From Patescibacteria group bacterium (GTDB lineage Bacteria > Patescibacteriota > Doudnabacteria > UBA920): a stretch of 64,000 nt of DNA. Of the stretch, positions 1-64,000 are shown piece by piece (within the stretch, counting starts at the first letter, position 1; every line of letters starts with the position of its first letter). The notes beneath the pieces are model-generated. The model saw only the letters and a list, made by a program, of their open reading frames with translations. It had not been told where the DNA came from and did no database searches. A program made the position numbers and the translations under genes. Where the stretch lies: positions 136 through 64,135 of the forward strand of contig WARV01000008.1 of assembly GCA_013387205.1 (NCBI GenBank), in the 5' to 3' direction.

Positions 1-1437
1 GGCGATAATATCGTACTGATAAGCTCTGATATCCAAGGGATCTTTGGTGTTTAAAGCCTCGAGTCCGCCTTGCGGCATGGAAAACGGGTTGTGCATGAAG
101 TCTATCTTCTTTTCCTTATCGTTATATTCATACATCGGGAAATCGGTAATCCAGGCCCAGGCAATAACATTCGGATCTTTTAATCCAAACGTATCACCAA
201 GCTGGTTGCGCAATTTGCCCAAAACTTTATTGACCAAATCTTTGCTGTCAGCGCCAAAGAAAATAATGTCGCCTTTATCAGCTTTGGTTTTGGTGATTAT
301 GGCCTTGGTTTCATCTTCGCTTAAGAATTTTAAGATAGGCGAGCGCATGCCGCCTTCATCCAAAACAATGTAAGCCAGCCCGCCGGCGCCTTCTTTTCTG
401 ACCATTTCGGTCAATTCGTCAATTTGGCTGCGGGTCAACTTGGCGCCGCCCTGGCAGCAAATGGCTTTTATTACACCACCGTTTTTTATCGCGTTTCCAA
501 AAACCGAGAATTGGGTATTCTTTAGATCTTCGGTTAAATTTGCCATTTCCATGCTAAACCTTAAATCCGGCCTGTCAGAACCGTATTTGTCCATGGCTTC
601 CAAGAAAGGCAAGCGGGGGAATGGCTTTTGCAAAACTTTTTTGCCGGCAAATTCTTCGGTCAGTTTAACGAACAAAGGCTCCATGACAGTAAACACGTCT
701 TCGTCTTTTTGGGCGAAGGCGATTTCCAAATCCAATTGGTAAAATTCTCCCGGGCTTCTGTCTGCGCGCGGGTCTTCGTCCCTAAAGCATGGAGCAACTT
801 GATAGTATCTGGGCACGCCACCGACCATAAGCAGCTGTTTGAATTGCTGCGGAGCCTGCGGCAGCGCGTAAAATTTTCCAGGATGCAAACGGGACGGTAC
901 CAAAAAGTCGCGCGCGCCTTCGGGCGAAGACGAAGTCAAAATTGGAGTGGTAATTTCTATAAAACCGTGCTCGTCCATGTATTCTCGAATCATCTTTATC
1001 ATTTCGTGGCGCTTTTTGAGCATGTTTTGCATTTTGTCACGGCGCAAATCCAAAAAGCGGAACTTTAAGCGCAAGTCCTCATTGACGTTTTCGTCAGCGT
1101 AAGCGATTTGGAACGGTAATGGTTTGGAAGAGTTCAGCAGGGTGATATCAGTAGTCAAAATTTCCACTGTTCCGGTCGGTAAGTTTGGATTTACGGTTTC
1201 TTTTGACCTTTCAACAACCTGGCCAGCGGCTTTTATCACGAATTCATCGCGGCACTTGTCAGCCGCAGCAAAAGCTTCCTTGTTTTCCGGGTGGATTGCC
1301 AGCTGGATTAGCCCTGTATGGTCCCTTAAATCAATAAAAATAACTCCTCCGTGGTCACGGCGGGAGTTGACCCATCCTTCTACAGTTATGGTTTGTCCAG
1401 TAAGTTTTGGCGTTTCTAAAGCTAGAGTTCGTTGCAT
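1..1437 (-). CDS. aspS: aspartyl-tRNA synthetase, N-terminal ~480 aa (gene continues past window start)
   Basis: Minus-strand translation from ATG at 1437 reads MQRTLALETPKLTGQTITVEGWVNSRRDHGGVIFIDLRDHTG...FYALPQAPQQFKQLLMVGG...APCFRDEDPRADRSPGEFYQLDLE.... These are class II AspRS OB-fold and motif 1/2 signatures. No in-window stop, so the ORF track lists only its antisense fragments (44-1462 +). Confidence 0.9.
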   Translation of the reverse strand, partial: MQRTLALETPKLTGQTITVEGWVNSRRDHGGVIFIDLRDHTGLIQLAIHPENKEAFAAADKCRDEFVIKAAGQVVERSKETVNPNLPTGTVEILTTDITLLNSSKPLPFQIAYADENVNEDLRLKFRFLDLRRDKMQNMLKKRHEMIKMIREYMDEHGFIEITTPILTSSSPEGARDFLVPSRLHPGKFYALPQAPQQFKQLLMVGGVPRYYQVAPCFRDEDPRADRSPGEFYQLDLEIAFAQKDEDVFTVMEPLFVKLTEEFAGKKVLQKPFPRLPFLEAMDKYGSDRPDLRFSMEMANLTEDLKNTQFSVFGNAIKNGGVIKAICCQGGAKLTRSQIDELTEMVRKEGAGGLAYIVLDEGGMRSPILKFLSEDETKAIITKTKADKGDIIFFGADSKDLVNKVLGKLRNQLGDTFGLKDPNVIAWAWITDFPMYEYNDKEKKIDFMHNPFSMPQGGLEALNTKDPLDIRAYQYDIIA

Positions 1438-1527
1438 ATATTTTTGCCGTATGCCTATCTAAAAAGCTTTGAAGATAGGTTTAACCGATAAACAGTCGGC
1501 ACGGCGAAGAGTTAAGAATTTACATAC

Positions 1528-1556
1528 ATTTTACCAGATTTTTTTGGTTTTGCCAA
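1528..1556 (-). promoter_or_regulatory. candidate sigma70-type promoter for aspS (TTGGCA-17-TAAAAT on minus strand)
   Basis: rc of 1551-1556 is TTGGCA, rc of 1528-1533 is TAAAAT, 17-nt spacer, about 90 nt upstream of the aspS ATG. Confidence 0.4.
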
Positions 1557-1599
1557 ATTTTTATTGCAAGTTTGTTAAGAGTGATATATGCTTTAGGTA

Positions 1600-1975
1600 A
1601 GCGAATTTCGCGAAATATACAAAAGGGAGGAAGTTCTATTAAGAAAACCATTTAAAAAAATACACTGCGTCGGGAAATCGCATCTGAGCGATAAGCCGTT
1701 TGCTTACGGCGTAAGCAGGATGGGGTTGGAGTAACGGTCTCCTGATGGTTGATTTTTTAGGTAGGCGAGCCAAAAGATATTAGCCATTCAGGGTCCTTGT
1801 GTCTGCCCGAAGGCCAGACAGGGAAACCTTTCAATCGTTGCATGACAATATCGCTAAGGCGCAAGCCTTACCCATCCAGTAATGCATTAATGGGCAAAAG
1901 GGAGTAGTGGCGAGCGAAACCTTAAAGCTTTAGGCGCCCCCTGTTTGATACTGGCAGACAGGGGTTTTTCTTTTG
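1600..1975 (+). ncRNA. unclassified structured RNA candidate ending in an intrinsic terminator
   Basis: ORF-free about 375 nt. Candidate promoter TTGCAA(1565)-17-TATGCT(1588). Local hairpins gcttacGGCgtaagc (1702-1716) and taaggcGCAAgcctta (GNRA loop, 1853-1868). Long-range complementarity caggatggg (1717) with cccatccag (1869). Terminator cccctgt...acaggggTTTTTCTTTT at 1936-1975. Confidence 0.35.
1936..1975 (+). terminator. rho-independent terminator (GC stem + T-run)
   Basis: ccctgtttgatactggcagacaggg followed by tttttctttt. Confidence 0.6.
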
Positions 1976-2049
1976 GGTTTTGCGAATGGAATGGCTCAAC
2001 CGTCGGTTGAGGTGTTCAGATGTCTATGTTTATTGGGTATTTTAATATA

Positions 2050-2152
2050 ATCCAAATTTACAGATATTATCCGAATCTACAGATATCTACAGATGTTTAC
2101 TAAGTGAATTTGTAGTTATCTGTATATCTGGATAATATCTGTAAATTTGGAT
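2050..2152. promoter_or_regulatory. large imperfect palindrome / candidate operator upstream of exonuclease gene
   Basis: 23-bp perfect inverted repeat atccaaatttacagatattatcc (2050-2072) and ggataatatctgtaaatttggat (2130-2152), flanking direct repeats of ctacagat, 70 bp upstream of the ATG at 2222. Confidence 0.45.
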
Positions 2153-2221
2153 TTATTTTGTCATTTTACCCAAAAACTTTTATAATTAACCTGAATCATT
2201 AAACAAAAATTTACATAATAC

Positions 2222-2806
2222 ATGGCTAATCTGAAAAAAATAGTTTTGGACTTAGAGACGCAAAAAGAATTCGCGGAGGTCGGGGGGCGGGGAAAAAACC
2301 ATTTGCTCAAAGTTTCCGTGTGCTGCATTTACGATTATTCGACAGGGAAGTATTCATCTTACGAAGAAGCGGAATTGCCAAAGCTGGCGCCGATCTTGCA
2401 AACCGCTGACCAGATAATAGGCTATAATATAAAAGATTTTGACTTCCAGGTTATCCAGCCATATTTGAATTTTGACATAAGCCAGGTGCCTTATTTGGAC
2501 TTGCTGGAAGAAATTGAAAAAACTTTGGGACACAGGATAAAACTAGAAGATGTCGCCCAGGCGACTTTAGGGACAGGCAAGTCAGGTTCTGGAAAAGAAG
2601 CATTGCTCTATTTTAAAAACGGGCGCATGGATTTGCTGAAAAAATATTGTCTGGATGACGTGAGAATAACCAAACAAGTTTACGAATACGGGCTTAAAAA
2701 CCAAAAATTGCTGTTCCGCGACTTCTTTAAAATGAAAGAAGTGACGGTAAAAATATCAGAGCCTGTTCCCAGGACCGGAGTAAAACATCAAGCAGCTTTA
2801 TTTTAG
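2222..2806 (+). CDS. DEDD-family 3'-5' exonuclease-like protein (RNase H-like fold)
   Basis: Motifs VLDLETQ (exo I), GYNIKDFDF (exo II), YCLDDVRITKQVY (exo III, YxxxD), consistent with DnaQ/DEDDy exonucleases. Confidence 0.6.
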   Translation: MANLKKIVLDLETQKEFAEVGGRGKNHLLKVSVCCIYDYSTGKYSSYEEAELPKLAPILQTADQIIGYNIKDFDFQVIQPYLNFDISQVPYLDLLEEIEKTLGHRIKLEDVAQATLGTGKSGSGKEALLYFKNGRMDLLKKYCLDDVRITKQVYEYGLKNQKLLFRDFFKMKEVTVKISEPVPRTGVKHQAALF

Positions 2807-2814
2807 CCTTGGCT

Positions 2815-3035
2815 AAAATAAATTGACCTAATTGCTCTAAATTATTATTAACTCATCCTGTCCTTCTCTTTAGCAAAGAGAAGGAACCAGCTTAGCAAGG
2901 CTATAATCTTTCTTAGCATGTTCTCCCTCTTTATCATGGAGACAGAGGGAGTTAGTATTAGAAATTAGAAATTGGGAATTGTTTAGTCCGCCAGCTGGCG
3001 GAAATTAGGTCAATTAGGTTAATTAGAAATTCGCA
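2815..3035. repeat. composite intergenic palindromic element: family A termini (aattgacctaattgctctaa ... ttaggtcaattaggttaattagaaat) enclosing family B core and a CCGCCAGCTGGCGG palindrome
   Basis: Family A 5' module at 2821-2840 and 3' module at 3005-3030. B core 2851-2952 with hairpins tccttctctttAGCaaagagaagga and ctccctct..agagggag. Same composite found inverted at 30005-30177. Confidence 0.7.
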
Positions 3036-3039
3036 GCCT

Positions 3040-3918
3040 ATGAAAAATAATCAGCAGATAATAATTGTTCTAGTGTTTTCTATTCTTTTGGCATTATTTC
3101 TGTCATCAGTCTTTTCAGGTAGAGTAATCCTTCCTCAATATTTTAGTTTGGGCCCTGTTACAATCAGGTATTATGGGATAACAATAGTGGTCGCTATTTT
3201 AGCGGCTTATTATTTGGCGATGAAACGCAGAATGGTTTACGGAATTGAAAATAAGGATGCGGAAAATATAATTTTTTGGACAATTATCGGGGGATTTCTC
3301 GGCGCGCGGGTGTATCACGTGTTTTCCAGTTTTGGTTTTTATTTACATCATCCTTTGCAAATTCTACAGGTCTGGAAAGGCGGCCTTTCAATTTACGGCG
3401 CTTTAATCGGCGGCGTAACCTCGATAATTATTTGCCATGAAATCTTAAATCTTAAATCTAAAATCTTAAATCTTTTTGACTGGCTCGCGCCATCCCTTCT
3501 ACTCGGCCAGATTATCGGCAGATTCGGTAATATGTTTAATTACGAAGCGTTCGGTTATCCAACGAATTTGCCTTGGAAAATGTTCGTGCCAATAGGCTTC
3601 AGACCGGAAAATTTATCTCAAAGCAACTATTTTCATCCTCTCTTTTTATACGAAGCTCTTGGTAATGCCATAATTTTGTTTTTCTTATTGAGATACGAAA
3701 AAAAGATGGGCCAAAGCGGTTACTTAGGGGCAAGGCCGGGACGGCTTTTCTTTATATATCTTTTATTGTATAATATATTAAGGTTTTGCCTGGAATTTTT
3801 AAGAGTGGACAGCACTTTTATTGGCATGTTCAGGTTGAATTCCATCACAAGCTTTGTTTTAGTATTAATATCTTTAGGCTTTTTACTTTTTAACCGACGC
3901 GATGCAAAAATATCATAA
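3040..3918 (+). CDS. lgt: prolipoprotein diacylglyceryl transferase
   Basis: Polytopic membrane protein with Lgt signature GGFLGARVYH ... GGLSIYGALIGG ... GRFGNMFNYEAFGYPTNLPW. Contains an in-frame atcttaa heptad repeat (3441-3472, LNLKSKILNL). Confidence 0.85.
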   Translation: MKNNQQIIIVLVFSILLALFLSSVFSGRVILPQYFSLGPVTIRYYGITIVVAILAAYYLAMKRRMVYGIENKDAENIIFWTIIGGFLGARVYHVFSSFGFYLHHPLQILQVWKGGLSIYGALIGGVTSIIICHEILNLKSKILNLFDWLAPSLLLGQIIGRFGNMFNYEAFGYPTNLPWKMFVPIGFRPENLSQSNYFHPLFLYEALGNAIILFFLLRYEKKMGQSGYLGARPGRLFFIYLLLYNILRFCLEFLRVDSTFIGMFRLNSITSFVLVLISLGFLLFNRRDAKIS

Positions 3919-4660
3919 TGTAATATCATTGGTAATCGGGATAGCTTTTTTGGTGCTGTTGCGCGAATTTTCCAATCCTGACCCGATTTTCAGAATTTTA
4001 GTTCCGGTCTTTTTGGTTTATCTTATCTTAGTGCTGCTATATAATTATTGGTATTTAAAAACCATACAAAAGTATAATTTTTGGATGCTTATTAAGCTGC
4101 TGATGCTGCTGATTAGCGGGTTCGGGATTTTTTTGGTCATGCCGACGGTGGGCTTAAGAAGCCTTTTTTTAGTAGCCAGTGTTTTCGTCGTTGCCTTGTT
4201 TGAATATGCCATTGGCAATTATTCGGAAAACGTGCAGATAAACGAAACAATACTCACGGCTTTCGGTATGTTTGTCGCTATCTTAGGCGCGGCTCTTTAT
4301 ATTCCGCCGTTTTTCAAGCCCTATGTAAATTTGCTATACTTGTCAGGGATTTTCTTGTCTTCGACAATAATTTCCAGGACATTTTTTGAATTCATCCCCC
4401 AGCCGGGCAAGATAAAAACAGCAGCCTCCGTCACCATGGGCCTTTACACCACCGAAGTTTTTTGGGCTTTAAGTTTCCTGCCTTTCCATTATTCCGCCCT
4501 GGCCCTGCTTTTGTTCGTGGTGTTTTATTTGTGTTTAATGCTTAATTATTATTATTTTTTCCAGACACTAAGCTTTAAAAAATTCCAGTTCCATTTGATT
4601 TTGGCATTGGTTTGCGTAAGCCTGGTAATGGTTTCAACTCCCTGGAAGATTGCAGCTTAA
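3902..4660 (+). CDS. hypothetical polytopic membrane protein
   Basis: 252-aa ORF with about 8 hydrophobic helices, 17-nt overlap with lgt, no recognisable motif. Confidence 0.55.
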   Translation: MQKYHNVISLVIGIAFLVLLREFSNPDPIFRILVPVFLVYLILVLLYNYWYLKTIQKYNFWMLIKLLMLLISGFGIFLVMPTVGLRSLFLVASVFVVALFEYAIGNYSENVQINETILTAFGMFVAILGAALYIPPFFKPYVNLLYLSGIFLSSTIISRTFFEFIPQPGKIKTAASVTMGLYTTEVFWALSFLPFHYSALALLLFVVFYLCLMLNYYYFFQTLSFKKFQFHLILALVCVSLVMVSTPWKIAA

Positions 4661-4682
4661 AATTTAACAATATTTTGATCTT

Positions 4683-5753
4683 ATGACAAAAAGTTCTTTG
4701 GCAAAAATTATTCTGCTTTGTGTAGTTTTATCTCTTTTAATGAACGTGTTTTTTGGCAGGTTCCTGGCGGCAAAAATTTCAACACTGCCGGCATTAAACC
4801 GCTTAAAGCTCATAAGCCCGCAAGCGCCCATAGTCATCAATACCCGGCAGGAGGTTAGGATTAGCGATACCGGCGACGCCATCCAGACAATTGATTCCAC
4901 CAAATCCAAACTGAGTCTGGTAATGGAGCAAAACGGCAACCAGCTAAGCCAGGTTGGAGCGGCGGTTAACTTAACCGGCGACGGATTGTTTTTGACAACA
5001 AAAACCGTTCTCGGCTCCATAAAGCCTGAGAATCTTTTAGTTAAACTGGAAGACGGCACCACAGGTGCTGTTAAAAATATCGCCTTGGATCCGGCAAGTA
5101 ATTTGGCGATTATAAAAACCGATTTGAAAAATGTCCAAGTGGCAAACATCGGGGATTCTAAAAGCCTGGTTACCGGGCAAAAAATAATATTTATAATAAA
5201 TTCTGTTTTGGACCGATCTGTGCAGTTTCAAAACAGTTTCGTCACCACAAGGCAGAATGAGTCAGGTTTTTTGCAGCAGTTGTCAGACTTTCCGGCCAGG
5301 GCTTTTGCCGCGCAGGCCGTGGGACAGTTGTCTAACGGTGAAGCCGTGGCTAATATGGACGGGCAGGTTGTAGGCATTTGGGATGGATCGAAAATAATTT
5401 CCAGCGATGTTGCCAAGGCCTTCGTCAGCAAGTATTTGGGCAATAAAGGCATTGTCCAAAGGCCGGCGTTCGGCTTTAAATATAAGACGCTCTTTCCTAT
5501 TGAAGCGAAAACTTTAAACCTTGCCCAGGGCGCGTATGTTTATGAAGCGGCCGCCGGGTCGGCATCGCAAAAGGCCGGCCTGCTTGCAGGGGATGTGATA
5601 GTTTCTGTTGATAATTCCAAAATTGACGAAAGCAACCAATTGGAAGAAATTTTACAAAATTACAAGCCCGGCGATAAGGCGGTATTCAACGTCGTTAGGG
5701 ATAATAAAAACATTAGCCTGACAATTGCCCCGGGAGTGCTCGCTACAAAATAA
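4683..5753 (+). CDS. HtrA/DegP-like trypsin-fold + PDZ protein, membrane anchored, apparently catalytically degenerate
   Basis: N-terminal TM, trypsin-like region (GDGLFLTTKTVLG, ANIGDSKSLVTGQKIIFI, LSNGEAVANMDGQVVGI) and C-terminal PDZ (GLLAGDVIVSVDNSKIDESNQLEEIL...GDKAVFNVVRDNK). Expected His (TTKTVL in place of TNNHVV-like) and Asp (NLAIIK) positions are substituted. Confidence 0.55.
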   Translation: MTKSSLAKIILLCVVLSLLMNVFFGRFLAAKISTLPALNRLKLISPQAPIVINTRQEVRISDTGDAIQTIDSTKSKLSLVMEQNGNQLSQVGAAVNLTGDGLFLTTKTVLGSIKPENLLVKLEDGTTGAVKNIALDPASNLAIIKTDLKNVQVANIGDSKSLVTGQKIIFIINSVLDRSVQFQNSFVTTRQNESGFLQQLSDFPARAFAAQAVGQLSNGEAVANMDGQVVGIWDGSKIISSDVAKAFVSKYLGNKGIVQRPAFGFKYKTLFPIEAKTLNLAQGAYVYEAAAGSASQKAGLLAGDVIVSVDNSKIDESNQLEEILQNYKPGDKAVFNVVRDNKNISLTIAPGVLATK

Positions 5754-5770
5754 TCATTAAAACCAAAAAT

Positions 5771-6220
5771 ATGATTCAAGGGGTAGAAATTAAGCAGCTG
5801 AAAACTCATTTGACCGAAGACGGGTATTTTAGGGAAATTTTGCGCGACAGCGACGGAATGCTCGAAAAATTCGGGCAGTCGTCAATGTCTTTGGCCCATC
5901 CAGGGTTTATTAAAGCTTTTCACTGGCACAAAAAGCAGGATGATTTATGGTTGATTGTCTCCGGACAGGTCAGGACAGTTTTATATGATACCAGGCAGGA
6001 CAGCAAGACCTTCAAGCAAACGCAGGTAATTATTATGGGCGAAGACGATCCGAAACTCGTGCTAATCCCCAAAGGCGTAGCACATGGCTACCAGGTTTTG
6101 GGCAACAAGCCGGCGGTGTTGTTTTATCACACCACCGAGCATTATGACCCGGAAGACGAATGCAGGATTGGTTTTGACGATAAGGAAATTAATTTCGATT
6201 GGTCAATTAAAAACGGATAA
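5771..6220 (+). CDS. rfbC: dTDP-4-dehydrorhamnose 3,5-epimerase
   Basis: Cupin RmlC signature FHWHKKQDDLWLIVSGQVRTVLYDTRQDSKTF ... GVAHGYQVLG. Confidence 0.85.
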   Translation: MIQGVEIKQLKTHLTEDGYFREILRDSDGMLEKFGQSSMSLAHPGFIKAFHWHKKQDDLWLIVSGQVRTVLYDTRQDSKTFKQTQVIIMGEDDPKLVLIPKGVAHGYQVLGNKPAVLFYHTTEHYDPEDECRIGFDDKEINFDWSIKNG

Positions 6221-6226
6221 AAATTT

Positions 6227-6769
6227 ATGGATAAAGAAGATTGGAAAGTATTATCGAGCACAAAAGCTCATGAGAATCCTTGGTTTGCCGTTATTGATGA
6301 CGAAATTATCCATTACAGCGGATATAAAAAACATTACTTTACTGTAGAAACTAAACCTGGAGTCTTTGCAATTCCTTTTGACGGCGAGAAAATTTTAATG
6401 GTCAGCCAATACCGCCATCCGCTGCGGCAAAGGATTTGGAGTTTTCCGGCAGGCAGTTGCGAAACGGATGATATTTTGGGAAATGCCAAAAAGGAATTGA
6501 AAGAAGAAACGGGTTATTCAGCAGGCAAATGGACGCTGATTGCAAATTTTGCCAGCAATACATCTTTGAATAACGCCGACTTGTCAGTTTATCTGGCGGA
6601 AGATTTGTCGGAAGGCCAGCACCAGCGCGAAGGAGGGGAAGTTGACATGACAATGGAGTTTAAAACTATAGATGAAATAGAAAATATGCTGCACGGAGAC
6701 GGGCTTGTAGGAAGCGATACGGTTGCCGCTTTTTATTATTTGAAAAAACATCTAAAGAATAGAAAATGA
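6227..6769 (+). CDS. NUDIX hydrolase
   Basis: Nudix box GSCETDDILGNAKKELKEETGY (Gx5Ex7REUxEExGU pattern). Confidence 0.85.
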   Translation: MDKEDWKVLSSTKAHENPWFAVIDDEIIHYSGYKKHYFTVETKPGVFAIPFDGEKILMVSQYRHPLRQRIWSFPAGSCETDDILGNAKKELKEETGYSAGKWTLIANFASNTSLNNADLSVYLAEDLSEGQHQREGGEVDMTMEFKTIDEIENMLHGDGLVGSDTVAAFYYLKKHLKNRK

Positions 6770-6863
6770 AAATTTTAGATTTATGCAGGGCGGGGCTTGT
6801 CCCGCCCCTCCTTTGACTAGAAAGTTATCGCAATGTGATTATTAAAATTGCAAGTATCAAATC

Positions 6864-7871
6864 ATGAAAATTCTTATTACCGGAGGGGCGGGGTTTATCG
6901 GATCCAACTTTGTCCACTATTGGCTGGAAAAGCATCCGGAAGATAAAATTACTGTTTTGGATAAGCTGACTTATGCCGGCAATTTGGAAAACCTGGAACC
7001 TGTCAAAGATAAAATATCCTTTATAAAAGTTGATATCTGCGACGAAGAAGCAGTCGAAAAAGCAATAAATGGAATTGATACCATTGTCCATTTTGCTGCA
7101 GAAAGCCATGTTGACCGTTCCATCACCGGGCCGGATGAATTTATCCGTACCAATATTTTGGGCACGCACGTGCTGCTTAAAGCCGCCCTCAAAAATGGGA
7201 TAAAAAAATTCCATCATGTCTCAACCGATGAAGTATTCGGACAGATTCCTTTGGAATCAAACGAGCAGTGGACTGAAACTAGCCCTTATAACCCGCGCAG
7301 TCCTTACGCGGCCAGCAAAGCTGCGAGCGATCATTTGGTCCGAGCTTACTTTACAACATACGGACTTCCAATTACCATCACGAACTGTTCCAATAATTTC
7401 GGGCCTTACCATTTTCCGGAAAAATTCATCCCGCTGGCTATCACTAATATTTTGGAAGGCAAAAAAATTCCTTTATACAAGCCTGGTAACCAGGTGAGGG
7501 ATTGGCTGCATGTTAAAGACCATTGCCGCGCGATAGACTTAGTGTTGCAAGGCGGCAAGGCAGGGGAAACTTATTTGGTCGGCAGCCAGCACAAGGAATA
7601 TACAAACTTAGATGTTGCCAAAATGATCTGCGCGTTTTTGGGAGTGTCGGAAGACATGATGGAATTTGTCGGCGACAGGCCGGGTCATGACGTAAAATAC
7701 GCCATTGACGCATCGAAAATCAAAAACGAGCTTGGCTGGCAGCCAGAATTCGAATTTGAACAATGGCTGAAAGCTACGGTCGACTGGTATAAACAAAACC
7801 AAGTTTGGTGGAAGAGAATCAAGTCCGGAGAATATCAAGAATATTATCAACAGCAATATTCAAAAAAATAA
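6864..7871 (+). CDS. rfbB: dTDP-glucose 4,6-dehydratase
   Basis: MKILITGGAGFIGSNFV ... YAASKAASDHLVRAY, extended SDR with YxxxK, RmlB-length. Confidence 0.9.
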   Translation: MKILITGGAGFIGSNFVHYWLEKHPEDKITVLDKLTYAGNLENLEPVKDKISFIKVDICDEEAVEKAINGIDTIVHFAAESHVDRSITGPDEFIRTNILGTHVLLKAALKNGIKKFHHVSTDEVFGQIPLESNEQWTETSPYNPRSPYAASKAASDHLVRAYFTTYGLPITITNCSNNFGPYHFPEKFIPLAITNILEGKKIPLYKPGNQVRDWLHVKDHCRAIDLVLQGGKAGETYLVGSQHKEYTNLDVAKMICAFLGVSEDMMEFVGDRPGHDVKYAIDASKIKNELGWQPEFEFEQWLKATVDWYKQNQVWWKRIKSGEYQEYYQQQYSKK

Positions 7872-7874
7872 GGG

Positions 7875-7912
7875 TTACTACGAAAAATGACGGCCGTCAT
7901 TTTTCGTAGTAA
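7875..7912. terminator. 38-bp perfect palindrome hairpin after rfbB
   Basis: ttactacgaaaaatgacggccgtcatttttcgtagtaa immediately after the rfbB stop. Confidence 0.5.
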
Positions 7913-7920
7913 TAAAAACT

Positions 7921-8763
7921 ATGGAAAATATTTTAGTGCTGGGGGCCAAGGGAATGCTTGGCGGACAATTCGTGAAAATTCTTAAAAATCCTGTCGGATG
8001 GGACAGGGATGATTGCGATGTTACTAAATATGATGAATTGGCAGCTAAAATCCGGAATTTGAACCCTCTACCCTCAGTCATAATAAATTGCGCCGCTTTT
8101 AACGATGTGGACGGTGCGGAAATAAAACCAGATGCCGCTTTTAAGCTTAATAAGGAAGCTGTTGGGAATTTGGCAAAGATTGCATCGAAATTAGATATTA
8201 CGCTCGTGCATTTTTCAACCAACTACGTATTTGACGGCGGCCAGGAAGAATATGCCGAAAATGACGAACCCCGCCCGATTTCCGTTTACGGCGCTTCCAA
8301 AGCAGAAGGGGAAAAAGAGGTAGAAAAGCATGCAAAGAAATTTTATATCATAAGGACATCGGTATTGTTTGGGCCAAAAGGAGAAAGCGAATTAAGCAAA
8401 AAAAGCTTTATTGATTTAATGCTGGCGCTTAAAGATGCCGAGTATGACATTAAGGCGGTGTCAGACGAAACTAACAGCATTACCTACGCGCCGGATTTGG
8501 CTACGGCCGTGGAGAGGATGATTGAAGACAGGTATCCTTACGGAATTTACCATATTACCAACCAGGGCTCCGCAAGCTGGTATAATTTGGCCCAGGAAAT
8601 ATTTTCCATAAAGAAAATTCCTGTTAATGTGGTGCCTGTTTCCTCAGATGAATTCCCAAGGAAAGCCCAAAGGCCAAAAAAAGCGCTTTTGCTGAATACC
8701 AAGTTTCCGCCATTGCGCCCTTGGCAAGAAGCCCTTAAAGAATATTTATCAACTGTCTCATAA
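7921..8763 (+). CDS. rfbD: dTDP-4-dehydrorhamnose reductase
   Basis: ILVLGAKGMLGGQF ... YGASKAEGEK (YxxxK) and RmlD-like substrate-binding C-terminal half. Confidence 0.85.
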   Translation: MENILVLGAKGMLGGQFVKILKNPVGWDRDDCDVTKYDELAAKIRNLNPLPSVIINCAAFNDVDGAEIKPDAAFKLNKEAVGNLAKIASKLDITLVHFSTNYVFDGGQEEYAENDEPRPISVYGASKAEGEKEVEKHAKKFYIIRTSVLFGPKGESELSKKSFIDLMLALKDAEYDIKAVSDETNSITYAPDLATAVERMIEDRYPYGIYHITNQGSASWYNLAQEIFSIKKIPVNVVPVSSDEFPRKAQRPKKALLLNTKFPPLRPWQEALKEYLSTVS

Positions 8764-8811
8764 GACATATAGGACTTATAGGACAAATATGACTAATAAG
8801 ATTATAAATTT

Positions 8812-9594
8812 ATGAAAGGGATAATTCTTTCCGGAGGGAGCGGCACCAGGCTTAGCCCGCTGACCAAAGTAACCAGCAAGCAGCTTTTGCCGGTTTATAA
8901 CAAACCGATGATTATGTATCCGGTAGAAACTCTGCTTAAGGCAGGTATTAAGGATATTTTAATCATCATTGCGCCGGACCACCCAGGCGATTACATGAAA
9001 CTGCTTGGAAGCGGCAAGGATTTTGGCGCCAGGTTTACGTATGAAATCCAGGACAAGCCGGAAGGGCTGGCGCAGGCTTTTTTAATTGGCGCGGATTTTA
9101 TCGACAACGACAGCGTGTGCATGATTTTAGGGGATAATATTTTTGAAGATGATTTTTCCGAAACCATCAGGAATTTCAAAAGCGGCGCGCACCTGTTCGC
9201 CAAGGAAGTTGAAGATCCGGAGCGTTTTGGAGTGGTAAAGTTTGACGAAAATATGAAGGCTGTGAAGATTGAGGAAAAACCGAAGGAATATTTGTCCAAC
9301 TATGCCATCACTGGCTTGTATTTATATGATAATCGCGTGGTAGAGGTTGCCGAGCAGGCCAAGCCTTCGGCTAGAGGCGAATTAGAAATTACGGAATTGC
9401 ACAATTGGTATTTAAAGCAGGGCGATATTAAAGTAGATATAGTCAATGGAGAATGGGTGGACGCAGGAACGTTTGAGTCTTTGTTTAAGGCAAACGAAAT
9501 CGCGAGAAAAAAACATTCTCTACTAAATACTAAAAGTACTAAATATACTAAAAATATCAAAGAATGCTTTAATGATATCATTGCTGGTGTATAG
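8812..9594 (+). CDS. rfbA: glucose-1-phosphate thymidylyltransferase
   Basis: MKGIILSGGSGTRLSPLT...KQLLPVYNKPMIMYPVETL, RmlA signature. Last ~25 codons are encoded by a family F repeat element. Confidence 0.9.
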   Translation: MKGIILSGGSGTRLSPLTKVTSKQLLPVYNKPMIMYPVETLLKAGIKDILIIIAPDHPGDYMKLLGSGKDFGARFTYEIQDKPEGLAQAFLIGADFIDNDSVCMILGDNIFEDDFSETIRNFKSGAHLFAKEVEDPERFGVVKFDENMKAVKIEEKPKEYLSNYAITGLYLYDNRVVEVAEQAKPSARGELEITELHNWYLKQGDIKVDIVNGEWVDAGTFESLFKANEIARKKHSLLNTKSTKYTKNIKECFNDIIAGV

Positions 9595-9633
9595 CTTTAG
9601 TATATTTAGTATTATTTCGTATTTAGTAGAAAA
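9521..9633. repeat. family F palindromic element (ctactaaatac...gtatttagtag), copy 1, overlapping rfbA 3' end
   Basis: About 75-80% identical by eye, in inverted orientation, to 53931-54045. Self-complementary termini. Confidence 0.6.
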
Positions 9634-9636
9634 TAT

Positions 9637-10581
9637 ATGACACTTAAAACTCAAAAAATTATATCAGCGGTAATGGTTGGCACGGCGGTTTTTGGCGGCT
9701 TTGAATTGCTTGCTGTGATTTTGAATTTAAACCAGGTTTCCATTTATTTGAATACGGCATTTTGGATTTATGGCTTTTTGCTTTTGTTCATGGCAATTTT
9801 ATTCGATCTGCATTTTAAAAATCCCGGCGCTTTGAAAAGGGCGATGCTCAGGCACGAAAACGTGCAGCATCGCCTGGTTAGGATGGCCAAAATAACCATA
9901 AGCGCTGTTTTTGACAGGGTGAGCCACATCCATACCTGGAAATACCTAAAGCGGCTTTTGGTGTCGTTTATAATTCCCGGCTTCGCCTACTGGGCGACCA
10001 TCGCGCTTTTATACGTGAATTTCGGCAACGTTAAACTGCAACAGGCGTTTATTCTGCTGTCATCTTTGGCGTTAATTGCCATCTATTGGTTTTTCAAAGA
10101 AACATTTTCCAGGCAGAAAGAAGTAGTCGATAGCGACATATTCGTAATCTCAACTGTCGTAAAAATTTATACGTCGGCAATTTTGTTCGCCGCGTCAATC
10201 TCTTTGGTAAGAAGATATTGCCTTGGCTCCGAGCTGCTCGTTTTAGGCACGTTCAGTTTTACTTTTTTGCTGATTTACCAGGCGCTTGTCCAGCACAAAA
10301 TGAATAGCTTTAAAAACATTTTAATTACCTTGGCGATATCTTTAATAATGGCCCATATTGGGTATTTTATTTTGGTTTACTGGGGGTTTAATTTTTATAC
10401 GGCAGCCGCATTTTGGACGGTCTGTTACAATTTGTTTTGGGGAATTTTCCACTATTATTTGGATAGGGCTTTGACCAAACTGGCTTTTTTTGAAATTTTG
10501 GCCGTTTCTTTGCTGATAGGATTCATGCTTTTTAATGTGACGAATTTTAAAGCCCAGTTGCTTGACGCTTGCGTATATTAG
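9637..10581 (+). CDS. hypothetical polytopic membrane protein
   Basis: 314-aa ORF, multiple TM helices, no motif recognised. Confidence 0.5.
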   Translation: MTLKTQKIISAVMVGTAVFGGFELLAVILNLNQVSIYLNTAFWIYGFLLLFMAILFDLHFKNPGALKRAMLRHENVQHRLVRMAKITISAVFDRVSHIHTWKYLKRLLVSFIIPGFAYWATIALLYVNFGNVKLQQAFILLSSLALIAIYWFFKETFSRQKEVVDSDIFVISTVVKIYTSAILFAASISLVRRYCLGSELLVLGTFSFTFLLIYQALVQHKMNSFKNILITLAISLIMAHIGYFILVYWGFNFYTAAAFWTVCYNLFWGIFHYYLDRALTKLAFFEILAVSLLIGFMLFNVTNFKAQLLDACVY

Positions 10582-10606
10582 GTTCAAATCAAAATTTGAT
10601 AGATTA

Positions 10607-10644
10607 AAAAAACTACCCGAAGGCTAAGCTCTCGGGTAGTTTTG
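10607..10644. terminator. bidirectional intrinsic terminator between convergent genes
   Basis: aaaaaactacccgaaggctaagctctcgggtagtttt. Confidence 0.6.
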
Positions 10645-10684
10645 TAAATTCTTATATCTTATATCATACATCTTAAATCATAAC

Positions 10685-11782
10685 TCAGGCGAAATACATC
10701 AATGCAATTACAATCAAAGAAATAATAAGTATTGTAATGTTGTTTATTTTGCGGTCGAAGTTCGCAAGTTTTTTTTGCAGGACTACTTTCGCGTCAGCCA
10801 AAAGGAAATAAAGCACGACAATCCCTAATCCCAAAACAAAATAACGGTTAAGGCTGTTTTTTCCCTGGGCTTCATCGATTAAATTTTGCGGTATAACGGC
10901 ATCAGCAGAGGTTTTAAACGTATTATTACTTTGAGTGGTATCGGCCGTTGAAGCTTTGGCGGTTGCAGTTGTAGTTGGGCTTTTGGCCTGTGTGGAATTT
11001 TGCTCCAGGCTGTCTCGCGGTTTTAAACTAGCTGAAGACGTAGAATTTTGGGTAGCTGCAGGCTTTGCATCGGCAATTTGCACAGGAGCGGGGGTGGGTG
11101 TGGAAATTGGCGCGGGTTTTGCCGCTGGAGTTGCTGGCTTTGGCGCAGGCTGTGGAGCTGGTTTTGGGGTCGGAGCAGGCGGCGGGGGAGTGGTTTTTTG
11201 CGCCTTAACAAGCAAAGCGCCAAAAGTATTTACAATAGCTGAATGGTATTGTTCCAAAGACGAATTGCCAAAGTCCAAACCCATTCCTTGGTCTTTAAAA
11301 CCTTCCTGCAAAATGTTGGCGCGGTGGGTCGGGCTGTTCATCCAGGCGGAAACCAAACTTTCTGTGCTTGAAAATTCAATGGCCAAATTTTCGCCGAGCT
11401 GCAAATACGGCGAATACCCCGCAGCTACAATTTTATCCCAAATATAATTTCCTTCAGGATCGATATGGCTAAAGTAGTGCCTGGCAATCATGTCGTCGGC
11501 CTTGCTTTGCGCGGCTGACGACAGTTTAAAATTCGTATTTAAGGCGGCTAAATTCCGCATGGTGCGCTCTTTGTTTATCGCGCTCAGAATATTTTCCGGA
11601 GTCAAATCTGAAGCGAAAGAATTCGGTACAGGCTTAAAAAGCAAAGAAATGGCGATTTTGAAAATCAAAAATAGCAGCAAAATAATTGCCAGGGATTCAA
11701 GCTTGAGTATTTTAGGAAAAGTGGCAGCCGGGGCTGTGACAGAAATGCCGGCTTCGTCGTTTAACGGGTTAATGTTCTCCAT
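10685..11782 (-). CDS. CAP/SCP/PR-1 domain protein with Pro/Ala/Thr-rich linker and C-terminal TM anchor
   Basis: HYFSHIDPEGN ... AWMNSPTHRANIL CAP motifs, (PAPKP)n linker, C-terminal hydrophobic segment. Confidence 0.8.
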   Translation of the reverse strand: MENINPLNDEAGISVTAPAATFPKILKLESLAIILLLFLIFKIAISLLFKPVPNSFASDLTPENILSAINKERTMRNLAALNTNFKLSSAAQSKADDMIARHYFSHIDPEGNYIWDKIVAAGYSPYLQLGENLAIEFSSTESLVSAWMNSPTHRANILQEGFKDQGMGLDFGNSSLEQYHSAIVNTFGALLVKAQKTTPPPPAPTPKPAPQPAPKPATPAAKPAPISTPTPAPVQIADAKPAATQNSTSSASLKPRDSLEQNSTQAKSPTTTATAKASTADTTQSNNTFKTSADAVIPQNLIDEAQGKNSLNRYFVLGLGIVVLYFLLADAKVVLQKKLANFDRKINNITILIISLIVIALMYFA

Positions 11783-11907
11783 TAGGGTATGTCATTATCA
11801 TTAATAGCGCTTTTAAGGTAATGGCGGCTTTCTCGCATTGGCCGACCAATGGCCAAAATGCTTGTTTGGCCTTATTCATAAGGTATTTTAGCATTTATCC
11901 TATGCTC

Positions 11908-11940
11908 TTGACAAATCTATAAAATTATGCTAAGATAAGC
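11908..11940 (+). promoter_or_regulatory. candidate promoter of sortase gene (TTGACA-17-TAAGAT)
   Basis: ttgacaaatctataaaattatgctaagat about 55 nt upstream of the ATG at 11992. Confidence 0.35.
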
Positions 11941-11991
11941 AGTTAAATGATTATTCTTTACCCATAAATCCCCAACAAAACTATCAAAACT

Positions 11992-13434
11992 ATGTCCGAC
12001 CACAGCCTCAAAAAAACTGAAAAAAAGTATCCGATTGCAACCGCGGAAATCGCGCAGATTTTTGGCTTGCCTGAATCTAGCATTGCGGAAGGCGCTTTGC
12101 CGGTTGTCAGCGATAAGGACAGTAGCGGACATGTTCCGGGATTTTCCAATGCTGCCGGCAATTTACCCGTAAAAGATTTGCCTGTTTTAGACAGCCATAC
12201 TCCTGAAAATATTCCACACGTTGCGGGTTTAAGCGAAGCCAGGCCCGTGCAAAAAGATTTAACTAAAAATATTGCTGCTTTAACAGGCTCTGGCAAAATT
12301 CCGCCGACCGGCCATATGAATGATGCAAATTTGTTAAACCAAAACCCCGGCGGTTCTAAGTTTGTAAAATTTTTGAAAAACATCGCTCCTTACGTTGCGG
12401 TTTTTTCCATCGGCATATTTTTGTATTTCTTTTTCTTCACCAAAACCGATTTTTCAAAAATCTTCAACATAAAACCGAAAGCGGAAACTCCGCAGCAAAG
12501 CGCCATTAAGCAGCTTGAAAGCAAGAGTATGGTTGGTTACCAGAACTGGATAAGCGGCTTTTACTTTGATGTTTCAGATCCGGAAGTGCTGAATCCTGAC
12601 GCTGATAATTCCGGCAATGGCTTGTCTAACTTCCAAAAATATCTTTTGAATTTAAACCCTAAATCTTACGATACTTTGGGACTTGGCATGGCTGACAGCG
12701 AAGCGCTGGCCCAGGGGATAAACCCGCTTACCGGCGGAAAGCTTAATGAGAACCAAAAAAATATCATCAGCAAATACTTTGACATGGAAGTCATTATGAA
12801 CAGGCTGGCTTTAAGCCAATTGCAAAAAAACGGCCAGGTTGCAGGGACAAATGTCGGCATCAACAACAGCATGGGCGCATACAGAAGTTTTGGCAGCCAA
12901 CCGGCACAGTCTGGCAATGTCAATGCCAATGTTGCCGCTAACGGAAACGTTGACCCGGTCATGCTAAGCGAATCTGACGTGAACACTTCCATTCCGGGCA
13001 GGTTGGAAATTCCTGACCTTGGAGTAAATGTGCCGATTATCTGGTCAAGCGACCCTAAAAACTTTGAGCAGGATTTAAAGAGCGGCGTGGTGCATTATCC
13101 TGGCACTGCCATGCCGGGGCAAATCGGCACTGCTTACATTTCCGGACACTCCAGCAACTACGCATGGGCAAAAGGAAATTACAATAAAGTATTTTCCAAA
13201 CTTGGCGATTTGGCAGATAACACTTCATTTAAAATCACTGTAGTAAACAAATCCGGCAAAGACGTGATATATCATTACGTGGTTGTCGGCAGGCAGCAGT
13301 ACGATGCCAAAGACCAGGCTCAATTCAGGAACGCGGGCCAGTCAGTCGTGGCTTTATCCACTTGCTGGCCAGTCGGTACTACTGCCAAGAGATTGGTCGT
13401 GTACGGACAAATGACACAGGTAGAAAATAAGTAA
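11992..13434 (+). CDS. sortase-family transpeptidase with long N-terminal region and TM anchor
   Basis: C-terminal domain shows the His (AYISGHSS), Cys (VALSTCWP) and Arg (TTAKRLVVYG) triad arrangement of sortases. TM at about residues 125-147. Confidence 0.7.
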   Translation: MSDHSLKKTEKKYPIATAEIAQIFGLPESSIAEGALPVVSDKDSSGHVPGFSNAAGNLPVKDLPVLDSHTPENIPHVAGLSEARPVQKDLTKNIAALTGSGKIPPTGHMNDANLLNQNPGGSKFVKFLKNIAPYVAVFSIGIFLYFFFFTKTDFSKIFNIKPKAETPQQSAIKQLESKSMVGYQNWISGFYFDVSDPEVLNPDADNSGNGLSNFQKYLLNLNPKSYDTLGLGMADSEALAQGINPLTGGKLNENQKNIISKYFDMEVIMNRLALSQLQKNGQVAGTNVGINNSMGAYRSFGSQPAQSGNVNANVAANGNVDPVMLSESDVNTSIPGRLEIPDLGVNVPIIWSSDPKNFEQDLKSGVVHYPGTAMPGQIGTAYISGHSSNYAWAKGNYNKVFSKLGDLADNTSFKITVVNKSGKDVIYHYVVVGRQQYDAKDQAQFRNAGQSVVALSTCWPVGTTAKRLVVYGQMTQVENK

Positions 13435-13440
13435 AATAGA

Positions 13441-13583
13441 ATTGACCTAATTAACCTAATTATTTCTAATTATTCTAAATAAATCCTAATGACTAAACCC
13501 CAAAATCTGGTCGTAATTGGGTATTGGGACTTAGACATTATTTAGGTCAATTAGAGTAATTAGAATAATTAGGTTAATTCTTT
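13441..13583. repeat. family A palindromic intergenic element
   Basis: aattgacctaattaacctaattatttctaatt ... ttaggtcaattagagtaattagaataattaggttaatt. Confidence 0.7.
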
Positions 13584-13717
13584 GCTGAGTAGATCGTATT
13601 CATTAGCTTATAACGAATACTATTCTACTCGGCTATTCGGCCGGTAGATGCCTCCGAAAGGCGGCAAAAAATACGGTCGAAAAGACGAGTGACGAATTCT
13701 AAGGAGGAATTCAAGTT

Positions 13718-15235
13718 ATGAAGAACGCTATGAACGCGATGTTTTTTGCGGTGATGGCTGCTATTCTCGCCGCAGGTACGGTTTTCGGACAGGAGACGCT
13801 GTTTCAGCTTCCTGTGGAGAAATCTTCAACCCAGCTTCTGCAGGAAATGCAGAAGCCGCGGGAAAAAACCATCACGGTTGCCGGCGTCAGGCTTTTCCAG
13901 CCTTTGCCGACTGAGAAATCGGTCGTCGACGACGAACATATGATCAGCGCCCTGCAAATGATCCTGACCGGCCCGAACGCCGACAGGTTTCGTGCAGATT
14001 ACGGGCAATTGCCAACTAGGCAGGAGCAAGAAGCGTTGGTTTTGTTGTACAAGCCAGACGCGGCAACAGCGACTGTCACCAGAAGGCTGTTTAAACCGGA
14101 CGAAGTTACCATTATCAACGACCCGGCATTAGTCCTTGAGCCAGGTGACTGGCGCGTGTTCCATCGCTGGAATGTTGACCCGATTTTGAATCGGGAAAAG
14201 CAGACCAGCGAGAACCGCATCACGCAGATATCTGACCTCAAGCGGTTTTTGCCGCTCATCAATTCCCGGATTGATCAAACAAGCTATCCGGCGGAAATTA
14301 AAGATGAGTGGAAGACTGTTCTCGAGAACTGCATTGACGGCTTAACTGGAGAATATGCCGGGTACTGCAAAGAAGTTGTGGTGTCCGAGTGGGCCCAGTA
14401 TTGGGAATTGATGCTCGGCGGCAGGTCTCACGCAGCCAAAGTGCATTACGTTCCTGACCCGGAATGGCGCGACGCCAAAGCAGTGGCCATGTTCTTGCCA
14501 AAAGCGGGAATGTGGGTAGCACAAGGCTTTGCATGCTGGGGAAATCCGTTTGTTCCGTACCAGTCGCATCGCTTTGATGTGACGAAGACGGAAGTGCAGC
14601 CAATCCCAGGATTCGGCTGTAAGATCTCCCAAGACAAGTCTGTCCTGTCCAGCAGGACAGATAGCGCAGCTTTCAAGCTTTCGGTATTCAGCGACAGTAC
14701 GCCGATTAAGATGGATTTTACAAGTCCATACTCTTCGGTAGATTGGTACCTGGATGCCAGGCTTATGACTCGAAATGTAATGAATGTTGAAGTGTTCGGG
14801 TCAGATCTCGGCGCTCCCGGCGGACCTTATCGGGTCCTCGCACGCGTGACCATTGGCAAGCAGCAAGTGGAATGTTACGGTGATTTGATGTATAAGGAAC
14901 TTCCACCTGTTGTTCCGCCTAAAGTTGTTATTCCGCCGCCAACTCCAATAGTACCGCCTCCAGTAGTTACGCCGCCGCCAAAGCCGGAATGTCCGGAATG
15001 CAAGCACAAGGTTTGGCCTTGGATTCTGGGAGCAGCGGTCGCTGGCGGAGCTGTATGCGGCATCACGTATGCAGCGCACGTCGCGCCATGCGGTCACGAA
15101 GAAAAAGTAACACCGACCAAAACACCAATAGGCCCCGGACAAATAATGGGATCGAGCGCAACAACAATCACGCCATCAGTATTTATCGATCCTAGGACAC
15201 GTACCAAAGCCTTCGGCTTTAAGGTTCGCTTCTAG
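13718..15235 (+). CDS. secreted/membrane-anchored hypothetical protein, compositionally foreign (high GC, strong SD)
   Basis: Signal peptide MKNAMNAMFFAVMAAILAAGTVFGQE, Pro-rich PPVVPPKVVIPPPTPIVPPPVVTPPPKPECPEC, then TM WPWILGAAVAGGAVCGI. aaggagga SD 8 nt upstream. Visibly GC-richer than its flanks, with many spurious antisense ORFs. Confidence 0.7.
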   Translation: MKNAMNAMFFAVMAAILAAGTVFGQETLFQLPVEKSSTQLLQEMQKPREKTITVAGVRLFQPLPTEKSVVDDEHMISALQMILTGPNADRFRADYGQLPTRQEQEALVLLYKPDAATATVTRRLFKPDEVTIINDPALVLEPGDWRVFHRWNVDPILNREKQTSENRITQISDLKRFLPLINSRIDQTSYPAEIKDEWKTVLENCIDGLTGEYAGYCKEVVVSEWAQYWELMLGGRSHAAKVHYVPDPEWRDAKAVAMFLPKAGMWVAQGFACWGNPFVPYQSHRFDVTKTEVQPIPGFGCKISQDKSVLSSRTDSAAFKLSVFSDSTPIKMDFTSPYSSVDWYLDARLMTRNVMNVEVFGSDLGAPGGPYRVLARVTIGKQQVECYGDLMYKELPPVVPPKVVIPPPTPIVPPPVVTPPPKPECPECKHKVWPWILGAAVAGGAVCGITYAAHVAPCGHEEKVTPTKTPIGPGQIMGSSATTITPSVFIDPRTRTKAFGFKVRF

Positions 15236-15413
15236 CGTTTAATCGGCGAAGGGGTGGGGGATTAGCCAAAAGCTATTCTCCCATCCCTCTCATACCTTTA
15301 AGGAAAAATTAAGATCTCTGGTTAAAATCCGTCAAAATCATCAGAATTAAGCGGAATTTAACGAGGGATGTTATAAATACGATAAAAATATAAAAAATCT
15401 AAATTTTTTTAGT

Positions 15414-15570
15414 GTCATTGCGAGCGATTTAAGGTCCGCCAGCTGGCGGATTGGCTTAAATTGCGTGGCAATCTAAGCAGGGAAAGATTACTTCCCCCTT
15501 CGCTAAAGCTACGTCGGACAAGTCGGATGCCCCAAAGGAGCCTCTTTGAGGCACTCCTCCTCGCAATGAC
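15414..15570. repeat. family C element (GTCATTGCGAG ... CTCGCAATGAC terminal inverted repeats) carrying a CCGCCAGCTGGCGG palindrome
   Basis: gtcattgcgag at 15414, ctcgcaatgac ending 15570, internal tcggatgccccaaaggagcctctttgaggcactcc module shared with 23296-23358. Confidence 0.7.
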
Positions 15571-15682
15571 AGGTAATTAATTGCATTTCACAAATCTCAA
15601 AAATCAGCTATAATAATATATCTTATTAATGCGAGAAATTATTAAATTAGCCTTGTTTTAAGGATTTTTTAGTAAATTAGCC

Positions 15683-15711
15683 TTGACAAAGAGGGGAAAA
15701 AGGCGTATAAT
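15683..15711 (+). promoter_or_regulatory. consensus sigma70 promoter TTGACA-17-TATAAT
   Basis: ttgacaaagaggggaaaaaggcgtataat, 24 nt upstream of the ATG at 15735. Confidence 0.6.
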
Positions 15712-15734
15712 AGTAGGTCATTAAAATATAATAT

Positions 15735-18700
15735 ATGAACCAAATGTTTTCAAAAATCTCTATAAAGACAGCTTTTCTGGCCGCTTTTGCAGTACTTGCT
15801 TTGTTAGCTTTGGCGCCAAGAAAGATTGATATAACCCAGGCCGAAAGCTGCTCAAACCCTCCGACTCATCCGGCATTTAATGTCTATCAAATAGATTTTT
15901 CCGGAAGCGGCTGTACTGATTACCCGACCATGATGGCCAGGGTTTTGCGTAATGGCCAGGAAATCCAAGGCTACCAGAGCGTGTATAATTCAGGCGCCAA
16001 TGCCCAAGCTGGCGATGAATTAGACGTTGTTGTTTACGTGCACAACGGCGCTGCGGAAAACTTAGACCCAGAACAAACTACCGCACGCGGAATTTATTTG
16101 AATACTACAGTCGACGGCACCTTTGAACCGGAACATACCATTAGCGTGACTGTCACTTCGCAGAACGCTGCTACCGTAAACGGCGCTTTTGGCATACATA
16201 CCGCTTCCAATGAAGCTTTGCAGGTTATCCCGAATAGCGGAGCCGTCTACGAACGCGGCAATCCAAACGCAATCCAGAGCGGATTGAACATCGGCGATAA
16301 TTCTTTTTCTTTGGGCGACATGCACGCCTGCTACCAATATTTGCGCTTCGTGCACTTTAGGGTTAAAGTCGTTGCCAAGCAAGTCCAGCCGACCGCAAAC
16401 ATTAGCGCCCAAGTCGGCTCGCAGGTCAACGGACAGTGCTTGCTTAACGGCAGCGTTACCTGGTCTTCGGAAAATGTCACTAACCCGCGCGTTTACGTAA
16501 AAGACGTGAATGATAATTTTGAACAATTGTTGGCTTCTGCTCCAAACGGCACTTCTGACACGCCTTGGCTTAAGCCGAACGATTCTTACATTTTTACTTT
16601 CAGGGGCGATAATATCCAGGACAAAACCGCCAATGTCACGACCGGCAATTTGAGCTGCGCTGTTCCGCCTGCCGGCAAAAACACTATCACTGCCCAAGCC
16701 GGCAACCAGATTGGCGCGCAGTGTTTGAGGGATGGTACTGTGAGCTGGACCAACGCTTCCAATGTCTCTATTGTGGAAGTTACTGTCCAGGATATTACCA
16801 CCAGTTCTCCGGTTAACAGCATAACCGGCCCTGCCGGCTTTCCCAACAGCAGCAGCGACACTCCTTGGCTGACCCCGGGCGATACTTTTCGCTATATTTT
16901 GTACGATACTACCAATGGCCAGCATACGGAACTGGCCAGGTATGATTTAAACGTGCCCACTTTAAACTGTGTCGTCACGCCTCCTGTCAGCTACACCCTG
17001 ACTACCAACAAGACTGATTATTGCGTGGGCGACATCCCGCAGTACACCATCACTTCTTCTCCAGCTTTGGCCGGCAAGAAAATCTTGTGGTCTTCTTTCT
17101 TCAACGGCCAGCCGACTGGCGAAATTAACACGGACTACGGTTTTTACCTGGACGCCAACGGCTTCTGGTCTGCTTATGGCAGCGGCTGGTACAGCAAAGA
17201 CATTGGTTCCTGGGTCAAGGAAGCCAACATTGACGGCGTGAAAAAGTCTGTCAGCTTTACCGTAAGGAACTGCGCGGCTCCGGTACCTACTTTAACCTGT
17301 ACTCCAGAAAACCAGACAACTGACATAGGCACAATCGTGTTCTTTACTGCTAATGGTGGAACTAGTCCTTATACCTTTACCGCTCCGGAAGGCGTAAATT
17401 CTTTCCCGAACGGAAGTAGTGGTTTCCATACCACGTATTTCAGCGCGGGCGACAAAGTTGTGACTGTTAAAAGCACTGATGGCCAGACAGCCATTTGTAA
17501 TGTGCATGTAAAAACCCCCCCGTCCCAGACTTTAGTTTGTTCTCCTTCTAGCCAGACTGTAAATGTAAACCAATCAGCCCTCTTTTCGGCAACCGGCGGC
17601 AAGGGAAGTTATACCTGGATAGCCAACGGCGGCAGCCCGGCGTCCGGAGCCGGCGGTTCTTTCTCTACGCAATACGCGTCCAGTGGCAGTAAGACCGTAA
17701 CTGTAGCCAGCAGCGACGGGCAGACGGCAAATTGTTACGTGCAGGTGAGCCCGCCGATTGAGCAGAATTTGGTTTGTACCACTTTAACTCCTTCTGTTGA
17801 TATTAACCAGACAGCCAATTTTTCCGCTACAGGCGGCAATGGCTCGTATTCCTGGTCTGCGGTTGAAGGATATCCTTCAAGCGGGGTTGGAAACAGCTTT
17901 TCTTCAAAATTCGCTACCAGCGGCAGCAAGACAGCTGTGGTAACAAGTGGCAGCAAAACCGCCACATGTTACGTGCAGGTTAGCCAGCCCGTAGTACAAA
18001 AAGGCGTATTGCAGATTTCCAAAGAAGTCAGGAATGTGACAAGCGGCGGGGATTTCAGCCATACAGCTTTCGCCAACCAGAATGACATAGTGGAATACCG
18101 CATTAAGGTATCGGCTGCGACTAATGTAGTGTTACAAAACGTTAAAGTAACCGATACTAGCAATTCCGGAATCGCTTACGTTGACGGAACTTTAACCCAG
18201 GACGGCGCAGTCCATGCTCCGGGGCTAACCTCTGGCGGCATTATTATCAGCCAGGTTGGGCAGACTCCGGTAGTGTTTACCTATAGGGCAAAAGTTTTAA
18301 TCAATAGCGGATCTGTCATAAACACGGCTTCGGCTTCTGCTGATAACGCCATTAACACTCCTTATGACCAGGCAGTTGTTACTGTTACTTTTATACAGCC
18401 CGGCCAGCCATCTATGACCATTACCAAGCAGGTGATGAATGTTACCAAAAATACCGGCTTTAGCTCTTCTGTTTCCGCAACCAAAGGCGATACTGTAAAA
18501 TACCAGATTGTTGTTTCTAACGTAGGAAACGCGGATGCTACTAATGTTTTCGTTAATGACAGCAACCCGATTGGCAACATAACAGGATTAACAGTATCAA
18601 GAAGCGGTTTTGGCGGAACGTTCGGCGCAAGCGGGATTTCTTTGGGCACTTTGGCCAAAGGAGAAAGCGTGACCATAACTTACAGCGGTACTGTGAATAT

Positions 18701-19853
18701 TGACAACGGGAATATCTTGAATGTTGCCACTGTTTCAGCCAGCAACGCGGCTTCGCAAAACGCCAGTGCGAATGTTTATGTCTCAACCAGCGTAATCCCA
18801 CCGATTATCCCTCCGAGCAATTATTACTACTACAATAACACCAGCAATAATTGCGTCAATAATTCCTGCAATACAACTACAACTACAACCAATACGTACA
18901 ACAATACCTATTATTACTACTCCAATCAAACCACTCCGGTTCCTTCCGCTGAATTTAGGCAATTAGGAATCAGGAAATTGGTCAGGAATATCAATGGCGG
19001 CACTTTCCAGGAAAGCATTACTGCCAATAACGGCGATATTGTGGAATACGAAGTTGTCGTGACCAACATTGGCAACCAGGTTGTGAATAATGTTAAGCTG
19101 ACTGACAGCAGCAACAACGGCGGTTTGTCTTGGACCAATTCCACTTATGTGGATGGCAGCCAGGCAACTTGGAATGGCAACGCTTTGTATTTGGGAAGCT
19201 TGTTCACTGGACAGCAAAAGCGCGTAGTTTATCAGGCCAGGGTGAATGGCGCTTCGGGCGCGAGCATCCAGAATATCGCAGTCGCTTCGGGAGACAATAC
19301 CAACTCTGTGCAGGATAGCGCTTGGGTATTCATTAGCGGCGTGGCCGGCAGTAATGTCAATTTGACTTACAGCAAGCGCGCGTTCAATGACACTAAGAAT
19401 GTCGATGCGACTACAATACCGGCTAATAGGGAAGAATATATCACTTACACTTTGACTGTTTTTAATAACGGTAACGCTCCTGCCAACAACTTTGTCATTT
19501 CCGATGATTTGTCCCAGGTCCTGCCTTACGCGGATTTGGCTGACAACGGCGGCGGTACGATTTCCGGAAACGTTATCAGCTTCCCGGGGATTACGGTTCC
19601 GCAGGGCGGCAGCGTGCAAAGGAGTTTCAAGGTCAGGATTAAATACCATTTGGCCGAGAACTTGAATTACGTGATGACCAACACTTACGGAAATACCGTA
19701 ACTATAAACATCAACACCCCGCAGGTTAAGGGAGCGTTCATTGCCCCAAGGACCGGCGCAGATACTATGGCTTTGGCCTTCGGCGGATTACTCACATCAG
19801 CCTTTGCGTTGATTAAAAAGAGAAAGTATTTAATGACTTTGATCTTTACCTAA
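15735..19853 (+). CDS. giant (1372 aa) secreted surface protein with DUF11-type repeats, N/T/Y-rich low-complexity segment and sorting-signal-like C-terminus
   Basis: Signal peptide. Repeated motifs such as EYRIKVSAATNVVLQNVKVTDTSN, KYQIVVSNVGNADATNVFVNDSN, EYEVVVTNIGNQVVNNVKLTDSSN (DUF11 / conserved repeat domain). C-terminus FIAPRTGADTMALAFGGLLTSAFALIKKRKY (motif + hydrophobic stretch + basic tail). Confidence 0.85.
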   Translation: MNQMFSKISIKTAFLAAFAVLALLALAPRKIDITQAESCSNPPTHPAFNVYQIDFSGSGCTDYPTMMARVLRNGQEIQGYQSVYNSGANAQAGDELDVVVYVHNGAAENLDPEQTTARGIYLNTTVDGTFEPEHTISVTVTSQNAATVNGAFGIHTASNEALQVIPNSGAVYERGNPNAIQSGLNIGDNSFSLGDMHACYQYLRFVHFRVKVVAKQVQPTANISAQVGSQVNGQCLLNGSVTWSSENVTNPRVYVKDVNDNFEQLLASAPNGTSDTPWLKPNDSYIFTFRGDNIQDKTANVTTGNLSCAVPPAGKNTITAQAGNQIGAQCLRDGTVSWTNASNVSIVEVTVQDITTSSPVNSITGPAGFPNSSSDTPWLTPGDTFRYILYDTTNGQHTELARYDLNVPTLNCVVTPPVSYTLTTNKTDYCVGDIPQYTITSSPALAGKKILWSSFFNGQPTGEINTDYGFYLDANGFWSAYGSGWYSKDIGSWVKEANIDGVKKSVSFTVRNCAAPVPTLTCTPENQTTDIGTIVFFTANGGTSPYTFTAPEGVNSFPNGSSGFHTTYFSAGDKVVTVKSTDGQTAICNVHVKTPPSQTLVCSPSSQTVNVNQSALFSATGGKGSYTWIANGGSPASGAGGSFSTQYASSGSKTVTVASSDGQTANCYVQVSPPIEQNLVCTTLTPSVDINQTANFSATGGNGSYSWSAVEGYPSSGVGNSFSSKFATSGSKTAVVTSGSKTATCYVQVSQPVVQKGVLQISKEVRNVTSGGDFSHTAFANQNDIVEYRIKVSAATNVVLQNVKVTDTSNSGIAYVDGTLTQDGAVHAPGLTSGGIIISQVGQTPVVFTYRAKVLINSGSVINTASASADNAINTPYDQAVVTVTFIQPGQPSMTITKQVMNVTKNTGFSSSVSATKGDTVKYQIVVSNVGNADATNVFVNDSNPIGNITGLTVSRSGFGGTFGASGISLGTLAKGESVTITYSGTVNIDNGNILNVATVSASNAASQNASANVYVSTSVIPPIIPPSNYYYYNNTSNNCVNNSCNTTTTTTNTYNNTYYYYSNQTTPVPSAEFRQLGIRKLVRNINGGTFQESITANNGDIVEYEVVVTNIGNQVVNNVKLTDSSNNGGLSWTNSTYVDGSQATWNGNALYLGSLFTGQQKRVVYQARVNGASGASIQNIAVASGDNTNSVQDSAWVFISGVAGSNVNLTYSKRAFNDTKNVDATTIPANREEYITYTLTVFNNGNAPANNFVISDDLSQVLPYADLADNGGGTISGNVISFPGITVPQGGSVQRSFKVRIKYHLAENLNYVMTNTYGNTVTININTPQVKGAFIAPRTGADTMALAFGGLLTSAFALIKKRKYLMTLIFT

Positions 19854-19904
19854 AATAGAATTTTGAATTCTGAATTTGGAATACAGAATTAAGAACAAAA
19901 AACA

Positions 19905-19936
19905 AAGGGCATTCCGATTTATCGGAATGCCCTTTT
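19905..19936 (+). terminator. intrinsic terminator after giant ORF
   Basis: aaagggcattccgatttatcggaatgcccttttat. Confidence 0.6.
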
Positions 19937-20237
19937 ATGGTATTTTAATCTCCCTTAATCCCTCCTTTGAATAGGAGGGAAACTCTGCAGATCTCTCCCG
20001 TGTCTTAGGAGAGGTTAGGTGAGGGTATTATAAGAAATTTAAACGGCTAAATCCTAGGAAATCTACGATTTTGCCGTTTATTTTTATGTGCATCTGGATC
20101 CCGGATAACCCATCGGATGCTCTTCGGGATTCCGGGATGGGACGGTGGTGTAAAAGATGGTCATTGACAATAATTACTATCTGAACTTTGACGTTCTTAA
20201 TGAATTATGAGAAAATTATTTATACCAACAAAATAAA

Positions 20238-20741
20238 ATGTATACAAAAGAAACAAATTTTGCATTCGTAGATAGCCAGAATCTAAACCTGGGGATTAAA
20301 AGCTTGGGGTGGGATTTAGATTTTAAAAAATTCAGAATATATTTACAAGAAAAATATCATGTAAAAGTGGCGTATCTATTTATCGGCTACATGCAGCAAA
20401 ACCAAGACTTGTATGCCCAGCTACAAAAGTATGGTTACGTGTTAATATTCAAACCCACCCTGCCTGACAAGGACGGTAAAATTAAAGGGAATGTAGATGC
20501 TGATTTGGTTTTGCAAGCAATGATAGATTTAAAAAATTACGACCAGGCGTTAATAGTTACTAGTGACGGAGATTTCTATTCGTTAGTTAAATATTTATAT
20601 GAACAGGAAAAATTAAAATTAGTAATAAGCCCTTATGTAAAGACCTGTTCCTCCTTGCTTAAGAAGTCCGCTAAAGAAAAGATTGTATTTATGGATAATC
20701 TGAAGGGAAAACTGGAATATAAAGGAAAAAGCACCGCTTAA
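20238..20741 (+). CDS. NYN (LabA-like, PIN-fold) domain protein
   Basis: FAFVDSQNLN ... GNVDADLVLQAMID ... IVTSDGDFYSLV, the acidic motif pattern of NYN/LabA nucleases. Confidence 0.75.
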   Translation: MYTKETNFAFVDSQNLNLGIKSLGWDLDFKKFRIYLQEKYHVKVAYLFIGYMQQNQDLYAQLQKYGYVLIFKPTLPDKDGKIKGNVDADLVLQAMIDLKNYDQALIVTSDGDFYSLVKYLYEQEKLKLVISPYVKTCSSLLKKSAKEKIVFMDNLKGKLEYKGKSTA

Positions 20742-20993
20742 GGACGAAACCTTAAGAGGTGCTTTTTCGTATGTATTCTACGTATATTATAGACGGTTTA
20801 TAGGTGTTTGTCAATACACAGAAAAAAGCTTGCATTATTTTTAATTGATGTTATTATAAAGTTAGAGAAAATTTTAGGCTTTAGACCTATCAAAAACCAA
20901 AACAAACCACAGCATAATATTCATATTGCTGTGGAATTTTTATAAATATTTAGTTTATTCCTAAATCTTATATCTTAAATCCTAAATTCAAAA

Positions 20994-22172
20994 ATGGACA
21001 ATAATTATCTCAATGATTTAATTAATGAAACGCAAAGCAGGGGAGGTGGGTTGCTTTTGAATTTTAACGAAAAGCCTGCAGTAGTAGTGCTGACAGTTGA
21101 AAAATATAACGAGTTGCTGCAAAAACCGGATGTGGTTTTTAAGCAGCAGATGGTTTTGGGAGACATGGCTGAACAGGTTTCTGAAAAAGGAAAAATTTTG
21201 GTGACCGGCGGGGCAGGGTATATTGGTTCACACCTTGTCAGGCAATTATTAGAGCACGGATACGAAGTAGTGATTTTGGATAACTTAAGCACCGGGAAAA
21301 AAGAGAATATTCCGGCAGGCGCGAGTTTTATTGAAGGAGATTTGAAAGATGTGAATTTGTTGCGCGATATTTTTGCCGCGCATCGCATTAGTGCGGTCGT
21401 CCACATGGCGGCCAGCATCGAGGTTGAAGAGTCTGTCAGGGAGCCGGAAAAATATTTTGAAAACAATGTGGGTAACACGGAAAAGCTGCTGGTCGCCATG
21501 AACGAGGCTGGCGTAAAAAAAATAATTTTTTCTTCCACCGCAGCAGTTTATGGGGAGCAGGAAAAAATGCCGATTACGGAAAATTCCCCGGCCAGGCCGA
21601 ATAATCCATACGGCTATACCAAACTTTTGGCGGAAAAAGCCATAAAGTATTACACGAAATACGCCGGGCTGAAAGCGATAATTTTCAGGTATTTCAATGC
21701 CTGTGGCTGTGATTTTGACGGGTCTATTATTCCAACACACGAATCGCATTTAATCCCAATAGTATTAGAAGTTGCCAAGGGCATAAGACCGCACCTGCAA
21801 GTGTATGGCGGCGATTATAAAACTTTTGACGGCACATGCATTAGGGACTACGTGCATGTCTTGGATATTGCCAAAGCGCACGTTGCTGCTTTGGAAAAAA
21901 TTGACGGAATGGATAATTTTAATATAATCAACATCGGCACAGGCCGCGGCAGCAGCGTTAAAGAAGTCATAAATGCGGCATCAGAAGTTTTAAATAAAAT
22001 TATTCCCATGGAAATCGGCGCGCGAAGGGCCGGTGATTCTGTAATCACGGTTGCGGATAATACAAAGCTAAAACAAATTCTCGGATACGAACTCAAGCAT
22101 AGTGACCTTGAAACCATTATTAAGACTTCCTGGAATCAGATTAGCAATAAAGTTTCAGCTGCCTTATCTTAA
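20994..22172 (+). CDS. galE: UDP-glucose 4-epimerase with ~65-aa N-terminal Phd/YefM-antitoxin-like extension
   Basis: GalE core KILVTGGAGYIGSHLV ... YGYTKLLAEK. N-terminus NFNEKPAVVVLTVEKYNELL resembles the Phd/YefM antitoxin fold motif. An internal Met (MAEQVSEKGKILVTGG) could give a standalone GalE. Confidence 0.8.
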   Translation: MDNNYLNDLINETQSRGGGLLLNFNEKPAVVVLTVEKYNELLQKPDVVFKQQMVLGDMAEQVSEKGKILVTGGAGYIGSHLVRQLLEHGYEVVILDNLSTGKKENIPAGASFIEGDLKDVNLLRDIFAAHRISAVVHMAASIEVEESVREPEKYFENNVGNTEKLLVAMNEAGVKKIIFSSTAAVYGEQEKMPITENSPARPNNPYGYTKLLAEKAIKYYTKYAGLKAIIFRYFNACGCDFDGSIIPTHESHLIPIVLEVAKGIRPHLQVYGGDYKTFDGTCIRDYVHVLDIAKAHVAALEKIDGMDNFNIINIGTGRGSSVKEVINAASEVLNKIIPMEIGARRAGDSVITVADNTKLKQILGYELKHSDLETIIKTSWNQISNKVSAALS

Positions 22173-22200
22173 GAAACCAAAATATAAAAGGAGGATGTTG

Positions 22201-22395
22201 ATGGGTAACACCAAAGAAGAAAGATGTAAGATTTTGTATATGGAAAACGGCAAGCCTCAGGAGTGCGGTGGAAAAATTGAGCCGGCAGATTTCAGGGTGC
22301 CGGCTAATCCCCATAACCCGCTTCATGGTGGCGTTTTGGGGAAGCCTTTTCTATACAGGTTTTGTACCAAATGCCATGTTTTAACGAGCGGCTAA
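22201..22395 (+). CDS. small Cys-rich (zinc-ribbon-like) hypothetical protein
   Basis: MGNTKEERCKILYMENGKPQECGG ... FCTKCHV, aaaggagga SD upstream. Track ORF 22102-22395 probably over-extended. Confidence 0.5.
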   Translation: MGNTKEERCKILYMENGKPQECGGKIEPADFRVPANPHNPLHGGVLGKPFLYRFCTKCHVLTSG

Positions 22396-22414
22396 AGATA
22401 TGCCGTAATAAATA

Positions 22415-22457
22415 CCGCCGCTTTCTCACTGTGAATGTGAGAAAGCGGCGTTTTTTT
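22415..22457. terminator. bidirectional intrinsic terminator
   Basis: ccgccgctttctcactgtgaatgtgagaaagcggcgttttttt between convergent genes. Confidence 0.7.
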
Positions 22458-22467
22458 GGTTCCCGAA

Positions 22468-23070
22468 TCAGTTGCTATATAGCAGTTGATGGCCTCTCGC
22501 AATCGTTTGCAGGTTTTCGGCTTCGCGGCACGCGCCGCCAAAGTTGTGGTGGGTTTTCACCTCCTGGATGACTTTGGTCGCTTTCCGGTAAATACTGGCC
22601 ATCAAGCAGAACCTCGTTGCCATGTCGCAGAAAGTGAGAACGTTCCTTCCAAAGCAGCAGTTGGAATAAATATCATAAATCATCCAACTGTACTTGTCGT
22701 TTCCGCCGTACGTAACCTTGCCGTCGGAAATTTTAATCTCACAAGCACTGTTGGTGATTCCACTGCGCACAGTGATGGTCACTTGCGAAATCATTTCACT
22801 TATAGGCAAGATATCGATCTTGTCATTGACCAAAGGCCTGTTCCAGCTTGTTAGCTGATCGAACGTTCCATAAATCTGGGATGGGCTTATAACCATCTCA
22901 GTTTCCAACTCTCTGGTCGGCAGGAGTTTTTTACCTAGGATTATGCCCTTTTGCTGGTTTGGGACAATGCGGAAGCGCAACTCACGGAACTGATCGAGTG
23001 TTTCCTGGTAAAACCGTTCCTCGAATTTCGGAGGAATTATCGGGTGCGTCAAAAGGCTCAGGTTAACCAT
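22468..23070 (-). CDS. hypothetical Cys-rich protein, compositionally foreign (high GC, SD present)
   Basis: Likely start ATG at 23070 (aagaggaaaggcaatATG on minus). Track ORF extends to 23325. GC visibly higher than surroundings, with both strands open. No family assigned. Confidence 0.55.
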   Translation of the reverse strand: MVNLSLLTHPIIPPKFEERFYQETLDQFRELRFRIVPNQQKGIILGKKLLPTRELETEMVISPSQIYGTFDQLTSWNRPLVNDKIDILPISEMISQVTITVRSGITNSACEIKISDGKVTYGGNDKYSWMIYDIYSNCCFGRNVLTFCDMATRFCLMASIYRKATKVIQEVKTHHNFGGACREAENLQTIARGHQLLYSN

Positions 23071-23295
23071 ATTGCCTTTCCTCTTTCTTGTTTTGCCGCT
23101 GTTAAGCGGAACGACAGAAATTTTTAGGACCTGTCGCACATCCCGTTTGAGTAGCAATATAATACCATTTATGTCTTTGTTAATCAATCCTGTGTTACAA
23201 AACAGCAAATTTGTCGTTATATTATATATAATGCGAAATAGGATCAAGTTGTCATTACGAGGAGCCCGCAGGGCGACGTGGTAATCTTTGTACCA

Positions 23296-23491
23296 TGATA
23301 AGATTGCTTCGGTCGGATGCCCCAAAGGGGCCTCTTTGAGGCACTCCCTCGCAATGACATTGCTTGTTTGCTGTCATTGCGAACCCTGATATTTTATAGC
23401 TTTTAAATATCATGGTGAAGCAATCTGTTTAAGAGATTCTTCGCTACGCTCAGAATGACGCCTGAGGAGTAGTGGATTCGCTCGCAATGAC
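23296..23491. repeat. family C elements: one 3' half-copy (23296-23358) plus one full copy (23374-23491)
   Basis: ctcgcaatgac at 23348-23358 and 23481-23491, gtcattgcga at 23374. Internal gaagcaatctgtt..aagagattcttcg hairpin as in the 51322 copy. Confidence 0.7.
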
Positions 23492-23658
23492 GATAAAAAT
23501 TCGCATTAAAACATCAATTATGATATAATAATGGAAACTAATTTACCCCGCACACCAATTTTCACCAGGTTTTGATATATATCAAGACTAATTATAATCG
23601 GTGAGTATTCAATACGCACGATATTAAATGGTAATTGGTGTGGGGTCAAGACAAAAAT

Positions 23659-24393
23659 ATGAAAAAATTATCCGTGGTTATTCCCGCCTATAACGAAGAG
23701 CAACGCATTGCCAAAACTTTGCTTGCCGTAGGCGAATATTTATCGAAACAAAATTACGATTACGAGATTTTGGTGGTTAATGATGGCTCAAAAGACAACA
23801 CCGCAGGAGTTGTCAGGGCGCAGATGGATAAAATAAAAAACCTGCATTTAATTGACCATCATGAAAATCATGGCAAAGGCTGGGTGACAAAAGACGGCAT
23901 GCTGCATGCAAACGGCGATGTACGCGTATTTTTGGATGCGGATAATTCCACCAAAATTGATGAAATTGGCAAAATGCTGCCATTTTTCGACCAGGGTTTT
24001 GATATTGTGGTCGGCTCCAGGCGCATAGAAGGTTCGCATTTAGATGTTAAGCAGAATTTTCTCAGGGATACTTTGGGCGGAATTTTCAGGCTGATTGTGC
24101 ATACCGTGGTACCAGTCGGCGTCACTGATACCCAATGCGGCTTTAAGGCTTTTTCCGCAAAATCAACCGAAGCCATTTTTCCCAAACAGACAATTTTCCG
24201 CTGGGCTTTTGACGTAGAGATTCTGGCTTTAGCCAGAAAGCAGGGTTTTAAAATAAAAGAAGCACCGGTTACTTGGGTTAACGACGGAGCCAGCCATGTT
24301 AAGCTCTCCGGAATGATTAAAATGCTTTTGGAAATAATACAGATCCGATTTAATTTGTGGTGCGGAAAATACAATAGTAATGACAAAAATTAA
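23659..24393 (+). CDS. GT2-family polyprenyl-phosphate glycosyltransferase (DPM-synthase/GtrB-like)
   Basis: KLSVVIPAYNEEQRIAKTL ... ILVVNDGSKDNT ... FLDADNS. Stop lies within a family D element. Confidence 0.85.
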   Translation: MKKLSVVIPAYNEEQRIAKTLLAVGEYLSKQNYDYEILVVNDGSKDNTAGVVRAQMDKIKNLHLIDHHENHGKGWVTKDGMLHANGDVRVFLDADNSTKIDEIGKMLPFFDQGFDIVVGSRRIEGSHLDVKQNFLRDTLGGIFRLIVHTVVPVGVTDTQCGFKAFSAKSTEAIFPKQTIFRWAFDVEILALARKQGFKIKEAPVTWVNDGASHVKLSGMIKMLLEIIQIRFNLWCGKYNSNDKN

Positions 24394-24470
24394 AAAAATG
24401 ACAAGATTGACATAAATAATCTGCAGTTAATATTTTGTCATTTCCGTCGTTTTTGTCATTTTTGTCAATA
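24380..24470. repeat. family D (TGACA-rich) palindromic element
   Basis: aatgacaaaaattaaaaaaatgacaagattgacataaataat ... ttttgtcatttccgtcgtttttgtcatttttgtcaat, near-identical to 36145-36233. Confidence 0.6.
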
Positions 24471-24478
24471 AAAATATA

Positions 24479-26344
24479 GTGGAAAAAGAAATAAGGAAAA
24501 AATCTAGACACAAATATCAGGCATTGCTGTCGATAGTATCGATTGGTTTTTTTGTCTTGTCTGTTTTTCCTTTAGCTGCATCGGCAAGTTCTCCGTCACC
24601 GAAAGATTATATAATCAAGTTGTCCTCAAATGCCAATCCAAAAGTGTTGGATTACGTGGCAGACAAAACACAGCGGCTTTTTGAGTTTTCGTATGATGAT
24701 AATTTTAAGAATATATACGCGCTAAAATCGCCTTTTGCCAAAAGCGAAATTGAAAAAGAATTAAATGGCCAGTTTGAATATCTGGAAGAAGAAAAGCCGT
24801 TGAACGTTGCGGATGTTTATGTCAACGATCCCGGATTTACATCCCGCGCAGAAGACACGGACAAGCAATGGGGACTTGCCAAAACCGGATTCAACCAGGT
24901 TTGGGAAAAAACAACGGGGTCGTATAACAACATTGTTGCGGTAATTGATACCGGCATAGACGAAACTCACGAAGATTTGCAGGCAATAAATTTTGTTGAA
25001 GGTTTTGATTTTGTCAGCCGCCAGAAAATAACCGGACGGGTCAATTCCGACAATAACGGGCATGGCACGCTGGTTGCCGGAGTTTTGGGCGCCACTGCCA
25101 ATAACGGGCTCGGCATAACCGGGACCAACTGGATGACAAGCTTGATGCCTCTTAAAGCTTTAGATGACCGCGGCAAGGGCGAATCGGCTTTGATTTCCGA
25201 AGCGATTGTCTGGGCAGTAGATAACGGCGCAAAATTCATAAATTTAAGCGTGGGCGGGGTCGGATTCGGGCACGATACGACATTGGCCAACGCAATTTCT
25301 TACGCGTTCGAAAAAGGCGCGGTAATCGTTTCCGCAGCCGGCAATGATACTTCGTCGCAAGGCATTAGCCTCGACGACGAGCCGGTTTACCCGATTTGCG
25401 ACGACAACAACCAGAATATGGTAATTGGCGTGACAGCTACTGACAGCAATGATTTAAAACCGGAATTCGCGAACTACGGGAAAAATTGCATAGACGTTGC
25501 CGCACCAGGAAAAAGGATCCTTTCTACCATCAATTACGACCCTTTAACCAAAAAGCCGGCGCCGAATTCATACGCATACGCTTCCGGAACTTCTTTGGCC
25601 GTGCCTTTCGTGGTCGGCCAGGCTGCTTTGATAAAATCTTTGCATCCGGAATTTACCAACGTGCAAATTCGGGACAAAATCCTCTCCACGGCCGACCCGA
25701 TAGATAATTTGAACATAAGCCAATGCAAGGGGGTGTCCTGTAAAGGAATGCTTGGCGCGGGCCGGATTAACGTCAAAAAAAGTTTGGAAAGCCAGACTGT
25801 GGCAATTGCGTTAAACGAGGGAGATTTAGTTAAAATGGATAGTAATAATGCCGTGTATCAGATTTCCGGCGGGCAAAAAAGGCTGGTATCGACTTTTGTC
25901 CTAAACCAGCAGTTTTCCAATGCCTATATTAAGCCTGTGACGCCAGACGCGCTGGCTAACATGCCGGATGGCCCTTATGTCACGCCAAAAGACGGCACGC
26001 TGGTGAAAATCGAGAATAACCCGACTGTTTTTTATATGTCCAAAGGACAAAAGCTTCCTATTACTTACAACGTATTCAAGCAAAGGCAGTTGAGTTTTTC
26101 GAATATTAACACGGTCAGCTTTTCAGAATTGAATTCATGGGTCACTGGATCTTTTTTGCCGCCTTCAGAAGGCACGCTGGTGAAAACTGCCAGGAATAAA
26201 ACAGTGTATTGGGTAGTGGGGGATGCGCTGCATGCGATTAATTATGCTTTTTACGTGCAAAAAGGTTTAAATATCTTTCCGGTATTGGTCTTGCCGGATA
26301 AAGACATAGCCGGATTTCCAAAAGGAGAAACGTATTTAAGATAA
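24479..26344 (+). CDS. subtilisin-like serine protease (S8) with N-terminal propeptide and C-terminal ~58-aa repeats
   Basis: Catalytic triad contexts VIDTGID, HGTLVAGV, GTSLAVP. C-terminal repeats (GTLVKIENNPTVFYMSKGQKLPI...) shared with the next gene. Confidence 0.9.
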   Translation: MEKEIRKKSRHKYQALLSIVSIGFFVLSVFPLAASASSPSPKDYIIKLSSNANPKVLDYVADKTQRLFEFSYDDNFKNIYALKSPFAKSEIEKELNGQFEYLEEEKPLNVADVYVNDPGFTSRAEDTDKQWGLAKTGFNQVWEKTTGSYNNIVAVIDTGIDETHEDLQAINFVEGFDFVSRQKITGRVNSDNNGHGTLVAGVLGATANNGLGITGTNWMTSLMPLKALDDRGKGESALISEAIVWAVDNGAKFINLSVGGVGFGHDTTLANAISYAFEKGAVIVSAAGNDTSSQGISLDDEPVYPICDDNNQNMVIGVTATDSNDLKPEFANYGKNCIDVAAPGKRILSTINYDPLTKKPAPNSYAYASGTSLAVPFVVGQAALIKSLHPEFTNVQIRDKILSTADPIDNLNISQCKGVSCKGMLGAGRINVKKSLESQTVAIALNEGDLVKMDSNNAVYQISGGQKRLVSTFVLNQQFSNAYIKPVTPDALANMPDGPYVTPKDGTLVKIENNPTVFYMSKGQKLPITYNVFKQRQLSFSNINTVSFSELNSWVTGSFLPPSEGTLVKTARNKTVYWVVGDALHAINYAFYVQKGLNIFPVLVLPDKDIAGFPKGETYLR

Positions 26345-26490
26345 ATTAACCTAATTATTCTAATTGCTCTAATTGACCCCGTGTCAGGCACGGGGCAGGC
26401 TCTAAATAAATCACAATACCCAAATCCAAAATTAAAAATTAGGTATTAGGATTTGATTAGACTAATTAGGTCAATTAGGTTAATTAGAAA
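26345..26490. repeat. family A palindromic element (contains ccccgtgtcaggcacgggg hairpin)
   Basis: aattaacctaattattctaattgctctaattgacc ... ttaggtcaattaggttaattagaaat. 3' module abuts the start codon of the next gene exactly as at 3005-3039. Confidence 0.7.
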
Positions 26491-26500
26491 TTTGCAGTCT

Positions 26501-28354
26501 ATGAAAACACAAAAATTATTTTTAGCGGCATTAATAACTATTTTACTCGCGCAGCCTATACTGTCTTTGGCTCAAGGCATTGAAACTGGGTTTGACCCGA
26601 ATAAGATTATTGACGACAAGATATTTTCCGATACCCAGACTTTCGGCGGGCCGGAAGGCGTACAGAAATTTTTGGAAGTTAAGGGCTCGATTCTTGCCAA
26701 TACCAGTCCGGATTTCATCGCCAAATTAAAAGAGCCGGACATAACCATGCTTAAGCAAGGACTGGAAGATCCAAGGCCTAATTTGGGGCGGATGAGGACG
26801 GCAGCCGAGCTTATTTGGGACGCGTCCATACAAAGCGGCCTTAACCCGCAGGTAATCATTGTGACTTTAAACAAAGAGCAGAGCCTTATTACCGGCCATC
26901 AGGATTCTTCTCCGGACAAAATGCAGAAAGCTTTGGATAGGGCCATGGGTTTTGATTGCCCGGACGCGACCGGGTGCGGTAATTTGTTTCCCGGGTTTTA
27001 TTACCAATTATTCGGCAATTTCGACTCAGACGGCAACCGCTATTTGGGCGCTGCCAAATCTTTAATGAAATCTTTCAATACTGACGGCGGCCGCGGCCCG
27101 CAAATTGACGGGCATATATCCAGAGTCGGGGATGTTGTTACTTTAGATAACACCATGGGCGGGTTTGACGGCGTGTCACCCAGCCAGACAATTACAATAA
27201 TGAACCGGGCTACCGCAGCTTTATACCGTTTTACTCCGCACGTGTTTAACGGCAATTATAATTTTTGGAGATTTTTTAATTCCTGGTTCAGGTACCCGAA
27301 CGGCACGCTTTTGTCTTTGGCAGGGGATATAAAAACTTATATCATCCAAAACGGCACCAAGCAGCTGGTTCCGGATTTTGTGGCCAAGGCGCGCAATTTG
27401 AACTTGGCATCGAAAATCACCATCTCGCCTAACGAATACGACAGCTATCCGACAGATAAAGTGTTCGGGCCGAAAGACGACACTATTGTAAAAACTACAG
27501 ATAACAGTAAGACTTACGTGTTTATTAATAATATAAAGCACCCGGCATCAAGTTTTGTAATTTCGCAGAGGGGACTTAATCCAACCCAGGCTTTGGAAGT
27601 TTCAAGCAGCGAAGCTTCGTTGTTCGATACTGGAAATGTTTTGCCGCCAAAAGACGGGACAATTATCCGAGGAGTAACTAATCCGGCAATATATTTGGTT
27701 GATGGCGGCAGGATAAAACTTTTCAGCGAGTATACTTTCAAGCAGAGAAAGATTGCAGCCAAACAGGTTACGCCAGTGCCCGATGATGAAATTACTACGT
27801 ATGAAAAACAGGGTTTTGTGCCGCCGCTCGACAACACTTTAATCAAGTCAACGGATAAAGGGACTGTATATTTGGTTGATAAAGGCTTAAAGCGGCCGGT
27901 GACCGCGGAGTTATTCAAAAACCGCGGGTTTAAAGTTAAAGATGTAGTCAGCTTGAGTCCGGACGAAGTTACGTCTTTGACGGTCGGTGCTTACGCCACG
28001 CCTAAAGATAAAACATTCTTTAAAGTTGCCGAGACCGGCCAGCTGTATATGTTTAAGGAAGGAAGCAAACATCCGATTTCCAGTTTTGTAGCTAAGCAGC
28101 GCGGTATAACTCCAGATTACACTTTTGGCCAGAGCATGGCTTACGAATGGTATGATGGTATTTCAATTCCGCCGAAAGATAACACTTTGGTTAAAGGCGC
28201 TAAAGACGGTACAGTATATTTAGTCAGTAAAGGACAGTTAAGACCGCTCACAGCCAAAGCGTTCAAGGCGAGGAAGTATAACATAAAAAACATCAAGACT
28301 TTGCCCCAAGACGAAGTTGACGCGTATGCGAAAGGGGATGTGGTAAATAAGTAA
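26501..28354 (+). CDS. secreted protein with six tandem ~58-aa repeats (PPKDGTxVK...TVYLVxxGxKRPI motif)
   Basis: Signal peptide MKTQKLFLAALITILLAQPILSLAQG. Repeats PPKDGTIIRGVTNPAIYLVDGGRIKLF / PPLDNTLIKSTDKGTVYLVDKGLKRPV / PPKDNTLVKGAKDGTVYLVSKGQLRPL etc. Track ORF start 26453 lies inside the repeat element. Confidence 0.75.
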   Translation: MKTQKLFLAALITILLAQPILSLAQGIETGFDPNKIIDDKIFSDTQTFGGPEGVQKFLEVKGSILANTSPDFIAKLKEPDITMLKQGLEDPRPNLGRMRTAAELIWDASIQSGLNPQVIIVTLNKEQSLITGHQDSSPDKMQKALDRAMGFDCPDATGCGNLFPGFYYQLFGNFDSDGNRYLGAAKSLMKSFNTDGGRGPQIDGHISRVGDVVTLDNTMGGFDGVSPSQTITIMNRATAALYRFTPHVFNGNYNFWRFFNSWFRYPNGTLLSLAGDIKTYIIQNGTKQLVPDFVAKARNLNLASKITISPNEYDSYPTDKVFGPKDDTIVKTTDNSKTYVFINNIKHPASSFVISQRGLNPTQALEVSSSEASLFDTGNVLPPKDGTIIRGVTNPAIYLVDGGRIKLFSEYTFKQRKIAAKQVTPVPDDEITTYEKQGFVPPLDNTLIKSTDKGTVYLVDKGLKRPVTAELFKNRGFKVKDVVSLSPDEVTSLTVGAYATPKDKTFFKVAETGQLYMFKEGSKHPISSFVAKQRGITPDYTFGQSMAYEWYDGISIPPKDNTLVKGAKDGTVYLVSKGQLRPLTAKAFKARKYNIKNIKTLPQDEVDAYAKGDVVNK

Positions 28355-28434
28355 CAAGTGGTATATAGTAAGTAGCAAGCAAGAGCGGGCGTTTCATCGC
28401 CCGCTCTTTATCTTATCTGTCTAATTTGTCCTGT

Positions 28435-28478
28435 ACCACCTTGATGGTCACCATCCGGATGGTGACCATCAAGGTGGT
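28435..28478. repeat. 44-bp perfect palindrome
   Basis: accaccttgatggtcaccatccggatggtgaccatcaaggtggt, preceded by hairpin agagcgggcgtttcatcgcccgctct (28382-28407) and followed by ccgccagccggcgg. Confidence 0.6.
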
Positions 28479-28560
28479 ATCTTGCTCCGCCAGCCGGCGG
28501 ATGATGCAAGGTGTCCTCTTGTTTTAAGGTATTGGATAATTCTGATATAATTAAACAGCA

Positions 28561-30015
28561 ATGAGCAAGGCTGTATCAAAAAACATATTTTGGCTGTCGT
28601 TGTCCAGGGTTTTTGCCATGGTGCTGCTGTTTTTGGCGTATCGAAATCTTTTTAGATACTTGGGACCGTATAATTCCGGACAATACCAGTTTATTCTTTC
28701 GTACGTGCTGATGTTTTCCACTGTGGTGGATTTTGGCATCCAGCAGTTCATTATAAAAAAGATGAGCGAAAAGCCGGAAGAGACGGAGAATTATTTCCGG
28801 CAATTTTTAGCCTTTGAGTCCGCAGTTTCATTTTTTCTCTACGCGCTATTAATATCTATTGCATATTTCCGGCATTTCGACCCTCAGGTCTTACAAGGCA
28901 TTGCCTTGGCTGGCCTTGGTATGGTCGCTAATGCTTTAACTTATCCGTTTTTGTCTGTAATGAGCGCGAGACAAGACTTGCGCAAAGTTGCCTTTATAAA
29001 TTTTTTAAACTCCCTGGTAAATGTCAGTGTGATTGCCCTGGCAATTATTTTCCATAAAGGGATTGTATTCTTGGCCAGCATCCAGCTGATTTTTGGTTTA
29101 CTGGATTTGGCTTTATACAGGGTTTTTGTTTTAAAGCATTTGCCTGCGCCTAAAGTATTATCTTCCTTAAAGCATATTCATTTTGAGCTAATTTGGAGCA
29201 TTATCAATAATGCCTGGCCGTTTGTTTTGCTGGTGGGTTTTAGCGCGATTTACAACCGCATAGACGTGGTCATTTTGACTTTTTTAAAAGGCTACCAGGA
29301 AACCGGATATTACACGGCCGCTTATAAGATTTACGATTTGCTTGGTTTTTTCCCGTCCGTAGTTTCGTTTACATTGTTCCCGTTTTTTACTGGCTTGATG
29401 GCGAAAAATGCCATACTCGAAATAAAAGACAGTTTGGAAAAATATACAAGATTAATGTTGATGTTCGCGCTTCCAATGGCCGTAGGCGGCACTATTTTGG
29501 CACAGAAATTAATTATTTTGGTAACCGCGTCGCGGGAATTTTTGCCCGGCGCGCAAGCTTTGGCGATTTTAATTTGGGCGCCAGCTCTGCTGTTTATTTA
29601 TATTCCGGTGAACTCTTTGGTGATATCGCAGTTAACCAGGAAAGCGTTAATTATTACCGGAACTAATGTGGTTGTTAATATTGTGGGAAATTTGCTGTTA
29701 ATTCCGCGTTTTGGCATTCAGGCTGCGGCGGTTATGACTGTTTTAAGCGAAAGCTTGCAGGGAATTTTTTATTTTTATTTTGTCAGGAAAAATATTACAG
29801 ATTTCAAATTTTGGGGCTCGGTTTTTAAACCCGCGTTTGCGGCTTTGGTGATGGGCTTGGTATTGTGGCCGATAAGGGATATGAGTTTGTTGATTACTTT
29901 GGCGGCAGGCGCAGCGGTTTATATGGCAATGCTAACGATCACCAGGTTCATAGGGAAAGATGATATTGTGGTGATAAAAGGGTTATTCAGAAGAGAGAGC
30001 GGGGAATTGACCTAA
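28561..30015 (+). CDS. Wzx-like oligosaccharide flippase / polysaccharide biosynthesis protein (MOP superfamily)
   Basis: 484 aa, about 12-14 TM helices, N-terminal pattern typical of Polysacc_synt family. Confidence 0.75.
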   Translation: MSKAVSKNIFWLSLSRVFAMVLLFLAYRNLFRYLGPYNSGQYQFILSYVLMFSTVVDFGIQQFIIKKMSEKPEETENYFRQFLAFESAVSFFLYALLISIAYFRHFDPQVLQGIALAGLGMVANALTYPFLSVMSARQDLRKVAFINFLNSLVNVSVIALAIIFHKGIVFLASIQLIFGLLDLALYRVFVLKHLPAPKVLSSLKHIHFELIWSIINNAWPFVLLVGFSAIYNRIDVVILTFLKGYQETGYYTAAYKIYDLLGFFPSVVSFTLFPFFTGLMAKNAILEIKDSLEKYTRLMLMFALPMAVGGTILAQKLIILVTASREFLPGAQALAILIWAPALLFIYIPVNSLVISQLTRKALIITGTNVVVNIVGNLLLIPRFGIQAAAVMTVLSESLQGIFYFYFVRKNITDFKFWGSVFKPAFAALVMGLVLWPIRDMSLLITLAAGAAVYMAMLTITRFIGKDDIVVIKGLFRRESGELT

Positions 30016-30177
30016 TTGCTCTAATTACTAACTCCCTCTGTCTCCCTCTTTAGTAAAGAGGGAGAACCTGCCAAGAAAGGTTAGCTGATTGATAACAATC
30101 AGGTCTTCCTTAGTTTGTTCCTTCTCTTTGCTAAAGAGAAGGACAGGATGAGTTCTGGGTAGGTTAATTAGAAATTT
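30005..30177. repeat. composite family A/B element, inverted copy of 2815-3035
   Basis: rc of 30031-30152 aligns with 2851-2952 (actcatcctgtccttctctttagcaaagagaagga ... gagacagagggagt). A termini at 30005-30026 and 30161-30177. Confidence 0.7.
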
Positions 30178-30208
30178 TCCAAAAAGTGTGTTATAATTTA
30201 ATTAATAT

Positions 30209-30415
30209 ATGAAATCTAAGGAAACAAAAAACAATCAAATATTAGACAGCTTTTGGCCTATGATTTTTGTTGCGGTTGCGGCGGTGATATCGGTAGGGAT
30301 AATTATGTGGTCTGCTAATATGTCAAAGCTTCAGGAAGATTTGACATCTTTGAGCGTGGCCAAGCATAGCACCCAGACACAGGCAAAGGTTTTGGGCGAG
30401 GCTGTGAAGCGGTAG
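30209..30415 (+). CDS. small hypothetical membrane protein
   Basis: 68-aa ORF with one TM, no SD, TATAAT-like box directly upstream. Confidence 0.35.
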   Translation: MKSKETKNNQILDSFWPMIFVAVAAVISVGIIMWSANMSKLQEDLTSLSVAKHSTQTQAKVLGEAVKR

Positions 30416-30667
30416 TCTTCTTGCTTATAAAATATCGATTATGTGGTTTTTTAACGCGGCCAAATGGCCGTTTTCTTTACGCTTTTTTTAGGTTATAATT
30501 AAGGAGTATTATCAAAAAGTAAATGACCCTGTAGAGCTTCTTTGCAAACCTCCTGTTGTAAGCGGTAAATAATAGGTCGGCCTATAGGGATATCAACATT
30601 TTTTTAATTGCAATAGCTTTCGTTGTCGGTAAAATACAGCGAACAATTGCAAAGAAATTCTACAGGG

Positions 30668-31768
30668 ATGAAGATTGGAATTGAAGCAGAAAGGGCTAAT
30701 CTTGGCCAGAAGACCGGGGTTGAGCATTATGCCAAGCAGCTCATTCTGCACCTAGCCGAAATAGACCAAAAAAACCAATATATTTTATATTTGCGAACCA
30801 AACCGGAAAGCTGGTTTTTGAATTTGCCAAAAAACTTTTCTATAAAAGTAATGCCGTTTCCGATTTTCTGGACGCAGGTCAGGCTGTCTTTGGAAATGGT
30901 TTTTAATCCGGTTGATGTTTTATTTATTCCAGCTTCCGCGCTGCCTTTGTTACACCCGAAAAACAGCGTTGTGACAATCCATGATTTAGCCTGGCTGTTT
31001 TATCCGGATACTTTTACCTGGTTTAACCGCAGCTTCTTAAAATGGTCGACAAAATTTGCAACCAGGAATGCGAGAAAAATAATTGCGGTTTCTGAGGCGA
31101 CTAAGAATGATTTGGTTAAATATTATCGCGTAGATGATAAAAAGGTTGGTGTAGTGCATCATGGGTATGAGAATAACAATTACGGATTACGGATTACGGA
31201 TTACGGATTAAAATCGCCACTACCGGAAAAATTTATTTTATTTTTATCGACCTTACAACCAAGGAAGAATTTGGAAGGGCTGATTGACGCTTTTAAGGAA
31301 TTAAAACAGGAAAATCCGGAATTGCCGCACAGGCTGGTGGTGGTCGGCAGACTCGGGTGGAAATTTGAAAGTATTTTAAAGAAGATTGATGAAAATAAGG
31401 ATTTGGTTGCTTATTTAAACCATGTATCAGACGAAGACCGTTTGGCGATTATGCGCAAAGCCGATTTATTAGTTTTGCCAAGTTTCTATGAAGGTTTCGG
31501 CATGCAGATTTTGGAAGCGTTTGACGCAAAAGTGCCGGTTGCCGCATCAAAAGTTTCCAGCATGCCGGAAGTGGCGGGGGAAGCTGCTGTTTATTTTGAT
31601 CCTCATGATACAAAAGAGATAAAAAACGCCATTAAGTGTGTTTTGTTGGACAAGTCCATGTCAGACTGCTTAAAAGACTTGGGGCAAAAGAGGCTTGAAA
31701 GTTTCAGCTGGAATAAGTGTGCAAAAGAAACCCTGGAAGTAATGACAAAATTGACGGAAATGACATAA
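30668..31768 (+). CDS. GT4-family glycosyltransferase
   Basis: Start MKIGIEAERANL. C-terminal LPSFYEGFGMQILEAFDAKVPV (GT4 E-x7-E region). In-frame ttacgga x4 heptad repeat at 31189-31216 (LRITDY). 3' end inside a family D element. Confidence 0.85.
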   Translation: MKIGIEAERANLGQKTGVEHYAKQLILHLAEIDQKNQYILYLRTKPESWFLNLPKNFSIKVMPFPIFWTQVRLSLEMVFNPVDVLFIPASALPLLHPKNSVVTIHDLAWLFYPDTFTWFNRSFLKWSTKFATRNARKIIAVSEATKNDLVKYYRVDDKKVGVVHHGYENNNYGLRITDYGLKSPLPEKFILFLSTLQPRKNLEGLIDAFKELKQENPELPHRLVVVGRLGWKFESILKKIDENKDLVAYLNHVSDEDRLAIMRKADLLVLPSFYEGFGMQILEAFDAKVPVAASKVSSMPEVAGEAAVYFDPHDTKEIKNAIKCVLLDKSMSDCLKDLGQKRLESFSWNKCAKETLEVMTKLTEMT

Positions 31769-31895
31769 ATTAACCTTCATACAGGCGTCATTCCGAGTGC
31801 AGCCGAGGAATCTCCTTTTGTAGTTTAAGAGATCCTTCGCTCGGATGCACTCGCTCAGGATGACGCCGGAGCGTCATTTTTGTCATTTATTTAAT
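31741..31895. repeat. family D element with a family C-like element nested inside
   Basis: aatgacaaaattgacggaaatgacataaatt ... [gtcattccgagtgcagccgagg...gctcaggatgacgccggagcgtca] ... tttttgtcatttatttaa. Confidence 0.55.
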
Positions 31896-31906
31896 TTTTT
31901 TAATTT

Positions 31907-33520
31907 TTGCTCATTGTATTTATGTTTTTAACTGACGAAAATAAAATATTTTCCTGGCCAAAAGCCGCCATGTCATTATTATACGTATGGCAGGCGCTTA
32001 CCATATTGCTTGTGATTTTTGGAATACTGCAGCCTTGGGCTGTCTGGATTGTCCTGATTTTAGGGCTTTTATATATCGCAATTTTCCCGGAATTCTATTC
32101 TTTGATGTTCCTGATTGTTTCTATCCCATTTTATCTGGCAATACCGAACCAGCGTTTTGACACGCTTTCAATTTGGAGAATTTGGTTTGCATTTATTTTT
32201 CTTGTTTGGTTTTTCAGGTTTACTATCAGGTTTTACCGAAAAGAGAAAAAGATTAACCTAAGAAAAATATGGTCAGAAATTTACTTTATGCCTTGGGATA
32301 AGGCATTGGGCTTGTTTTTCTTTATTGCGGTTATTTTGGTCCCGTTTTCTAAATTTGCCGTACCAAGCCTTAAGCAGCTAATGTTTATTTTGAATGCTTA
32401 TTTTATATATGTAGTTTTGGTAAATACCATAAAAACAAAAGAGCAGATAATCAGCGCGGTCAGGTTCGCAATAATTTCTTTAGGCACCATTGTGCTTGTA
32501 GGTTACATCCAGCTCATTTCGACATTTTTCACCAGCTTTGATACGTTTTGGGTTTACTGGGCCAGCTTCATTTCAAAGTTATATTACGGCCAAAACCTGG
32601 CAAGCGTTTTGTTATATTCCAACTCCTGGTTTTCTTATAATGGCGCCAGGGAATTGCGCATGTTCAGCATAATGCCGGATTCGCATTCTTTCGCGGTCAT
32701 CTCGGTATTTTTAATTTCATTCCTTTTGTCCTTAACTTATTTTTACGCGAAAAGGGACAGGTATATGCTTTGGACCGTTGTCAGGACAACCGGTCTTGCG
32801 GTAATCCTTTCCGGCACGCGCGGCGTGTGGGCCGGCATGGCCGCTCCTTTTTTGGCGACGATTTTCATGATAACAAAAAATTATTTCAGGCCTATCGCGG
32901 AAAAGATTTTTTGGTCTTTGGCTATGATCCTTTTGTTTTTTGCTATGGCCCCGGCATTTAACAAAGCATTTGATTTTATGCGCGTTAGGAGCTTTAAGGA
33001 AAACTTTTTGGACCGGGCCAAGACAATGTATGACGTCAGCGAGGATTCCAATCAGGCCAGAATAGAAATTTGGAAGCACAGTATCAGATACGCGGTCAGC
33101 CATCCTGTGGGCGTGGGTTTTGGCAATTTCTTAGTCTCAATATCAAGCGATACAAACCAAAAGACATTTTCGGAACTGAGCCAGGTTAATAACAAGCGAT
33201 ACAACCTTCCCCAAAAATACGTTACAGCGCATAATTTATATCTAAACGTTTTAGTCGAATTGGGGGTTTTTGGCTTAGCGGCATTCTTGTGGTTCTGGTG
33301 GAAATATTTTAAAACAGTTTGGGATTTTATGGTGAGATTCCGCGACCAGGATAATTTTTATATGTTTTTCGTAATAGTTTCCGCGCTGACTTTTTTGTGG
33401 CTTTTGGCGTATGGCCTGTTTGACGTAACACTATTTAATGACAAAGTCTTAATGTATAGTTTCATCAGTTTGGGGCTTTCTGGGATTATCATAACTAGGT
33501 ACCGCGATTTGAAAAAATGA
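31907..33520 (+). CDS. O-antigen ligase/polymerase-like (Wzy_C family) membrane protein
   Basis: About 12 TM helices with periplasmic-loop region TGLAVILSGTRGVWAGMAAPFLATIF typical of O-antigen ligase family. Confidence 0.6.
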   Translation: MLIVFMFLTDENKIFSWPKAAMSLLYVWQALTILLVIFGILQPWAVWIVLILGLLYIAIFPEFYSLMFLIVSIPFYLAIPNQRFDTLSIWRIWFAFIFLVWFFRFTIRFYRKEKKINLRKIWSEIYFMPWDKALGLFFFIAVILVPFSKFAVPSLKQLMFILNAYFIYVVLVNTIKTKEQIISAVRFAIISLGTIVLVGYIQLISTFFTSFDTFWVYWASFISKLYYGQNLASVLLYSNSWFSYNGARELRMFSIMPDSHSFAVISVFLISFLLSLTYFYAKRDRYMLWTVVRTTGLAVILSGTRGVWAGMAAPFLATIFMITKNYFRPIAEKIFWSLAMILLFFAMAPAFNKAFDFMRVRSFKENFLDRAKTMYDVSEDSNQARIEIWKHSIRYAVSHPVGVGFGNFLVSISSDTNQKTFSELSQVNNKRYNLPQKYVTAHNLYLNVLVELGVFGLAAFLWFWWKYFKTVWDFMVRFRDQDNFYMFFVIVSALTFLWLLAYGLFDVTLFNDKVLMYSFISLGLSGIIITRYRDLKK

Positions 33521-33530
33521 CATCCTCAAA

Positions 33531-33580
33531 TGTCATTCCGGGAGCTACAAGCGTAGCGAGGGCTACCCGGAATCTACGCT
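33531..33580. repeat. family C-like short element
   Basis: gtcattccgggagctacaagcgtagcgagggctacccggaatctacgc. Confidence 0.4.
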
Positions 33581-33647
33581 TTGATTATTATCCAGATATG
33601 GATCCCGGATTTAATCTGGGGTGGAACAAAAAAACACTAAAATTTTT

Positions 33648-34763
33648 ATGCCAAAAGTAACAGTTGTCCAAGTAATCTATAACAACCGCCGATTCATTGA
33701 ACCGGTTTTTAACGCTGTATTTAACCAGACTTTTAAGGATATTGAAGTAGTGGCAGTTATTGCAGGCAACGAAGATGGTTCAAAAGAATTGCTCGCAGAA
33801 AAATTTCCCCAGGTTAAAATAATCGATCCCGGTTACAATATCGGTTTTGCAAAAGGGCATAACCTGGTTTTTGAAAAGTATGATCCGGAATTCTTCCAGC
33901 TGGTCAATCCCGACTTGGTAATGGAGCCGAATTATATTGAAGAGATGCTAAAAGCGTTTGATGATGAAAAAGTAGGCGCGGTTACAGGGAAGTTGTTGAA
34001 ATGTAATTTTGTAGGGGCGGATCCCATCCGCCCAGATGAAGGGAAGATAATATCTTCCACTACAAAAGTGCAAAAAACCAATATTATCGATTCTACCGGC
34101 GTTGTTATTTATAAATCCGGCGCAGCGCGTGACCGCGGGCAGCACGAGACTGACAACGGCCAATACGACGATTTAGCCGTTGTTCAGGCAGTATCCGCTG
34201 CCGGAGCCATGTATAGAAGAGCGGCTTTGGAATCAACTAAGTTATCAAAAATTTCTACCACCCCGGCTGCTAACGCAGCCACCCCTCCTGTAAAGGAGGA
34301 GTACTCCACATTAGTGGAGGGAGGTGGTATTAAGTATGAATACTTCGACGAGGATTTTCATTCTTACTGGGAAGACGTGGATTTGGCCTGGAGGATGAGC
34401 AATGGCGGGTGGAAATGCATGTTTCAACCAGCTGCGATTGCACATCATGGCAGAGGGTCGGGTTCGCATCCTGGCGGATACAAAAAAGTTTTTTCCTACA
34501 TTAAATTCCACAGGCAAATTCCGCCCCGCATCCGCCAGCTTAACTACCAAAACCACATTTTCATGTATTTGAAAAATTCCTCGTGGTTTTATCCGCAATT
34601 TTTTATCCGCGAATTTTTCATGGCTTGTTATATGCTGTTGTTTGAAATTAGCACCTTCAAAGTCGTTCCCAATATGTTTAAGCTGTTTCCCAAAATGTGG
34701 CAGAAGCGGAAAAATATCCTAGTTTGTAAAAATCGCGGCCGTGATTTTTACAAACAGAAGTAA
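33648..34763 (+). CDS. GT2-family glycosyltransferase
   Basis: MPKVTVVQVIYNNRRFIEPVFNAV ... YFDEDFHSYWEDVDLAWRM (DxD / ED motif region). About 25-aa low-complexity insertion encoded by three consecutive hairpins at 34258-34330. Confidence 0.8.
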   Translation: MPKVTVVQVIYNNRRFIEPVFNAVFNQTFKDIEVVAVIAGNEDGSKELLAEKFPQVKIIDPGYNIGFAKGHNLVFEKYDPEFFQLVNPDLVMEPNYIEEMLKAFDDEKVGAVTGKLLKCNFVGADPIRPDEGKIISSTTKVQKTNIIDSTGVVIYKSGAARDRGQHETDNGQYDDLAVVQAVSAAGAMYRRAALESTKLSKISTTPAANAATPPVKEEYSTLVEGGGIKYEYFDEDFHSYWEDVDLAWRMSNGGWKCMFQPAAIAHHGRGSGSHPGGYKKVFSYIKFHRQIPPRIRQLNYQNHIFMYLKNSSWFYPQFFIREFFMACYMLLFEISTFKVVPNMFKLFPKMWQKRKNILVCKNRGRDFYKQK

Positions 34764-34831
34764 AAATTAAATAGCGCCACCAAGATTTGAAATCAAGGCG
34801 GCGCTAAGGATGGCATCTTTCGGCCGAGTTG

Positions 34832-35176
34832 TTACCAGTTTTTTGCGGGATTGAAAAGTTCTCCGTCGACTTGCAAGAGATCGCCGTTGGTAAGGAGTTC
34901 GGGTGATATCGTTGTTTCCCCATCCGCCTTACCCCTGTCTTCGCAAAAGGTATAAAGGCTACCTTGGAACCAAACTTTGGTTCCATCGGAGATAATTAGG
35001 CATTCTTTCGGGTGCTGCTGGTGGTTGATTGATGAAAAGTGGGAACTTTTCCAATTCACGCCAGAGCTTTCATGAAACATGATTAACTCGCCGGGATCTG
35101 CTGTTCTGACTGGTGCGCCAGAACTGGTGTGGTCTACGATCATATTTCCTCCGTTCACAGGATTTGCGTTCAACAT
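34832..35176 (-). CDS. hypothetical small protein
   Basis: 114-aa ORF between convergent terminator and divergent GT2 gene. No motif, weak translation signals. Confidence 0.35.
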   Translation of the reverse strand: MLNANPVNGGNMIVDHTSSGAPVRTADPGELIMFHESSGVNWKSSHFSSINHQQHPKECLIISDGTKVWFQGSLYTFCEDRGKADGETTISPELLTNGDLLQVDGELFNPAKNW

Positions 35177-35210
35177 AATTTAACACGTAATTAAGCCAGA
35201 AGTCAATAAT

Positions 35211-36143
35211 ATGGATATATCAATAATTATCCTTTCCTACAAATCCAAAGAGCATTTGAAGGTGCTTTTGCCGAGTATTAAGCAGCAAACCGGCATCTGT
35301 TGGGACGGCTCCGGTGATGGATATAGCGGCGAAGTAATTATTGTCGACAACGGTTCGAACGACGGCACGGTTGAATGGGTTGAAGATCAGATTGATAAAT
35401 TACGGATTACGGATTACGAATTGAATGTTAACGAATCCGCAATCCGCAATCCGCAATTGTGTTTAATTAAAAATACTAATTCCGGTTTTGCGGCTGGAAA
35501 TAACATCGGCATAAAAAAAGCCGCGGGCAGGCATATCTTAATTTTAAATCCTGACACGAAATTGGAACCGGATACGCTGGAAACCATGCTTGATTTTATG
35601 GAAAAGCGGCAAGATGTCGGAATTAGCGGATGCAAACTTATCAAAGCTGACGGAAAATTGGATTTAGCATGCAGAAGAAGATTTCCAAACCCTTGGAACA
35701 GTTTTTCGCGGTTGTTTTTGAAAAATAATACCAATTACAATTACAGCGATATAGATGAAAACCAGGAAATGGAAGTTGATAGCGTGGTCGGCGCTTTTAT
35801 GCTTGTCAGAAAATCGGTGATTGATAAAATCGGGCTTTTGGATGAAACATTTTTTATGTATGGCGAAGATTTGGATTGGTGCTGGCGCTGCAAGGAAGCT
35901 GGTTTTAAGGTTTGGTATCATCCGAAAACTTTTATTTACCATTACAAAGGCGAATCATCAAAAAAAATTCCTTTTAAGGCTTTAAAGTGGTTTCATGACG
36001 CCATGTGGACTTTTTACAGTAAGCATTACGCAAAAAAGTATCCGTTTTTCTTTAATTGGATAGTTTGGGCGGGGATTTATTTAAGGATGTTGGTTTTAAT
36101 AGTAATCAATTTACCCAGGAAAGAGGCAAGGGTAAGCAAATAG
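35211..36143 (+). CDS. GT2-family glycosyltransferase
   Basis: MDISIIILSYKSKEHL ... VIIVDNGSNDGT ... YGEDLDWCWR. In-frame palindromic heptad insert 35400-35460 (LRITDY...AIRNPQL). Confidence 0.85.
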   Translation: MDISIIILSYKSKEHLKVLLPSIKQQTGICWDGSGDGYSGEVIIVDNGSNDGTVEWVEDQIDKLRITDYELNVNESAIRNPQLCLIKNTNSGFAAGNNIGIKKAAGRHILILNPDTKLEPDTLETMLDFMEKRQDVGISGCKLIKADGKLDLACRRRFPNPWNSFSRLFLKNNTNYNYSDIDENQEMEVDSVVGAFMLVRKSVIDKIGLLDETFFMYGEDLDWCWRCKEAGFKVWYHPKTFIYHYKGESSKKIPFKALKWFHDAMWTFYSKHYAKKYPFFFNWIVWAGIYLRMLVLIVINLPRKEARVSK

Positions 36144-36144
36144 A

Positions 36145-36233
36145 AATGACAAAAATTAAAAAAATGACAGAATTGACATAAATAATTGGCCCAATAATTT
36201 TGTCATTTACGTCGTTTTTGTCATTTTTGTCAA
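36145..36233. repeat. family D (TGACA-rich) palindromic element
   Basis: aaatgacaaaaattaaaaaaatgacagaattgacataaataat ... tttgtcatttacgtcgtttttgtcatttttgtcaat. Confidence 0.6.
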
Positions 36234-36289
36234 TGTGATTATTTTTGTGGTATTATTAAATTAATTATTATTATCTTCTTACTTTAATT

Positions 36290-37549
36290 ATGGACATTGA
36301 ACAGAATCCAGGCGGTACAAATTCAGCACCGGAAAGAAAGACTTTAAGAAATCCTTTAAAATCAACCACTATAATAGTGTTGGTTGCGATTTTAGTAGGG
36401 TATGTTTTCGGCTTTCAGACCGGTAAAAAAGGCTACACTTTTGTCCCAAAGGAATTTAAGATAGTCAACCAGGCTGACCAGCCAAAAACAGTAGATTACC
36501 AGCTATTGTGGGACGCGATTAACGTGATTAACGAAAAATATATAGACAAGCCGGTCGACCAGCAGAAAATTTTGTATGGCGCAGTTAAGGGTGCAGTGGC
36601 TGCAACAGGAGACCCGTACACTGACTTTTTTGAACCGAAAGATTTAGAAAGCTTTAAGACAGATTTAAAAGGTTCGTTTGACGGAATTGGTGCGGAGATC
36701 GGCAAGAAGGATGGTAATATTGTTGTTATTGCTCCGATTGATGACAGTCCGGCAAAGAAAGCAGGAATCCAGCCGAAAGATATTATCCTTCAGGTTGATG
36801 GAAAGTCTACGGCCGATTGGTCAGTGGAAGAAGCGGTTAGCCACATCCGCGGGCAAAAAGGCACGGATGTTACTTTGACTATTTTCCGTGAAGGAAAAAA
36901 CAAGCCGTTTGACGTCAAGGTTACCAGGGCGCAAATTCAAGTTAAAAGCGTAAAGTGGCAGGTTAAAGATGTGAACGGCAAGAAAATTGCAGTTATTACA
37001 ATTTCCCGTTTTGGTGATGATACCAAGCCTTTGTTCGACCAGGCGGTAAATGACGTACTGACAAAGAATATTAACGGATTGGTTGTGGATTTGCGCAATA
37101 ACCCGGGCGGGTATCTGCAGACTGCGGTTGATTTGGCTTCCAATTGGGTTCCCTTGGGCAAGGTTGTTGTTACAGAAGCCAGGAGCCAGGACGGGTCCCA
37201 ACAGTATACGGCAAACGGACATACAAGGCTTTCGGGAATTAAAACCGTGGTGCTGATTAACGGTGGCAGCGCTTCGGCGTCGGAAATTTTGTCCGGTGCT
37301 TTGCAGGATTATAAAATTGCTGAGTTAATCGGGGAAAAAAGCTTCGGTAAGGGAAGCGTACAGGAATTGGTGGACTTGCGCGGGGGCAGTGCGGTTAAAG
37401 TAACTGTCGCAAAATGGATTACGCCAAACGGAAAGAACTTGAATAAGGACGGTTTGAATCCGGATGTCGAAGTTAAACTGTCTGATGATGATATTACTAA
37501 CAATCGCGACCCGCAAATGGACAAGGCATTGCAGGAAGTTACAAAATAA
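36290..37549 (+). CDS. ctpA: C-terminal processing peptidase (S41, tail-specific protease)
   Basis: PDZ GIQPKDIILQVDGKST, catalytic region LVVDLRNNPGGYL ... INGGSASASEILSGAL ... KSFGKGSVQ. Confidence 0.85.
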   Translation: MDIEQNPGGTNSAPERKTLRNPLKSTTIIVLVAILVGYVFGFQTGKKGYTFVPKEFKIVNQADQPKTVDYQLLWDAINVINEKYIDKPVDQQKILYGAVKGAVAATGDPYTDFFEPKDLESFKTDLKGSFDGIGAEIGKKDGNIVVIAPIDDSPAKKAGIQPKDIILQVDGKSTADWSVEEAVSHIRGQKGTDVTLTIFREGKNKPFDVKVTRAQIQVKSVKWQVKDVNGKKIAVITISRFGDDTKPLFDQAVNDVLTKNINGLVVDLRNNPGGYLQTAVDLASNWVPLGKVVVTEARSQDGSQQYTANGHTRLSGIKTVVLINGGSASASEILSGALQDYKIAELIGEKSFGKGSVQELVDLRGGSAVKVTVAKWITPNGKNLNKDGLNPDVEVKLSDDDITNNRDPQMDKALQEVTK

Positions 37550-37648
37550 ATTAACCTAATTATTCTAAACAAATCCCAATTCCTAATTTCTAAAATTAGA
37601 CATTATTTAGAATAATTAGAGCAATTAGAATAATTAGGAATAATTATA
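37550..37648. repeat. family A palindromic element
   Basis: aattaacctaattattctaaac ... ttagaataattagagcaattagaataattagg. Confidence 0.65.
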
Positions 37649-37650
37649 CC

Positions 37651-39441
37651 ATGTCTAAAATAACAGCACAGCAACTGCGAACTAAATATCTCGAATTCTT
37701 CAAATCCAAAGGCCATACCGTTATCCCTTCGGCGTCTTTGGTGCCGGAAAACGATTCTTCAGTTTTGTTTACCACAGCGGGAATGCATCCTTTGGTTCCT
37801 TATCTTTTAGGGCAGCAGCATCCGGGCGGAAAAAGGGTGACAAACGTGCAAAAGTGCATCAGGACCGGCGATATTGACGAAGTTGGGGATAATACCCATC
37901 TGACCTTTTTTGAGATGCTTGGAAACTGGAGCTTTGGGGATTATTTCAAGAAAGAGGCGATTTCCTGGAGCTTTGAATTTTTGACAAGCAAAGATGGTTT
38001 GAATTTGCCGCTGGAGCGTTTGGCGTTTTCAGTTTTTGCCGGAGACCAGGATGCTCCGCGCGATGAAGAAGCCGCCGGCATTTGGAAGTCGTTAGGCGTT
38101 AAGGAAGAAAGAATCGCGTATTTGCCGAAAGAAGATAACTGGTGGATAGCGGGAAACACCGGGCCATGCGGACCTGACACGGAAATGTTTTATTGGATAG
38201 ACGATGGCACGCCGGCTCCGGCAAATTTCCAGGAGACTAAAGAAGACAAGCGTTGGGTGGAAATTTGGAATGACGTGTTTATGCAGTTTGAAAAACAGCC
38301 GGATGGCAAGCTTGTTCCCTTAAAACAGCAAAACGTGGATACTGGGATGGGTTTGGACAGGACCTTGGCAGTTTTAAACGGACAAAAATCTGTTTATGAC
38401 ACAGAAATCTTTAAGCCATTGTTCGATGTTTTGTCTTTGGGCCAGGAAGTAATGTCTAACGATGAAATCCGCAAAGCCAGGATAATCTTAGACCACATTC
38501 GCGCATCAGTTTTTATTGTTGCCGACGGTGTCGAGCCGTCTAATAAAGACAGGGGTTATGTTTTAAGAAGGCTCCTGCGGCGCAGTATGGTTTACGGCAA
38601 GCTTTTGAATCTGCAAAACCATTGGCTCAAGGCGCTTATTGGCCAAGTTATGGCGATTTATGGCGATGCGTATCCGGGAATTGTCAGAGACAGCAATAGG
38701 ATTTTTGAAGTAATAGAAGCAGAGCAGAAAAAATTCGGCTTAACGCTCGAAAAAGGACTTAAACAATTAGAATCAAGAATCAAGAATCAAGAATCAGGCG
38801 GACTGACAGGCAAGGAAGCTTTTGATTTGTATCAATCATTCGGTTTTCCATGGGAGCTGACCAAGGAGATGGCGGAAGCGATTGGGCAAAAAATCAATAA
38901 GGAAGAATTTGAAACTGAATTCAAAAAGCACCAGGAATTATCCCGCACCGCCAGTGCCGGTCAGTTTAAAGGCGGGCTTGGCGGCAATAGCGAAAAAATC
39001 GTGAAATATCATACTGCTACGCACTTGATGAACGCAGCGTTAAGGCAAGTGCTTGGAGAGCATGTCTGGCAAAAGGGGAGCAACATCACCGAAGAGCGCA
39101 CCAGGTTCGATTTTACACATCCTCAAAAAATGACCGAAGAGGAAAAATTGAGCGTTGAAGCTTTGGTTAACGGATGGATTAGCCAAGATTTGCAGGTTAA
39201 AAAAGACATTATGCCTATTGAAGAGGCTAGAAAATTAAACGCCATTGGGGTGTTCGGCGAGAAATATTCTGACACAGTATCCGTTTATACAATTGCCGAC
39301 ACCAATACGGGCGAAGTGGTATCCCGCGAACTTTGCGGCGGCCCGCACGTCGAACATACCGGGGTGATAGGAAAATTCAAGATACAAAAAGAAGAAGCGT
39401 CCAGTGCAGGTATCCGCCGCATAAAAGCAACTATAGAATAG
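37651..39441 (+). CDS. alaS: alanyl-tRNA synthetase, short form (catalytic + editing domains, no C-Ala domain)
   Basis: N-terminus FFKSKGHTVIPSASLVPENDSSVLFTTAGMHP ... FFEMLGNWSFGDYFK. Editing HxxxH region HTATHLMNAALRQVLGEHVWQKGS and CGGPHV. In-frame aatcaag x3 heptad at 38769-38796. Confidence 0.9.
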   Translation: MSKITAQQLRTKYLEFFKSKGHTVIPSASLVPENDSSVLFTTAGMHPLVPYLLGQQHPGGKRVTNVQKCIRTGDIDEVGDNTHLTFFEMLGNWSFGDYFKKEAISWSFEFLTSKDGLNLPLERLAFSVFAGDQDAPRDEEAAGIWKSLGVKEERIAYLPKEDNWWIAGNTGPCGPDTEMFYWIDDGTPAPANFQETKEDKRWVEIWNDVFMQFEKQPDGKLVPLKQQNVDTGMGLDRTLAVLNGQKSVYDTEIFKPLFDVLSLGQEVMSNDEIRKARIILDHIRASVFIVADGVEPSNKDRGYVLRRLLRRSMVYGKLLNLQNHWLKALIGQVMAIYGDAYPGIVRDSNRIFEVIEAEQKKFGLTLEKGLKQLESRIKNQESGGLTGKEAFDLYQSFGFPWELTKEMAEAIGQKINKEEFETEFKKHQELSRTASAGQFKGGLGGNSEKIVKYHTATHLMNAALRQVLGEHVWQKGSNITEERTRFDFTHPQKMTEEEKLSVEALVNGWISQDLQVKKDIMPIEEARKLNAIGVFGEKYSDTVSVYTIADTNTGEVVSRELCGGPHVEHTGVIGKFKIQKEEASSAGIRRIKATIE

Positions 39442-39489
39442 TTTATAGTTTGTAGTAAGTAGTTTATAGAAAATAAAACAAAATAATCA

Positions 39490-39513
39490 GCCCCAAAGGG
39501 GCCCCTTTGGGGC
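39490..39513. terminator. 24-bp perfect GC-rich palindrome after alaS
   Basis: gccccaaaggggcccctttggggc. Confidence 0.5.
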
Positions 39514-39556
39514 ATTAAAATCCGCGCAGCAGATCCGCGTTAAGATCTGTGGTCAT

Positions 39557-40726
39557 ATGAAATTGGATTTTTTTAATTGTCCAAGTCCAGAAGGTTTGGA
39601 TAAGGCAATATTGCCAAAAGAAAAGCCTTTGTTTTTAACTTACAAGCCGCAGTTTGATTTGTTGGAGCAAATGGCCGGGAAGTATAAAAATTACAAAAAT
39701 ATTTTAGTTATCGGACATGGCGGAAGCATTAACAGCTTTTATGGCGTTTATAATGCCTTGATTGAACTAACGGACAAAAAAGCTTATTTCTTGAACACTA
39801 CAGATCCGGATTACATCAATCGTTTAAAAAAAGAACTGAACCCTAAAGATACCCTAGTTATCCCAATCAGCAAATCCGGGGAAACTGTTACTTTGCTCGA
39901 AGCTTTGGCCCAGTTTGCTGATTTTCCATTGCTGTTTATTGCCGGCAGGGACAGTGCTTTGTGGGAAATTGCGAAAAAAATGAATGCCGATGTCGTGCCG
40001 CATCCTGCAATTGGAGGCAGGTTCAACGGAGTTACGGAAATTACTCTGCTGCCGGCGGCTTTGGTAGGTTTAAATATCAAAAAATTATTTGATGGCGCCG
40101 GTAAGTTTTATCAGATGTACGATGTTGATAATTTGGCGTTTAAGGCTGCTTCAGTTTTTTGGCAATTGGAACAAAAAGGATTTGTGGATGTCTTTATGCC
40201 TTTTTATTCCCATAACCTTTTTTACATGAGCAATATAATTGTGCAGCTTTGCCATGAAAGTTTTGGGAAAAATGGAATGGGGCAAACATATTTTGCGCAC
40301 GAAGCGCCGGAATCGCAACACCATACCAACCAAAGGTTTTTTGGCGGCAAAAAAAATATTGCCGGGTTTTTTGTGGGAACCGATAGTTTCCTATATCCGA
40401 CGCAGAATTCCATGCCAGCCGCAATCCACAGCGTTCAGATAAAAAACCACGCGCTTTTTGACCTGAATAATATTCCTTTGGAAGTTTCAATGGACAGCGA
40501 ATTGCACGGTACCTTGGAGGATGCAAAAATCAACAGCATACCGGCAGCGCATCTTTCCATTTCCGGTTTTTCTGAAAATGAGATAGGCAACCTTATGGCT
40601 TTTTGGCAGTTATACGCGGTTTATTCTTCACTGCTTAGGAAAGTGGACCCTTTTGACCAGCCGCAGGTAGAAAATAGTAAAGTGATATCGTTTAATAAGC
40701 GGTTAAAATATAAAAATTTGATATAA
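39557..40726 (+). CDS. pgi: glucose-6-phosphate isomerase (short SIS-type PGI)
   Basis: ISKSGETVTLLEA and IGGRFNGVTEITLLPAALVGLNI match PGI SIS-domain motifs. Confidence 0.7.
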   Translation: MKLDFFNCPSPEGLDKAILPKEKPLFLTYKPQFDLLEQMAGKYKNYKNILVIGHGGSINSFYGVYNALIELTDKKAYFLNTTDPDYINRLKKELNPKDTLVIPISKSGETVTLLEALAQFADFPLLFIAGRDSALWEIAKKMNADVVPHPAIGGRFNGVTEITLLPAALVGLNIKKLFDGAGKFYQMYDVDNLAFKAASVFWQLEQKGFVDVFMPFYSHNLFYMSNIIVQLCHESFGKNGMGQTYFAHEAPESQHHTNQRFFGGKKNIAGFFVGTDSFLYPTQNSMPAAIHSVQIKNHALFDLNNIPLEVSMDSELHGTLEDAKINSIPAAHLSISGFSENEIGNLMAFWQLYAVYSSLLRKVDPFDQPQVENSKVISFNKRLKYKNLI

Positions 40727-40748
40727 CTTTAAAGCTTAATCGTCTTGA

Positions 40749-40840
40749 TTGACAAAATTGTCATAATTTAAAAAATTGACACAAATATTACTGCAGTTTA
40801 TTTATGTCAATTTTGTCATTTTTTTATTTTTGTCATTTCA
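40749..40840. repeat. family D (TGACA-rich) palindromic element
   Basis: gacaaaattgtcataattt ... ttatgtcaattttgtcatttttttatttttgtcattt. Confidence 0.55.
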
Positions 40841-40880
40841 TTTGCTATTGCTTTATTAACAAAATAAGCATAAAATAAGG

Positions 40881-42686
40881 TTGAAAACAGTTTTTAACCT
40901 CATGTTTGTTATGGTTCCCAGTATTTATATCAACCTAGAAGATGATGTTGCCAAAATAACTGCCCGCATCAAAAAACAGAAAGCGGACAAGCTGGTTTTG
41001 GTATGCCCAAAAAGGTGTTTTTTATTCAATGACAGCATAAATTTAAGGCTTCTGAAAAAACAGGTAGATTTGCTGAAAAAGGAGGTTTATATTTTGACAA
41101 TGGATGAACGGGGCCAGATGTATGCCAAAGAAGCCGGGTTCCAATTAAAGTTTTTACCGAAACAGGTAACTAGCAAGGGCATTTCTGATGTAAAAGTTGC
41201 CGCCAAGCCTGAGAAAATACAACCGCAAAAAGTAGAAGATGCTTCAGTAAAAAAACAGGAAACGCATAAGAAAAAAGAAGAGCGGGTTTTCGTGCCGGAA
41301 GAAGTCGTTGAAGAACAGGAAAAATACGGGTTGGAAGAAGAGCCTGGGGCTATCCCGCAATCATTTAATAAACCAAGCCAGTTTGGGCAAAAATCCGAAC
41401 CTGCAAAAGGCAAGATTAAAATTTCCGTGCCTAAGGTGTCAATGAGCCAGGCATTTTTTCCCAGGGAGATAGAACAGTCTTATAAATCTGATGGAAAAAA
41501 ACCATCAGGAAAAAATTGGATTATATCCATAATGTTAATTTTGGTGCTGCTGGCCGGGACCGCTGTTGTGGTTTTCTTCGTTCTTCCTAAAGCCACGGTT
41601 GTCGTATATCCAAAAACTGAAGCTGTTACAAGGGATATGGAAGTTACAATAAGCACCAATGTAAAAAATCCGGATACATCAAAACTTTTGTTGCCGGCTA
41701 CCAAAGTCACGGACGAATTGGATGTTACCCAAAAATTCCAAAGCCAGGGTAAAAAAGAAGTTGGAAATAAAGCTGTTGGAACGGTATATATTTATAATTT
41801 CACCAGACAGCCGCTGAATTTGAAGGCTAACACTACGACTTTAACTGTCGGAAGCAAAAATTACGTCTTAACGAGCGATGTGAACCAGTTAAAACCGACC
41901 CTTTACAAGAACGCCAAAACAAAAGAAATTGACGAAAATTCTTTGGCGGCTCCCGTCGAAGTTGAGGCGGCAGAAGGCGGTGACAGCTCAAATGTTCCCG
42001 CGGGGACCAGAATGGAAATATCTAACCAGGTATTTGGCAGCAAGCCCCAGTTTTTATATGCCAAAACAGCGACTTCCGTAACCGGCGGGACATCGAGGTA
42101 CTTGTCTTTTGTATCCGATTTGGATATTTCCAATTCCCAAAAAAGCTTGGGCGATGCGTTGATAAGCCAAGAGCAGCAAAAACTTTCGCAGCAAAACTTG
42201 GTTATCCCTGACAAAGCTTATATTATAGAACCTGAGCAGTTTTCTACGGATAAGCCGTCGGGTACTAATAGTCCAAACTTTGAAGCTGTGCTTAAAGCCA
42301 AAATAACCGCGCTGGCAATTAACAAGCAAGATTTATTTAAGCTGGCTGGCGACCGTATTAAGCAAACTTTGGCTACAAACAAAAGTTTGGAAGACATAAG
42401 CGATAACCAGCTTAGCTACAAAATTAAAAGCATTGACTTGAGCAATGAACTTGCGGTTCTTTTTGTCCATTATGAAGGCCAGGCAGTCTTAAACGTCAAT
42501 TTGGACGGGTTAAATGAAGAATTGGCTGGAAAAAGCCAGGACCAGGTTAATGAATTTTTATCTTCAAAAGCGGAAATTAATAAAATAGATATTACACTGG
42601 CGCCTTCCTGGCAGAAAAATTTTCCCAGATTTGCCAATAGAATTGGCGTAACACTGGGGAAATTTAACGTTCAAAATAGTCAGTAA
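40881..42686 (+). CDS. hypothetical single-pass membrane protein (cytoplasmic N-domain, K/E-rich linker, large extracytoplasmic domain)
   Basis: 601-aa ORF. TM WIISIMLILVLLAGTAVVVFFVL at about residue 200. No family recognised. Confidence 0.6.
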   Translation: MKTVFNLMFVMVPSIYINLEDDVAKITARIKKQKADKLVLVCPKRCFLFNDSINLRLLKKQVDLLKKEVYILTMDERGQMYAKEAGFQLKFLPKQVTSKGISDVKVAAKPEKIQPQKVEDASVKKQETHKKKEERVFVPEEVVEEQEKYGLEEEPGAIPQSFNKPSQFGQKSEPAKGKIKISVPKVSMSQAFFPREIEQSYKSDGKKPSGKNWIISIMLILVLLAGTAVVVFFVLPKATVVVYPKTEAVTRDMEVTISTNVKNPDTSKLLLPATKVTDELDVTQKFQSQGKKEVGNKAVGTVYIYNFTRQPLNLKANTTTLTVGSKNYVLTSDVNQLKPTLYKNAKTKEIDENSLAAPVEVEAAEGGDSSNVPAGTRMEISNQVFGSKPQFLYAKTATSVTGGTSRYLSFVSDLDISNSQKSLGDALISQEQQKLSQQNLVIPDKAYIIEPEQFSTDKPSGTNSPNFEAVLKAKITALAINKQDLFKLAGDRIKQTLATNKSLEDISDNQLSYKIKSIDLSNELAVLFVHYEGQAVLNVNLDGLNEELAGKSQDQVNEFLSSKAEINKIDITLAPSWQKNFPRFANRIGVTLGKFNVQNSQ

Positions 42687-42732
42687 TTATTAAAGTGGCT
42701 TATTTAGGCCAAGTTTAATAATATTGTTGTAT

Positions 42733-42761
42733 TTGACTTTTTTTAAATTATTGTGTAGAAT
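42733..42761 (+). promoter_or_regulatory. candidate promoter TTGACT-17-TAGAAT upstream of infA/r-protein cluster
   Basis: ttgactttttttaaattattgtgtagaat. Confidence 0.45.
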
Positions 42762-42787
42762 TACAGCAAATCATTTAAATAGACAAT

Positions 42788-43042
42788 TTGATATACAGTA
42801 ATCAAGACTTAGGAAAGTCCGGTAAAAATAAGAAAGATGTCATCGAACTTGAGGGCAAAGTCATTGAAAATTTGCCTAATGCTATTTTTCGTGTCCAGCT
42901 GGATTCAGGTCAGGTTGTTGTGGGCCATCTATCCGGAAAAATGAGAGTGAATATGATAAAGGTTCTGCCTGGCGACAGGGTTATTATTGAAATGACTCCT
43001 TATGATTTATCAAAAGGCAGAATTACAAGAAGAATGAGATAA
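42788..43042 (+). CDS. infA: translation initiation factor IF-1
   Basis: [38 protein letters not shown]...[24 protein letters not shown]. Start is TTG at 42788 or further in. Confidence 0.85.
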
Positions 43043-43045
43043 GTA

Positions 43046-43133
43046 ATATAATCCGAATTATCCGAATATAATCCAAATGACCCGAAATAGGACTCATTTG
43101 GGCATTCGGATGGTAATTCGGGGAATTAGGATT
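43046..43133. repeat. family E long imperfect inverted-repeat element
   Basis: taatccgaattatccgaatataatccaaatgacccgaa ... catttgggcattcggatggtaattcggggaattaggatta, ends 6 nt before the rpmJ ATG. Confidence 0.65.
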
Positions 43134-43139
43134 ATATCT

Positions 43140-43253
43140 ATGAAAGTCAGGGCAAGTGTTAAACCAATGTGCAAGAAGTGCAAAGTTGTTAAAAGATTCG
43201 GCAGGATTTACATTATTTGCGAAAATCCAAAGCATAAGCAGCGCCAAGGCTAA
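43140..43253 (+). CDS. rpmJ: 50S ribosomal protein L36
   Basis: [37 protein letters not shown]. Below ORF-track size cutoff. Confidence 0.85.
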
Positions 43254-43374
43254 CGCCTTGTCTGCAGGCGAAAAGCCAAAAAGTTTGTAAAGTTACAAAG
43301 AATACAACAACGCAACTTTTAGCAATACGAACTTCAAGGTTTTATAAACATTAAAATTTTATTAACTTAATTTT

Positions 43375-43764
43375 ATGGCACGTATCGCAGGGATAAACAT
43401 TCCTAACGAAAAAAGAATAGAAGCTGCTTTGCCGGTTATATACGGGATAGGCTTTACTCTGTCCAAAAAGATTTTGGCGGCGACCAATGTGGATCCGAAT
43501 AAGAGAACCAAGGACTTGTCGGAAGAAGAACTGAACAGGATCCGCGAATACATTGAAAAAAACTTCAAAGTAGAAGGCGAGTTAAGGCAGCAGATTTTAT
43601 TGAACATCAAGAGGCTTAAAGAAATCAGCGCTTACCGCGGGATAAGGCATATTAGAGGTTTGCCGGTCCGCGGCCAAAGGACAAAAACCAACTCCAGAAC
43701 CAGAAGGGGTAATGTCCGTAAAACTGCCGGAAGCGGCCGTAAAGCAGCTTCAGAAAAAACATAA
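43375..43764 (+). CDS. rpsM: 30S ribosomal protein S13
   Basis: [26 protein letters not shown] ... [20 protein letters not shown]. Confidence 0.95.
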
Positions 43765-43765
43765 C

Positions 43766-43871
43766 ATAATCCGAATTATCCGAATAATCCGCCAGCTGGC
43801 GGACCAAATGACCCGAAAAAGGGAGAAGCCATTTGGGGCATTCGGATGGTAATTCGGGGTATTAGGATTAA
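43766..43871. repeat. family E element carrying an inserted CCGCCAGCTGGCGG palindrome (43789-43802)
   Basis: cataatccgaattatccgaataatc[cgccagctggcgg]accaaatgacccgaaaaagg ... catttggggcattcggatggtaattcggggtattaggatta. Confidence 0.65.
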
Positions 43872-43880
43872 TATTACATT

Positions 43881-44351
43881 ATGGCGGAAGAAACCACACA
43901 ACCAAATATCGCGACTCCAATCGAGGCTGCTCCTGCGCCGGCGGCGGAAGCCACCGAAGCTGCGGCTAAGATCAAGTCAGGTAAGAAGAAGAAATCCAAG
44001 GCCAAGGTCACTAAGGGAAAGATTTACATCAACTCCACTTACAACAACACCATCGTTTCAGTCACTGACATGTCAGGCAATGTCCTGATTTGGAGCAGTG
44101 CTGGAAAAATCGGTTTTAAGGGATCAAAGAAATCCACTCCTTATGCCGGCCAAAAGACCATGGATGACGCTTTGGCAAGAATTAAGGAAAGAGGGTTGTC
44201 TGAAGTTGATGTATTCATTAAAGGCATTGGATCCGGCAGGGAATCGGCAGTAAGGGCTTTGCAGGGTTCTGGCTTGAATGTTATTTCCATTAAAGACCAA
44301 ACCCCGATTCCTCACGGAGGAGTCAGGCCGAAGAAGCCGAGAAGAGTATAA
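43881..44351 (+). CDS. rpsK: 30S ribosomal protein S11 with Ala/Lys-rich N-terminal extension
   Basis: [44 protein letters not shown]. Confidence 0.95.
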
Positions 44352-44425
44352 TTATATAAACATTTAAACATATAAACATTTAAACATTAATGCATGTTCG
44401 CATGCTTAAATGCTTAAATGCTCAA

Positions 44426-45040
44426 ATGATTATGAGATACACAGGTCCAAAAGTAAAAAAAGCCAGAAGGCTCGGAATGGCTTTTACTGCAAAAGACGCA
44501 AAGATTTTGCAGAAGAGAAACTTTCCCCCGGGACAGCACGGCCAAAACAGGGTCAGGCTTTCTGAATACGGGATGCAGCTCAGGGAAAAGCAAAAAGCCA
44601 AAATCACTTACGGCGTATTAGAACGCCAATTCGAAAAATATTTCAACAAGGCCCTAAAACAGGCCGGAGTTACCGGTGATAATTTGCTCAAACTCTTAGA
44701 ACTGAGGCTGGATAGCGTGGTTTTCCGCTTGGGTTTTGCGGAAACCAGGGCTCAGGCCAGGCAGTTAGTTGGCCACGGTTTCTTTGAAGTCAATGGCAAG
44801 AAGGTTAATATCCCTTCTTATTCCGTAAAAGTTGGCGATACGATTGCAATCAGGGAAGTTAAGCAGAAATCCAAGTATATAGAAAAGATCAAGGAAAAAA
44901 TCAAGAACTTCCAAACCCAGGAATGGCTGGAACTTAATTCTTCCAAGCTGTCCGGAAAAGTCCTGACATCCCCAGAACCGGAAATGATTGGCAATACAAT
45001 CAACACCCAGCTGATAGTTGAACACTACAGCAGGACATAA
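44426..45040 (+). CDS. rpsD: 30S ribosomal protein S4
   Basis: MRYTGPKVKKARRLG ... LERQFEKYF ... LELRLDSVVFRLGFAETRAQARQLVGHGFFEVNGKKV (S4 domain). Track ORF start 44390 extends into a heptad-repeat region. Confidence 0.9.
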   Translation: MIMRYTGPKVKKARRLGMAFTAKDAKILQKRNFPPGQHGQNRVRLSEYGMQLREKQKAKITYGVLERQFEKYFNKALKQAGVTGDNLLKLLELRLDSVVFRLGFAETRAQARQLVGHGFFEVNGKKVNIPSYSVKVGDTIAIREVKQKSKYIEKIKEKIKNFQTQEWLELNSSKLSGKVLTSPEPEMIGNTINTQLIVEHYSRT

Positions 45041-45085
45041 AAAAAGCGCTAAGCGCATTAATAATTATTTTTGGAGGCAAATTTT

Positions 45086-46018
45086 ATGGAAGCTATTCCA
45101 CTTCCTAATCACTCAAAAGTACAAGATTTAGGCAATAATAAATACAGCTTAATTCTGGAGCCGTTATATCCCGGCTACGGCGTTACTATTGGTAATGCCA
45201 TGAGGCGCGTGTTGCTTTCTTCCATGCCCGGAGCTGCGGTTACGGCTGTAAAAATTAAATTTGTCGACCACGAATTTTCCACTATTCCGCATGTTAAAGA
45301 AGACGTAATCCAGATTATTTTGAACCTCAAGCAGTTGAGGATCAAAAGCTTTAGCGCTGAACCGGTTAGATTATCCTTAAAGGTTAAGGGTGAAAAAACC
45401 GTTACCGCGGCCGATATAAAAGAAATCGACCAGGTCCAAATTATCAGCAAGGATTTGCACATTGCGACTTTGGACAACAAGAATGCGGAACTGGATATGG
45501 AATTGGTTGTAGAGCAGGGCAGGGGATACTTGCCGGTTGAAGCCAGGGAAAACCAGAAGCTGGAAGTCGGCATGATTGCCTTGGACGCGATATTTACTCC
45601 GTTGAAATCTGTGCACTTTGATGTTTCTAATGTACGTGTCGGCCAATTGACCAACTTTGACAAGCTGGAAATCTTCATGGAAACTGACGGTACAATGGAT
45701 GGACAGGAAGCGGTTGATATTGCAGCCCATATCTTGGTTGACCACTTTACCATGATGTTCTCCAATGATTTTGGTAAAATCGAAACTCCGGTTGAAACTG
45801 AAATTGCCGTTGCTGAAGAAATGGTTCCGGTAATCGCTTCTGCCGAGAATGAAATTGAAAATTCTACTCTTTCGACTAGGGCGAAAAACGCCTTGTCCAA
45901 GAACGGGGTTACTTCAATCGCGGCTTTGCAGAAACTCAGCAACGAAGAAATCGGCAGCCTTTCCGGTTTAGGCGATAAAACCATCAAGGAAATTTACGAT
46001 TTCCTTGGCAGACAATAA
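45086..46018 (+). CDS. rpoA: DNA-directed RNA polymerase subunit alpha
   Basis: EPLYPGYGVTIGNAMRRVLLSSMPGAAVTAVKI ... C-terminal CTD. ggagg SD 9 nt upstream of ATG at 45086. Confidence 0.9.
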   Translation: MEAIPLPNHSKVQDLGNNKYSLILEPLYPGYGVTIGNAMRRVLLSSMPGAAVTAVKIKFVDHEFSTIPHVKEDVIQIILNLKQLRIKSFSAEPVRLSLKVKGEKTVTAADIKEIDQVQIISKDLHIATLDNKNAELDMELVVEQGRGYLPVEARENQKLEVGMIALDAIFTPLKSVHFDVSNVRVGQLTNFDKLEIFMETDGTMDGQEAVDIAAHILVDHFTMMFSNDFGKIETPVETEIAVAEEMVPVIASAENEIENSTLSTRAKNALSKNGVTSIAALQKLSNEEIGSLSGLGDKTIKEIYDFLGRQ

Positions 46019-46086
46019 AACAATGACAAAATTGACATAATTGACAAAAATGACAAAAATATTGCAGCAAAATTATGTTCAATTTT

Positions 46087-46141
46087 ATTAGCTCCTCAGC
46101 TCGGAAATTTAATTAATTAAATTTCCGAGCTGAGGAGCTAA
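46087..46141. terminator. 54-bp perfect palindrome between rpoA and rplQ (terminator/attenuator candidate)
   Basis: ttagctcctcagctcggaaatttaattaattaaatttccgagctgaggagctaa, preceded by a family D fragment (46021-46060). Confidence 0.5.
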
Positions 46142-46181
46142 TACAGGGTATTTAATTATTTAAAGTATGATCAATTAATTT

Positions 46182-46526
46182 ATGCGCCATCAAAAGAAGA
46201 AAAAAATAGGCAAAGGAACTGACCATAGGAGAAAATTACTCAGAACACTTGCATCCTCGGCAATTCTTTACGAGAAGATTGAGACTTCTTATGCTAATGC
46301 CAGGGCCGTAAAGCCGTATCTGGAAAAAGCCATAACCCAAGCTAAAGATAATTCCTTGTATAGCAGGAGATTGTTGCTTTCCAGGCTGAGCACCATGGCC
46401 ACGAAAAAAGCTTTGGAAGTTTTAGGGCCTAAGTATAAGGAAAGAAAAGGCGGTTATACCAGGATGATTAAGCTGAATAATCCGCATGAAGGAAAGTCAA
46501 AAGTAATTTTGGAATTAGTAGAGTAA
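46182..46526 (+). CDS. rplQ: 50S ribosomal protein L17
   Basis: MRHQKKKKIGKGTDHRRKLLRTLASS ... GGYTRMIKL. Confidence 0.9.
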   Translation: MRHQKKKKIGKGTDHRRKLLRTLASSAILYEKIETSYANARAVKPYLEKAITQAKDNSLYSRRLLLSRLSTMATKKALEVLGPKYKERKGGYTRMIKLNNPHEGKSKVILELVE

Positions 46527-46528
46527 CA

Positions 46529-46619
46529 TAATCCGAATTATCCGAATATTATCCAAATGACCCGAATAGGGAAGAACTCATTTGGGGCATTCGGATGCTG
46601 ATTCGGGGGATTAGGATTA
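46529..46619. repeat. family E long imperfect inverted-repeat element
   Basis: cataatccgaattatccgaatattatccaaatgacccgaatagg ... catttggggcattcggatgctgattcgggggattaggatta, ends 6 nt before the rplM ATG. Confidence 0.65.
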
Positions 46620-46625
46620 ATAATT

Positions 46626-47045
46626 ATGCAATCACAGAAAATTACATTACCAAAGACAGTCAAACGCGTCTGGTATCAGATTGATGCATCTTCCCAAACC
46701 ATGGGCAGGGTGGCATCTAAAATCGCCAATTTGCTCAGGGGCAAGCATAAGAGGAATTTTACGCCTCATATGGACATGGGTGATTTTGTCGTAGCCGTAA
46801 ATGTAGACAAGCTCAAATTTACCGGCAAGAAAATGGAACAGAAGATGTACTACAGGCACTCCGGCTACTTGGGCGGCTTAAAAAGCTCTACTTTGAAGAC
46901 CGAGTTTCTTAAGCACCCGGACCAGGTTTTGAGGAAAGCGGTTTATAACATGCTTGACGACATTAAGTTCAGGAAGACACTTGTTTCTAGAATGAAATTA
47001 GTCAAAGGTACAGAACATAATTATAAGATAGACGAAACATTATAA
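46626..47045 (+). CDS. rplM: 50S ribosomal protein L13
   Basis: VKRVWYQIDASSQTMGRVASKIANLLRGKHKRNFTPHMDMGDFVV. Confidence 0.95.
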   Translation: MQSQKITLPKTVKRVWYQIDASSQTMGRVASKIANLLRGKHKRNFTPHMDMGDFVVAVNVDKLKFTGKKMEQKMYYRHSGYLGGLKSSTLKTEFLKHPDQVLRKAVYNMLDDIKFRKTLVSRMKLVKGTEHNYKIDETL

Positions 47046-47069
47046 CATTTAACATTTGACATTTAACCT

Positions 47070-47657
47070 TTGACAGAAAACAGTCAAATGTCACATGTCA
47101 AAGGTCACAGGTTTATTAAGATGCCAACTAAGACTACTACAACTAAAAAGACTACCAAGCCCAGAGCGCCCAGGAAAACTGCGGCTAAGCCTGCTGCGGC
47201 TCATGCCAAAAAGGCGGCAGAGCCCAAAGCGGAAGCTGCCAAAACGGCAGAGGTACAGCATTTGCCAAAAGGCGAATACGTTTTTGCCACAGGCAGGAGA
47301 AAAACTTCCATTGCCAATGTCAGATTGTTTTCCGGAAAAGGCGAAAGCATTGTAAACAAGAAGCCATTCGCTACTTACTTTGGCTATACCATTTACCAAA
47401 ATGAAGTAAACAGGCCTTTTGAGGTAACCGGTTTGGTTAACCACTATCATTTTGTTTGCAGCGTAAACGGCGGCGGCCCGCACTCGCAAGCGCAGGCTTT
47501 GCGCCACGGAATTTCTTTGGCTTTAAGCAGGATCTCTCCCGAAGTCAGGAAAGTTTTAAAGAAGAACGGATATCTTACCCGCGATGACAGGCAAAAAGAA
47601 AGAAAGAAACCAGGCTTAAAAAGAGCCCGCCGCGCACCACAGTGGGCGAAACGTTAA
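47070..47657 (+). CDS. rpsI: 30S ribosomal protein S9 with K/A/T-rich N-terminal extension
   Basis: GRRKTSIANVRLFSGKGESIVN ... VNGGGPHSQAQALRHGISLAL ... RDDRQKERKKPGLKRARRAPQWAKR. Start may be the internal Met at 47121. Confidence 0.9.
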   Translation: MTENSQMSHVKGHRFIKMPTKTTTTKKTTKPRAPRKTAAKPAAAHAKKAAEPKAEAAKTAEVQHLPKGEYVFATGRRKTSIANVRLFSGKGESIVNKKPFATYFGYTIYQNEVNRPFEVTGLVNHYHFVCSVNGGGPHSQAQALRHGISLALSRISPEVRKVLKKNGYLTRDDRQKERKKPGLKRARRAPQWAKR

Positions 47658-47666
47658 TTTTACTAT

Positions 47667-47699
47667 CAGACCACCCGTCATTGGGTGGTCTTTTGTTTT
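47667..47699 (+). terminator. intrinsic terminator after rpsI
   Basis: agaccacccgtcattgggtggtcttttgtttt. Confidence 0.7.
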
Positions 47700-47831
47700 G
47701 CATCAAGATATTTACCGCAATTTTCATAAGTTTAATCTTAAGATATTACAAAATTTAATGTTGATAACCGCGCGTTACCTTTTTCACTAAATATCGTATA
47801 ATTAAGTAAGAATTAAAAATTAAAAAATAAT

Positions 47832-48614
47832 ATGGACTCACAAAACAATACGTTTCCAAGGGCGCTTATTTGGTTACTCGGCATCTTTTTAATATTAGTC
47901 ATGGTAGTTTATATTGGCGATAAAGCTTTCCAAATATCAAAGCAGGCCAAGGAAAGCAAGGAACCGCAAAAAACCATTTCCATTTCCGCAGAGGGAAAGG
48001 TTAAGGCAGTGCCCGATTTGGCTGTGGTCAATTTGGGCGTTATAACCCAAGGCACGACTGCTGCTGAAGTGCAGGACCAAAACAGCAAAAAAATCAATCA
48101 GATAATCGATTTCGTTAAGCAGCAAGGGATTAACAAAGAGGATATTTCAACATCCAATTTTAATATTTATCCTCAATACGATTACCGCAACGGAAAAAAT
48201 AATATTACCGGATATCAGGCAAACCAGACCGTCAGCATAAAAGTCAGGGGAGTTGATAAATCCACTGAAGCTTTGGGCAAAATAATAGATGGCGCGACAA
48301 ATAATGGCGCCAACGAAGTAAACGGCGTGTCTTTGAGTTTTGATGATCCGGATAACTTAAAAGAAAAAGCCAGGGAAAATGCGATTGAAAGAGCCAAGCA
48401 AAAAGCCCAGGAGATGGCCAGGGTAGCAGGGTTGACCTTGGGTAAAGTGGTTAGCGTTTCCGAATCCAACATGGGCGGATACCCGGTACCAATGGCGGAT
48501 GTGGCTTATGGCATGGGCGGAGCCGGAATTGCGCAAAAATCCATTTCTCCAAATATTGAGCCGGGCACGCAGGACATAACAGCCCAAATGACAGTGGTGT
48601 TTGAGATTAAATAG
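47832..48614 (+). CDS. SIMPL/DUF541 domain protein (periplasmic/oxidative-stress associated family)
   Basis: N-terminal TM then ISISAEGKVKAVPDLAVVNLGVITQG ... VSIKVRGVDKSTEALGKIIDGATNNGANEVNGVSLSFDD pattern typical of SIMPL. Confidence 0.8.
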   Translation: MDSQNNTFPRALIWLLGIFLILVMVVYIGDKAFQISKQAKESKEPQKTISISAEGKVKAVPDLAVVNLGVITQGTTAAEVQDQNSKKINQIIDFVKQQGINKEDISTSNFNIYPQYDYRNGKNNITGYQANQTVSIKVRGVDKSTEALGKIIDGATNNGANEVNGVSLSFDDPDNLKEKARENAIERAKQKAQEMARVAGLTLGKVVSVSESNMGGYPVPMADVAYGMGGAGIAQKSISPNIEPGTQDITAQMTVVFEIK

Positions 48615-48647
48615 TTAATAGTGAATAGGCAATAGGAAATAGTTTAT

Positions 48648-48684
48648 CAAGGGGCATCCTGTATCAGATACAGGATGCCCCTTG
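48648..48684. terminator. 37-bp perfect palindrome hairpin
   Basis: caaggggcatcctgtatcagatacaggatgccccttg. A second bidirectional terminator aaaaaactccggaatttccggagtttttt lies at 48757-48786. Confidence 0.6.
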
Positions 48685-48786
48685 ATGCATCTGGCGAATG
48701 GCTTGAGCCTACGGTTGAGCCATTCGTTTTGGCTTACTTAAGGCAAAAATTAAAACTAAAAAACTCCGGAATTTCCGGAGTTTTTT

Positions 48787-49120
48787 AGTGCTTTAAGCAA
48801 ACTCATAAGCCGAATTCTGTTTCTAAATAATCATCTGTCTAGCCCTTAAATTGCTCTAAGGGTCAAGCAGCCTACCTAACTTGGCTTTGCACTCAAGTAA
48901 GAGTTTAGCCGTTTCACCTTGGCATTGCTACCAAGACGATCCAATTGCTTGGATCTCCTAGCCTTTCGGCATCGGACGTTTCTGTTCGCATCTCGCACCT
49001 TGCGGTGGACGGGAATTACCCGCTACCCTTTTTGATAACTCTATAGAGGCTATCAAACAAGTGTTCGGACTTTCCTACCCAATTTTTACATTGGATTGAT
49101 TATTCGATTTGCTTAAAGCT
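48787..49120 (-). ncRNA. rnpB: RNase P RNA (bacterial type)
   Basis: Minus-strand sequence contains CR-I GGUAGGAAAGUCCGAACAC (rc of about 49061-49079), GGUGCGAGAUGCGAACAG region, and CR-IV/V AACAGAAUUCGGCUUAUGAG (rc of about 48800-48820). P1 helix gcuuuaagcaaa (49119-49108) pairs with uuugcuuaaagc near the 3' end. Terminator follows at 48757-48786. Promoter TTGACA-17-TAGAAT on minus at 49154-49126. Confidence 0.75.
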
Positions 49121-49125
49121 TCAAT

Positions 49126-49154
49126 ATTCTATCAGATATTATCAAAATTGTCAA
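49126..49154 (-). promoter_or_regulatory. sigma70-type promoter of rnpB (TTGACA-17-TAGAAT on minus strand)
   Basis: rc of 49149-49154 is TTGACA, rc of 49126-49131 is TAGAAT, 17-nt spacer. Predicted TSS coincides with the P1 5' strand. Confidence 0.5.
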
Positions 49155-49198
49155 GTATAAGCTGGAAAAAAGCAGTTAAAATTGATATAATATTTTAT

Positions 49199-50635
49199 AT
49201 GAAGAAAGCGGAGCTTATTTTTAACTTGGTGACCATACCAATGGACGGCTTAATGATAATAGCCGCCGGTGTGGTATCGTTTTTTATTAGGCAAAGGTCA
49301 ATAAATTTTATCGGACCCATTATCTACCAGCTGAATTTGGGCGATTTTGTCAGTACCGTTTACAAGCTTGCCCCTATTTTGATTCTTATTTTCGCTGTGC
49401 TAGGCTTGTATAACTTAAGAGGGACAAGAAAGTTTTCCGACGAGTTTTCCAAAATTGTCATCGGAATTTCCCTGGGGCTTTTGATTGTCATGCTCTTATT
49501 CTTCTTTAACCAGACAATTTTCCCTTCCAGGTTCATAATTTTAGCCACCTGGGGGTTGGGAATTTTGTTCGTGGTAGCCGGCCGCCTTGCATTAAAATTA
49601 GTCCAGCAGCTTTTGTTCTACCAAAACATCGGCCTGCATAAATTGGTTGTTATAAATAGCGAAAGCGGAAACATTTCGGTAATTGAACAGGTTTATAAAA
49701 ATAAAAAATACGGATACGAAATAACCAGCGAGTTGGAATATTCGGAAAGTATTTTTGAAAAGCTGCAAAATTTATACGACAATAAAAAAATCGACGAAAT
49801 TTTACAGGCTAATCCAGGGCTGGGAGACGAAATAAACTTGAGACTAGTCCAATTTGCCCGGAATAAAGGCTTGCAGTTCAGTTTCGTGCCGAACCTTTTT
49901 GAAGTCCAGAGAAATTCGATAGAAACTTACAACTTAAAAGGCGTTCCGGTAATCAGCCTGAAAAATACTCCGCTGGACGGCTGGGGAAAAGTCGCCAAAA
50001 GGATTTTGGATATTACAGCATCAACAATTTGCCTGGTTATAACCAGTCCGCTGTTTTTAATTATCTATATTGCCATTAAAATCGACAGTGAAGGCAAGGT
50101 GATTTATTCCGCTTTGCGCGGCGGCTGCGGCAGGGATTTTCCGTTTTACAAATTTAGGAGCATGTACAGCCACTTAAGCGTAGGCGCAATGTATGGCGGC
50201 GATGGAGCGGAAAAAGTCAGGCAGGAGCTTTGGAAAGTCAACAGCCGCGGCGGGGCAAGCGGACCGTTCTTGAAAATCAAAGATGACCCAAGAGTTACCA
50301 AGGTTGGAAAGTTTTTGCGTAAAACCAAGCTCGACGAAATTCCGCAATTTTGGAACGTGCTTAAAGGCGATATGAGCATGGTTGGCCCAAGAGCCCACGT
50401 TTTGGATGAAGTTGATCGGTACAGAAACCGCTACCGCAGGATGTTTTCAATAAAGCCCGGAATTTTTGGTATGTCGCAAATAGCGCAAAGTTCCTGGCCG
50501 GATTTGCCGTTTGAGGAAGAAATCAAGCTCAACACGTTTTATATTGAAAACTGGAGCCTATGGCTGGATTTGAAAATTTTGGCAAAAAGCTTTTGGCTTA
50601 TCTTTTTCGGCAGCAAAGCCAGGGAAGATTATTAA
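49199..50635 (+). CDS. polyprenyl-phosphate sugar phosphotransferase (bacterial sugar transferase, WbaP/EpsB-like)
   Basis: C-terminal LDEIPQFWNVLKGDMSMVGPRA conserved motif, N-terminal TM bundle. Start ATG 49199 preceded by tgatataat box (near-leaderless). Track start 49109 would overlap rnpB. Confidence 0.85.
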   Translation: MKKAELIFNLVTIPMDGLMIIAAGVVSFFIRQRSINFIGPIIYQLNLGDFVSTVYKLAPILILIFAVLGLYNLRGTRKFSDEFSKIVIGISLGLLIVMLLFFFNQTIFPSRFIILATWGLGILFVVAGRLALKLVQQLLFYQNIGLHKLVVINSESGNISVIEQVYKNKKYGYEITSELEYSESIFEKLQNLYDNKKIDEILQANPGLGDEINLRLVQFARNKGLQFSFVPNLFEVQRNSIETYNLKGVPVISLKNTPLDGWGKVAKRILDITASTICLVITSPLFLIIYIAIKIDSEGKVIYSALRGGCGRDFPFYKFRSMYSHLSVGAMYGGDGAEKVRQELWKVNSRGGASGPFLKIKDDPRVTKVGKFLRKTKLDEIPQFWNVLKGDMSMVGPRAHVLDEVDRYRNRYRRMFSIKPGIFGMSQIAQSSWPDLPFEEEIKLNTFYIENWSLWLDLKILAKSFWLIFFGSKAREDY

Positions 50636-50642
50636 TATATAA

Positions 50643-50733
50643 TCCGAATTACCCGAAATATTTATCCAAATGCCCCAAATAAAATAAGATGCATTCGGAT
50701 AATTCGGATGTTAATTCGGGGCATTAGGATTAC
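50643..50733. repeat. family E long imperfect inverted-repeat element
   Basis: ataatccgaattacccgaaatatttatccaaatgccccaaat ... gcattcggataattcggatgttaattcggggcattaggatta, ends 4 nt before the GT4 ATG. Confidence 0.65.
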
Positions 50734-50737
50734 ATTA

Positions 50738-51949
50738 ATGAGGGTTGCTTTAGCACATGATTCGTTTACTCAATTAGGCGGAGCGGAAAGGGTAATTGCA
50801 GAATTACACGAGATGTTTCCGGAAGCCCCGATTTTTACTTTGGTTTTAGACCGGAAGTTAAAGGGTGATTTTGCCGGCTGGGATATTAGGACATCATGGC
50901 TTCAGGTGTTATACAATTTCATTCCCAAGTTGCAGTACCTTTTGCCATTTATTCCTCTTGCTGTTTCGTCCTTGGATTTGTCCGGGTACGATGTGGTAAT
51001 TTCTTCCAGCTCAAGCTGGATTAAGAATATCAAGACGCCGAAAAATTGCATCCATATCTGCTATTGCCACACGCCTACCAGGTTTTTATGGGTAGATAAA
51101 GATTATGTGTCGCAAGAAGTGCCGAAATTTTTAAAGCCTTTGGTAAATTGGCTGCTTAAATTAATGAAAAAGTGGGATTTTAAAAAGGCGCAAAAAATCA
51201 ATTTTTTTATTGCCAACTCCAAAGAAGTCCAAAATAGGATTTCCCAATATTACCATCGTGACAGCGTAATAATTTACCCGCCGGTTGATACAAATTTTTG
51301 GCATCCAATCGCCCCGTCATCGTCATTGCGAGTGCAGCCGAAGCAATCTGTTAGATCAAACCAAGAGATTGCTTCGTCCACCTTCGCTGAAGCTACGGCG
51401 GACCTGCGATCGGATGCACTTCTCGCAATGACATCAAAAAAGGATTATTTCCTTATTGCCGGACGCCTGCAAGCGCACAAAAAGAATAATTTAATTGTTG
51501 AGATATTTAACGAGATCGGCTTGCCTTTGCACGTAGCGGGGACAGGACGCCAGGAAGATTATTTGCAATCCATTGCCAAGCCAAATATCAAATTTTTAGG
51601 CAGGATTAGCGACGAACAACTTAGGGATGAATACAGCGGAGCAAAAGGTTTAATTTTCCCGCAGCTCGAAGATTTAGGGCTAATTCCCATAGAAGCGGCC
51701 AGCTGCGGCACGGCAACTATCGCTCTTGCCAAAGGAGGTTCTTTGGAAACTGTAGTTCCCGGAGTAACAGGGGAATTATTTGAAACTTACGATAAGGAAA
51801 AAATCAAACAGATAATTCTTTCATGGAACCCGGATAAATATTCCCAAGAAAATTTAACGGTTCACGCTAAAAAGTTCGGCAAAAATTCATTTAAGGAAAA
51901 ATTATTGGAATTCATAAATAAAAATAATCTCAATGAAAGAAAGGTTTGA
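50738..51949 (+). CDS. GT4-family glycosyltransferase with in-frame 37-codon repeat-element insertion
   Basis: MRVALAHDSFTQLGGAERV (GT4 N-domain) ... FLIAGRLQAHKKNNLIVEIF ... FPQLEDLGLIPIEAASCGTATIA (GT4 C-domain). Inserted segment SLRVQPKQSVRSNQEIASSTFAEATADLRSDALLAMT corresponds to the family C element. Confidence 0.85.
   Translation: MRVALAHDSFTQLGGAERVIAELHEMFPEAPIFTLVLDRKLKGDFAGWDIRTSWLQVLYNFIPKLQYLLPFIPLAVSSLDLSGYDVVISSSSSWIKNIKTPKNCIHICYCHTPTRFLWVDKDYVSQEVPKFLKPLVNWLLKLMKKWDFKKAQKINFFIANSKEVQNRISQYYHRDSVIIYPPVDTNFWHPIAPSSSLRVQPKQSVRSNQEIASSTFAEATADLRSDALLAMTSKKDYFLIAGRLQAHKKNNLIVEIFNEIGLPLHVAGTGRQEDYLQSIAKPNIKFLGRISDEQLRDEYSGAKGLIFPQLEDLGLIPIEAASCGTATIALAKGGSLETVVPGVTGELFETYDKEKIKQIILSWNPDKYSQENLTVHAKKFGKNSFKEKLLEFINKNNLNERKV
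51322..51432. repeat. family C element (GTCATTGCGAG...CTCGCAATGAC), 111 bp, inserted in-frame within GT4 coding sequence
   Basis: gtcattgcgag 51322-51332, ctcgcaatgac 51422-51432, internal gaagcaatctgtt..aagagattgcttc hairpin. 111 = 3 x 37, reading frame preserved. Confidence 0.7.
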
Positions 51950-52826
51950 ATCTTCAGAAAATATCTATAACAAAATAAGCCCTACCGCTTGGTCTGTGGC
52001 TTATGGCAGGACTTTTACCGATATCCCATTTTCCAATGAAATTTATTCAGAACTAAAAAATGATAACCCGGCTTTTTTGCGATTGGAAAAAGACGGTATG
52101 TTAAGCGCCAGGCCGGTAGCCGTCCAATTCGAAGCTAGATACAAGTTAATTAATAAACTTACAAAGTTAAACGGTCAGAGACAAATTTTAGAGTTAGCAT
52201 CCGGTTTATCGCCGCGTGGAATGGAGCTTTCCAGTCAGGATTGTGATGTTTTTGTCGAAACGGATTTGCCGGAAATGATTGACCTTAAAAATGACATAGT
52301 AAGAAAAGTTTTACATCACAAAAATATTGCATTAGACGGGCGTTTATTCATCGAACATGGCAATGCCATAGAACCGGGAGGTTTGGCACAAGCTGCTAGC
52401 CATTTCAAACCGAATGAGCACGTTTGTGTGATTACCGAAGGGTTGTTGCGTTATTTGGACTTTGATGAGAAAACCAAAGTGGCAAAAAATGTAATATCTG
52501 TACTCAATAAATATGGCGGTTATTGGCTTACATCAGACACACAAACTTTGGCCGACGTGCCCGAATCACATAAAACCGATAATGCAAAATTTTCCAAGTT
52601 AGTCGGTAGGGAAATTTCAAAAAATTATTTTGAGACCCCGAAACACGCCGAAGATTTTTTTGAGAATTTGGGCTTTACGGTAAAGCCTTATTCGTTCAGC
52701 GAAATCGAAGATTGTTTGGTTTCTCCCATGCGTCTGGGCCTGGATAAAAAAACAGTTAACGAAGAGCTGTCTAAGCGCAGGGTATTCTTAATGAGATTAA
52801 AAGAATCGAATGAAAATAACCATTGA
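51933..52826 (+). CDS. class I SAM-dependent methyltransferase (LCM/TcmP-like)
   Basis: ILELASGLSPRG motif-I-like glycine-rich segment, size and pattern like leucine-carboxyl/TcmP O-methyltransferases. Overlaps upstream GT4 by 17 nt. Confidence 0.5.
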   Translation: MKERFESSENIYNKISPTAWSVAYGRTFTDIPFSNEIYSELKNDNPAFLRLEKDGMLSARPVAVQFEARYKLINKLTKLNGQRQILELASGLSPRGMELSSQDCDVFVETDLPEMIDLKNDIVRKVLHHKNIALDGRLFIEHGNAIEPGGLAQAASHFKPNEHVCVITEGLLRYLDFDEKTKVAKNVISVLNKYGGYWLTSDTQTLADVPESHKTDNAKFSKLVGREISKNYFETPKHAEDFFENLGFTVKPYSFSEIEDCLVSPMRLGLDKKTVNEELSKRRVFLMRLKESNENNH

Positions 52827-53931
52827 TTTACGAAGCTTGTCGAGCGGGAATGTTTCGGGCGTGGAAAACTACACTTTGAACCTTTTGGAACATTTGCTGA
52901 CAATTGATAAGAAAAATACATATACGCTGTATTATAATTCCTGGAAAAAAGCCAGCTTGCCGGATTTGCATTTTATTAATTCGAAGATTGTAAAGACCAG
53001 TTTTCCGAATAAAGTTTTAAACTTGATGCTGATGGCAAAGCTGGTTGATATGGAAAAATTATCCGGACCGACTGACTGCCTGTTCATGCCGAATTTGAAC
53101 CAGTTTAACATCAATCCTAATGTGAAACTAGTTTTAACTGTCCACGACTTATCGCCGATTGTAACGCCTGAATATTATGATGCAAAAAGGAACCTTTGGC
53201 ACAAGCTTTTAAGGTACAAACAGGCTTTTAATAGGGCTGACTTGATATTCGCCGTATCGGATTTCACTAAATATGATTTAATGAAGCATTTCAATTTGCC
53301 GGAAAATAAAATTCACGTTGTACATTCTGGGATTGACCATAAACATTTTAATACAGAAATACCAGATGAAAAATTAAGGGAAGTGAGGAATATTTACGGC
53401 TTGCCAGGCGATTATATTTTGTTTTTAAACACCATTGAACCAAGGAAAAATTTATCAGGAGTGATAAAAGCGTTTGAATTATTGGACCATCCTGTAAATT
53501 TAGTCATTGCCGGAAAGAAAGGTTGGAAAAACGGGGGTTTGTTTAATCAAATCAGAAAAAGCCGCAAAGCAAAGAAAATTAAATATTTGGGTTACATTAA
53601 AGAAGAAGACAAACCGGCAATTATCAAGCTTTCTCGGGGCTTAGTTTATCCTTCGTTTTACGAAGGTTTTGGTTTTCAGCCTCTTGAGGCAATGGCGTGC
53701 GGAGTGCCTACTGTAGTATCCCAGGTTTCAGCTCTGCCGGAAGTAGTAAAAGATAGTTCTTTGTTGATTAATCCTTATGACCCAAACAGTATGGCTTTGG
53801 CTTTAGAGCAAATTTTATCTGATGAGGAATTGTCGGGTCAACTAGTCCAAAAAGGACTGAATTTGGTTAAGGAATATAATTGGGATAAATTTGCAGGGCA
53901 GATTTTGGAAGGGTTGAATAGTCTCTACTAA
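52810..53931 (+). CDS. GT4-family glycosyltransferase
   Basis: YPSFYEGFGFQPLEAMACGVPTVVSQVSALPEVV. Confidence 0.85.
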   Translation: MKITIDLRSLSSGNVSGVENYTLNLLEHLLTIDKKNTYTLYYNSWKKASLPDLHFINSKIVKTSFPNKVLNLMLMAKLVDMEKLSGPTDCLFMPNLNQFNINPNVKLVLTVHDLSPIVTPEYYDAKRNLWHKLLRYKQAFNRADLIFAVSDFTKYDLMKHFNLPENKIHVVHSGIDHKHFNTEIPDEKLREVRNIYGLPGDYILFLNTIEPRKNLSGVIKAFELLDHPVNLVIAGKKGWKNGGLFNQIRKSRKAKKIKYLGYIKEEDKPAIIKLSRGLVYPSFYEGFGFQPLEAMACGVPTVVSQVSALPEVVKDSSLLINPYDPNSMALALEQILSDEELSGQLVQKGLNLVKEYNWDKFAGQILEGLNSLY

Positions 53932-54045
53932 ATACTAATATGTACTAAATATACTAAAGTAATATACCAGCAGTGATATCAATTAAGTATATTTGGATGA
54001 TATTTAGTACCTTTAGTATTAATTAGTATTTAGTAGAAAGATTAG
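53931..54045. repeat. family F palindromic element, copy 2 (inverted relative to 9521-9633)
   Basis: taaatactaatatgtactaaatatactaaagtaatataccagcagtgatatcaattaag ... ctttagtattaattagtatttagtag. Confidence 0.6.
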
Positions 54046-54059
54046 TAGTAAAAATATTT

Positions 54060-55190
54060 ATGATTATTGGACTAGACCTTAGAATGTTAGGCAATCGGCA
54101 TGGCGGCATAGGGCGCTACTCTTTGGAATTGGCAAAAAATATCCTAAGAACAGACAAAATAAACTATTACAAGTTATTTGTAAACCCTAAAAATTCTGAC
54201 GAAGGCGATATAAAACAATTTGAGCAATTCAGCAACGCAACAATTATTCCAGCCAATATTAGGCATTATTCTTTAATGGAACAGATTAAGTTTTGGAGAG
54301 TGCTTAATAAGGAAAACCTGGATTTGGTCCATTTCATGAATTTTAATGTCCCGATAATGTATGACCGCCCTTTTATAGTGACAATCCATGACGTAGTGCA
54401 TCACAAGATTGGCGGAGCGAAAAAAAGCCGCTTGCCGCATTTCTTGGCGTATAAAAAAGTCATTGGCAACGCGTCTAAGAAAGCAGCCAGGGTAATAACC
54501 GTTTCAGAATATTCAAAAAATGACATATCAAAATATTTGCAAATACCTTTGGAAAAAATTGATGTGGTTTACGAAGGCGCGTCCGTTAAAACCGATATTT
54601 CTGAAAGCAGGATAAGCCAGGTCAAGAAAAAGTATTTGCTAGACAAGCCTTATTTGTTGTTTGTCGGCGTCTTAGAGCGCAAAAAAAATGTCATTAACCT
54701 TGCCAGAGGTTTTGACGTACTTTTGAAAAAATACAAATTTGACATTGATTTAGTTTTTGCCGGCAAGCCCGACCCGCATTATCCGGAAATAAAATACAAA
54801 GCCATGGACATAAAGTTTAAAGACCACTTGGTTTTCACGGATTATTTGGAAGACGAAGATTTGGCGGCATTGTATAAGGGCGCGCACGCGTTCGTATCGG
54901 CATCGATGCATGAAGGGTTTGGCCTGCCGGGGGTTGAAGCCATGAAATTCGGGCTGCCATTGGTTGTTTCCAACATTGACGTGTTTAATGAAATTTATGA
55001 TAAGGCGGCTATATATTTTAATCCCTTGGATCCTGATGATATCGCGGAGAAAATCAGCCTTTTGGTGAGTGATGAAAAATTCCACGCCCAAATGCAAACG
55101 TTTAGTTTTACTCAGGGCCAAAAATTCAATTGGGAAGAAACAGCAAAGCAGACCCTGAATATTTATCAAAAAGCCTTAAATGAAATATAA
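54060..55190 (+). CDS. GT4-family glycosyltransferase
   Basis: VSASMHEGFGLPGVEAMKFGLPLVVSNIDVFNEI. Confidence 0.85.
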   Translation: MIIGLDLRMLGNRHGGIGRYSLELAKNILRTDKINYYKLFVNPKNSDEGDIKQFEQFSNATIIPANIRHYSLMEQIKFWRVLNKENLDLVHFMNFNVPIMYDRPFIVTIHDVVHHKIGGAKKSRLPHFLAYKKVIGNASKKAARVITVSEYSKNDISKYLQIPLEKIDVVYEGASVKTDISESRISQVKKKYLLDKPYLLFVGVLERKKNVINLARGFDVLLKKYKFDIDLVFAGKPDPHYPEIKYKAMDIKFKDHLVFTDYLEDEDLAALYKGAHAFVSASMHEGFGLPGVEAMKFGLPLVVSNIDVFNEIYDKAAIYFNPLDPDDIAEKISLLVSDEKFHAQMQTFSFTQGQKFNWEETAKQTLNIYQKALNEI

Positions 55191-55234
55191 TATATTTAGC
55201 TAGGAAGTGATCTCAAAATCTCATTAGTATCATT

Positions 55235-56332
55235 ATGCGCATAATTCTTGTAGGCGGAGGCACCGGAGGGTCAGTATCACCGCTGCTTGCCGTCGCCGAA
55301 GAAATTAAAATAAACCACCCTAAGGCCAGTTTTTTATTTATCGGAACCAAGACCGGGCCGGAACGGCAGATGGCTGAAGGTTCCTGTATGGAGTTTAAGA
55401 GTATTTCCGCGGGCAAATTTAGAAGGTATTTTAGCCTGGCGAATTTGGCAAGCCCGTTTTTGGTGCTTGGCGGATTTTGGCAATCCGTAAAAATCTTAAA
55501 AGAATTCAAGCCGGATTGCGTTTTTGGCACCGGAAGTTTTGTCCAGGTGCCTCTGATTTGGGCTGCCAAGTTTTTAGGTATTCCTTCGGTAATCCACCAG
55601 CAGGATATTGTGCCGAGCCTTGCCAATACTTTGTGCCAGCATGCTGTTTCAAAAATAACCGTAACTTTTGAGGATTCGTTAACAGATTTTTCGTCCGGTC
55701 TCGGGCTATTCTATAAAAAGAAGAAAAAAGACAAGATATATTGGACAGGTAACCCTTTTCGTCATAGGTTGGCGGAGGCGGTTAAGGAAAAGGCAATAAA
55801 ATCTTTTGGATTAAAGAATGATTTTCCAACCCTTTTCGTAATTGGCGGGGGCACGGGGGCAGCGGGTATCAATAAAATACTGCTTGAGTCCTTGCCTGAA
55901 TTAACCAAAACAGTACAGGTTATACACGCGACAGGAAAGAATAAGCCAAGCGGTTTTAAATCTGAGAATTACCATCCGTTTGAATTTATTTCGAATGTCG
56001 GAGAGGCTTTTGCCGCATCTGATATAGTGCTTTCAAGGGCAGGTTTGTCGACGATTACTGAATTGTCAAATTTGAAAAAAATTAGTATAATAGTTCCCAT
56101 GCCCGATTCGCACCAGGAAATGAACGCGCTATTAATGATGCAGCAGAATGCGGCAATAGTCGTGCCGCAAAACAAGCTTACTCCGAAAAGGCTCGTAATG
56201 ATTGTCAGAAAACTTTTGTTTGAGCCTGATCTGCAAAAAGCGCTAAAGAAAAATATAGGGCAAATAATGCCGAAAGATTCCGGCAAGAAAATAGCATCAA
56301 TCATTACGGAAGAGGTAATTTTAAAAAAATAA
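55235..56332 (+). CDS. murG: undecaprenyldiphospho-muramoylpentapeptide beta-N-acetylglucosaminyltransferase (GT28)
   Basis: MRIILVGGGTGGSVSPLLAVAEEI ... C-domain FVIGGGTGAAGINKIL ... ATGKNKP. Confidence 0.8.
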   Translation: MRIILVGGGTGGSVSPLLAVAEEIKINHPKASFLFIGTKTGPERQMAEGSCMEFKSISAGKFRRYFSLANLASPFLVLGGFWQSVKILKEFKPDCVFGTGSFVQVPLIWAAKFLGIPSVIHQQDIVPSLANTLCQHAVSKITVTFEDSLTDFSSGLGLFYKKKKKDKIYWTGNPFRHRLAEAVKEKAIKSFGLKNDFPTLFVIGGGTGAAGINKILLESLPELTKTVQVIHATGKNKPSGFKSENYHPFEFISNVGEAFAASDIVLSRAGLSTITELSNLKKISIIVPMPDSHQEMNALLMMQQNAAIVVPQNKLTPKRLVMIVRKLLFEPDLQKALKKNIGQIMPKDSGKKIASIITEEVILKK

Positions 56333-56335
56333 GAT

Positions 56336-57280
56336 ATGGACAACAACAAGCCGACAATCGGGGTAGCTTTAAGCGGGTCTGGAAGCAGACTGGTGTTTTA
56401 TATTGGCTTTCTAGAAGCCTTGGATGAGGCTGGTATTAAAGTTGATTATATCGCCGCATGCAGCGGCGGCAGCGTGGTAGCTGCGGCGTATGCCTGCGGC
56501 CAAATGCAGGAGTTAAAAAACACGATTTTTACACTTGATAAAAAAACCTTCTTTTCGTACTTAAAAAGAGGAAAAGGCGGCTTGTACAATTTAGATAAAA
56601 TTGAAGAACAATTCAGGACTTTTACCAATGGTTTAAGGTTTGAGGATGTTAAGCCTTTAATGGGATTTGTGGCGGCAGATTTGGAAAGCGGCAAGCAAGT
56701 TGTCATGTCGATGGGCGATATTGCAAGGGCAGCCAGGATATCATGTTCGTTGCCAGCCTTGTGCGAGCCGGTCAGGTGGGGAGGTATGACGCTGATAGAC
56801 GGAGGTTTACTCAGTATAATCCCGGTAGACGTAGTAAAAGACGCCGGCATGGACATTACCATTGGCATAAATATGAGAGGGACAAAACACCTGTTTACCA
56901 ACAGGCAGATTGCTTTGAAAAAAATATTCAATATATTTAAAAAAGCTTTCCTGATTGATTATCTGGAAAAAGCTTTGGATGCCATATTGCCAGATCCTGA
57001 TGATTACGATTTAGAAGAAAAACCGGGGATGCTGAAAATTTTGAATAAGAGCATGGATATTGCCATCGAAGCCAATAAAAAAGATTACAGCAAAATATTG
57101 GAATGCGATTTAATGATTTCGCCGAACATCACCAAGTTCCGCCTAAAAAATATTGAAAAATTAAACCAACAGCTTCTTGAATTGGGAAGAAAAACCGCGC
57201 AGGATAATATCCCAAAAATTTTAGAATTAACGGAAAAGAAAAAGAAGGCAACGCAGGTTCCCATAAAACAACAAACATGA
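56336..57280 (+). CDS. patatin-like phospholipase
   Basis: GVALSGSGSRLVFYIGFLEAL (oxyanion GGxR/K-like), ACSGGS (GxSxG), LIDGGL (DGG catalytic Asp). Confidence 0.85.
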   Translation: MDNNKPTIGVALSGSGSRLVFYIGFLEALDEAGIKVDYIAACSGGSVVAAAYACGQMQELKNTIFTLDKKTFFSYLKRGKGGLYNLDKIEEQFRTFTNGLRFEDVKPLMGFVAADLESGKQVVMSMGDIARAARISCSLPALCEPVRWGGMTLIDGGLLSIIPVDVVKDAGMDITIGINMRGTKHLFTNRQIALKKIFNIFKKAFLIDYLEKALDAILPDPDDYDLEEKPGMLKILNKSMDIAIEANKKDYSKILECDLMISPNITKFRLKNIEKLNQQLLELGRKTAQDNIPKILELTEKKKKATQVPIKQQT

Positions 57281-58701
57281 TAAATCTAGACCAAGTTAAC
57301 AAAATTTATTTTATCGGCATTGGCGGAATTGGAATGTCTGCCGCGGCAGGCTTGGCAAAATCCATGGGTTTTGAAGTCTCCGGCAGCGATTCCAAAGAGA
57401 TTTATTCGCCCGCAAAAGAAGTGCTGGATGGATATAAGATAAATTACACCGCGGGCTATGGCGAAGAAAATGCAAAAAAATTCCAGGCAGATTTGTATGT
57501 TCTTTCAGCCGGTGAAGGGATGGGGAATCCTGAAATTAAATATGTCGTGGACAACGGTTTGCCGCACGTTTCTTTTGCCGAGCTGCTTTATTATTTAAAT
57601 AAGGATAAAATTAGGATTGTGGTAACCGGAACCCATGGCAAATCAACAACGTCGGGCCTTTTAGGGTACTTGCTTAAAGATTTGGATAACGGCTCGTTTT
57701 TTACCGGCGCGGTTTTAAATAATTTAAATTCCAATTTCCATGAGGGTGACGGCCATTATATTGTCTTTGAAGGCGACGAATATAAATCCGAATTCGACGA
57801 CCCGACACCGAAATTCCATTATTATAAGCCAGACATTTTAGTTTTGACCAACCTGGAATACGACCATCCGGATATTTTTGAAAATTTGGAGGCATTGGAG
57901 CAGGAATTCGAGCAGCTAATCTCCAATTTGCCTGAAGATGGATTGATTGTCTATAACGCGGACGATCCGAACCTTTCCAGGCTTGTCCATAAAAGCGAGG
58001 TTAGTTCTATAAGTTTTGGCATAGAAAACGAAGCGGATTTTAAGGTTGAAAAGATTGAGTACGGAGAATATACGGATTTTGAAATCACAAATAAATTTTC
58101 CAAGGATATTTTGGGCAAGACTTTGGGATTAACGGAGAATTATAAAATCCAGCTTCCGGGTAAAATTAACGTGTATAATTCTTTGGCTGCAATTTCTACG
58201 CTTCGGGCGCTGGGTTTCCAGCCTGACCAATTGGCATTGAGTTTACTGTCTTTTACAGGATTAAAGAGAAGGTTTGAAATTGTTGGCATTAAAAACGGCA
58301 TTACGCTGATAGATGATTATGCCCATCATCCGACTGCTGTAAAGGAAACACTGGATGCCGCCAGGTTAAAGTTTAGCAAGGCGAAAATCTGGGCTGTTTT
58401 TGAGCCGCACACTTTTAGCAGGACAAAAGCGACTTTAAAAGATTTGGCCAAATCTTTTAATTCAGCTGATGAGGTTTTGATTTCCGAAATTTATCCAGCC
58501 AGGGAAAAAGTTCAAGATGCGACAATAACCGGCCAGGAAGTAGTTGAGGCTATACAGTCTAAAAATCCAGTTAGGTTGATTAAAAACAAGGAACAGGCGC
58601 TGGATATCCTGAAAAAAGAGGCAAAAGCCGGAGATGTGTTGGTGGTTATGGCGGTCGGGGCGTTCAATAAGCTTGCTTATGAACTGAAGGAGTTGTTGTA
58701 G
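57277..58701 (+). CDS. murC: UDP-N-acetylmuramate--L-alanine ligase
   Basis: IYFIGIGGIGMSAAAGLAKSMGFEVSGSD ... VVTGTHGKSTTSGLL. ATGA overlap with patatin gene. Confidence 0.8.
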   Translation: MINLDQVNKIYFIGIGGIGMSAAAGLAKSMGFEVSGSDSKEIYSPAKEVLDGYKINYTAGYGEENAKKFQADLYVLSAGEGMGNPEIKYVVDNGLPHVSFAELLYYLNKDKIRIVVTGTHGKSTTSGLLGYLLKDLDNGSFFTGAVLNNLNSNFHEGDGHYIVFEGDEYKSEFDDPTPKFHYYKPDILVLTNLEYDHPDIFENLEALEQEFEQLISNLPEDGLIVYNADDPNLSRLVHKSEVSSISFGIENEADFKVEKIEYGEYTDFEITNKFSKDILGKTLGLTENYKIQLPGKINVYNSLAAISTLRALGFQPDQLALSLLSFTGLKRRFEIVGIKNGITLIDDYAHHPTAVKETLDAARLKFSKAKIWAVFEPHTFSRTKATLKDLAKSFNSADEVLISEIYPAREKVQDATITGQEVVEAIQSKNPVRLIKNKEQALDILKKEAKAGDVLVVMAVGAFNKLAYELKELL

Positions 58702-58702
58702 G

Positions 58703-59785
58703 ATGGAAATACAAAAAGATGTTTTATTAGCCCCGTATACAACTTTTAAGATTGGCGGATTGGCCAAGTATTTTTGTGTTGTTTCAGATTTTAAAGGCCT
58801 AAGAGAAGCGAGAAATTTTGCCTTAGCTAATAATCTTCCAATATTCATTCTTGGCGGGGGAAGCAATGTCTTGATTAGCGATGAAGGATTTAACGGGTTG
58901 GTGGTGCTAATTGAAGTGAAGGGGGTTGAAAAAGTTTTTGAAGACGGAAAAACAGTAAGACTAAAAGTAGCGGCAGGAGAGAATTGGGACAAGCTAGTGG
59001 AATATTGCGTTGATAATAATTGGTGGGGGATAGAAAACCTTTCCCATATCCCTGGCAAAGCCGGAGCTTTTGTAGTGCAAAATGTCGGCGCTTACGGCCA
59101 GGAAGCCAGCCAGGTTGTAGATGCGGTAACCGTGTTTAATCTGGCAAATGAAGAAATTGAAATTATCAGCAATAAAAACTGCGAGTTCTCTTATAGGAGC
59201 AGTATTTTTAATGGCGGATACAAGGGAAAATTTGTTATTCTTGATATAATTATCAGCCTGTCAAAAATTCCACGGCCGAATTTAAGTTACCGCGATTTAG
59301 CCGAAAAATTTGAAGGCAAAAACCCTGGGCTTGGGGAAATAAGGCAGGCGATTATTGAAATCCGCGATAACAAATTTCCATTCCCGGATGGCGGAATAAA
59401 TGGCAATGCCGGATCGTTTTTTAAAAATCCAGTTATCAGCAGACAAGAATTCGACAATTTGTCCATACAGATAGAAAAACAATTCGGAACTCAGGCGCTG
59501 GATAACCTGCAAAAAAAAGCCAGGGAAGAAAGAGGCTTTGTCAAAATCCCTGCCGCGTATTTAATTGATGTATGCAGTTTAAAAGATGCAAAAAACGACC
59601 ATGTAGCAATAAATCACACTCAGCCTTTGGTAGTCTTGAATAAATCAGGAAAGGCAAAAGCTGGGGATATTTTGGATTTGGTGGCCTTAGTGAGAGAAAC
59701 GGTTTTTAGTAAGACGGGAATAATGCTTGATGTTGAGCCGGTTTTGGTTGGATTCGCAAAAGAAGAAGTAAAAATTGAGAATTAA
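58703..59785 (+). CDS. murB: UDP-N-acetylenolpyruvoylglucosamine reductase
   Basis: LAPYTTFKIGGLAKYF ... ILGGGSNVLISDEGFNGLVV (FAD-binding domain), long-form C-terminus. Confidence 0.8.
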   Translation: MEIQKDVLLAPYTTFKIGGLAKYFCVVSDFKGLREARNFALANNLPIFILGGGSNVLISDEGFNGLVVLIEVKGVEKVFEDGKTVRLKVAAGENWDKLVEYCVDNNWWGIENLSHIPGKAGAFVVQNVGAYGQEASQVVDAVTVFNLANEEIEIISNKNCEFSYRSSIFNGGYKGKFVILDIIISLSKIPRPNLSYRDLAEKFEGKNPGLGEIRQAIIEIRDNKFPFPDGGINGNAGSFFKNPVISRQEFDNLSIQIEKQFGTQALDNLQKKAREERGFVKIPAAYLIDVCSLKDAKNDHVAINHTQPLVVLNKSGKAKAGDILDLVALVRETVFSKTGIMLDVEPVLVGFAKEEVKIEN

Positions 59786-59867
59786 TTTTAAACCTAGTAT
59801 AATAAATGAAACAAACTAATTGGATCAGGAATAAATAGAAAAGATGATCCGCCAGGAGACCAGAGGC

Positions 59868-60176
59868 ATGAATTTAAACATCAAAGCGACAAATACTACG
59901 ATAACGGACGCCATTAGGGATTTTATTGATGAAAAAATTGAGGACCATCTTTCCAAATTTTTAAAAAATAACGAAAAAGTTTTTGTTGAACTGCAGGTTG
60001 ATAAAAAGCATAAATCCGGCGATTTGTTCAGGGTCGAAATTTCCATTAACCCACCCAAGTTTTACGCGGAAAGCAGGGGTGCGGATTTCCACGAAGCGAT
60101 GGATTTGGCAATTCCCAAGGTCAAAGAACAGTTAATCAAAGCCAAAGACAAAAAAATCTCCAACAGAAGAAAATAA
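59868..60176 (+). CDS. hpf: ribosome hibernation promoting factor / RaiA family
   Basis: MNLNIKATNTTITDAIRDFIDEKI ... FRVEISINPP ... ESRGADFHEAMDLAIPKVKEQLIKAK. Confidence 0.85.
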   Translation: MNLNIKATNTTITDAIRDFIDEKIEDHLSKFLKNNEKVFVELQVDKKHKSGDLFRVEISINPPKFYAESRGADFHEAMDLAIPKVKEQLIKAKDKKISNRRK

Positions 60177-60187
60177 TTTATTTATAA

Positions 60188-60217
60188 AAATCCCGAGATA
60201 ATACCTCGGGATTTTTT
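60188..60217 (+). terminator. intrinsic terminator after hpf
   Basis: aaatcccgagataatacctcgggatttttt. Confidence 0.7.
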
Positions 60218-60650
60218 ATTTCTTTATTTATTTAAACCGCGCAGAGTGTTAGGAGAAGCTGGTCCAGTGGTTGTGTAAGACTGATTTGTCTGGCTAGATT
60301 GTTGCTTTTTATTTTGCCATTTATAAAACCACGACATAAAAAATGCCAAAAGCGTAATTGTTAAAAAGATAATTACAATTGCCCTGCCCATAAATATAAT
60401 CCCCATGTTTTAATTGACGTAATAGGTGGGTTTATTTGCAATTTTTAATGGCTAAATCCTAGGAATATTAGGATTTAGCCTTTCGGCAAGCCCAAGGCTT
60501 TTAGCCGTTTTTATCATCATTCTGGATTCCGGTCTTGACTCGGGATGGGTCAGTTTAAATACAGAATTTAATCCGGGTTTCATCTATGCGTTTTTTCTGA
60601 TATAATGTATTAGTAAAATTTTGTTGATTAATCGAAAATTACCCATATTT

Positions 60651-63425
60651 ATGTCATTTTTTTCAAAAATATTTTCTGGCGAAAAAAGCCCTCTTGAAAG
60701 ATACGGCAAAGAATTAGCAGCTGTTAACGGTTATAAGGAAGAGGTTGCCAAATTAAGCCAGGAACAGATAAGAGAGGAAATATCAAATTTCAAATTACAA
60801 ATTTCAAAACTTCAGTCAAATGAAGAAATTTTTAAGTTGCTGAAAGAGGTGTCACCAAGGGTTTTCGCGTTAACCCGCGAATCTGCCAAAAGAACTATTG
60901 GGCAATTCCATTACGATGTCCAAATTGCCGGAGGGTTTGTATTAAGCAACGGCAAAATCGCGGAAATGAAAACCGGTGAAGGCAAAACTTTAACTGCAAC
61001 TTTGCCTTTGGTGTTGTTTGCCTTAGCCGGCAAAGGCGCGCATTTAGTCACTGTCAACGATTATTTGGCCAGGTGGCAAGCGTCCTTAATGGGCCCGGTC
61101 TATCATTATTTAGGTTTGACAGTCGCTTCCATCCAACACGAAGCATCTTTCCTGTACGACCCTTCATATAAACCGGAAGCCGACGAATTGGAAAAATTAG
61201 AAAGCGAAACCGAGGGTTTGGTCATGGATGTTAAACATATGAGGCCAGTTAACCGCCGGCAGGCTTACGACGCAGATATTACTTATGGTACCAATAACGA
61301 ATTCGGCTTTGATTATCTGCGCGACAACATGGTCCAGCACGCCAGCCAAATGGTCCAGCGCGACTTGTTCTTTACCATTGTGGACGAAGTCGATAGTATT
61401 TTGATTGATGAAGCCAGGACGCCTTTAATAATCAGCAGTCCGGATACGGACCCAACAGACAAATATTACCAGTTCGCAGCTATTGTCGAACAGTTAAATG
61501 ACGGGCCGCATTATTCCGTTGACGAAAAACATAAAGCGGCCAGCCTGACCGATGACGGCATCACTAAAATCGAAAAGATTTTAAAGGTGCCTAATATATA
61601 CGATACTTCCAAAGGCGTGACTACCATCCATCACATAGAACAAGCCTTGCGCGCCAAAACCTTGTTTAAAAATGACCGCGACTACGTGGTCAGGGAAGGC
61701 GAAATTATCATTGTCGATGAATTCACTGGCAGGTTAATGTTCGGCCGCAGGTATAGCGAAGGCTTGCACCAGGCTATTGAAGCCAAAGAGAATGTCAAAA
61801 TCCAGCAGGAAAGCCGGACTTTGGCCACTATCACTTTCCAAAATTTATTCAGGCTCTACGCCAAACTTTCGGGTATGACTGGAACGGCCAAAACCGAAGA
61901 AGAAGAATTTTTCAAAATTTACAGGTTGACCGTCGAGGCGATTCCGACTAACAAGGAGATGGTAAGGAAAGATGCGGCTGATGTGGTTTATAAAACCGAA
62001 GATGCCAAATTTACCGCCATTGCCAAAGAAATTAAAGAACGCAACAAAAAGGGCCAACCGGTTTTGATTGGTACTGTAAGCATTGCAAAAAACGAATTAT
62101 TGGCTGAATATTTGAAAAAAGAAGGGCTGAAATTCGAGATTTTGAACGCCAAGAACCATGAAAGGGAAGCCCAGATAATTTCCCAGGCCGGCAGGTTTGG
62201 CTCCATTACTTTGGCAACTAATATCGCCGGACGAGGCGTGGATATTCTGCTTGGAGGCAACCCGGTTGACCATGAAGAAGCCAAAGCTGTTAAAGCTGCG
62301 GGCGGTTTGCATATTTTAGGAACCGAACGCCATGAATCGCGCCGCATAGACAACCAGTTAAGGGGGCGCGCCGGACGCCAGGGCGACCCGGGTTCTTCGC
62401 AGTTCTATATCAGCATGGAAGATGATTTGATGCGCCTTTTTGCAGGCGAGCAAAGGATGGAACAGCTTAAAAGAATGATGACATCACTGGGCCTTCCTGA
62501 TGACCAGCCGATTGAAAACGGGATGATTTCCAAATCCATCGAGTCTGCGCAAAAGAAAATCGAGGGCCTGAACTTTGACACCAGAAAACACGTTTTGGAA
62601 TTTGACGACGTGCTTAACCATCAGCGCAACATAATTTACAAGCGCCGCAGGAAATATCTGGAAGGCACGCCGGAAAGCAAAGATTTTGTTTTGAAAGACG
62701 AAATTTTGGATTTGCTTAAAACCGAAATAGGGGAAATAGCCGCCTTACATATGAATATGGTTGATGAGCATGGCAATAAAAAGGATTCTTTTAAAGAACT
62801 GCTGGATGCCGCAAATCAGATTTTGCCGGTAACTCCTGAAGTCGTGGCTAAAGTCAAAGAAGCCAAGGCTAACGCTGCTGATGAAGAATTCGCCATAACC
62901 GATACGCTTTTTAAAGCTGCTGCAGATTTTTTTGAGCAGAAAGAAAAGGAAATGGGCCAGGAAATTTTTACAGGCGCGCAAAGGTTTATCGCGCTTCAGG
63001 CTTTGGATATGCTTTGGATGGAGCATTTGGACACCATGGACCATTTGCGCGACAGCGTCCGCCTTCGCGGCTACGGCCAGCGCGATCCGTTAGTGGAATA
63101 CAAAAAAGAAGGTTATTCCATGTTCCAAAGGTTACTCTCGGAAATAAATAAGCAAATCGTTTATAGCATTTTGCATGTTAATGTCCAGGTCCAACCGCAG
63201 CCGACCCCGCAGGTGGAATTGGTGACTAACCAATCAGGAGTCGCATCAATGACAGCAGGACAAGCATTAGCCGATCCAAAACTTGAAAACATCGGCCGCA
63301 ATGATCCTTGCCCATGCGGCAGCGGAAAAAAGTTTAAAAAGTGCGGGCTTTTAAACACGCCTGAGCATCAGATGAATATGGCCAAAGGGACCGGAGCCAA
63401 GCACCAAGCAAAAGTTGGCGGATAA
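60651..63425 (+). CDS. secA: preprotein translocase ATPase SecA
   Basis: KTGEGKTLTATLPLVLFALAGKGAHLVTVNDYLA (Walker A / DEAD motor), C-terminal zinc motif CPCGSGKKFKKC. TATAAT at 60601. Track start 60621 is TTG. Confidence 0.9.
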   Translation: MSFFSKIFSGEKSPLERYGKELAAVNGYKEEVAKLSQEQIREEISNFKLQISKLQSNEEIFKLLKEVSPRVFALTRESAKRTIGQFHYDVQIAGGFVLSNGKIAEMKTGEGKTLTATLPLVLFALAGKGAHLVTVNDYLARWQASLMGPVYHYLGLTVASIQHEASFLYDPSYKPEADELEKLESETEGLVMDVKHMRPVNRRQAYDADITYGTNNEFGFDYLRDNMVQHASQMVQRDLFFTIVDEVDSILIDEARTPLIISSPDTDPTDKYYQFAAIVEQLNDGPHYSVDEKHKAASLTDDGITKIEKILKVPNIYDTSKGVTTIHHIEQALRAKTLFKNDRDYVVREGEIIIVDEFTGRLMFGRRYSEGLHQAIEAKENVKIQQESRTLATITFQNLFRLYAKLSGMTGTAKTEEEEFFKIYRLTVEAIPTNKEMVRKDAADVVYKTEDAKFTAIAKEIKERNKKGQPVLIGTVSIAKNELLAEYLKKEGLKFEILNAKNHEREAQIISQAGRFGSITLATNIAGRGVDILLGGNPVDHEEAKAVKAAGGLHILGTERHESRRIDNQLRGRAGRQGDPGSSQFYISMEDDLMRLFAGEQRMEQLKRMMTSLGLPDDQPIENGMISKSIESAQKKIEGLNFDTRKHVLEFDDVLNHQRNIIYKRRRKYLEGTPESKDFVLKDEILDLLKTEIGEIAALHMNMVDEHGNKKDSFKELLDAANQILPVTPEVVAKVKEAKANAADEEFAITDTLFKAAADFFEQKEKEMGQEIFTGAQRFIALQALDMLWMEHLDTMDHLRDSVRLRGYGQRDPLVEYKKEGYSMFQRLLSEINKQIVYSILHVNVQVQPQPTPQVELVTNQSGVASMTAGQALADPKLENIGRNDPCPCGSGKKFKKCGLLNTPEHQMNMAKGTGAKHQAKVGG

Positions 63426-63441
63426 AATTTAAGTCATAAAT

Positions 63442-63484
63442 AAAACGGCCGGAAGGGGATAGTACCCTAACCTGGCCGTTTTTC
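63442..63484. terminator. bidirectional intrinsic terminator
   Basis: aaaacggccggaaggggatagtaccctaacctggccgttttt. Confidence 0.7.
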
Positions 63485-63648
63485 GTTGGTGACATAGCGG
63501 TCACTTTCTTACGTATTAACCTTGCGTTTCCATAAGGGTCTCAACAACACCTGGAAAAACGCCACAATGAGAGCGATTCCACACAGCCTCAAGAATGAAG
63601 CCGTGCTATTTGGTAGGTGGTTGCCCTTTAACCCAATGAAGGGTTCGG

Positions 63649-63711
63649 TCAGAAAAAAACAAGGTCTAATAAGACCAATAGAAGCGCCATTTTCAGGACA
63701 TTCTTTAGCAT
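63649..63711 (-). CDS. candidate 20-aa hydrophobic peptide ORF on promoter-driven minus transcript
   Basis: acGGAGGctttgtATG then MLKNVLKMALLLVLLDLVFF-stop. SD spacing good. Could equally be a non-coding sRNA. Confidence 0.25.
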   Translation of the reverse strand: MLKNVLKMALLLVLLDLVFF

Positions 63712-63740
63712 ACAAAGCCTCCGTAAAGATTTGATTAACA

Positions 63741-63769
63741 TTATAGCATATACTGTGATAATTGTCAAT
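63741..63769 (-). promoter_or_regulatory. consensus sigma70 promoter on minus strand (TTGACA-17-TATAAT)
   Basis: rc of 63764-63769 is TTGACA, rc of 63741-63746 is TATAAT, 17-nt spacer. Transcript would run toward the 63442-63484 terminator. Confidence 0.55.
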
Positions 63770-64000
63770 AGTATGTAACGACAAAAGTTATCTTAAATAA
63801 GGATAAATCAAGATTTTTAACACAAAAACAATGCTATTTATGGCATTTTGAAATATTAGTTGAAAAATATTGATGTAGAAAAATTAAAATTTTAGATCAT
63901 CAAACTTTTTTTTGTCAGTCAAAATCAAAATTTTAATCAGTTAGCCACAAGTAAAAACACTTGTGGAATTTTTAAAATGCGTTTAAAATAATTACATAAT

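Follow-up and report, generated by a model that had tools for sequence, protein, structure and literature searches.

A candidate lineage-specific non-coding RNA in the variable spacer between aspS and an exonuclease gene of a patescibacterial genome

The aspS–exonuclease spacer and region 1600–1975

The DNA analysed here (the window) is a stretch of 64,000 nucleotides on contig C23 of a 1.30-Mb patescibacterial genome, which is assembled in 24 contigs and is 98% complete as judged by marker genes. Region 1600–1975 of the window lies inside a 784-nt spacer without genes. On one side of this spacer is aspS, which starts at 1437 on the minus strand and encodes the Pfam domains tRNA-synt_2 and GAD and an anticodon-binding OB fold; on the other side, on the plus strand at 2222–2806, is the gene for an RNase H-like exonuclease of 194 residues (PF13482), with lgt next downstream. 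The adjacent and divergent arrangement of aspS and the exonuclease gene is found across the whole family. A promoter scan placed the aspS promoter, TTGGCA-17-TAAAAT, at 1556–1528 on the minus strand and a promoter of the exonuclease gene, with 11 of 12 consensus positions, at 2158–2186 on the plus strand. The spacer also contains a palindrome (2044–2157) with CTACAGAT repeats; the 8-mer of these repeats clusters at about ten places in the genome and recurs 5′ of the exonuclease gene in relatives. The stretch was found in three DNA sequencing runs from one soil study, with no RNA run among those listed. Contigs from the soil DNA runs are identical to the window wherever they overlap it, so that they provide no variants usable for covariation.

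An initial annotation had described 1600–1975 as an unclassified structured RNA, free of open reading frames and lying between a promoter-like site and a strong terminator. The promoter-like site, TTGCAA-17-TATGCT, is indeed present on the plus strand at 1564–1592 (TTGCAA at 1564–1569 and TATGCT at 1587–1592), back to back with the aspS promoter, but it is weak: it agrees with the consensus at 8 of 12 positions, a score under the threshold of the promoter scan, by which the site is not listed. It carries weight here solely on account of relatives, several of which show a consensus-like promoter in the same position, namely TTGACA-17-TAGTAT or TAGAAT in loci L016/L045, L022, L024, L033, L048, L131 and L147. 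At the other end of the region, the terminator scan found an intrinsic terminator at 1938–1975 on the plus strand, consisting of a ten-pair stem (1938–1964, six G–C pairs) with a 7-nt loop followed by UUUUUCUUUU. This is the sole terminator detected in 1300–2400, in agreement with the earlier description, and terminator-like hairpins are found at the same place in many relatives.

Between these two sites, the sequence begins with a small hairpin, GCGA-AUU-UCGC (1601–1611, plus strand), which is also part of the minimum-free-energy fold and would stand at the 5′ end of a transcript. It is followed by a Shine–Dalgarno-like (SD-like) box, AAAAGGGAGGAAG (1621–1633, plus strand), at approximately 20–30 nt from the putative 5′ end. 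The segment 1621–1630 of this box, AAAAGGGAGG, is complementary to the 3′ end of the host's own 16S rRNA, GGAUCACCUCCUUUCU (...CACCUCCUUUCU), and a second copy of the box, AAAAGGGAG, is present at 1896–1904 on the same strand. No ATG, GTG or TTG lies 4–12 nt past 1621–1630. The only codon of any resemblance there is an AUU at 1638, within an A+T-rich tract (1634–1662, plus strand), and reading from it yields no more than AUU AAG AAA ACC AUU UAA (1638–1655). The region contains no open reading frame of 60 residues or more, and the spacer as a whole has no SD-led frame starting with ATG, GTG or TTG; frames of 35–44 residues are present on both strands of the region, and in that qualified sense the region is free of open reading frames, as had been claimed. 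No hydrophobic frame was found in 1600–1975, and no antisense partner was seen.

The folding of the region was compared with that of shuffled sequences on both strands. Over 1600–1975, the plus strand gave a z score of −2.86 (one of 100 shuffles equal) and the minus strand −1.87 (four of 100), and over 1660–1935 the corresponding scores were −2.63 (two of 200) and −1.24 (22 of 200). For the core at 1700–1880, the minimum free energy of the plus strand is −70.2 kcal/mol with a z score of −4.03, equalled by none of 200 shuffles, compared with −57.6 kcal/mol and −2.82 for the minus strand (one of 200). The core z score was reached by four of 80 random 181-nt windows from the same genome (mean z −0.78, s.d. 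1.70). By z score, the core thus ranks in roughly the lowest 5% of the background, which is unusual but not exceptional. The fold favours the plus strand; it is not proof of a structured RNA.

The predicted core, all of it on the plus strand, comprises hairpins at 1702–1716 (GCUUAC-GGC-GUAAGC), at approximately 1740–1793 (the longest), at 1801–1819 and at 1855–1870 (UAAGGC-GCAA-GCCUUA), together with a closing helix that pairs 1718–1724 with 1871–1877. Two elements on which the idea of a structured RNA had leaned are only partly borne out. Among the hairpins reported to carry GNRA loops, that at 1855–1870 has a true GNRA tetraloop (GCAA), the sole one, but that at 1702–1716 is capped by the triloop GGC. 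The long-range pairing likewise exists, as seven contiguous Watson–Crick pairs, but it is no more than chance would provide, since by our arithmetic about four such 7-bp complementarities are expected in 375 nt. The heptamer CUGAUGG, which differs from the CUGAUGA of the hammerhead ribozyme, was found as stated, at 1742–1748 on the plus strand.

These features have to be set against a first alternative account of the region, in which it is a functionless spacer, the promoter-like site has arisen by chance and the terminator merely shields the exonuclease promoter. The 8/12 promoter score, the lack of conservation described below and the 5% of random windows that fold equally well are all compatible with this account, as is the observation that promoter-like and terminator-like sites are about equally frequent in shuffled versions of the region. 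We nevertheless regard it as improbable: in a genome of 1.3 Mb, 784 nt is a long stretch to be free of genes, the SD box is perfect, the folding is strand-biased and the position of the promoter-like site is one common to relatives.

Known RNA families, homologues and the variable slot

With the gathering score as threshold, the one Rfam family matched in the whole window was RNase P (48790–49115, minus strand). When the threshold was relaxed to E ≤ 10 over 1400–2250, the only additional hits were microRNA models on the palindrome and a single match with an E value of 7.8 at 1505–1562. The Rfam 15 families tested included tmRNA, RNase P, SRP RNA, 6S, T-box, riboswitches, group I and II introns, ribozymes and large ncRNAs, and no riboswitch family matched the region. 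The earlier statements that the region is unclassified and that it is neither RNase P nor tmRNA are thus upheld. Rfam at the gathering score likewise found nothing in 29 syntenic loci of relatives, and at E ≤ 0.05 the only hits in 18 further loci were T-boxes on the aspS strand. A literature search on structured RNAs of the candidate phyla radiation gave nothing relevant at the level of titles and abstracts.

Three known RNAs were considered individually and rejected. A tmRNA is recognized by its tRNA-like ends and tag reading frame and is present in a single copy per genome; ARAGORN predicts neither a tRNA nor a tmRNA anywhere in the window, and the tmRNA of this genome is located on another contig (C22:24773–25169, 113 bits). 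A divergent SRP RNA is disfavoured in that neither RF00169 nor RF01854 is matched anywhere in the genome, there is no match to domain IV and no Ffh was found. A divergent 6S RNA would be expected to be rod-shaped, about 185 nt long and interrupted by a central bubble, and to match RF00013, which is unmatched in both the genome and the region; the fold predicted here is multi-branched.

Homologues of the region were sought at several levels. Using blastn, 1600–1975 recovered only its own copy among 40 relatives, 94 genomes of the family and 145 other genomes of the order, and phage and plasmid collections gave no match. A combination of blastn and nhmmer, with 1540–2000 as the query for locus searches and 1538–2197 as the query against the 29 syntenic loci, revealed no counterpart in these 29 genome loci, in 69 metagenome loci collected via the exonuclease protein (best 84% identity) or in 40 further spacers. 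The only matches in the 29 syntenic loci were the terminator of L016, to which the terminator of the window is weakly similar (E 0.004), and the downstream palindrome. A tblastx comparison of the region with 98 related loci showed no likeness. A covariance model of the core built from the single sequence (centroid structure, 181 positions, 62 pairs) found the window itself and none of the 94 other family genomes; with filters off, its best E value in 25 slot loci (72,513 bases) was 0.75.

The nearest approach to a relative is locus L047. A MAFFT alignment of the spacers of the window, L047 and L041 is plausible over the 5′ 90 nt only, and a motif search for the 5′ piece common to the window and L047 returned L047 only. 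Over these 90 nt the two score 42, compared with 21.0 ± 4.1 for shuffled sequences (none of 1000 equal). Comparable scores arise from A+T-rich matches with other spacers (44 for L137), and homology with L047 is accordingly uncertain. With no homologue found, there is no alignment in which helix-preserving covariation, or selection on structure, could be seen. Of the structured RNA originally proposed, the anatomy of a stand-alone unit and the lack of an Rfam family stand; the structure itself relates to one sequence, the positional counterparts of which are unrelated.

What relatives have in place of 1600–1975 is highly variable. Across 86 distinct complete spacers, the slot between aspS and the exonuclease gene ranges from 77 to 1409 nt in length, with 17 spacers of at most 250 nt, 11 of 251–500 nt and 58 of more than 500 nt. 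Its edges are kept: on the near side the aspS promoter box and, in several loci, a plus-strand TTGACA..TAGTAT promoter, and on the far side a terminator hairpin with a T tail that runs into the exonuclease promoter (TTTTGTCTTTTT ... TATACT). The content between these edges is not kept and consists of unrelated small open reading frames or GC-rich RNAs. The former include SD-led mini-ORFs encoding MKGRLWWS (L014 and L020, which differ at synonymous sites only), MxxLNSxN (L024, L033 and L022) and MK..VIW(I/V) (L060, L163 and L151), small membrane-type peptides beginning M(A/S)DFR(K/R).. (L046, L064 and L160), Asn-rich frames of 32 residues (L011 and L019) and longer frames (L052, L054, L085 and L013); the latter are GC-rich stretches free of open reading frames, in which the combination of a GC hairpin and a following GCAAUCAU recurs. 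The layout of the window, in which GGAGG precedes 30 nt with an A+T content of 80% or more and no start codon, with a folded RNA next, occurs in four of the 86 spacers (the window's own, L041, L047 and L156). Because its content turns over fast between preserved promoters and a preserved terminator, such a slot would be well suited to studying the birth and loss of small genes and sRNAs in reduced genomes.

This variability suggests a second account of the region, as the decayed remnant of a small-ORF cassette in which the SD box has survived, the start codon and frame have been lost and no function of its own is left. Such cassettes, or mRNAs of the type I toxin kind, are represented in the slots of relatives by SD-led frames of 8–33 residues, some of them hydrophobic, within folded transcripts that end in terminators, and the window retains a strong SD without a start codon. 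The copy in the window differs from them in lacking both a start codon and a hydrophobic frame, and it has no protein-level likeness to the frame of any relative. Decay would also leave unexplained why the start-less SD layout recurs in three other divergent loci, why the core beats its shuffles with a strand bias and why the SD is still perfect. On balance we consider a decayed cassette unlikely, although it deserves to be taken seriously.

In a third account, the region would belong to the exonuclease–lgt genes as their long 5′ leader or attenuator, with transcription either stopping at 1975 or reading through in response to a signal sensed in the fold. The region has the same orientation as these genes, a terminator precedes the first of them and the mini-ORFs of relatives resemble leader peptides. 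However, the terminator is followed by an 11/12 promoter that belongs to the exonuclease gene itself, with an equivalent TTGTCT..TATACT directly past the terminator in relatives, and 247 nt, including the 114-nt palindrome, separate the terminator from the start codon. The 17 spacers of at most 250 nt leave no room for a leader, and the absence of a riboswitch match also speaks against one. A leader-peptide attenuator in particular is characterized by a short translated frame with a canonical start and by alternative terminator and antiterminator folds ahead of the regulated gene; here, there is no canonical start in the region and the downstream gene has its own promoter. We therefore judge regulation of the exonuclease gene by this route to be very improbable.

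A candidate small RNA and a possible rRNA mimic

Our preferred, still tentative, reading is that 1600–1975 is a lineage-specific, independently transcribed ncRNA of about 375 nt, situated in the variable slot between the aspS and exonuclease promoters; we give it a rough probability of 0.4 and infer its transcription and its ends from the elements described above. The points in its favour are a promoter-like site where relatives have a promoter, the terminator, the lack of an SD-led frame, the plus-strand bias of the fold, the match of the SD box to 16S rRNA, the presence of RNase J in the genome, the recurrence of the layout in L041, L047 and L156 and the separate promoter of the exonuclease gene. 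Against it stand the 8/12 promoter, the missing homologue, the four of 80 background windows that fold equally and the small frames in the slots of many relatives, which allow the copy in the window to be a decayed one. Since this position is taken up by unrelated small genes or RNAs in related genomes, the folded RNA would probably be found only in this organism.

Under this reading, a weak σ70-type promoter would start the RNA near 1600. Near its 5′ end, the small hairpin and the start-less SD-like box might then retain a 30S subunit as a shield against RNase J, a 5′-to-3′ exonuclease, in the manner of a STAB-SD element, while the multi-hairpin core (1700–1880) and the terminator hairpin would provide a stable body and 3′ end; the terminator may in addition insulate the downstream exonuclease promoter. 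Such an RNA may in addition have a function in trans. In the cry3A mRNA of Bacillus thuringiensis, a 30S subunit on a STAB-SD box is described as blocking RNase J1 (PMC4113751), and in the hbs mRNA of B. subtilis ribosomes at a strong SD are described as protecting the message from the same enzyme (PMC5737220). The window resembles these cases in that the SD-like box is near the putative 5′ end, is complementary to the 3′ end of 16S rRNA and has no start codon at the appropriate spacing, and in that the genome encodes RNase J (TIGR00649, 585.7 bits against a cut-off of 400; C3:40371–42017). It differs in that STAB-SD lies in the leader of a protein-coding mRNA, whereas no gene is found here before the terminator. 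By analogy, the box at 1621–1630, the putative 5′ end and RNase J together have the anatomy of a STAB-SD-type 5′ stabilizer, and the box may have a stabilizing role.

Compared with stand-alone bacterial sRNAs, the candidate shares an intergenic location, a promoter-like site, the lack of an open reading frame, stable hairpins and an intrinsic terminator, but its length of about 375 nt is large among base-pairing sRNAs, and it has neither an Rfam family nor conservation. As an observation, this orphan small-RNA candidate is real; in kind it is ordinary, and it is without comparative support. Being unconserved and coming from a soil bacterium that is uncultured and has a small genome, it matters little by itself.

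A further, unexplained feature of the region is an exact match to 23S rRNA. The segment AAGG(G)-AGUAGUGGCGAGCGAAA-CCUU (1898–1923, plus strand), the flanks of which are able to form four pairs, includes at 1903–1919 a sequence, AGTAGTGGCGAGCGAAA, that is identical at 17 of 17 positions to the host's own 23S rRNA (C12:23088–23104). The same 17 nt match one place in most family genomes by BLAST, in line with their strong conservation. We take this 17-mer to be a universally conserved loop in domain I of 23S rRNA, near E. coli position 200. A weak, partial copy of the same loop, AGGCGAGCCAAAA, with ten of 12 positions alike and an estimated chance of occurrence of about 0.1, is located at 1763–1775 on the plus strand, in the loop that caps the long hairpin.

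Sites that mimic rRNA occur in the leaders of ribosomal protein operons, for example those of L1, L10 and L20. The present case is like them in having a short stretch of identity to a conserved rRNA loop on a hairpin with a stem unlike that of rRNA; it is unlike them in that no ribosomal protein gene is near (the neighbours being aspS, the exonuclease gene and lgt), the motif is unconserved and no Rfam leader is matched. The region might then be a decoy, displaying the conserved 23S domain I loop on hairpins, in one exact and one partial copy, and so titrating or sensing a ribosomal protein or assembly factor that binds this loop. If true, this would be a free-standing rRNA mimic, outside any mRNA leader.

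The case for a decoy begins with the identity itself, the 17-mer being the only one that the 23S gene has in common with the remaining 1.3 Mb, with an estimated chance of about 3 in 10,000 of falling in a pre-chosen 375 nt. Its flanks, AAGG/CCUU, are unlike the UUCCG/CGGAA of 23S rRNA and yet are also able to pair, the 100 nt upstream are colinear with 23S rRNA (score 28 against 19.1 ± 3.6, with 12 of 500 shuffles equal) and the 10/12 second copy sits in a hairpin loop. Each of these points has its counterweight. The number of places elsewhere in the genome that share a k-mer with the 23S gene falls from 148 through 37, 12 and 5 to 1 as k rises from 13 to 17. This decay is of the kind expected by chance, which would by itself give about one shared 17-mer genome-wide. 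The upstream colinearity is significant in one of three window sizes, being absent at 60 and 150 nt, and there is no likeness downstream. The AAGG/CCUU helix is not used in the minimum-free-energy fold, the motif is missing from the spacers of all relatives and no result names a partner protein. We accordingly hold a role as an rRNA-mimic decoy to be a long shot.

The SRP pathway and the aspS leader

Two side results of the analysis, the apparent absence of the SRP pathway and a hairpin in the aspS leader, are likely to be of more interest than the sRNA candidate. In the host genome, neither SRP RNA (RF00169 or RF01854) nor the Ffh M domain nor the SRP54 GTPase domain was found. Among 41 genomes of the order, RF00169 was matched in one, on a 1.6-kb contig; searches for the proteins in 31 genomes of the order gave nothing beyond P-loop fragments, none of which scored above 23.4 bits, and the GTPase signature motifs were found in no open frame. 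Ffh, FtsY and SRP RNA thus appear to be absent across the order. Titles and abstracts retrieved by a literature search on SRP loss in Patescibacteria contained nothing relevant.

The leader of aspS, on the minus strand, carries a hairpin with a 7-nt loop, YYGUYUA, in which GUC (Asp) or GUU (Asn) occupies the place of an anticodon. In the window, this hairpin is CCGA-CUGUUUA-UCGG (1485–1499, minus strand), and it is present in 49 of the 86 distinct spacers (50 with a slightly looser pattern). Two-sided changes are seen at all four stem pairs, in 19 cells, where the rows were chosen for pairing and the percentage of paired rows is therefore high by construction. The hairpin looks like a mimic of an anticodon arm, that is, an AspRS operator of the thrS kind. 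A precedent for such an operator is described for a yeast synthetase (PMC6542539); none of the titles and abstracts retrieved with it concerned a bacterial AspRS case. In seven other loci of the family, a T-box takes the place of the hairpin, with E values from 3e-9 to 5e-3 that all stay under the gathering score. Where the leader is short, SD-like letters just 5′ of the AUG form part of the 3′ strand of an outer stem.

Anticodon-like hairpin and T-box in the aspS leader

The 5' leader of aspS, which is transcribed from the minus strand, contains a hairpin resembling a tRNA anticodon arm at 1477-1507, with an inner hairpin at 1485-1499. Counterparts occur at the equivalent place in aspS-exonuclease spacer loci from related genomes and metagenomes (L011-L163), and 49-50 of the 86 distinct spacers compared carry such a structure. 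Its shape is that of a 4 bp stem closed by a 7 nt loop with the consensus YYGUYUA, in which the anticodon place is occupied by GUC (Asp) or GUU (Asn). Compensatory changes were found in all four stem pairs in an alignment whose rows were picked for pairing, and the Shine-Dalgarno-like letters adjoining the AUG lie within the outer stem. No family in Rfam matches this hairpin. We propose it as a candidate operator for autoregulation by AspRS.

Among the 18 loci scanned, seven (L133, L134, L137, L138, L145, L166 and L169) gave a match on the aspS strand to the T-box model (RF00230) in place of the anticodon-like hairpin. These matches are full-length, with E values of 3e-9 to 5e-3 and scores of 29.7-53.5 bits, all of which fall below the gathering score of 93. 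The substitution of one leader by the other therefore indicates that two different tRNA-sensing leaders alternate at aspS within a single family.

RNase P, tRNA genes and the SRP pathway

A bacterial class A RNase P RNA is encoded on the minus strand at 48790-49115 (108.3 bits, compared with a gathering score of 100), and ARAGORN found no tRNA gene across the entire 64 kb window. At the level of sequence searches, the SRP pathway is not detectable in the source genome or in up to 40 other genomes of the order. In the source genome, neither the SRP RNA models (RF00169 and RF01854) nor the protein families PF02978 and PF00448 gave a match; controls for these searches were positive in 13-14 of 14 model genomes. 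Across the order, RF00169 matched in one of 41 genomes, on a contig of 1.6 kb, and PF00448 recovered only P-loop fragments in 31 genomes. The motifs DTAGR and TKxDGxAKGG were not found in any open frame.

The spacer and the region upstream of the exonuclease gene

The variable spacer between aspS and the divergent RNase H-like exonuclease gene (2222-2806, plus strand) holds several recurrent small-ORF families across loci L011-L169, typified by MKGRLWWS, MxxLNSxN, MK..VIW(I/V), M(A/S)DFR(K/R) (hydrophobic peptides) and Asn-rich ORFs of 32 residues, together with one RNA motif, seen in nine or more loci, in which GCAAUCAU follows a GC hairpin. Neither these ORF families nor the GCAAUCAU motif has a match in Rfam.

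In relatives, one or two short copies of approximately the first 12 codons of the exonuclease lie upstream of the real start (L026, L030, L043, L054, L133, L137, L151, L153 and L160). The copied stretch reads MLKKIVLDLETH/Q and then P(A/S)FAKA(T/S)AD.., with an internal hairpin. Such copies, which are absent from the window, may be leader ORFs or duplications of the start.

Between the intrinsic terminator (1938-1975) and the exonuclease promoter (2158-2186) lies a 114 nt palindrome (2044-2157) containing CTACAGAT repeats. Copies of this 8-mer are grouped in clusters of 2-5 at roughly ten sites across the genome, and in relatives the motif likewise precedes the exonuclease gene. Pieces of the palindrome of 27-37 nt recur with 92-96% similarity on five contigs (C3, C10, C12, C22 and C24). 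The palindrome is either an array of operators serving a regulon or a dispersed repeat of small size.

Follow-up and report, generated by a model that had tools for sequence, protein, structure and literature searches.

Family-A palindromic hairpins of a Candidatus Doudnabacteria genome as probable gene-less copies of an IVS-like selfish element of CPR

MITEs and the Correia/NEMIS, ERIC, BOX and REP/BIME repeats are short, gene-less, multi-copy, intergenic hairpin elements. The REP/BIME repeats are imperfect palindromes of 20–40 nt with a 5' GTAG head and are linked to a RAYT transposase, and the Correia elements of Neisseria are repeats that supply promoters. The SDR/STRR repeats of Nostoc/Anabaena, reportedly described by Elhai et al. 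in 2008, are said to be tiny palindromes nested in hairpins made of short tandem words, intergenic and without target duplications; we know of no association of these repeats with a PF05635 gene. The PF05635 proteins ('23S rRNA IVS proteins') are, to our knowledge, four-helix bundles without a known catalytic function, are not known transposases and have been assigned no function in 30 years.

The intervening sequence (IVS) in the 23S rRNA of Coxiella burnetii is a 428-nt selfish element whose inverted repeats at the ends pair into a 28-bp stem cut by RNase III; the loop contains an S23p (PF05635-type) ORF, which tandem heptamers of varying number precede, and IVSs have been proposed to transpose (PMC4990558). 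PF05635 is a family related to Avd, an accessory protein of diversity-generating retroelements (DGRs; PMC10053308). Another arrangement of short words, the TIGR arrays, consists of two alternating repeats of 8–12 nt with 9-nt spacers, which yield 36-nt RNAs, run head to tail and lie beside a Tas (Nop-domain) gene (PMC12045711).

The elements analyzed here, denoted family A, were delineated in the window, i.e. the whole 64-kb stretch of DNA under analysis, which comes from a Candidatus Doudnabacteria genome (CPR). The full-length form of family A resembles the rRNA IVSs with an S23p ORF (Coxiella burnetii, Leptospira; PMC4990558) in size (~430–480 nt), in the long stem formed by terminal repeats, in the PF05635-type loop ORF that is in sense to host transcription and in the variable tandem words preceding this ORF, and both kinds of elements also come as gene-less hairpins. 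Unlike the rRNA IVSs, family A lies between protein-coding genes, has arms whose 9-nt words include a variable triplet, and is present in many copies per genome and in many CPR phyla. With the MITE-type repeats, family A shares a nested, mosaic structure, co-transcription within operons and presence that varies between relatives; unlike MITEs, it shows no detected target-site duplication and its full-length form encodes no known transposase, and its arms are modular word arrays, with a consensus shared across phyla, rather than one fixed inverted repeat. Unlike REP/BIME, the word arrays are AT-rich and lack a GTAG head; unlike Correia elements, no TA duplication or promoter is seen; and the SDR/STRR repeats belong to another phylum and consist of other words.

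Avd and the product of the gene in the full-length form share a four-helix-bundle fold family, but neither a reverse transcriptase nor a template or variable repeat was found beside the A-type genes, the arms enclosing a small ORF only, and a weak match to PF22296 (bAvd) belongs to a classic-subfamily gene (L224), not to an A-type gene. The TIGR arrays occur in CPR (and also in phages) and, like family A, place 9-nt variable units between short conserved repeats. A TIGR-Tas array was nevertheless rejected as an identification: each family-A word joins a 6-nt core to a variable part of 3 nt, the arrays are paired in inverted orientation, and a Pfam search of 20 ORFs of the window revealed no Nop-domain (Tas) gene.

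Anatomy of the family-A copies in the window

All five family-A copies claimed by the first-pass annotation are present in the window, with refined boundaries. The copies are non-coding and 98–211 nt long, amounting to 5 per 64 kb; in other MAGs, several copies per genome are found as well. A long hairpin is predicted for 5 of the 5 copies (z-scores of -4.0 to -8.1 compared with shuffled sequences), its stem being formed by the terminal inverted repeats. A tblastn search for the PF05635 gene recovered no ORF in any of the five. The copies and the parts of the two composite ones are as follows.

2821–3031, unstranded: family-A copy 1, composite; predicted RNA fold of -66.4 kcal/mol, z -4.0
2821–2845, forward strand: left arm of copy 1; the 9-nt words AATTGACCT and AATTGCTCT, then AAAT
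2850–2953, unstranded: B core of copy 1; nested palindrome with its own inverted ends, AACTCATCCTGTCC...GGAGACAGAGGGAGTT
2954–2986, forward strand: right-hand inner part of copy 1; TTAGAAA words plus ATTGGGAATTGTTTAG
2987–3002, unstranded: nested GC mini-hairpin TCCGCCAGCTGGCGGA, between right-arm words of copy 1
3003–3031, forward strand: right arm of copy 1; AATTAGGTC AATTAGGTT AATTAGAAATT, ending 8 nt before the lgt ATG
13440–13579, unstranded: family-A copy 2, simple; predicted fold of -49.8 kcal/mol, z -8.1
26344–26493, unstranded: family-A copy 3; predicted fold with z -7.2
30005–30178, unstranded: family-A copy 4, composite; predicted fold of -68.2 kcal/mol, z -5.8
30030–30154, unstranded: second copy of the B core, in family-A copy 4; inverted relative to the B core of copy 1
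37549–37646, unstranded: family-A copy 5; predicted fold with z -5.1

Copy 1 occupies the spacer between the stop codon of an RNase_H_2-like gene (2806) and the ATG of lgt (3040), and copy 2 lies directly past a sortase-domain gene (stop at 13434). The TAA of an S8 peptidase gene is overlapped by the left arm of copy 3, the right arm of which stops 7 nt short of the ATG at 26501. In copy 4, the left arm contains the stop codon of a MurJ-like gene (30013–30015), and only AGGTTAATTAGAAATTTT is left of the right arm. Copy 5 makes up the entire spacer between the genes for an S41 peptidase and AlaRS (stop at 37549, ATG at 37651).

The arms are built of tandem 9-nt words, NNNCTAATT on the left and AATTAGNNN on the right, each word combining a 6-nt core with a 3-nt variable part and the arrays being arranged in inverted pairs. 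A second inverted repeat within the arms, CTAAATAAATCCCAAT...ATTGGGATTTATTTAG, flanks a variable apex; in copy 1, ATTGGGAATTGTTTAG is the counterpart of ATTGGGATTTATTTAG. In the window, the arm motif TTAGGTCAATTAGG has 8 matches with up to two mismatches (0.48 expected), AATTRACCTAATTRNTCTAA has 6 exact matches (0.00 expected) and CCTAATTNNYCTAATT has 7 (0.01 expected). Adenine-specific (DGR-type) mutagenesis was considered as the source of the variable triplets and dropped because the invariant word positions include adenines as well.

The apexes and arms of some copies hold further palindromes. The B core of copy 1 comprises two pyrimidine/purine hairpins, CCTTCTCTTT-AGC-AAAGAGAAGG and CTCCCTCT...AGAGGGAG, and the one at 30030–30154 has an additional central hairpin, GCTGATTGATAACAATCAGGTC. 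That the two composite copies enclose the same core in opposite orientations, as had been proposed, is borne out by the inverted pairs 2850–2899/30105–30154 (92% identity over 50 nt) and 2904–2956/30031–30083 (75% over 53 nt); blastn confirmed this pairing of the cores, and the flanking arms have the same orientation in both copies. Outside the window, the B core was found at none of 222 other loci. The GC mini-hairpin TCCGCCAGCTGGCGGA has 4 copies in the window (0.02 expected), and another nested GC hairpin, CCCCGTGTCAGGCACGGGG, lies within copy 3 at 26377–26395. The B core and the GC mini-hairpins are probably later invaders at or near the apex of gene-less family-A copies.

Nearly all the other spacers in the window contain a hairpin of the same design that is made of different short words. 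Among these words are TTGACAAAA, CCGAAT, TACTAAATA and CTACAGAT, and the autocorrelation of the intergenic DNA peaks at a lag of 9 nt. In the window, the only Rfam match at the gathering score is RNase P RNA, with nothing credible at 2700–3100 up to an E-value of 1, and a tRNA scan was negative.

Distribution, turnover and the full-length form

In an arm-pattern scan of one genome per species, family-A arms were detected at 118 or more loci in many CPR phylum-level groups, namely, Saccharibacteria, Roizman-, Ames-, Levyi-, Shapiro-, Curtiss-, Gottesman-, Yanofsky-, Zambryski-, Staskawicz-, Azam-, Uhr-, Magasanik-, Doudna-, Berkel- and Peregrinibacteria; these loci were ascertained by a pattern derived from the arms, which inflates the similarity among the elements. 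The sequence AATTRACCTAATTRNTCTAA is a simple marker of the arms, and most of the matches listed in a scan of the genome collection are labelled CPR or Patescibacteria. Carriage by phages was rejected: the 20 matches in viral contigs are coincidences inside coding sequences, without partner arms. A full-text literature search found no published description of these CPR elements.

A more tolerant detector, applied to 1.07 Mb, yielded 78 paired elements, whose arms likewise form a long stem, and 126 single arrays (290 arrays in the real sequence compared with 37 in the reversed sequence). None of the 78 paired elements lies inside an ORF, i.e. all are intergenic. With genes called crudely as the longest ORFs, the median distance is 8 nt from the stop codon to the arm and 16 nt from the arm to the start codon, and the median element covers 77% of its spacer. 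No target-site duplication was detected, the longest word shared by the flanks averaging 4.58 nt within pairs and 4.50 nt between pairs, a comparison that duplications of 2–3 nt in the AT-rich ends could escape.

The history of individual spacers could be followed in five syntenic relatives (L119, L121, L222, L223 and L224), which were reached via homologues of the window AlaRS (gene at 37651–39441; 78–82% protein identity). The nearest named homologues of this AlaRS come from Candidatus Doudnabacteria. The window, L121 and L222 have an A element in the spacer between the S41 peptidase and AlaRS genes; in the remaining three genomes, this spacer is reduced to 42 nt (L119), contains a different word family (L223) or is filled with other repeats and a SET-domain gene (L224). 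Downstream of PGI, an A element is present in L223 and a hairpin of TTGACA words in the window and in L224. The left-arm words of L222, TAGTTTGTAG, recur without a gene at 39442–39475 of the window, in the orthologous AlaRS–PGI spacer. In L119, word hairpins are absent and all the orthologous sites compared are plain short spacers, of only 1–31 nt in the ribosomal protein operon. The window and L121, for comparison, have A elements at the same two orthologous spacers. Thus, insertions are polymorphic at orthologous spacers among the six syntenic Doudnabacteria (the window and the five relatives), and the plain spacers of L119, together with the differing word families at orthologous sites, imply that the elements are dispensable and turn over at fixed spacers. 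The family-A elements are very probably mobile.

At 7 of the loci from the arm-pattern scan (of at least 118), the arms are ~400 nt apart and surround exactly one ORF, which matches PF05635 in all 7 cases. In 6 of these, the PF05635 score is above the gathering threshold (E-values from 1e-9 to 2e-12); the exception, L079, has a truncated copy of 83 aa that scores below it (E 7e-5). The ORF is 119–129 aa long in six loci and also matches TIGR02436 ('four helix bundle protein') and PDB 2rld; it is the only ORF of the full-length element, which encodes no transposase. The six full-length four-helix-bundle (4HB) proteins come from distant CPR groups and share 54–78% identity with the L004 protein. 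They gave no match to the defence systems in PADLOC.

The full-length element is ~480 nt long and consists of a left arm of 2–5 tandem 9-nt words NNNCTAATT, the inner repeat CTAAAxAATGxCCAAT, which holds the start codon, the gene, the partner repeat ATTGGGATTTATTTAG and the AATTAGNNN words of the right arm. The ATG of the 4HB gene follows the last left word by ~10 nt and belongs to the inner repeat (CTAAAAAATGACCAAT, with the partner CTAAATAAATCCCAAT). Both halves of the inner repeat are kept in the gene-less copies. Having the arms and the inner repeat in common with the ~480-nt element, the gene-less copies look like its internal-deletion derivatives, in the manner of MITEs.

The association between gene and arms extends to metagenomes, where at least 569 relatives of the 4HB protein are found. 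Among the 71 metagenome loci with readable flanks, two or more CTAATT words are present upstream of the gene in 66, two or more AATTAG words downstream in 60, and both in 57. In 58 of 63 cases, the 4HB gene points in the same direction as the gene upstream of it, compared with a baseline of 77% (p = 0.0025), whereas co-orientation with the downstream neighbour is at the baseline. The excess upstream suggests dependence on host read-through transcription. Within the flanks of 20 full-length loci, there is no rRNA, and the copies in the window similarly sit between protein-coding genes rather than in a 23S rRNA helix.

Neither the 64-kb window nor any of the five syntenic relatives yielded a full-length copy, and the PF05635 proteins of these relatives all belong to other subfamilies. 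Other PF05635 genes (in L222, L224, L194/L180 and L069) are also located between inverted arrays of short words of their own, such as those listed below.

L224: PF05635 gene flanked by TAGCTTATAG.../...CTATAAGCTA
L194 and L180: PF05635 genes flanked by CTAACAC.../...GTTAGAT
L069: PF05635 gene flanked by ...AACTT.../...AAGTTAC

At a further locus, L153, the arms are mixed: the right one is made of A words, the left one of other words.

Preferred reading and its alternatives

Family A probably consists of MITE-like copies, devoid of the gene, of a selfish palindrome that occurs throughout CPR and is akin to the IVSs, although settled outside rRNA. Such elements would settle in short spacers, from stop codon to start codon, and would be passively co-transcribed with the host operon. 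The hairpin would rejoin the upstream stop codon with the downstream start codon and, with the two brought together, insertion would be nearly neutral in an operon that lacks Shine-Dalgarno sites, much as it would be for an IVS that extends an rRNA helix, or for the B core and the GC hairpins that form hairpins within hairpins. By analogy with the stems of rRNA IVSs, the 25–35-bp AU-rich stem may be cut by RNase III; genes for RNase III are present in the A-bearing CPR loci L030 and L039. The similarity of the arms would be maintained by recognition of the words, perhaps by the 4HB protein, rather than by selection for pairing.

Of the alternatives, the one that fares best, albeit still unlikely, holds that the 4HB gene is an entity distinct from the A hairpins, one that inserts into hairpin apexes and has family A as its commonest host. 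The A apexes indeed accept foreign palindromes, as demonstrated by the B core in both orientations and by the GC hairpins at 2987 and 26377, and the mixed arms of L153 would fit this scheme. However, the junction between the arm and the gene is fixed, with the ATG ~10 nt past the last word and embedded in the inner repeat, and A words precede the gene in nearly all loci of this subfamily (the 66 of 71 above), whereas the other PF05635 subfamilies have word families of their own.

Even less likely, in our estimate, is a host-selected RNA device, be it a terminator, an mRNA stabilizer, an RNase III site or a clamp for translational coupling, the spread of which would reflect its function. The predicted hairpins are strong (z from -4 to -8) and span precisely the interval from stop codon to start codon; with Shine-Dalgarno sites nearly absent, the joining of the two could matter; and the shared positions in the window and L121 would be expected of a retained function. 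The conservation pattern, however, points the other way. There is no covariation between the arms of an element: their complementarity to each other is no higher than that to the arms of other genomes, and the answer is the same in a control where a pattern-bearing arm was compared only with an arm lacking the pattern. Given that complementarity is no higher within than between elements, what is conserved is the consensus rather than the pairing. Neither a bias in folding between the sense and antisense strands (31 and 30 elements, respectively) nor an enrichment of G:U pairs on the sense strand (230 compared with 205 pairs) is detectable. No terminator-like GC stem followed by a T-run was found in the elements, divergent spacers are occupied as well, and the dispensability of the hairpins in L119 and their replacement by other word families in other relatives is hard to reconcile with a selected device. 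There is no evidence of selection on the pairing itself or on the sense-strand RNA.

The conservation of words rather than pairing across phyla, together with the regular 9-nt period and the dyad arrangement, could also be expected if the AATTAG word arrays were DNA sites for a conserved CPR protein involved in nucleoid organization, replication or transcription. This explanation appears improbable, ranking behind both of the preceding ones: the arrays are patchy among close relatives, unrelated word families replace them at the same spacer, and the tight linkage to one small gene family is better accounted for by an element-encoded partner than by a host factor. Integron attC sites, DNA uptake sequences and iterons were also considered and dropped, in view of the housekeeping flanks, the coexistence of several word families per genome and the dispersed copies.

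The reading of family A as gene-less copies of a selfish element also accommodates a feature of copies 1 and 3, a 3' module abutting two start codons, which was taken in the first-pass annotation as a potential mobile promoter or leader of genes for envelope or secreted proteins. The shared module is real: 3003–3046 and 26464–26507 are 95% identical over 44 nt, both ending in ATGAAAA. The arm ends 7–8 nt before two ATGs, and both products are membrane or secreted proteins, one encoded by lgt (3040–3918; PF01790, E 1e-61) and the other, from 26501, a protein with internal repeats that starts with MKTQKLFLAALITILLAQPILSLAQG, has a signal-peptide-like beginning and gave no Pfam match. Judged by its sequence, the module before these two genes constitutes the right arm's outer end (...AATTAGAAATT), followed by 7 nt and the common Met-Lys start; the same terminus, AATTAGAAATT, recurs in other phyla as part of the family consensus. 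The absence of a Shine-Dalgarno sequence after the module is unremarkable because such a site precedes only ~6 of 50 genes of the window.

A role tied to envelope genes finds no counterpart in the flanks of the other elements. Copy 5 abuts the AlaRS gene (37651), and the genes next to A elements in other genomes include those for ribosomal proteins, GatA/GatB, GluRS and ClpP, cytoplasmic housekeeping genes being downstream in most loci. An association with signal-peptide genes did not hold: a hydrophobic (signal or transmembrane) N-terminus is predicted for the products of 11 of 58 genes abutting A elements, compared with 143 of 910 in the background (p = 0.46). The spacers occupied by A elements are co-directional, divergent or convergent in 61, 7 and 5 cases, against 77, 12 and 11% in the background (p = 0.36), so that the elements, convergent spacers included, show no preference for positions upstream of genes.

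As for promoter activity, the TTGACC in the arms resembles a -35 hexamer, and the Correia elements are a precedent for promoters carried by repeats, but the TTGACC of each arm faces the interior of the element, away from the flanking gene, and the start region would be sequestered in the predicted stem. No sigma-70 match in the module is usable for lgt, the sole match (3024–3051, 9 of 12 positions) having its -10 hexamer inside lgt, and clear promoters are located outside the elements (TTGTCA-17-TATAAT at 2158–2186 and TGTGTTATAAT near 30190). Thus, of the original proposal, the composite, palindromic, nested and very probably mobile nature of the elements stands, whereas a right-arm module that drives or tunes envelope or secreted-protein genes is the least probable of the explanations considered, and highly improbable in itself.

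Implications for CPR genomes and the PF05635 family

A tentative extension of the preferred reading, which we consider possible but put at well below even, is that PF05635 proteins are element-encoded partners of a distinct class of palindromic mobile elements, with the arm words as their binding sites and one word family per protein subfamily. Such elements would spread via helix apexes and tiny spacers, where a hairpin is neutral, and the rRNA IVSs and the word hairpins of CPR would be one phenomenon.

The genomes of CPR, of ~1 Mb, are regarded as streamlined. In the window, a large share of the intergenic DNA consists of hairpins of this kind. Should family A and the sister word families prove to be selfish elements of the IVS type, many intergenic regions of CPR would be parasites rather than regulatory DNA, which matters for genome annotation and promoter prediction, and the long AU-rich stems between cistrons would predict widespread processing of CPR operon transcripts by RNase III. 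The same premise would provide a plausible non-rRNA source population for the rRNA intervening sequences and would give the PF05635 family a concrete, testable role.

Further word hairpins and repeats

Besides family A, the palindromic elements with arms of CTAATT / AATTAG words, the window contains the following hairpins and repeats.

24373-24470, 31741-31770 with 31873-31914, 36139-36252, 40745-40838 and 46019-46065: second hairpin family, words TTGACAAAA / TTTTGTCAA
43043-43140, 43762-43875, 46524-46622 and 50635-50735: third hairpin family, in spacers of the r-protein operon, words ATCCGAAT / ATTCGGAT
9520-9645 and 53909-54040: TACTAAATA word-hairpin family, two loci, 77-86% complementary
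2049-2153: CTACAGATAT palindrome with arms of 46 nt, upstream of the gene at 2222
15420-15560, 23312-23500, 31790-31870 and 33530-33580: further repeat type, ends GTCATTGCGAG / CTCGCAATGAC or GTCATTCCG
19950-20035: double hairpin, stems CCCTCCTTT...AGGAGGG and TCTCTCC...GGAGAGG
2987, 15435, 28486 and 43788: GC mini-hairpin TCCGCCAGCTGGCGGA, 16 nt each, four copies nested within other elements

The apex of the second family is frequently CTGCAG, and the same family also occupies the orthologous spacer downstream of PGI in the syntenic Doudnabacteria relative L224 (13420-13540). The r-protein operon spacers that accommodate the third family carry different word families in the relatives, namely AAAGTTNTA in L121 and L223, and CAAATGTCA in L224. 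Immediately 3' of a CCGAAT hairpin lies a short ORF for rpmJ (L36; 43140-43253), a region counted as spacer in the ORF list of the window. A 36-nt block, GTCGGATGCCCCAAAGGRGCCTCTTTGAGGCACTCC, is common to the repeats at 15522 and 23312 (97% identical). The stems of the double hairpin at 19950-20035 represent anti-SD-like versus SD-like strings, and in style this structure resembles the B core, the double-hairpin palindrome nested in two family A copies. In L121, variants of the GC mini-hairpin have a duplicated word on either side (CTAATT|..|CTAATT, AATTAG|..|AATTAG); flanked in this way, the hairpin resembles a tiny mobile unit.

Translation starts and RNase P RNA

Across the start regions of the whole window, a Shine-Dalgarno (SD)-like sequence is found upstream of only about 6 of 50 genes, the gene at 13718 (AGGAGG) being a clear exception; translation initiation here must be largely SD-independent. 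The strand of the RNase P RNA is opposite to that of nearly all genes in the window.

48790-49115, minus strand: bacterial class A RNase P RNA (108 bits)

The AlaRS-PGI spacer and the PF05635 genes

Across five relatives (L119, L121, L222, L223 and L224), the spacer between AlaRS and PGI forms a hotspot where the small genes vary: they comprise NUDIX, an ORF of 340 aa, two PF05635 genes and an ORF of 158 aa. The window has only repeats there.

39442-39475: TAGTTTGTAG-type words, directly 3' of AlaRS

In L222, a classic PF05635 gene stands at the orthologous spot, and its left arm (11798-11836) matches these words, which are probably the leftover of a lost element.

Outside CPR, an unusually long array, a one-sided run of over 15 tandem AATTGAYCT words, is present at about 400-600 of L042 (MAG QMOL01000022.1, labelled Chlamydiae), with no partner arm visible for it; another match, L082, is labelled Woesearchaeota.

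PF05635 genes of other subfamilies have inverted arrays on both sides.

L194, 1163-1516: PF05635 gene
L180, 3172-3525: PF05635 gene
L069, 1267-1575: PF05635 gene
L224, 11851-12216: PF05635 gene

Each lies between arrays with their own 7-9-nt words, which suggests that protein subfamilies and word families generally go together in PF05635.

Follow-up and report, generated by a model that had tools for sequence, protein, structure and literature searches.

The window analysed here, a 64-kb stretch of Doudnabacteria DNA with a GC content of 42%, carries a short GC-rich palindrome at four places, all of them intergenic and within co-directional gene runs. Three exact copies of the 14-mer CCGCCAGCTGGCGG lie at 2988-3001, 15436-15449 and 43789-43802, and a variant, CCGCCAGCCGGCGG, at 28487-28500; a preliminary description of this DNA had placed three of them correctly and the second exact copy one base too far to the right. 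At all four sites the palindrome grows by one base per side, giving TCCGCCAG(C/T)..., and the full unit is the 16-bp perfect palindrome TCCGCCAGCTGGCGGA (TCCGCC-AGCT-GGCGGA), exact at 2987-3002, 15435-15450 and 43788-43803 and present in variant form at 28486-28501. The 16-mer contains CAGCTG (PvuII-like) and is often extended to a 17- or 18-mer by an asymmetric T(T/C) tail. No other perfect palindrome of at least 14 bp recurs in the window. From base composition, 3.3e-6 exact 16-mers would be expected where three are observed, and a search allowing up to two mismatches to the 14-mer returns four matches against 0.16 expected from shuffles, a count reached in none of 100 shuffles.

The three exact copies are non-coding, have unique flanks and sit inside three unrelated intergenic repeats. 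Copy 1 (2987-3002) lies 38 nt upstream of the start codon of lgt and occupies the right arm of a family A/B composite, an intergenic mosaic (2807-3039) in which family A arms, built of AATTAGGTC units with a 9-bp period, are combined with hairpins of family B. Copy 2 (15435-15450, forward strand) has a T tail behind it and caps a longer hairpin (15426-15463) in a family C element, GTCATTGCGAG...CTCGCAATGAC, which extends over 15412-15570 (GTGTCATTGCGAGCG ... CCTCGCAATGAC); this 38-nt stretch folds as DNA at -9.7 kcal/mol (z = -4.7). Copy 3 (43788-43803, reverse strand) has its tail on the opposite strand (AATCCGCC...) and is located in the left arm of a family E element with periodic inverted arms of ATCCGAAT (43765-43880), which fills the spacer between rpsM and rpsK. 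The S13 protein encoded in the window is 91% identical to its best GTDB relative. The variant copy, TCCGCCAGCCGGCGGA (28486-28501, forward strand), has a T-to-C change in the loop and likewise caps a longer hairpin (28479-28512, -10.8 kcal/mol); it lies 60 nt upstream of the gene for a polysaccharide flippase and immediately downstream of a unique 46-bp perfect palindrome (28434-28479). The latter had been recorded as 44 bp long; likewise, the statement that the motif is always embedded in other repeats holds for the three exact copies, the fourth merely adjoining this palindrome.

The idea that the motif is a tiny secondary insertion was borne out by the comparison of repeat copies with and without it, which in families A and E differ by one clean 13-nt gap. 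Aligned with its paralogues at 26400-26510, 13500-13585 and 37575-37655, copy 1 stands out by a single 13-nt insert, GCCAGCTGGCGGA, positioned after TCC: the empty family A arm at 26446-26507 reads TTAG-ACT-AATTAGGTC where copy 1 reads TTAG-TCC-GCCAGCTGGCGGA-AATTAGGTC. A single gap of the same length separates copy 3 from its paralogues E1 (43040-43142), E3 (46520-46625) and E4 (50632-50740), the empty sites being found at 46527-46625 in E3 and likewise at 43043-43140 in E1. In other genomes, the 16-mer is present in some and absent from others among close orthologues. Since the window contains far more copies than chance would give and the insertion boundaries are clean, the insertion proposal stands. 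The related suggestion that it might be a target for other insertions is turned around by these alignments, as the motif itself is the inserted sequence.

Across the filled and empty pairs, the incoming patch swaps out 1 to 10 nt for a net gain of 6 to 17 nt, the numbers of replaced nucleotides being approximate since some of the "empty" sites are diverged paralogues and not ancestors. Several patches abut short matches, with TCC on the left and TT or CAGCTGG-like cores, and no target-site duplication was found in any filled-versus-empty pair. The recipients include intergenic repeats of AT-rich composition, palindromic elements of other kinds, hairpin tips already in place, pseudo-tRNAs and the loops of protein genes. 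These comparisons show that the 16-mer was written secondarily into pre-existing sequence. The tRNA-like hosts are pseudo-copies beside intact tRNAs; a tRNA intron or true tRNA arm was considered and rejected, as ARAGORN finds no tRNA across the palindrome and no deletion of 8-29 nt restores one.

When in frame within protein genes, essential ones among them, the 16-mer reads (N)PPAGG, as found in YebC, TrpRS, TsaD, PrmC and RseP. YebC proteins of Giovannonibacteria that are 77-99% identical have either an empty KEL-G or a filled KNPPAGG-G site, and TrpRS has either xP-I-FPEP or xP-PAGG-FPEP. The gains preserve the frame, amounting to 12 nt in YebC, 9 nt in TrpRS, 15 nt in RseP (L056) and five amino acids in TsaD. 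In TrpRS, synonymous differences number 2/15 inside the palindrome versus 15/27 in the flanks (p = 0.01, from four divergent orthologues only), and this lower divergence fits selection on the DNA no less well than it fits conversion. Some of the coding matches could be ordinary PPAGG codons. A related double hairpin, TCCGCC-AAA-GGCGGA followed by TCCGCC-TCT-GGCGGA, occurs only in relatives; its two units are in tandem, not inverted, and changes in its stems are compensatory. In 4 of about 60 relatives this 33-nt sequence lies in frame at the N-terminus of S9 (rpsI), where it leaves the peptide SAKGGSASGGK. The motif is best read as a member of a family of tiny GC-rich hairpin repeats, dispersed in Patescibacteria, in which the stem TCCGCC/GGCGGA is fixed and the loop measures 3-4 nt.

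The 16-mer is identical, letter for letter, in Doudna-, Giovannoni- and Shapirobacteria-like lineages. Among the metagenome matches listed, 100 of 125 sites lie on contigs of at most 50% GC, a proportion uncorrected for the GC make-up of the scan itself. The complete viral scan (IMG/VR) gave 15 low-GC versus 42 high-GC sites, mostly GC-rich coding matches, and the two splits differ with a Fisher p of 5e-12. The low-GC copies among the metagenome matches listed come from many independent projects, occur in the same kinds of context as in the window and include four second copies on the same contig, against 3e-5 expected. Periodic repeats of AT-rich sequence, elements of the GTCATTGCGAG type, pseudo-tRNAs and genes with an in-frame "(N)PPAGG" are among the settings recorded. 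Some arrangements recur from place to place: the family C-type host element with its 16-mer is also found in L084, L148, L159, L173 and L202, the AGCC loop variant in L056, L109 and L260, and the flanks of copy 3 (AA before the 16-mer, CCAAA after it) in L132, L174 and L197. Many of the matches listed have an A at -1 or a T at +1, but few have both (10 observed, 20.8 expected). Patescibacteria genomes are roughly 90% coding, so that intergenic sites, which make up 60% of the metagenome matches listed, with about 40% inside ORFs, are over-represented. Relative to transcription, orientation is evenly divided among the matches listed (13 same, 13 opposite).

The distribution is patchy. The motif is absent from the rpsM surroundings in 79 of 80 Patescibacteria loci, the one match falling inside the rpsK coding sequence, at another position; its density is 4 per 64 kb here versus 1 per 1.23 Mb in the 80 related loci, and between genomes it ranges from 0 to about 60 per Mb. 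In both L257 and L259, three to five exact or variant copies are found within 20 kb around dnaA/dnaN, L257 having three exact copies no more than 20 kb from dnaA. Each of these two carries a perfect copy opposite a look-alike with 4-6 mismatches in its counterpart, and at their PBP and jag sites decay is seen, contrary to the TrpRS pattern. DnaA, DnaN, RnpA, YidC or Jag are encoded on none of the roughly 100 metagenome loci among the matches listed, and when the 1,209 ORFs lying no more than 3 kb from about 100 listed copies were compared all against all, no family recurred in more than three loci. A literature search found no paper that mentions the sequence or the peptides derived from it, nor any that describes repeats of this type in Patescibacteria.

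On balance, we lean towards the view that the motif is a mini-hairpin repeat, non-autonomous and disseminated by insertion or conversion of short patches; it has the look of a propagating DNA hairpin, extremely small and hitherto undescribed. One could envision that a donor copy, or a single-stranded fragment thereof, anneals at a microhomology and is incorporated as a short patch, in a process akin to short-patch illegitimate recombination or gene conversion. Being self-complementary and GC-rich, the 16-mer would be well suited to annealing within AT-rich DNA, whichever the strand, and the new copies would then decay by point mutation unless re-converted or selected. We infer this mechanism from its end products, neither intermediate nor donor having been seen. 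The four copies in the window are best regarded as passengers of the intergenic repeats, with no sign that the downstream genes are under their control. A process of the required kind has been described as SPDIR, for short-patch double illegitimate recombination, in which ectopic single strands integrate at microhomologies to give micro-indels of variable size (bioRxiv 10.1101/2023.11.22.568220). SPDIR resembles the events seen here in that a few bases are swapped for a short ectopic patch at microhomologies, with variable net size and no duplication; it is, however, a rare and sequence-unspecific mutation process, and by itself it would not predict one palindrome as a repeated donor. Annealing alone fails to explain why the same 16-mer, and not just any GC-rich palindrome, is found in the three lineages named above, which suggests a sequence-specific factor.

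Such a factor is central to the main rival explanation, that a conserved, sequence-specific DNA-binding protein recognises the motif and selection maintains it, insertion into repeats being merely how new sites happen to arise. The site could be centromere-like or nucleoid-organising (parS/NBS-type), an operator, an uptake signal or a methylation-linked palindrome comparable to HIP1. A DNA-binding-protein site had been among the original suggestions; we consider selection for binding the less probable account. A perfect 16-bp palindrome matches parS and Noc-binding sites in length and dyad symmetry, and these too occur as a handful of copies in genes or spacers; the sharing of one sequence by the three lineages, the few copies per region, the cluster near dnaA in L257 and L259 (which have no canonical parS there), the conservation of TrpRS synonymous sites and the indifference to the direction of transcription among the matches listed would all be in keeping with a binding site. 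Yet individual sites are not kept between relatives, as the rpsM loci and the mismatched counterparts in L257 and L259 illustrate; genomes differ in density by orders of magnitude; the metagenome loci among the matches listed show no enrichment of origin-region genes; and copies reside within pseudo-tRNAs and other selfish-looking repeats. Neither ParB nor a restriction-modification or regulator candidate was recognised in the window. Homing and restriction-modification, also proposed at the outset, gained no support: no gene for a homing endonuclease or a restriction-modification system was found among the roughly 50 window proteins, and neither these nor a binding protein gains from the neighbourhoods of the roughly 100 copies listed elsewhere, which have no gene family in common. 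Canonical parS (TGTTNCACGTGAAACA) is unrelated in sequence, and its matches in the window and in L257 have three mismatches, the chance level. DNA uptake sequences (DUS/USS) occur about once per kb throughout the genome in all members of a lineage, and at the densities given above the motif was rejected as one of these. HIP1, GCGATCGC, is an 8-bp cyanobacterial palindrome with roughly one copy per kb that is spread by substitution. The motif resembles it as an exact palindrome shared phylum-wide, in coding and non-coding DNA, and perhaps kept beyond neutral expectation; it differs in being 16 bp long, rare and acquired as an insertion patch.

Movement by a protein encoded elsewhere is a further alternative, the motif then being a miniature REP/REPIN-type hairpin mobilised as single-stranded DNA by a single-copy HUH (RAYT/IS200-like) or other transposase, which we deem unlikely. 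REPs are imperfect palindromes of 20-40 bp with stems of 6-9 bp and a GTAG (or CGTC) at one end, many of them in pairs as inverted doublets and some of them intragenic (PMC3733652). The gene for their cognate RAYT, a Y1 transposase of the IS200/IS605 kind, frequently has REPs on its flanks. The motif is akin to them as a short GC-rich stem-loop, non-autonomous, with a 6-bp stem within that range, one asymmetric end in the form of the T(T/C) tail, a mostly extragenic location with some intragenic copies and a patchy, burst-like genomic distribution. With 16-18 nt, however, it is about half as long; it replaces target bases with variable net insert length instead of moving as a fixed unit; and the window copies are single, not inverted doublets. 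REP tags are absent as a rule, since within 8 nt of 100 listed low-GC copies GTAG/CTAC is found in at most two flanks per side and CGTC in at most seven. No transposase, RAYT included, was found among the window proteins, and none is common to the listed neighbourhoods. Moreover, REP families usually differ between species or genera, whereas this motif is identical in three Patescibacteria lineages. Less probable still is that the hairpin acts as RNA between genes, as a terminator, processing site or mRNA stabiliser. The intergenic location of the window copies in co-directional gene runs, the stable fold, the fact that two copies cap longer hairpins and the stem covariation of the related double hairpin would be in keeping with such a function; against it, canonical T-run terminators exist elsewhere in the window but no U-run follows any window copy (flanks AAATTAGG, TTGGCTT, TGATGCA and CCAAATG), on which ground an intrinsic terminator was rejected, and there is no orientation bias, about 40% of the listed copies elsewhere are inside ORFs and no Rfam match was obtained, RNase P RNA being the only known RNA family found in the window. 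An origin by chance, from coding coincidence or as an artefact (an adapter, for instance) of sequencing or assembly has a negligible probability overall and is effectively refuted for the window copies. Some GC-rich viral and metagenome matches do resemble ordinary IRQLAE or PPAGG coding sequence, but three exact non-coding copies in a window of this composition are far beyond expectation, each has its own flanks, and the low-GC enrichment among the matches listed extends across independent projects. We know of no adapter with this sequence.

Other mobile repeats were compared as well. A MITE, which has terminal inverted repeats on both sides of an internal segment and a target-site duplication, was rejected, as the motif has no internal segment and the filled-versus-empty pairs show no duplication. 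Yeast mitochondrial GC clusters are organellar elements of 30-60 bp reported with short flanking duplications. They resemble the motif as GC-rich palindromic mini-elements of AT-rich intergenic DNA, nested in repeats and sometimes in frame, but no flanking duplication accompanies the motif copies. A parallel for the coding insertions is provided by the Rickettsia palindromic elements (RPEs), which are inserted in frame in unrelated housekeeping genes and in structural-RNA genes and are tolerated as surface loops (PMC10969869). Like RPEs, the motif is a palindromic repeat of a reduced genome found in tRNA-like sequences and, in frame and tolerated as a surface loop, in unrelated protein genes; unlike them, it measures 16-18 nt (33 nt for the double hairpin) against about 100-150 bp, and it occurs across Patescibacteria and not in one genus.

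At 16-18 nt, the hairpin is shorter than every repeat class compared here except the 8-bp HIP1. It nests in other repeats and is tolerated in frame in trpS, yebC, tsaD and, as the double hairpin, rpsI. The genomes of Patescibacteria (CPR) are tiny and streamlined, an unlikely setting for selfish repeats to prosper, and to our knowledge the intergenic DNA of these bacteria has hardly been studied. If the hairpin is spread by annealing-driven patch recombination, it would show that process at work in nature as a drive; if it is recognised by a protein, it would mark some transaction on DNA, be it segregation, uptake, repair or methylation, that is common to the phylum. It is tempting to go further and to speculate, tentatively, that the motif may be either the smallest self-propagating DNA so far described or the recognition site of a phylum-conserved factor that keeps the exact sequence even at synonymous sites. 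Under the self-propagating alternative, if true, a palindrome of 16-18 nt would use annealing-driven short-patch recombination to copy itself into new sites, among them essential genes, genes resembling tRNAs and other mobile elements, needing no element-encoded or dedicated transposase, and would pass between Patescibacteria classes via environmental DNA uptake. In practical terms, the (N)PPAGG and SAKGGSASGGK peptides can mislead the alignment and annotation of CPR proteins, and strains might be told apart by whether they carry the element.

A phage origin was also considered, and was rejected on the ground that the complete IMG/VR scan gives mostly GC-rich coding coincidences. A 15-mer variant of the motif, TCCGCCAGAGGCGGA, resembles the operators of phage lambda (CCGCCAGAGG), a likeness that we take to be coincidental.

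The preliminary description took a 14-bp palindrome, CCGCCAGCTGGCGG, embedded in repeats of the window, to be a tiny secondary insertion or else a target motif (homing, restriction-modification or a DNA-binding protein). Exact copies lie at 2988-3001, 15436-15449 and 43789-43802, and a variant, CCGCCAGCCGGCGG, at 28487-28500; of the positions first reported, only that of the second copy needs correcting, its true start being one base further to the left. The window holds four matches with up to two mismatches, against a mean of 0.16, and never four, in shuffled sequence. In all four copies the symmetry reaches one base beyond the 14-mer on either side, which makes the unit a 16-bp perfect palindrome, TCCGCCAGCTGGCGGA. 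No other perfect palindrome of at least 14 bp recurs within the window; base composition (42% GC) predicts 3.3e-6 exact 16-mers in 64 kb. In computed folds of single-stranded DNA, AGCT forms the loop and six base pairs the stem of the 16-mer (-5.9 kcal/mol); pairing extends into the flanks at 15435 and 28486, so that the motif caps longer hairpins (-9.7 and -10.8 kcal/mol, respectively).

Comparison with paralogues bears out both the secondary insertion and its clean boundaries. Aligned with three paralogues, the family E copy between rpsM and rpsK differs by one 13-column gap that holds the motif. The motif-bearing copy of family A likewise shows a single 13-column gap containing it, and neither alignment reveals a target-site duplication. 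In this family A copy, TCC occupies the three variable positions that separate TTAG from AATTAG; the added sequence is therefore GCCAGCTGGCGGA, completing the palindrome on TCC. Downstream of the window copies, at distances of 38-285 nt, are lgt, a DUF11 surface protein gene, a flippase gene and rpsK. There is no sign of a common regulon for these genes, and the copies are best seen as passengers within intergenic repeats.

The window organism is a member of Candidatus Doudnabacteria (Patescibacteria/CPR), its S13 being 91% identical to that of the best species representative. The genes, nearly all on the + strand, include those for ribosomal proteins, RpoA, AlaRS, SecA, MurB, MurG and many cell-envelope glycosyltransferases. 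A scan of about 50 window proteins revealed no domain of a transposase, a restriction-modification system, ParB or a homing endonuclease, and the only Rfam match is RNase P RNA. Between genes lie mosaics of palindromic repeats nested in one another: long AT-rich inverted arms with 9-bp periodic units (AATTAGGTC, TGACAAAAT, ATCCGAATT), GTCATTGCGAG...CTCGCAATGAC elements, and long perfect palindromes, each unique (58 bp at 46086-46143; 46 bp at 28434-28479; 38 bp at 7875-7912, between rmlB-like and rmlD-like genes; 26 bp at 58435-58460, within an ORF; 24 bp at 39490-39513). Most spacers form long imperfect hairpins with AT-rich arms of 9-bp periodic units, including the three above and TACTAAATA (2807-3039, 13435-13580, 24394-24478, 26345-26507, 36144-36250, 37550-37650, 40727-40880, 43043-43140, 43765-43880, 46019-46070, 46527-46625, 50636-50740 and 53932-54059). 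The spacer units GGTCAAT/GGTTAAT bear what we take to be a loose resemblance to CtsR-type heptad repeats. The rpsM-rpsK spacers of relatives (L002, L004, L005, L009, L010, L016 and L024) share this architecture with unrelated unit sequences. A PstI site (CTGCAG) forms the centre of two family D hairpins (24420-24427, 40790-40797) and other family D centres carry TTGGCCCAA or TTGCAGCAA, which suggests that AT-rich hairpin tips are general hot spots for short GC-containing palindromes. A gene-free segment of 759 nt (1463-2221) contains GC-rich structured-looking stretches, together with an inverted repeat of 46 nt (2049-2153), and matches no Rfam family at the gathering threshold. Two unlisted small ORFs lie in "intergenic" DNA: rpmJ (L36; 43140-43256), between infA and rpsM, and a possible membrane-protein ORF after 30210, within 30200-30415.

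Around rpsM, 80 Patescibacteria loci totalling 1.23 Mb contain a single exact copy; it lies in frame in the variable S11 N-terminus of L029 and reads APPAGGS. An exact-match search with the 16-mer found at least 120 stretches in public metagenome contigs. Among the matches listed, 100 of 125 flanked metagenome sites are on contigs of at most 50% GC, the class in which chance is least likely to yield the motif. A complete scan of viral contigs placed 15 of 57 sites on low-GC contigs, and the others look like ordinary GC-rich coding sequence (Fisher p = 5e-12 for the GC distribution of the metagenome matches listed against that of the viral sites, on raw counts unscaled for metagenome GC make-up). 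The low-GC contigs among the matches listed carry four additional exact copies, against 3e-5 expected, plus loop variants. The contexts match those in the window: AT-rich periodic inverted repeats, with the motif at the centre or in an arm (L090, L101, L120, L179, L196, L200), GTCATTCCGAG-type elements (L084, L148, L159, L173) and the tips of pre-existing hairpins (L195, L117, L149, L193, L182). Carrier loci among the matches listed are mostly without kinship to one another. Named relatives place carriers in three lineages, namely the Doudnabacteria of the window, Giovannonibacteria (L121, L257-L259) and a third clade (L093) whose named members are Shapirobacteria and "Patescibacteria group"; SecA, TopA and RecG are only 43-52% identical between different carriers.

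Of 104 copies among the matches listed, rough gene calling puts 62 between genes, a strong excess in genomes that are about 90% coding. Around about 100 low-GC copies among the matches listed, the preceding base is A in 43% and T in 4%, and the following base T in 49% and A in 9%. The joint occurrence of A before and T after is rarer than expected (10 versus 20.8, chi-square about 19); hence the element is asymmetric, TCCGCCAGCTGGCGGAT(T/C) or, on the other strand, AATCCGCC... The low-GC copies listed bear no conserved GTAG or CGTC tag. Relative to flanking co-directional genes, 13 of the listed copies have the same orientation and 13 the opposite one.

Long ORFs hold the other 42 of the 104 copies among the matches listed, and 25 of these read PPAGG, mostly as N-PPAGG, an 18-mer of six codons. 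In Giovannonibacteria YebC orthologues 77-99% identical to L121, some have AAK-EL-GADP and others AAK-NPPAGG-GPDP, and decayed forms (PPASGG, PPVGNG) are seen too. In the DNA, AATCCGCCAGCTGGCGGA takes the place of GAATTG, and this net gain of 12 nt separates contigs 97.6% identical across the adjacent 11 kb. Among 120 TrpRS homologues the majority have F-xP-I-FPEP and a subset F-xP-PAGG-FPEP; the net gain of 9 nt in the filled form again begins from a TCC and stops before TT. Across four trpS orthologues, synonymous differences number 2 of 15 within the palindrome versus 15 of 27 in the flanks (p = 0.01). RseP gains 15 nt (L056 versus L072), TsaD 5 aa and PrmC 4-6 aa. Some coding matches (SecA) leave length unchanged, and part of the coding matches could be ordinary PPAGG codons. 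Small GIY-YIG nuclease ORFs lie directly upstream of palindrome-bearing trpS in two of three loci (L261, 9609-9923; L262, 6125-6421 and 6537-6794), and a racemase gene takes that place in L260; this may be coincidence, or may provide a lead to a nuclease partner.

Non-coding sites give a similar picture. The 16-mer replaces ACT in L133 (net +13), GTCGCC in L089 (net +10) and, in L182 versus L165, the hairpin tip TCGGTAAGAT (net +6). In a pseudo-tRNA-Gly of L128, compared with the neighbouring intact tRNA, AGCAT-CAGCT has become TCCGC-CAGCT-GGCGGA (net +6). In a pseudo-tRNA-Asn of L162, CCAAGTGG has become TCCG-CCAGCTGG-CGGA (net +8), and another segment is replaced by the variant TCCGCCGACCGGCGGA. 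Such pseudo-tRNA copies (L128 757-852, L162 1041-1150, L103 1-125, L133 1228-1323, L126 3572-3667, L097 1533-1628, L194 767-862) adjoin intact tRNA genes (Gly-CCC, Asn-GTT, Met and others), with D-loop or anticodon/variable-region segments replaced by the 16-mer; the D-loop CAGCTGG may serve as an anchor. According to ARAGORN, none of the copies lies within a functional tRNA, nor does any deletion recreate one. Overall, each change is a patch of variable net length, without duplication at any site compared, and several patches adjoin short matches to the element (TCC, CAGCT(GG), GGCGG). Where L257 and L259 do not share a site, one has a perfect copy and the other a look-alike with 4-6 mismatches; decay and conversion both fit.

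The motif has thus been added secondarily to many types of host sequence, is dispersed in a patchy, burst-like manner across genomes, is neutral as to the strand transcribed, lacks a local partner gene, and enters as variable patches with microhomology and no duplication. Most likely, a new copy arises where an existing one, or a single-stranded piece of it, pairs at a microhomology and is incorporated as a short patch; being GC-rich and self-complementary, the 16-mer would anneal unusually well in AT-rich DNA, on either strand. This process would resemble short-patch double illegitimate recombination, where microhomologies at the replication fork pair with ectopic single strands and micro-indels of variable size result (bioRxiv 10.1101/2023.11.22.568220). 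Annealing does not explain the exact sequence common to the named lineages or the low synonymous difference within the TrpRS palindrome, both of which point to a sequence-specific factor or ongoing conversion.

In the chief alternative, selection would maintain a protein-recognition site comparable to parS/NBS, HIP1 or an uptake signal. A 16-bp dyad symmetry would suit such a site, as would the three to five exact or variant copies around dnaA in L257 and L259, where canonical parS is absent. However, relatives do not keep individual sites, density differs hugely between genomes, origin loci are not enriched among the matches listed, and copies reside in pseudo-tRNAs and other selfish repeats. 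REP-like transposition of the 16-mer, which might involve a distant transposase, fails on tag and size and is at odds with the variable boundaries. An RNA-level role for the hairpin is unlikely, since window copies have no following U-run, strand bias is absent, and 40% of copies elsewhere among the matches listed are inside ORFs.

Mitochondrial GC clusters are small GC-rich palindromes of AT-rich spacers, nested in repeats and tolerated in frame. The element, REPs and Rickettsia palindromic elements likewise colonise AT-rich spacers as small GC-rich palindromes, nest in repeats and are tolerated in frame, the last being documented for Rickettsia (PMC10969869). The element lacks the defining features of each of these families that was tested. 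Our literature search found no paper with the 16-mer sequence, its derived peptides or such repeats in Patescibacteria; we place the element among the short dispersed palindromic repeats. It is quite possible, though less likely than not, that its mechanism, or a factor recognising it, is new in kind.

A tandem double hairpin that reuses the stem of the 16-mer, TCCGCC-AAA-GGCGGA, TCCGCC-TCT-GGCGGA, AAA (33 nt, TCCGCCAAAGGCGGATCCGCCTCTGGCGGAAAA), occurs in Doudnabacteria and other Patescibacteria loci (L010 11283, L012 13293, L046 13406, L058 6083, L033 13460 and 13908, L001 11690), with compensatory stem changes across loci (TCCTCC/GGAGGA, TCCACC/GGTGGA, TCCGTC/GACGGA, CCCGCC/GGCGGG). In L010, L012, L046 and L058 it forms an 11-codon in-frame insertion, SAKGGSASGGK, in the S9 N-terminus, absent from the window S9 (47070-47657) and about 55 other loci; a PolX-like gene of L033 has two internal double hairpins. 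The RNase P RNA gene of L012 (14827) carries a single 15-mer hairpin, TCCGCCAGAGGCGGA, and a second small hairpin; that of the window (48790-49115) has no such sequence where L012 has TCCGCCAGAGGCGGA. Finally, a viral contig family of about 50% GC (e.g. IMGVR_UViG_3300042540_000531) has two to three 16-mers per roughly 34 kb (members: L218, at 1064 and 10272; L248, at 2635; L210, L213, L214, L220, L228 and L254). These copies are extended to AAT...ATT and each lies 10-15 nt from a conserved CTTTAGTAGGGGG motif, with which it could form a terminator-promoter or operator module.
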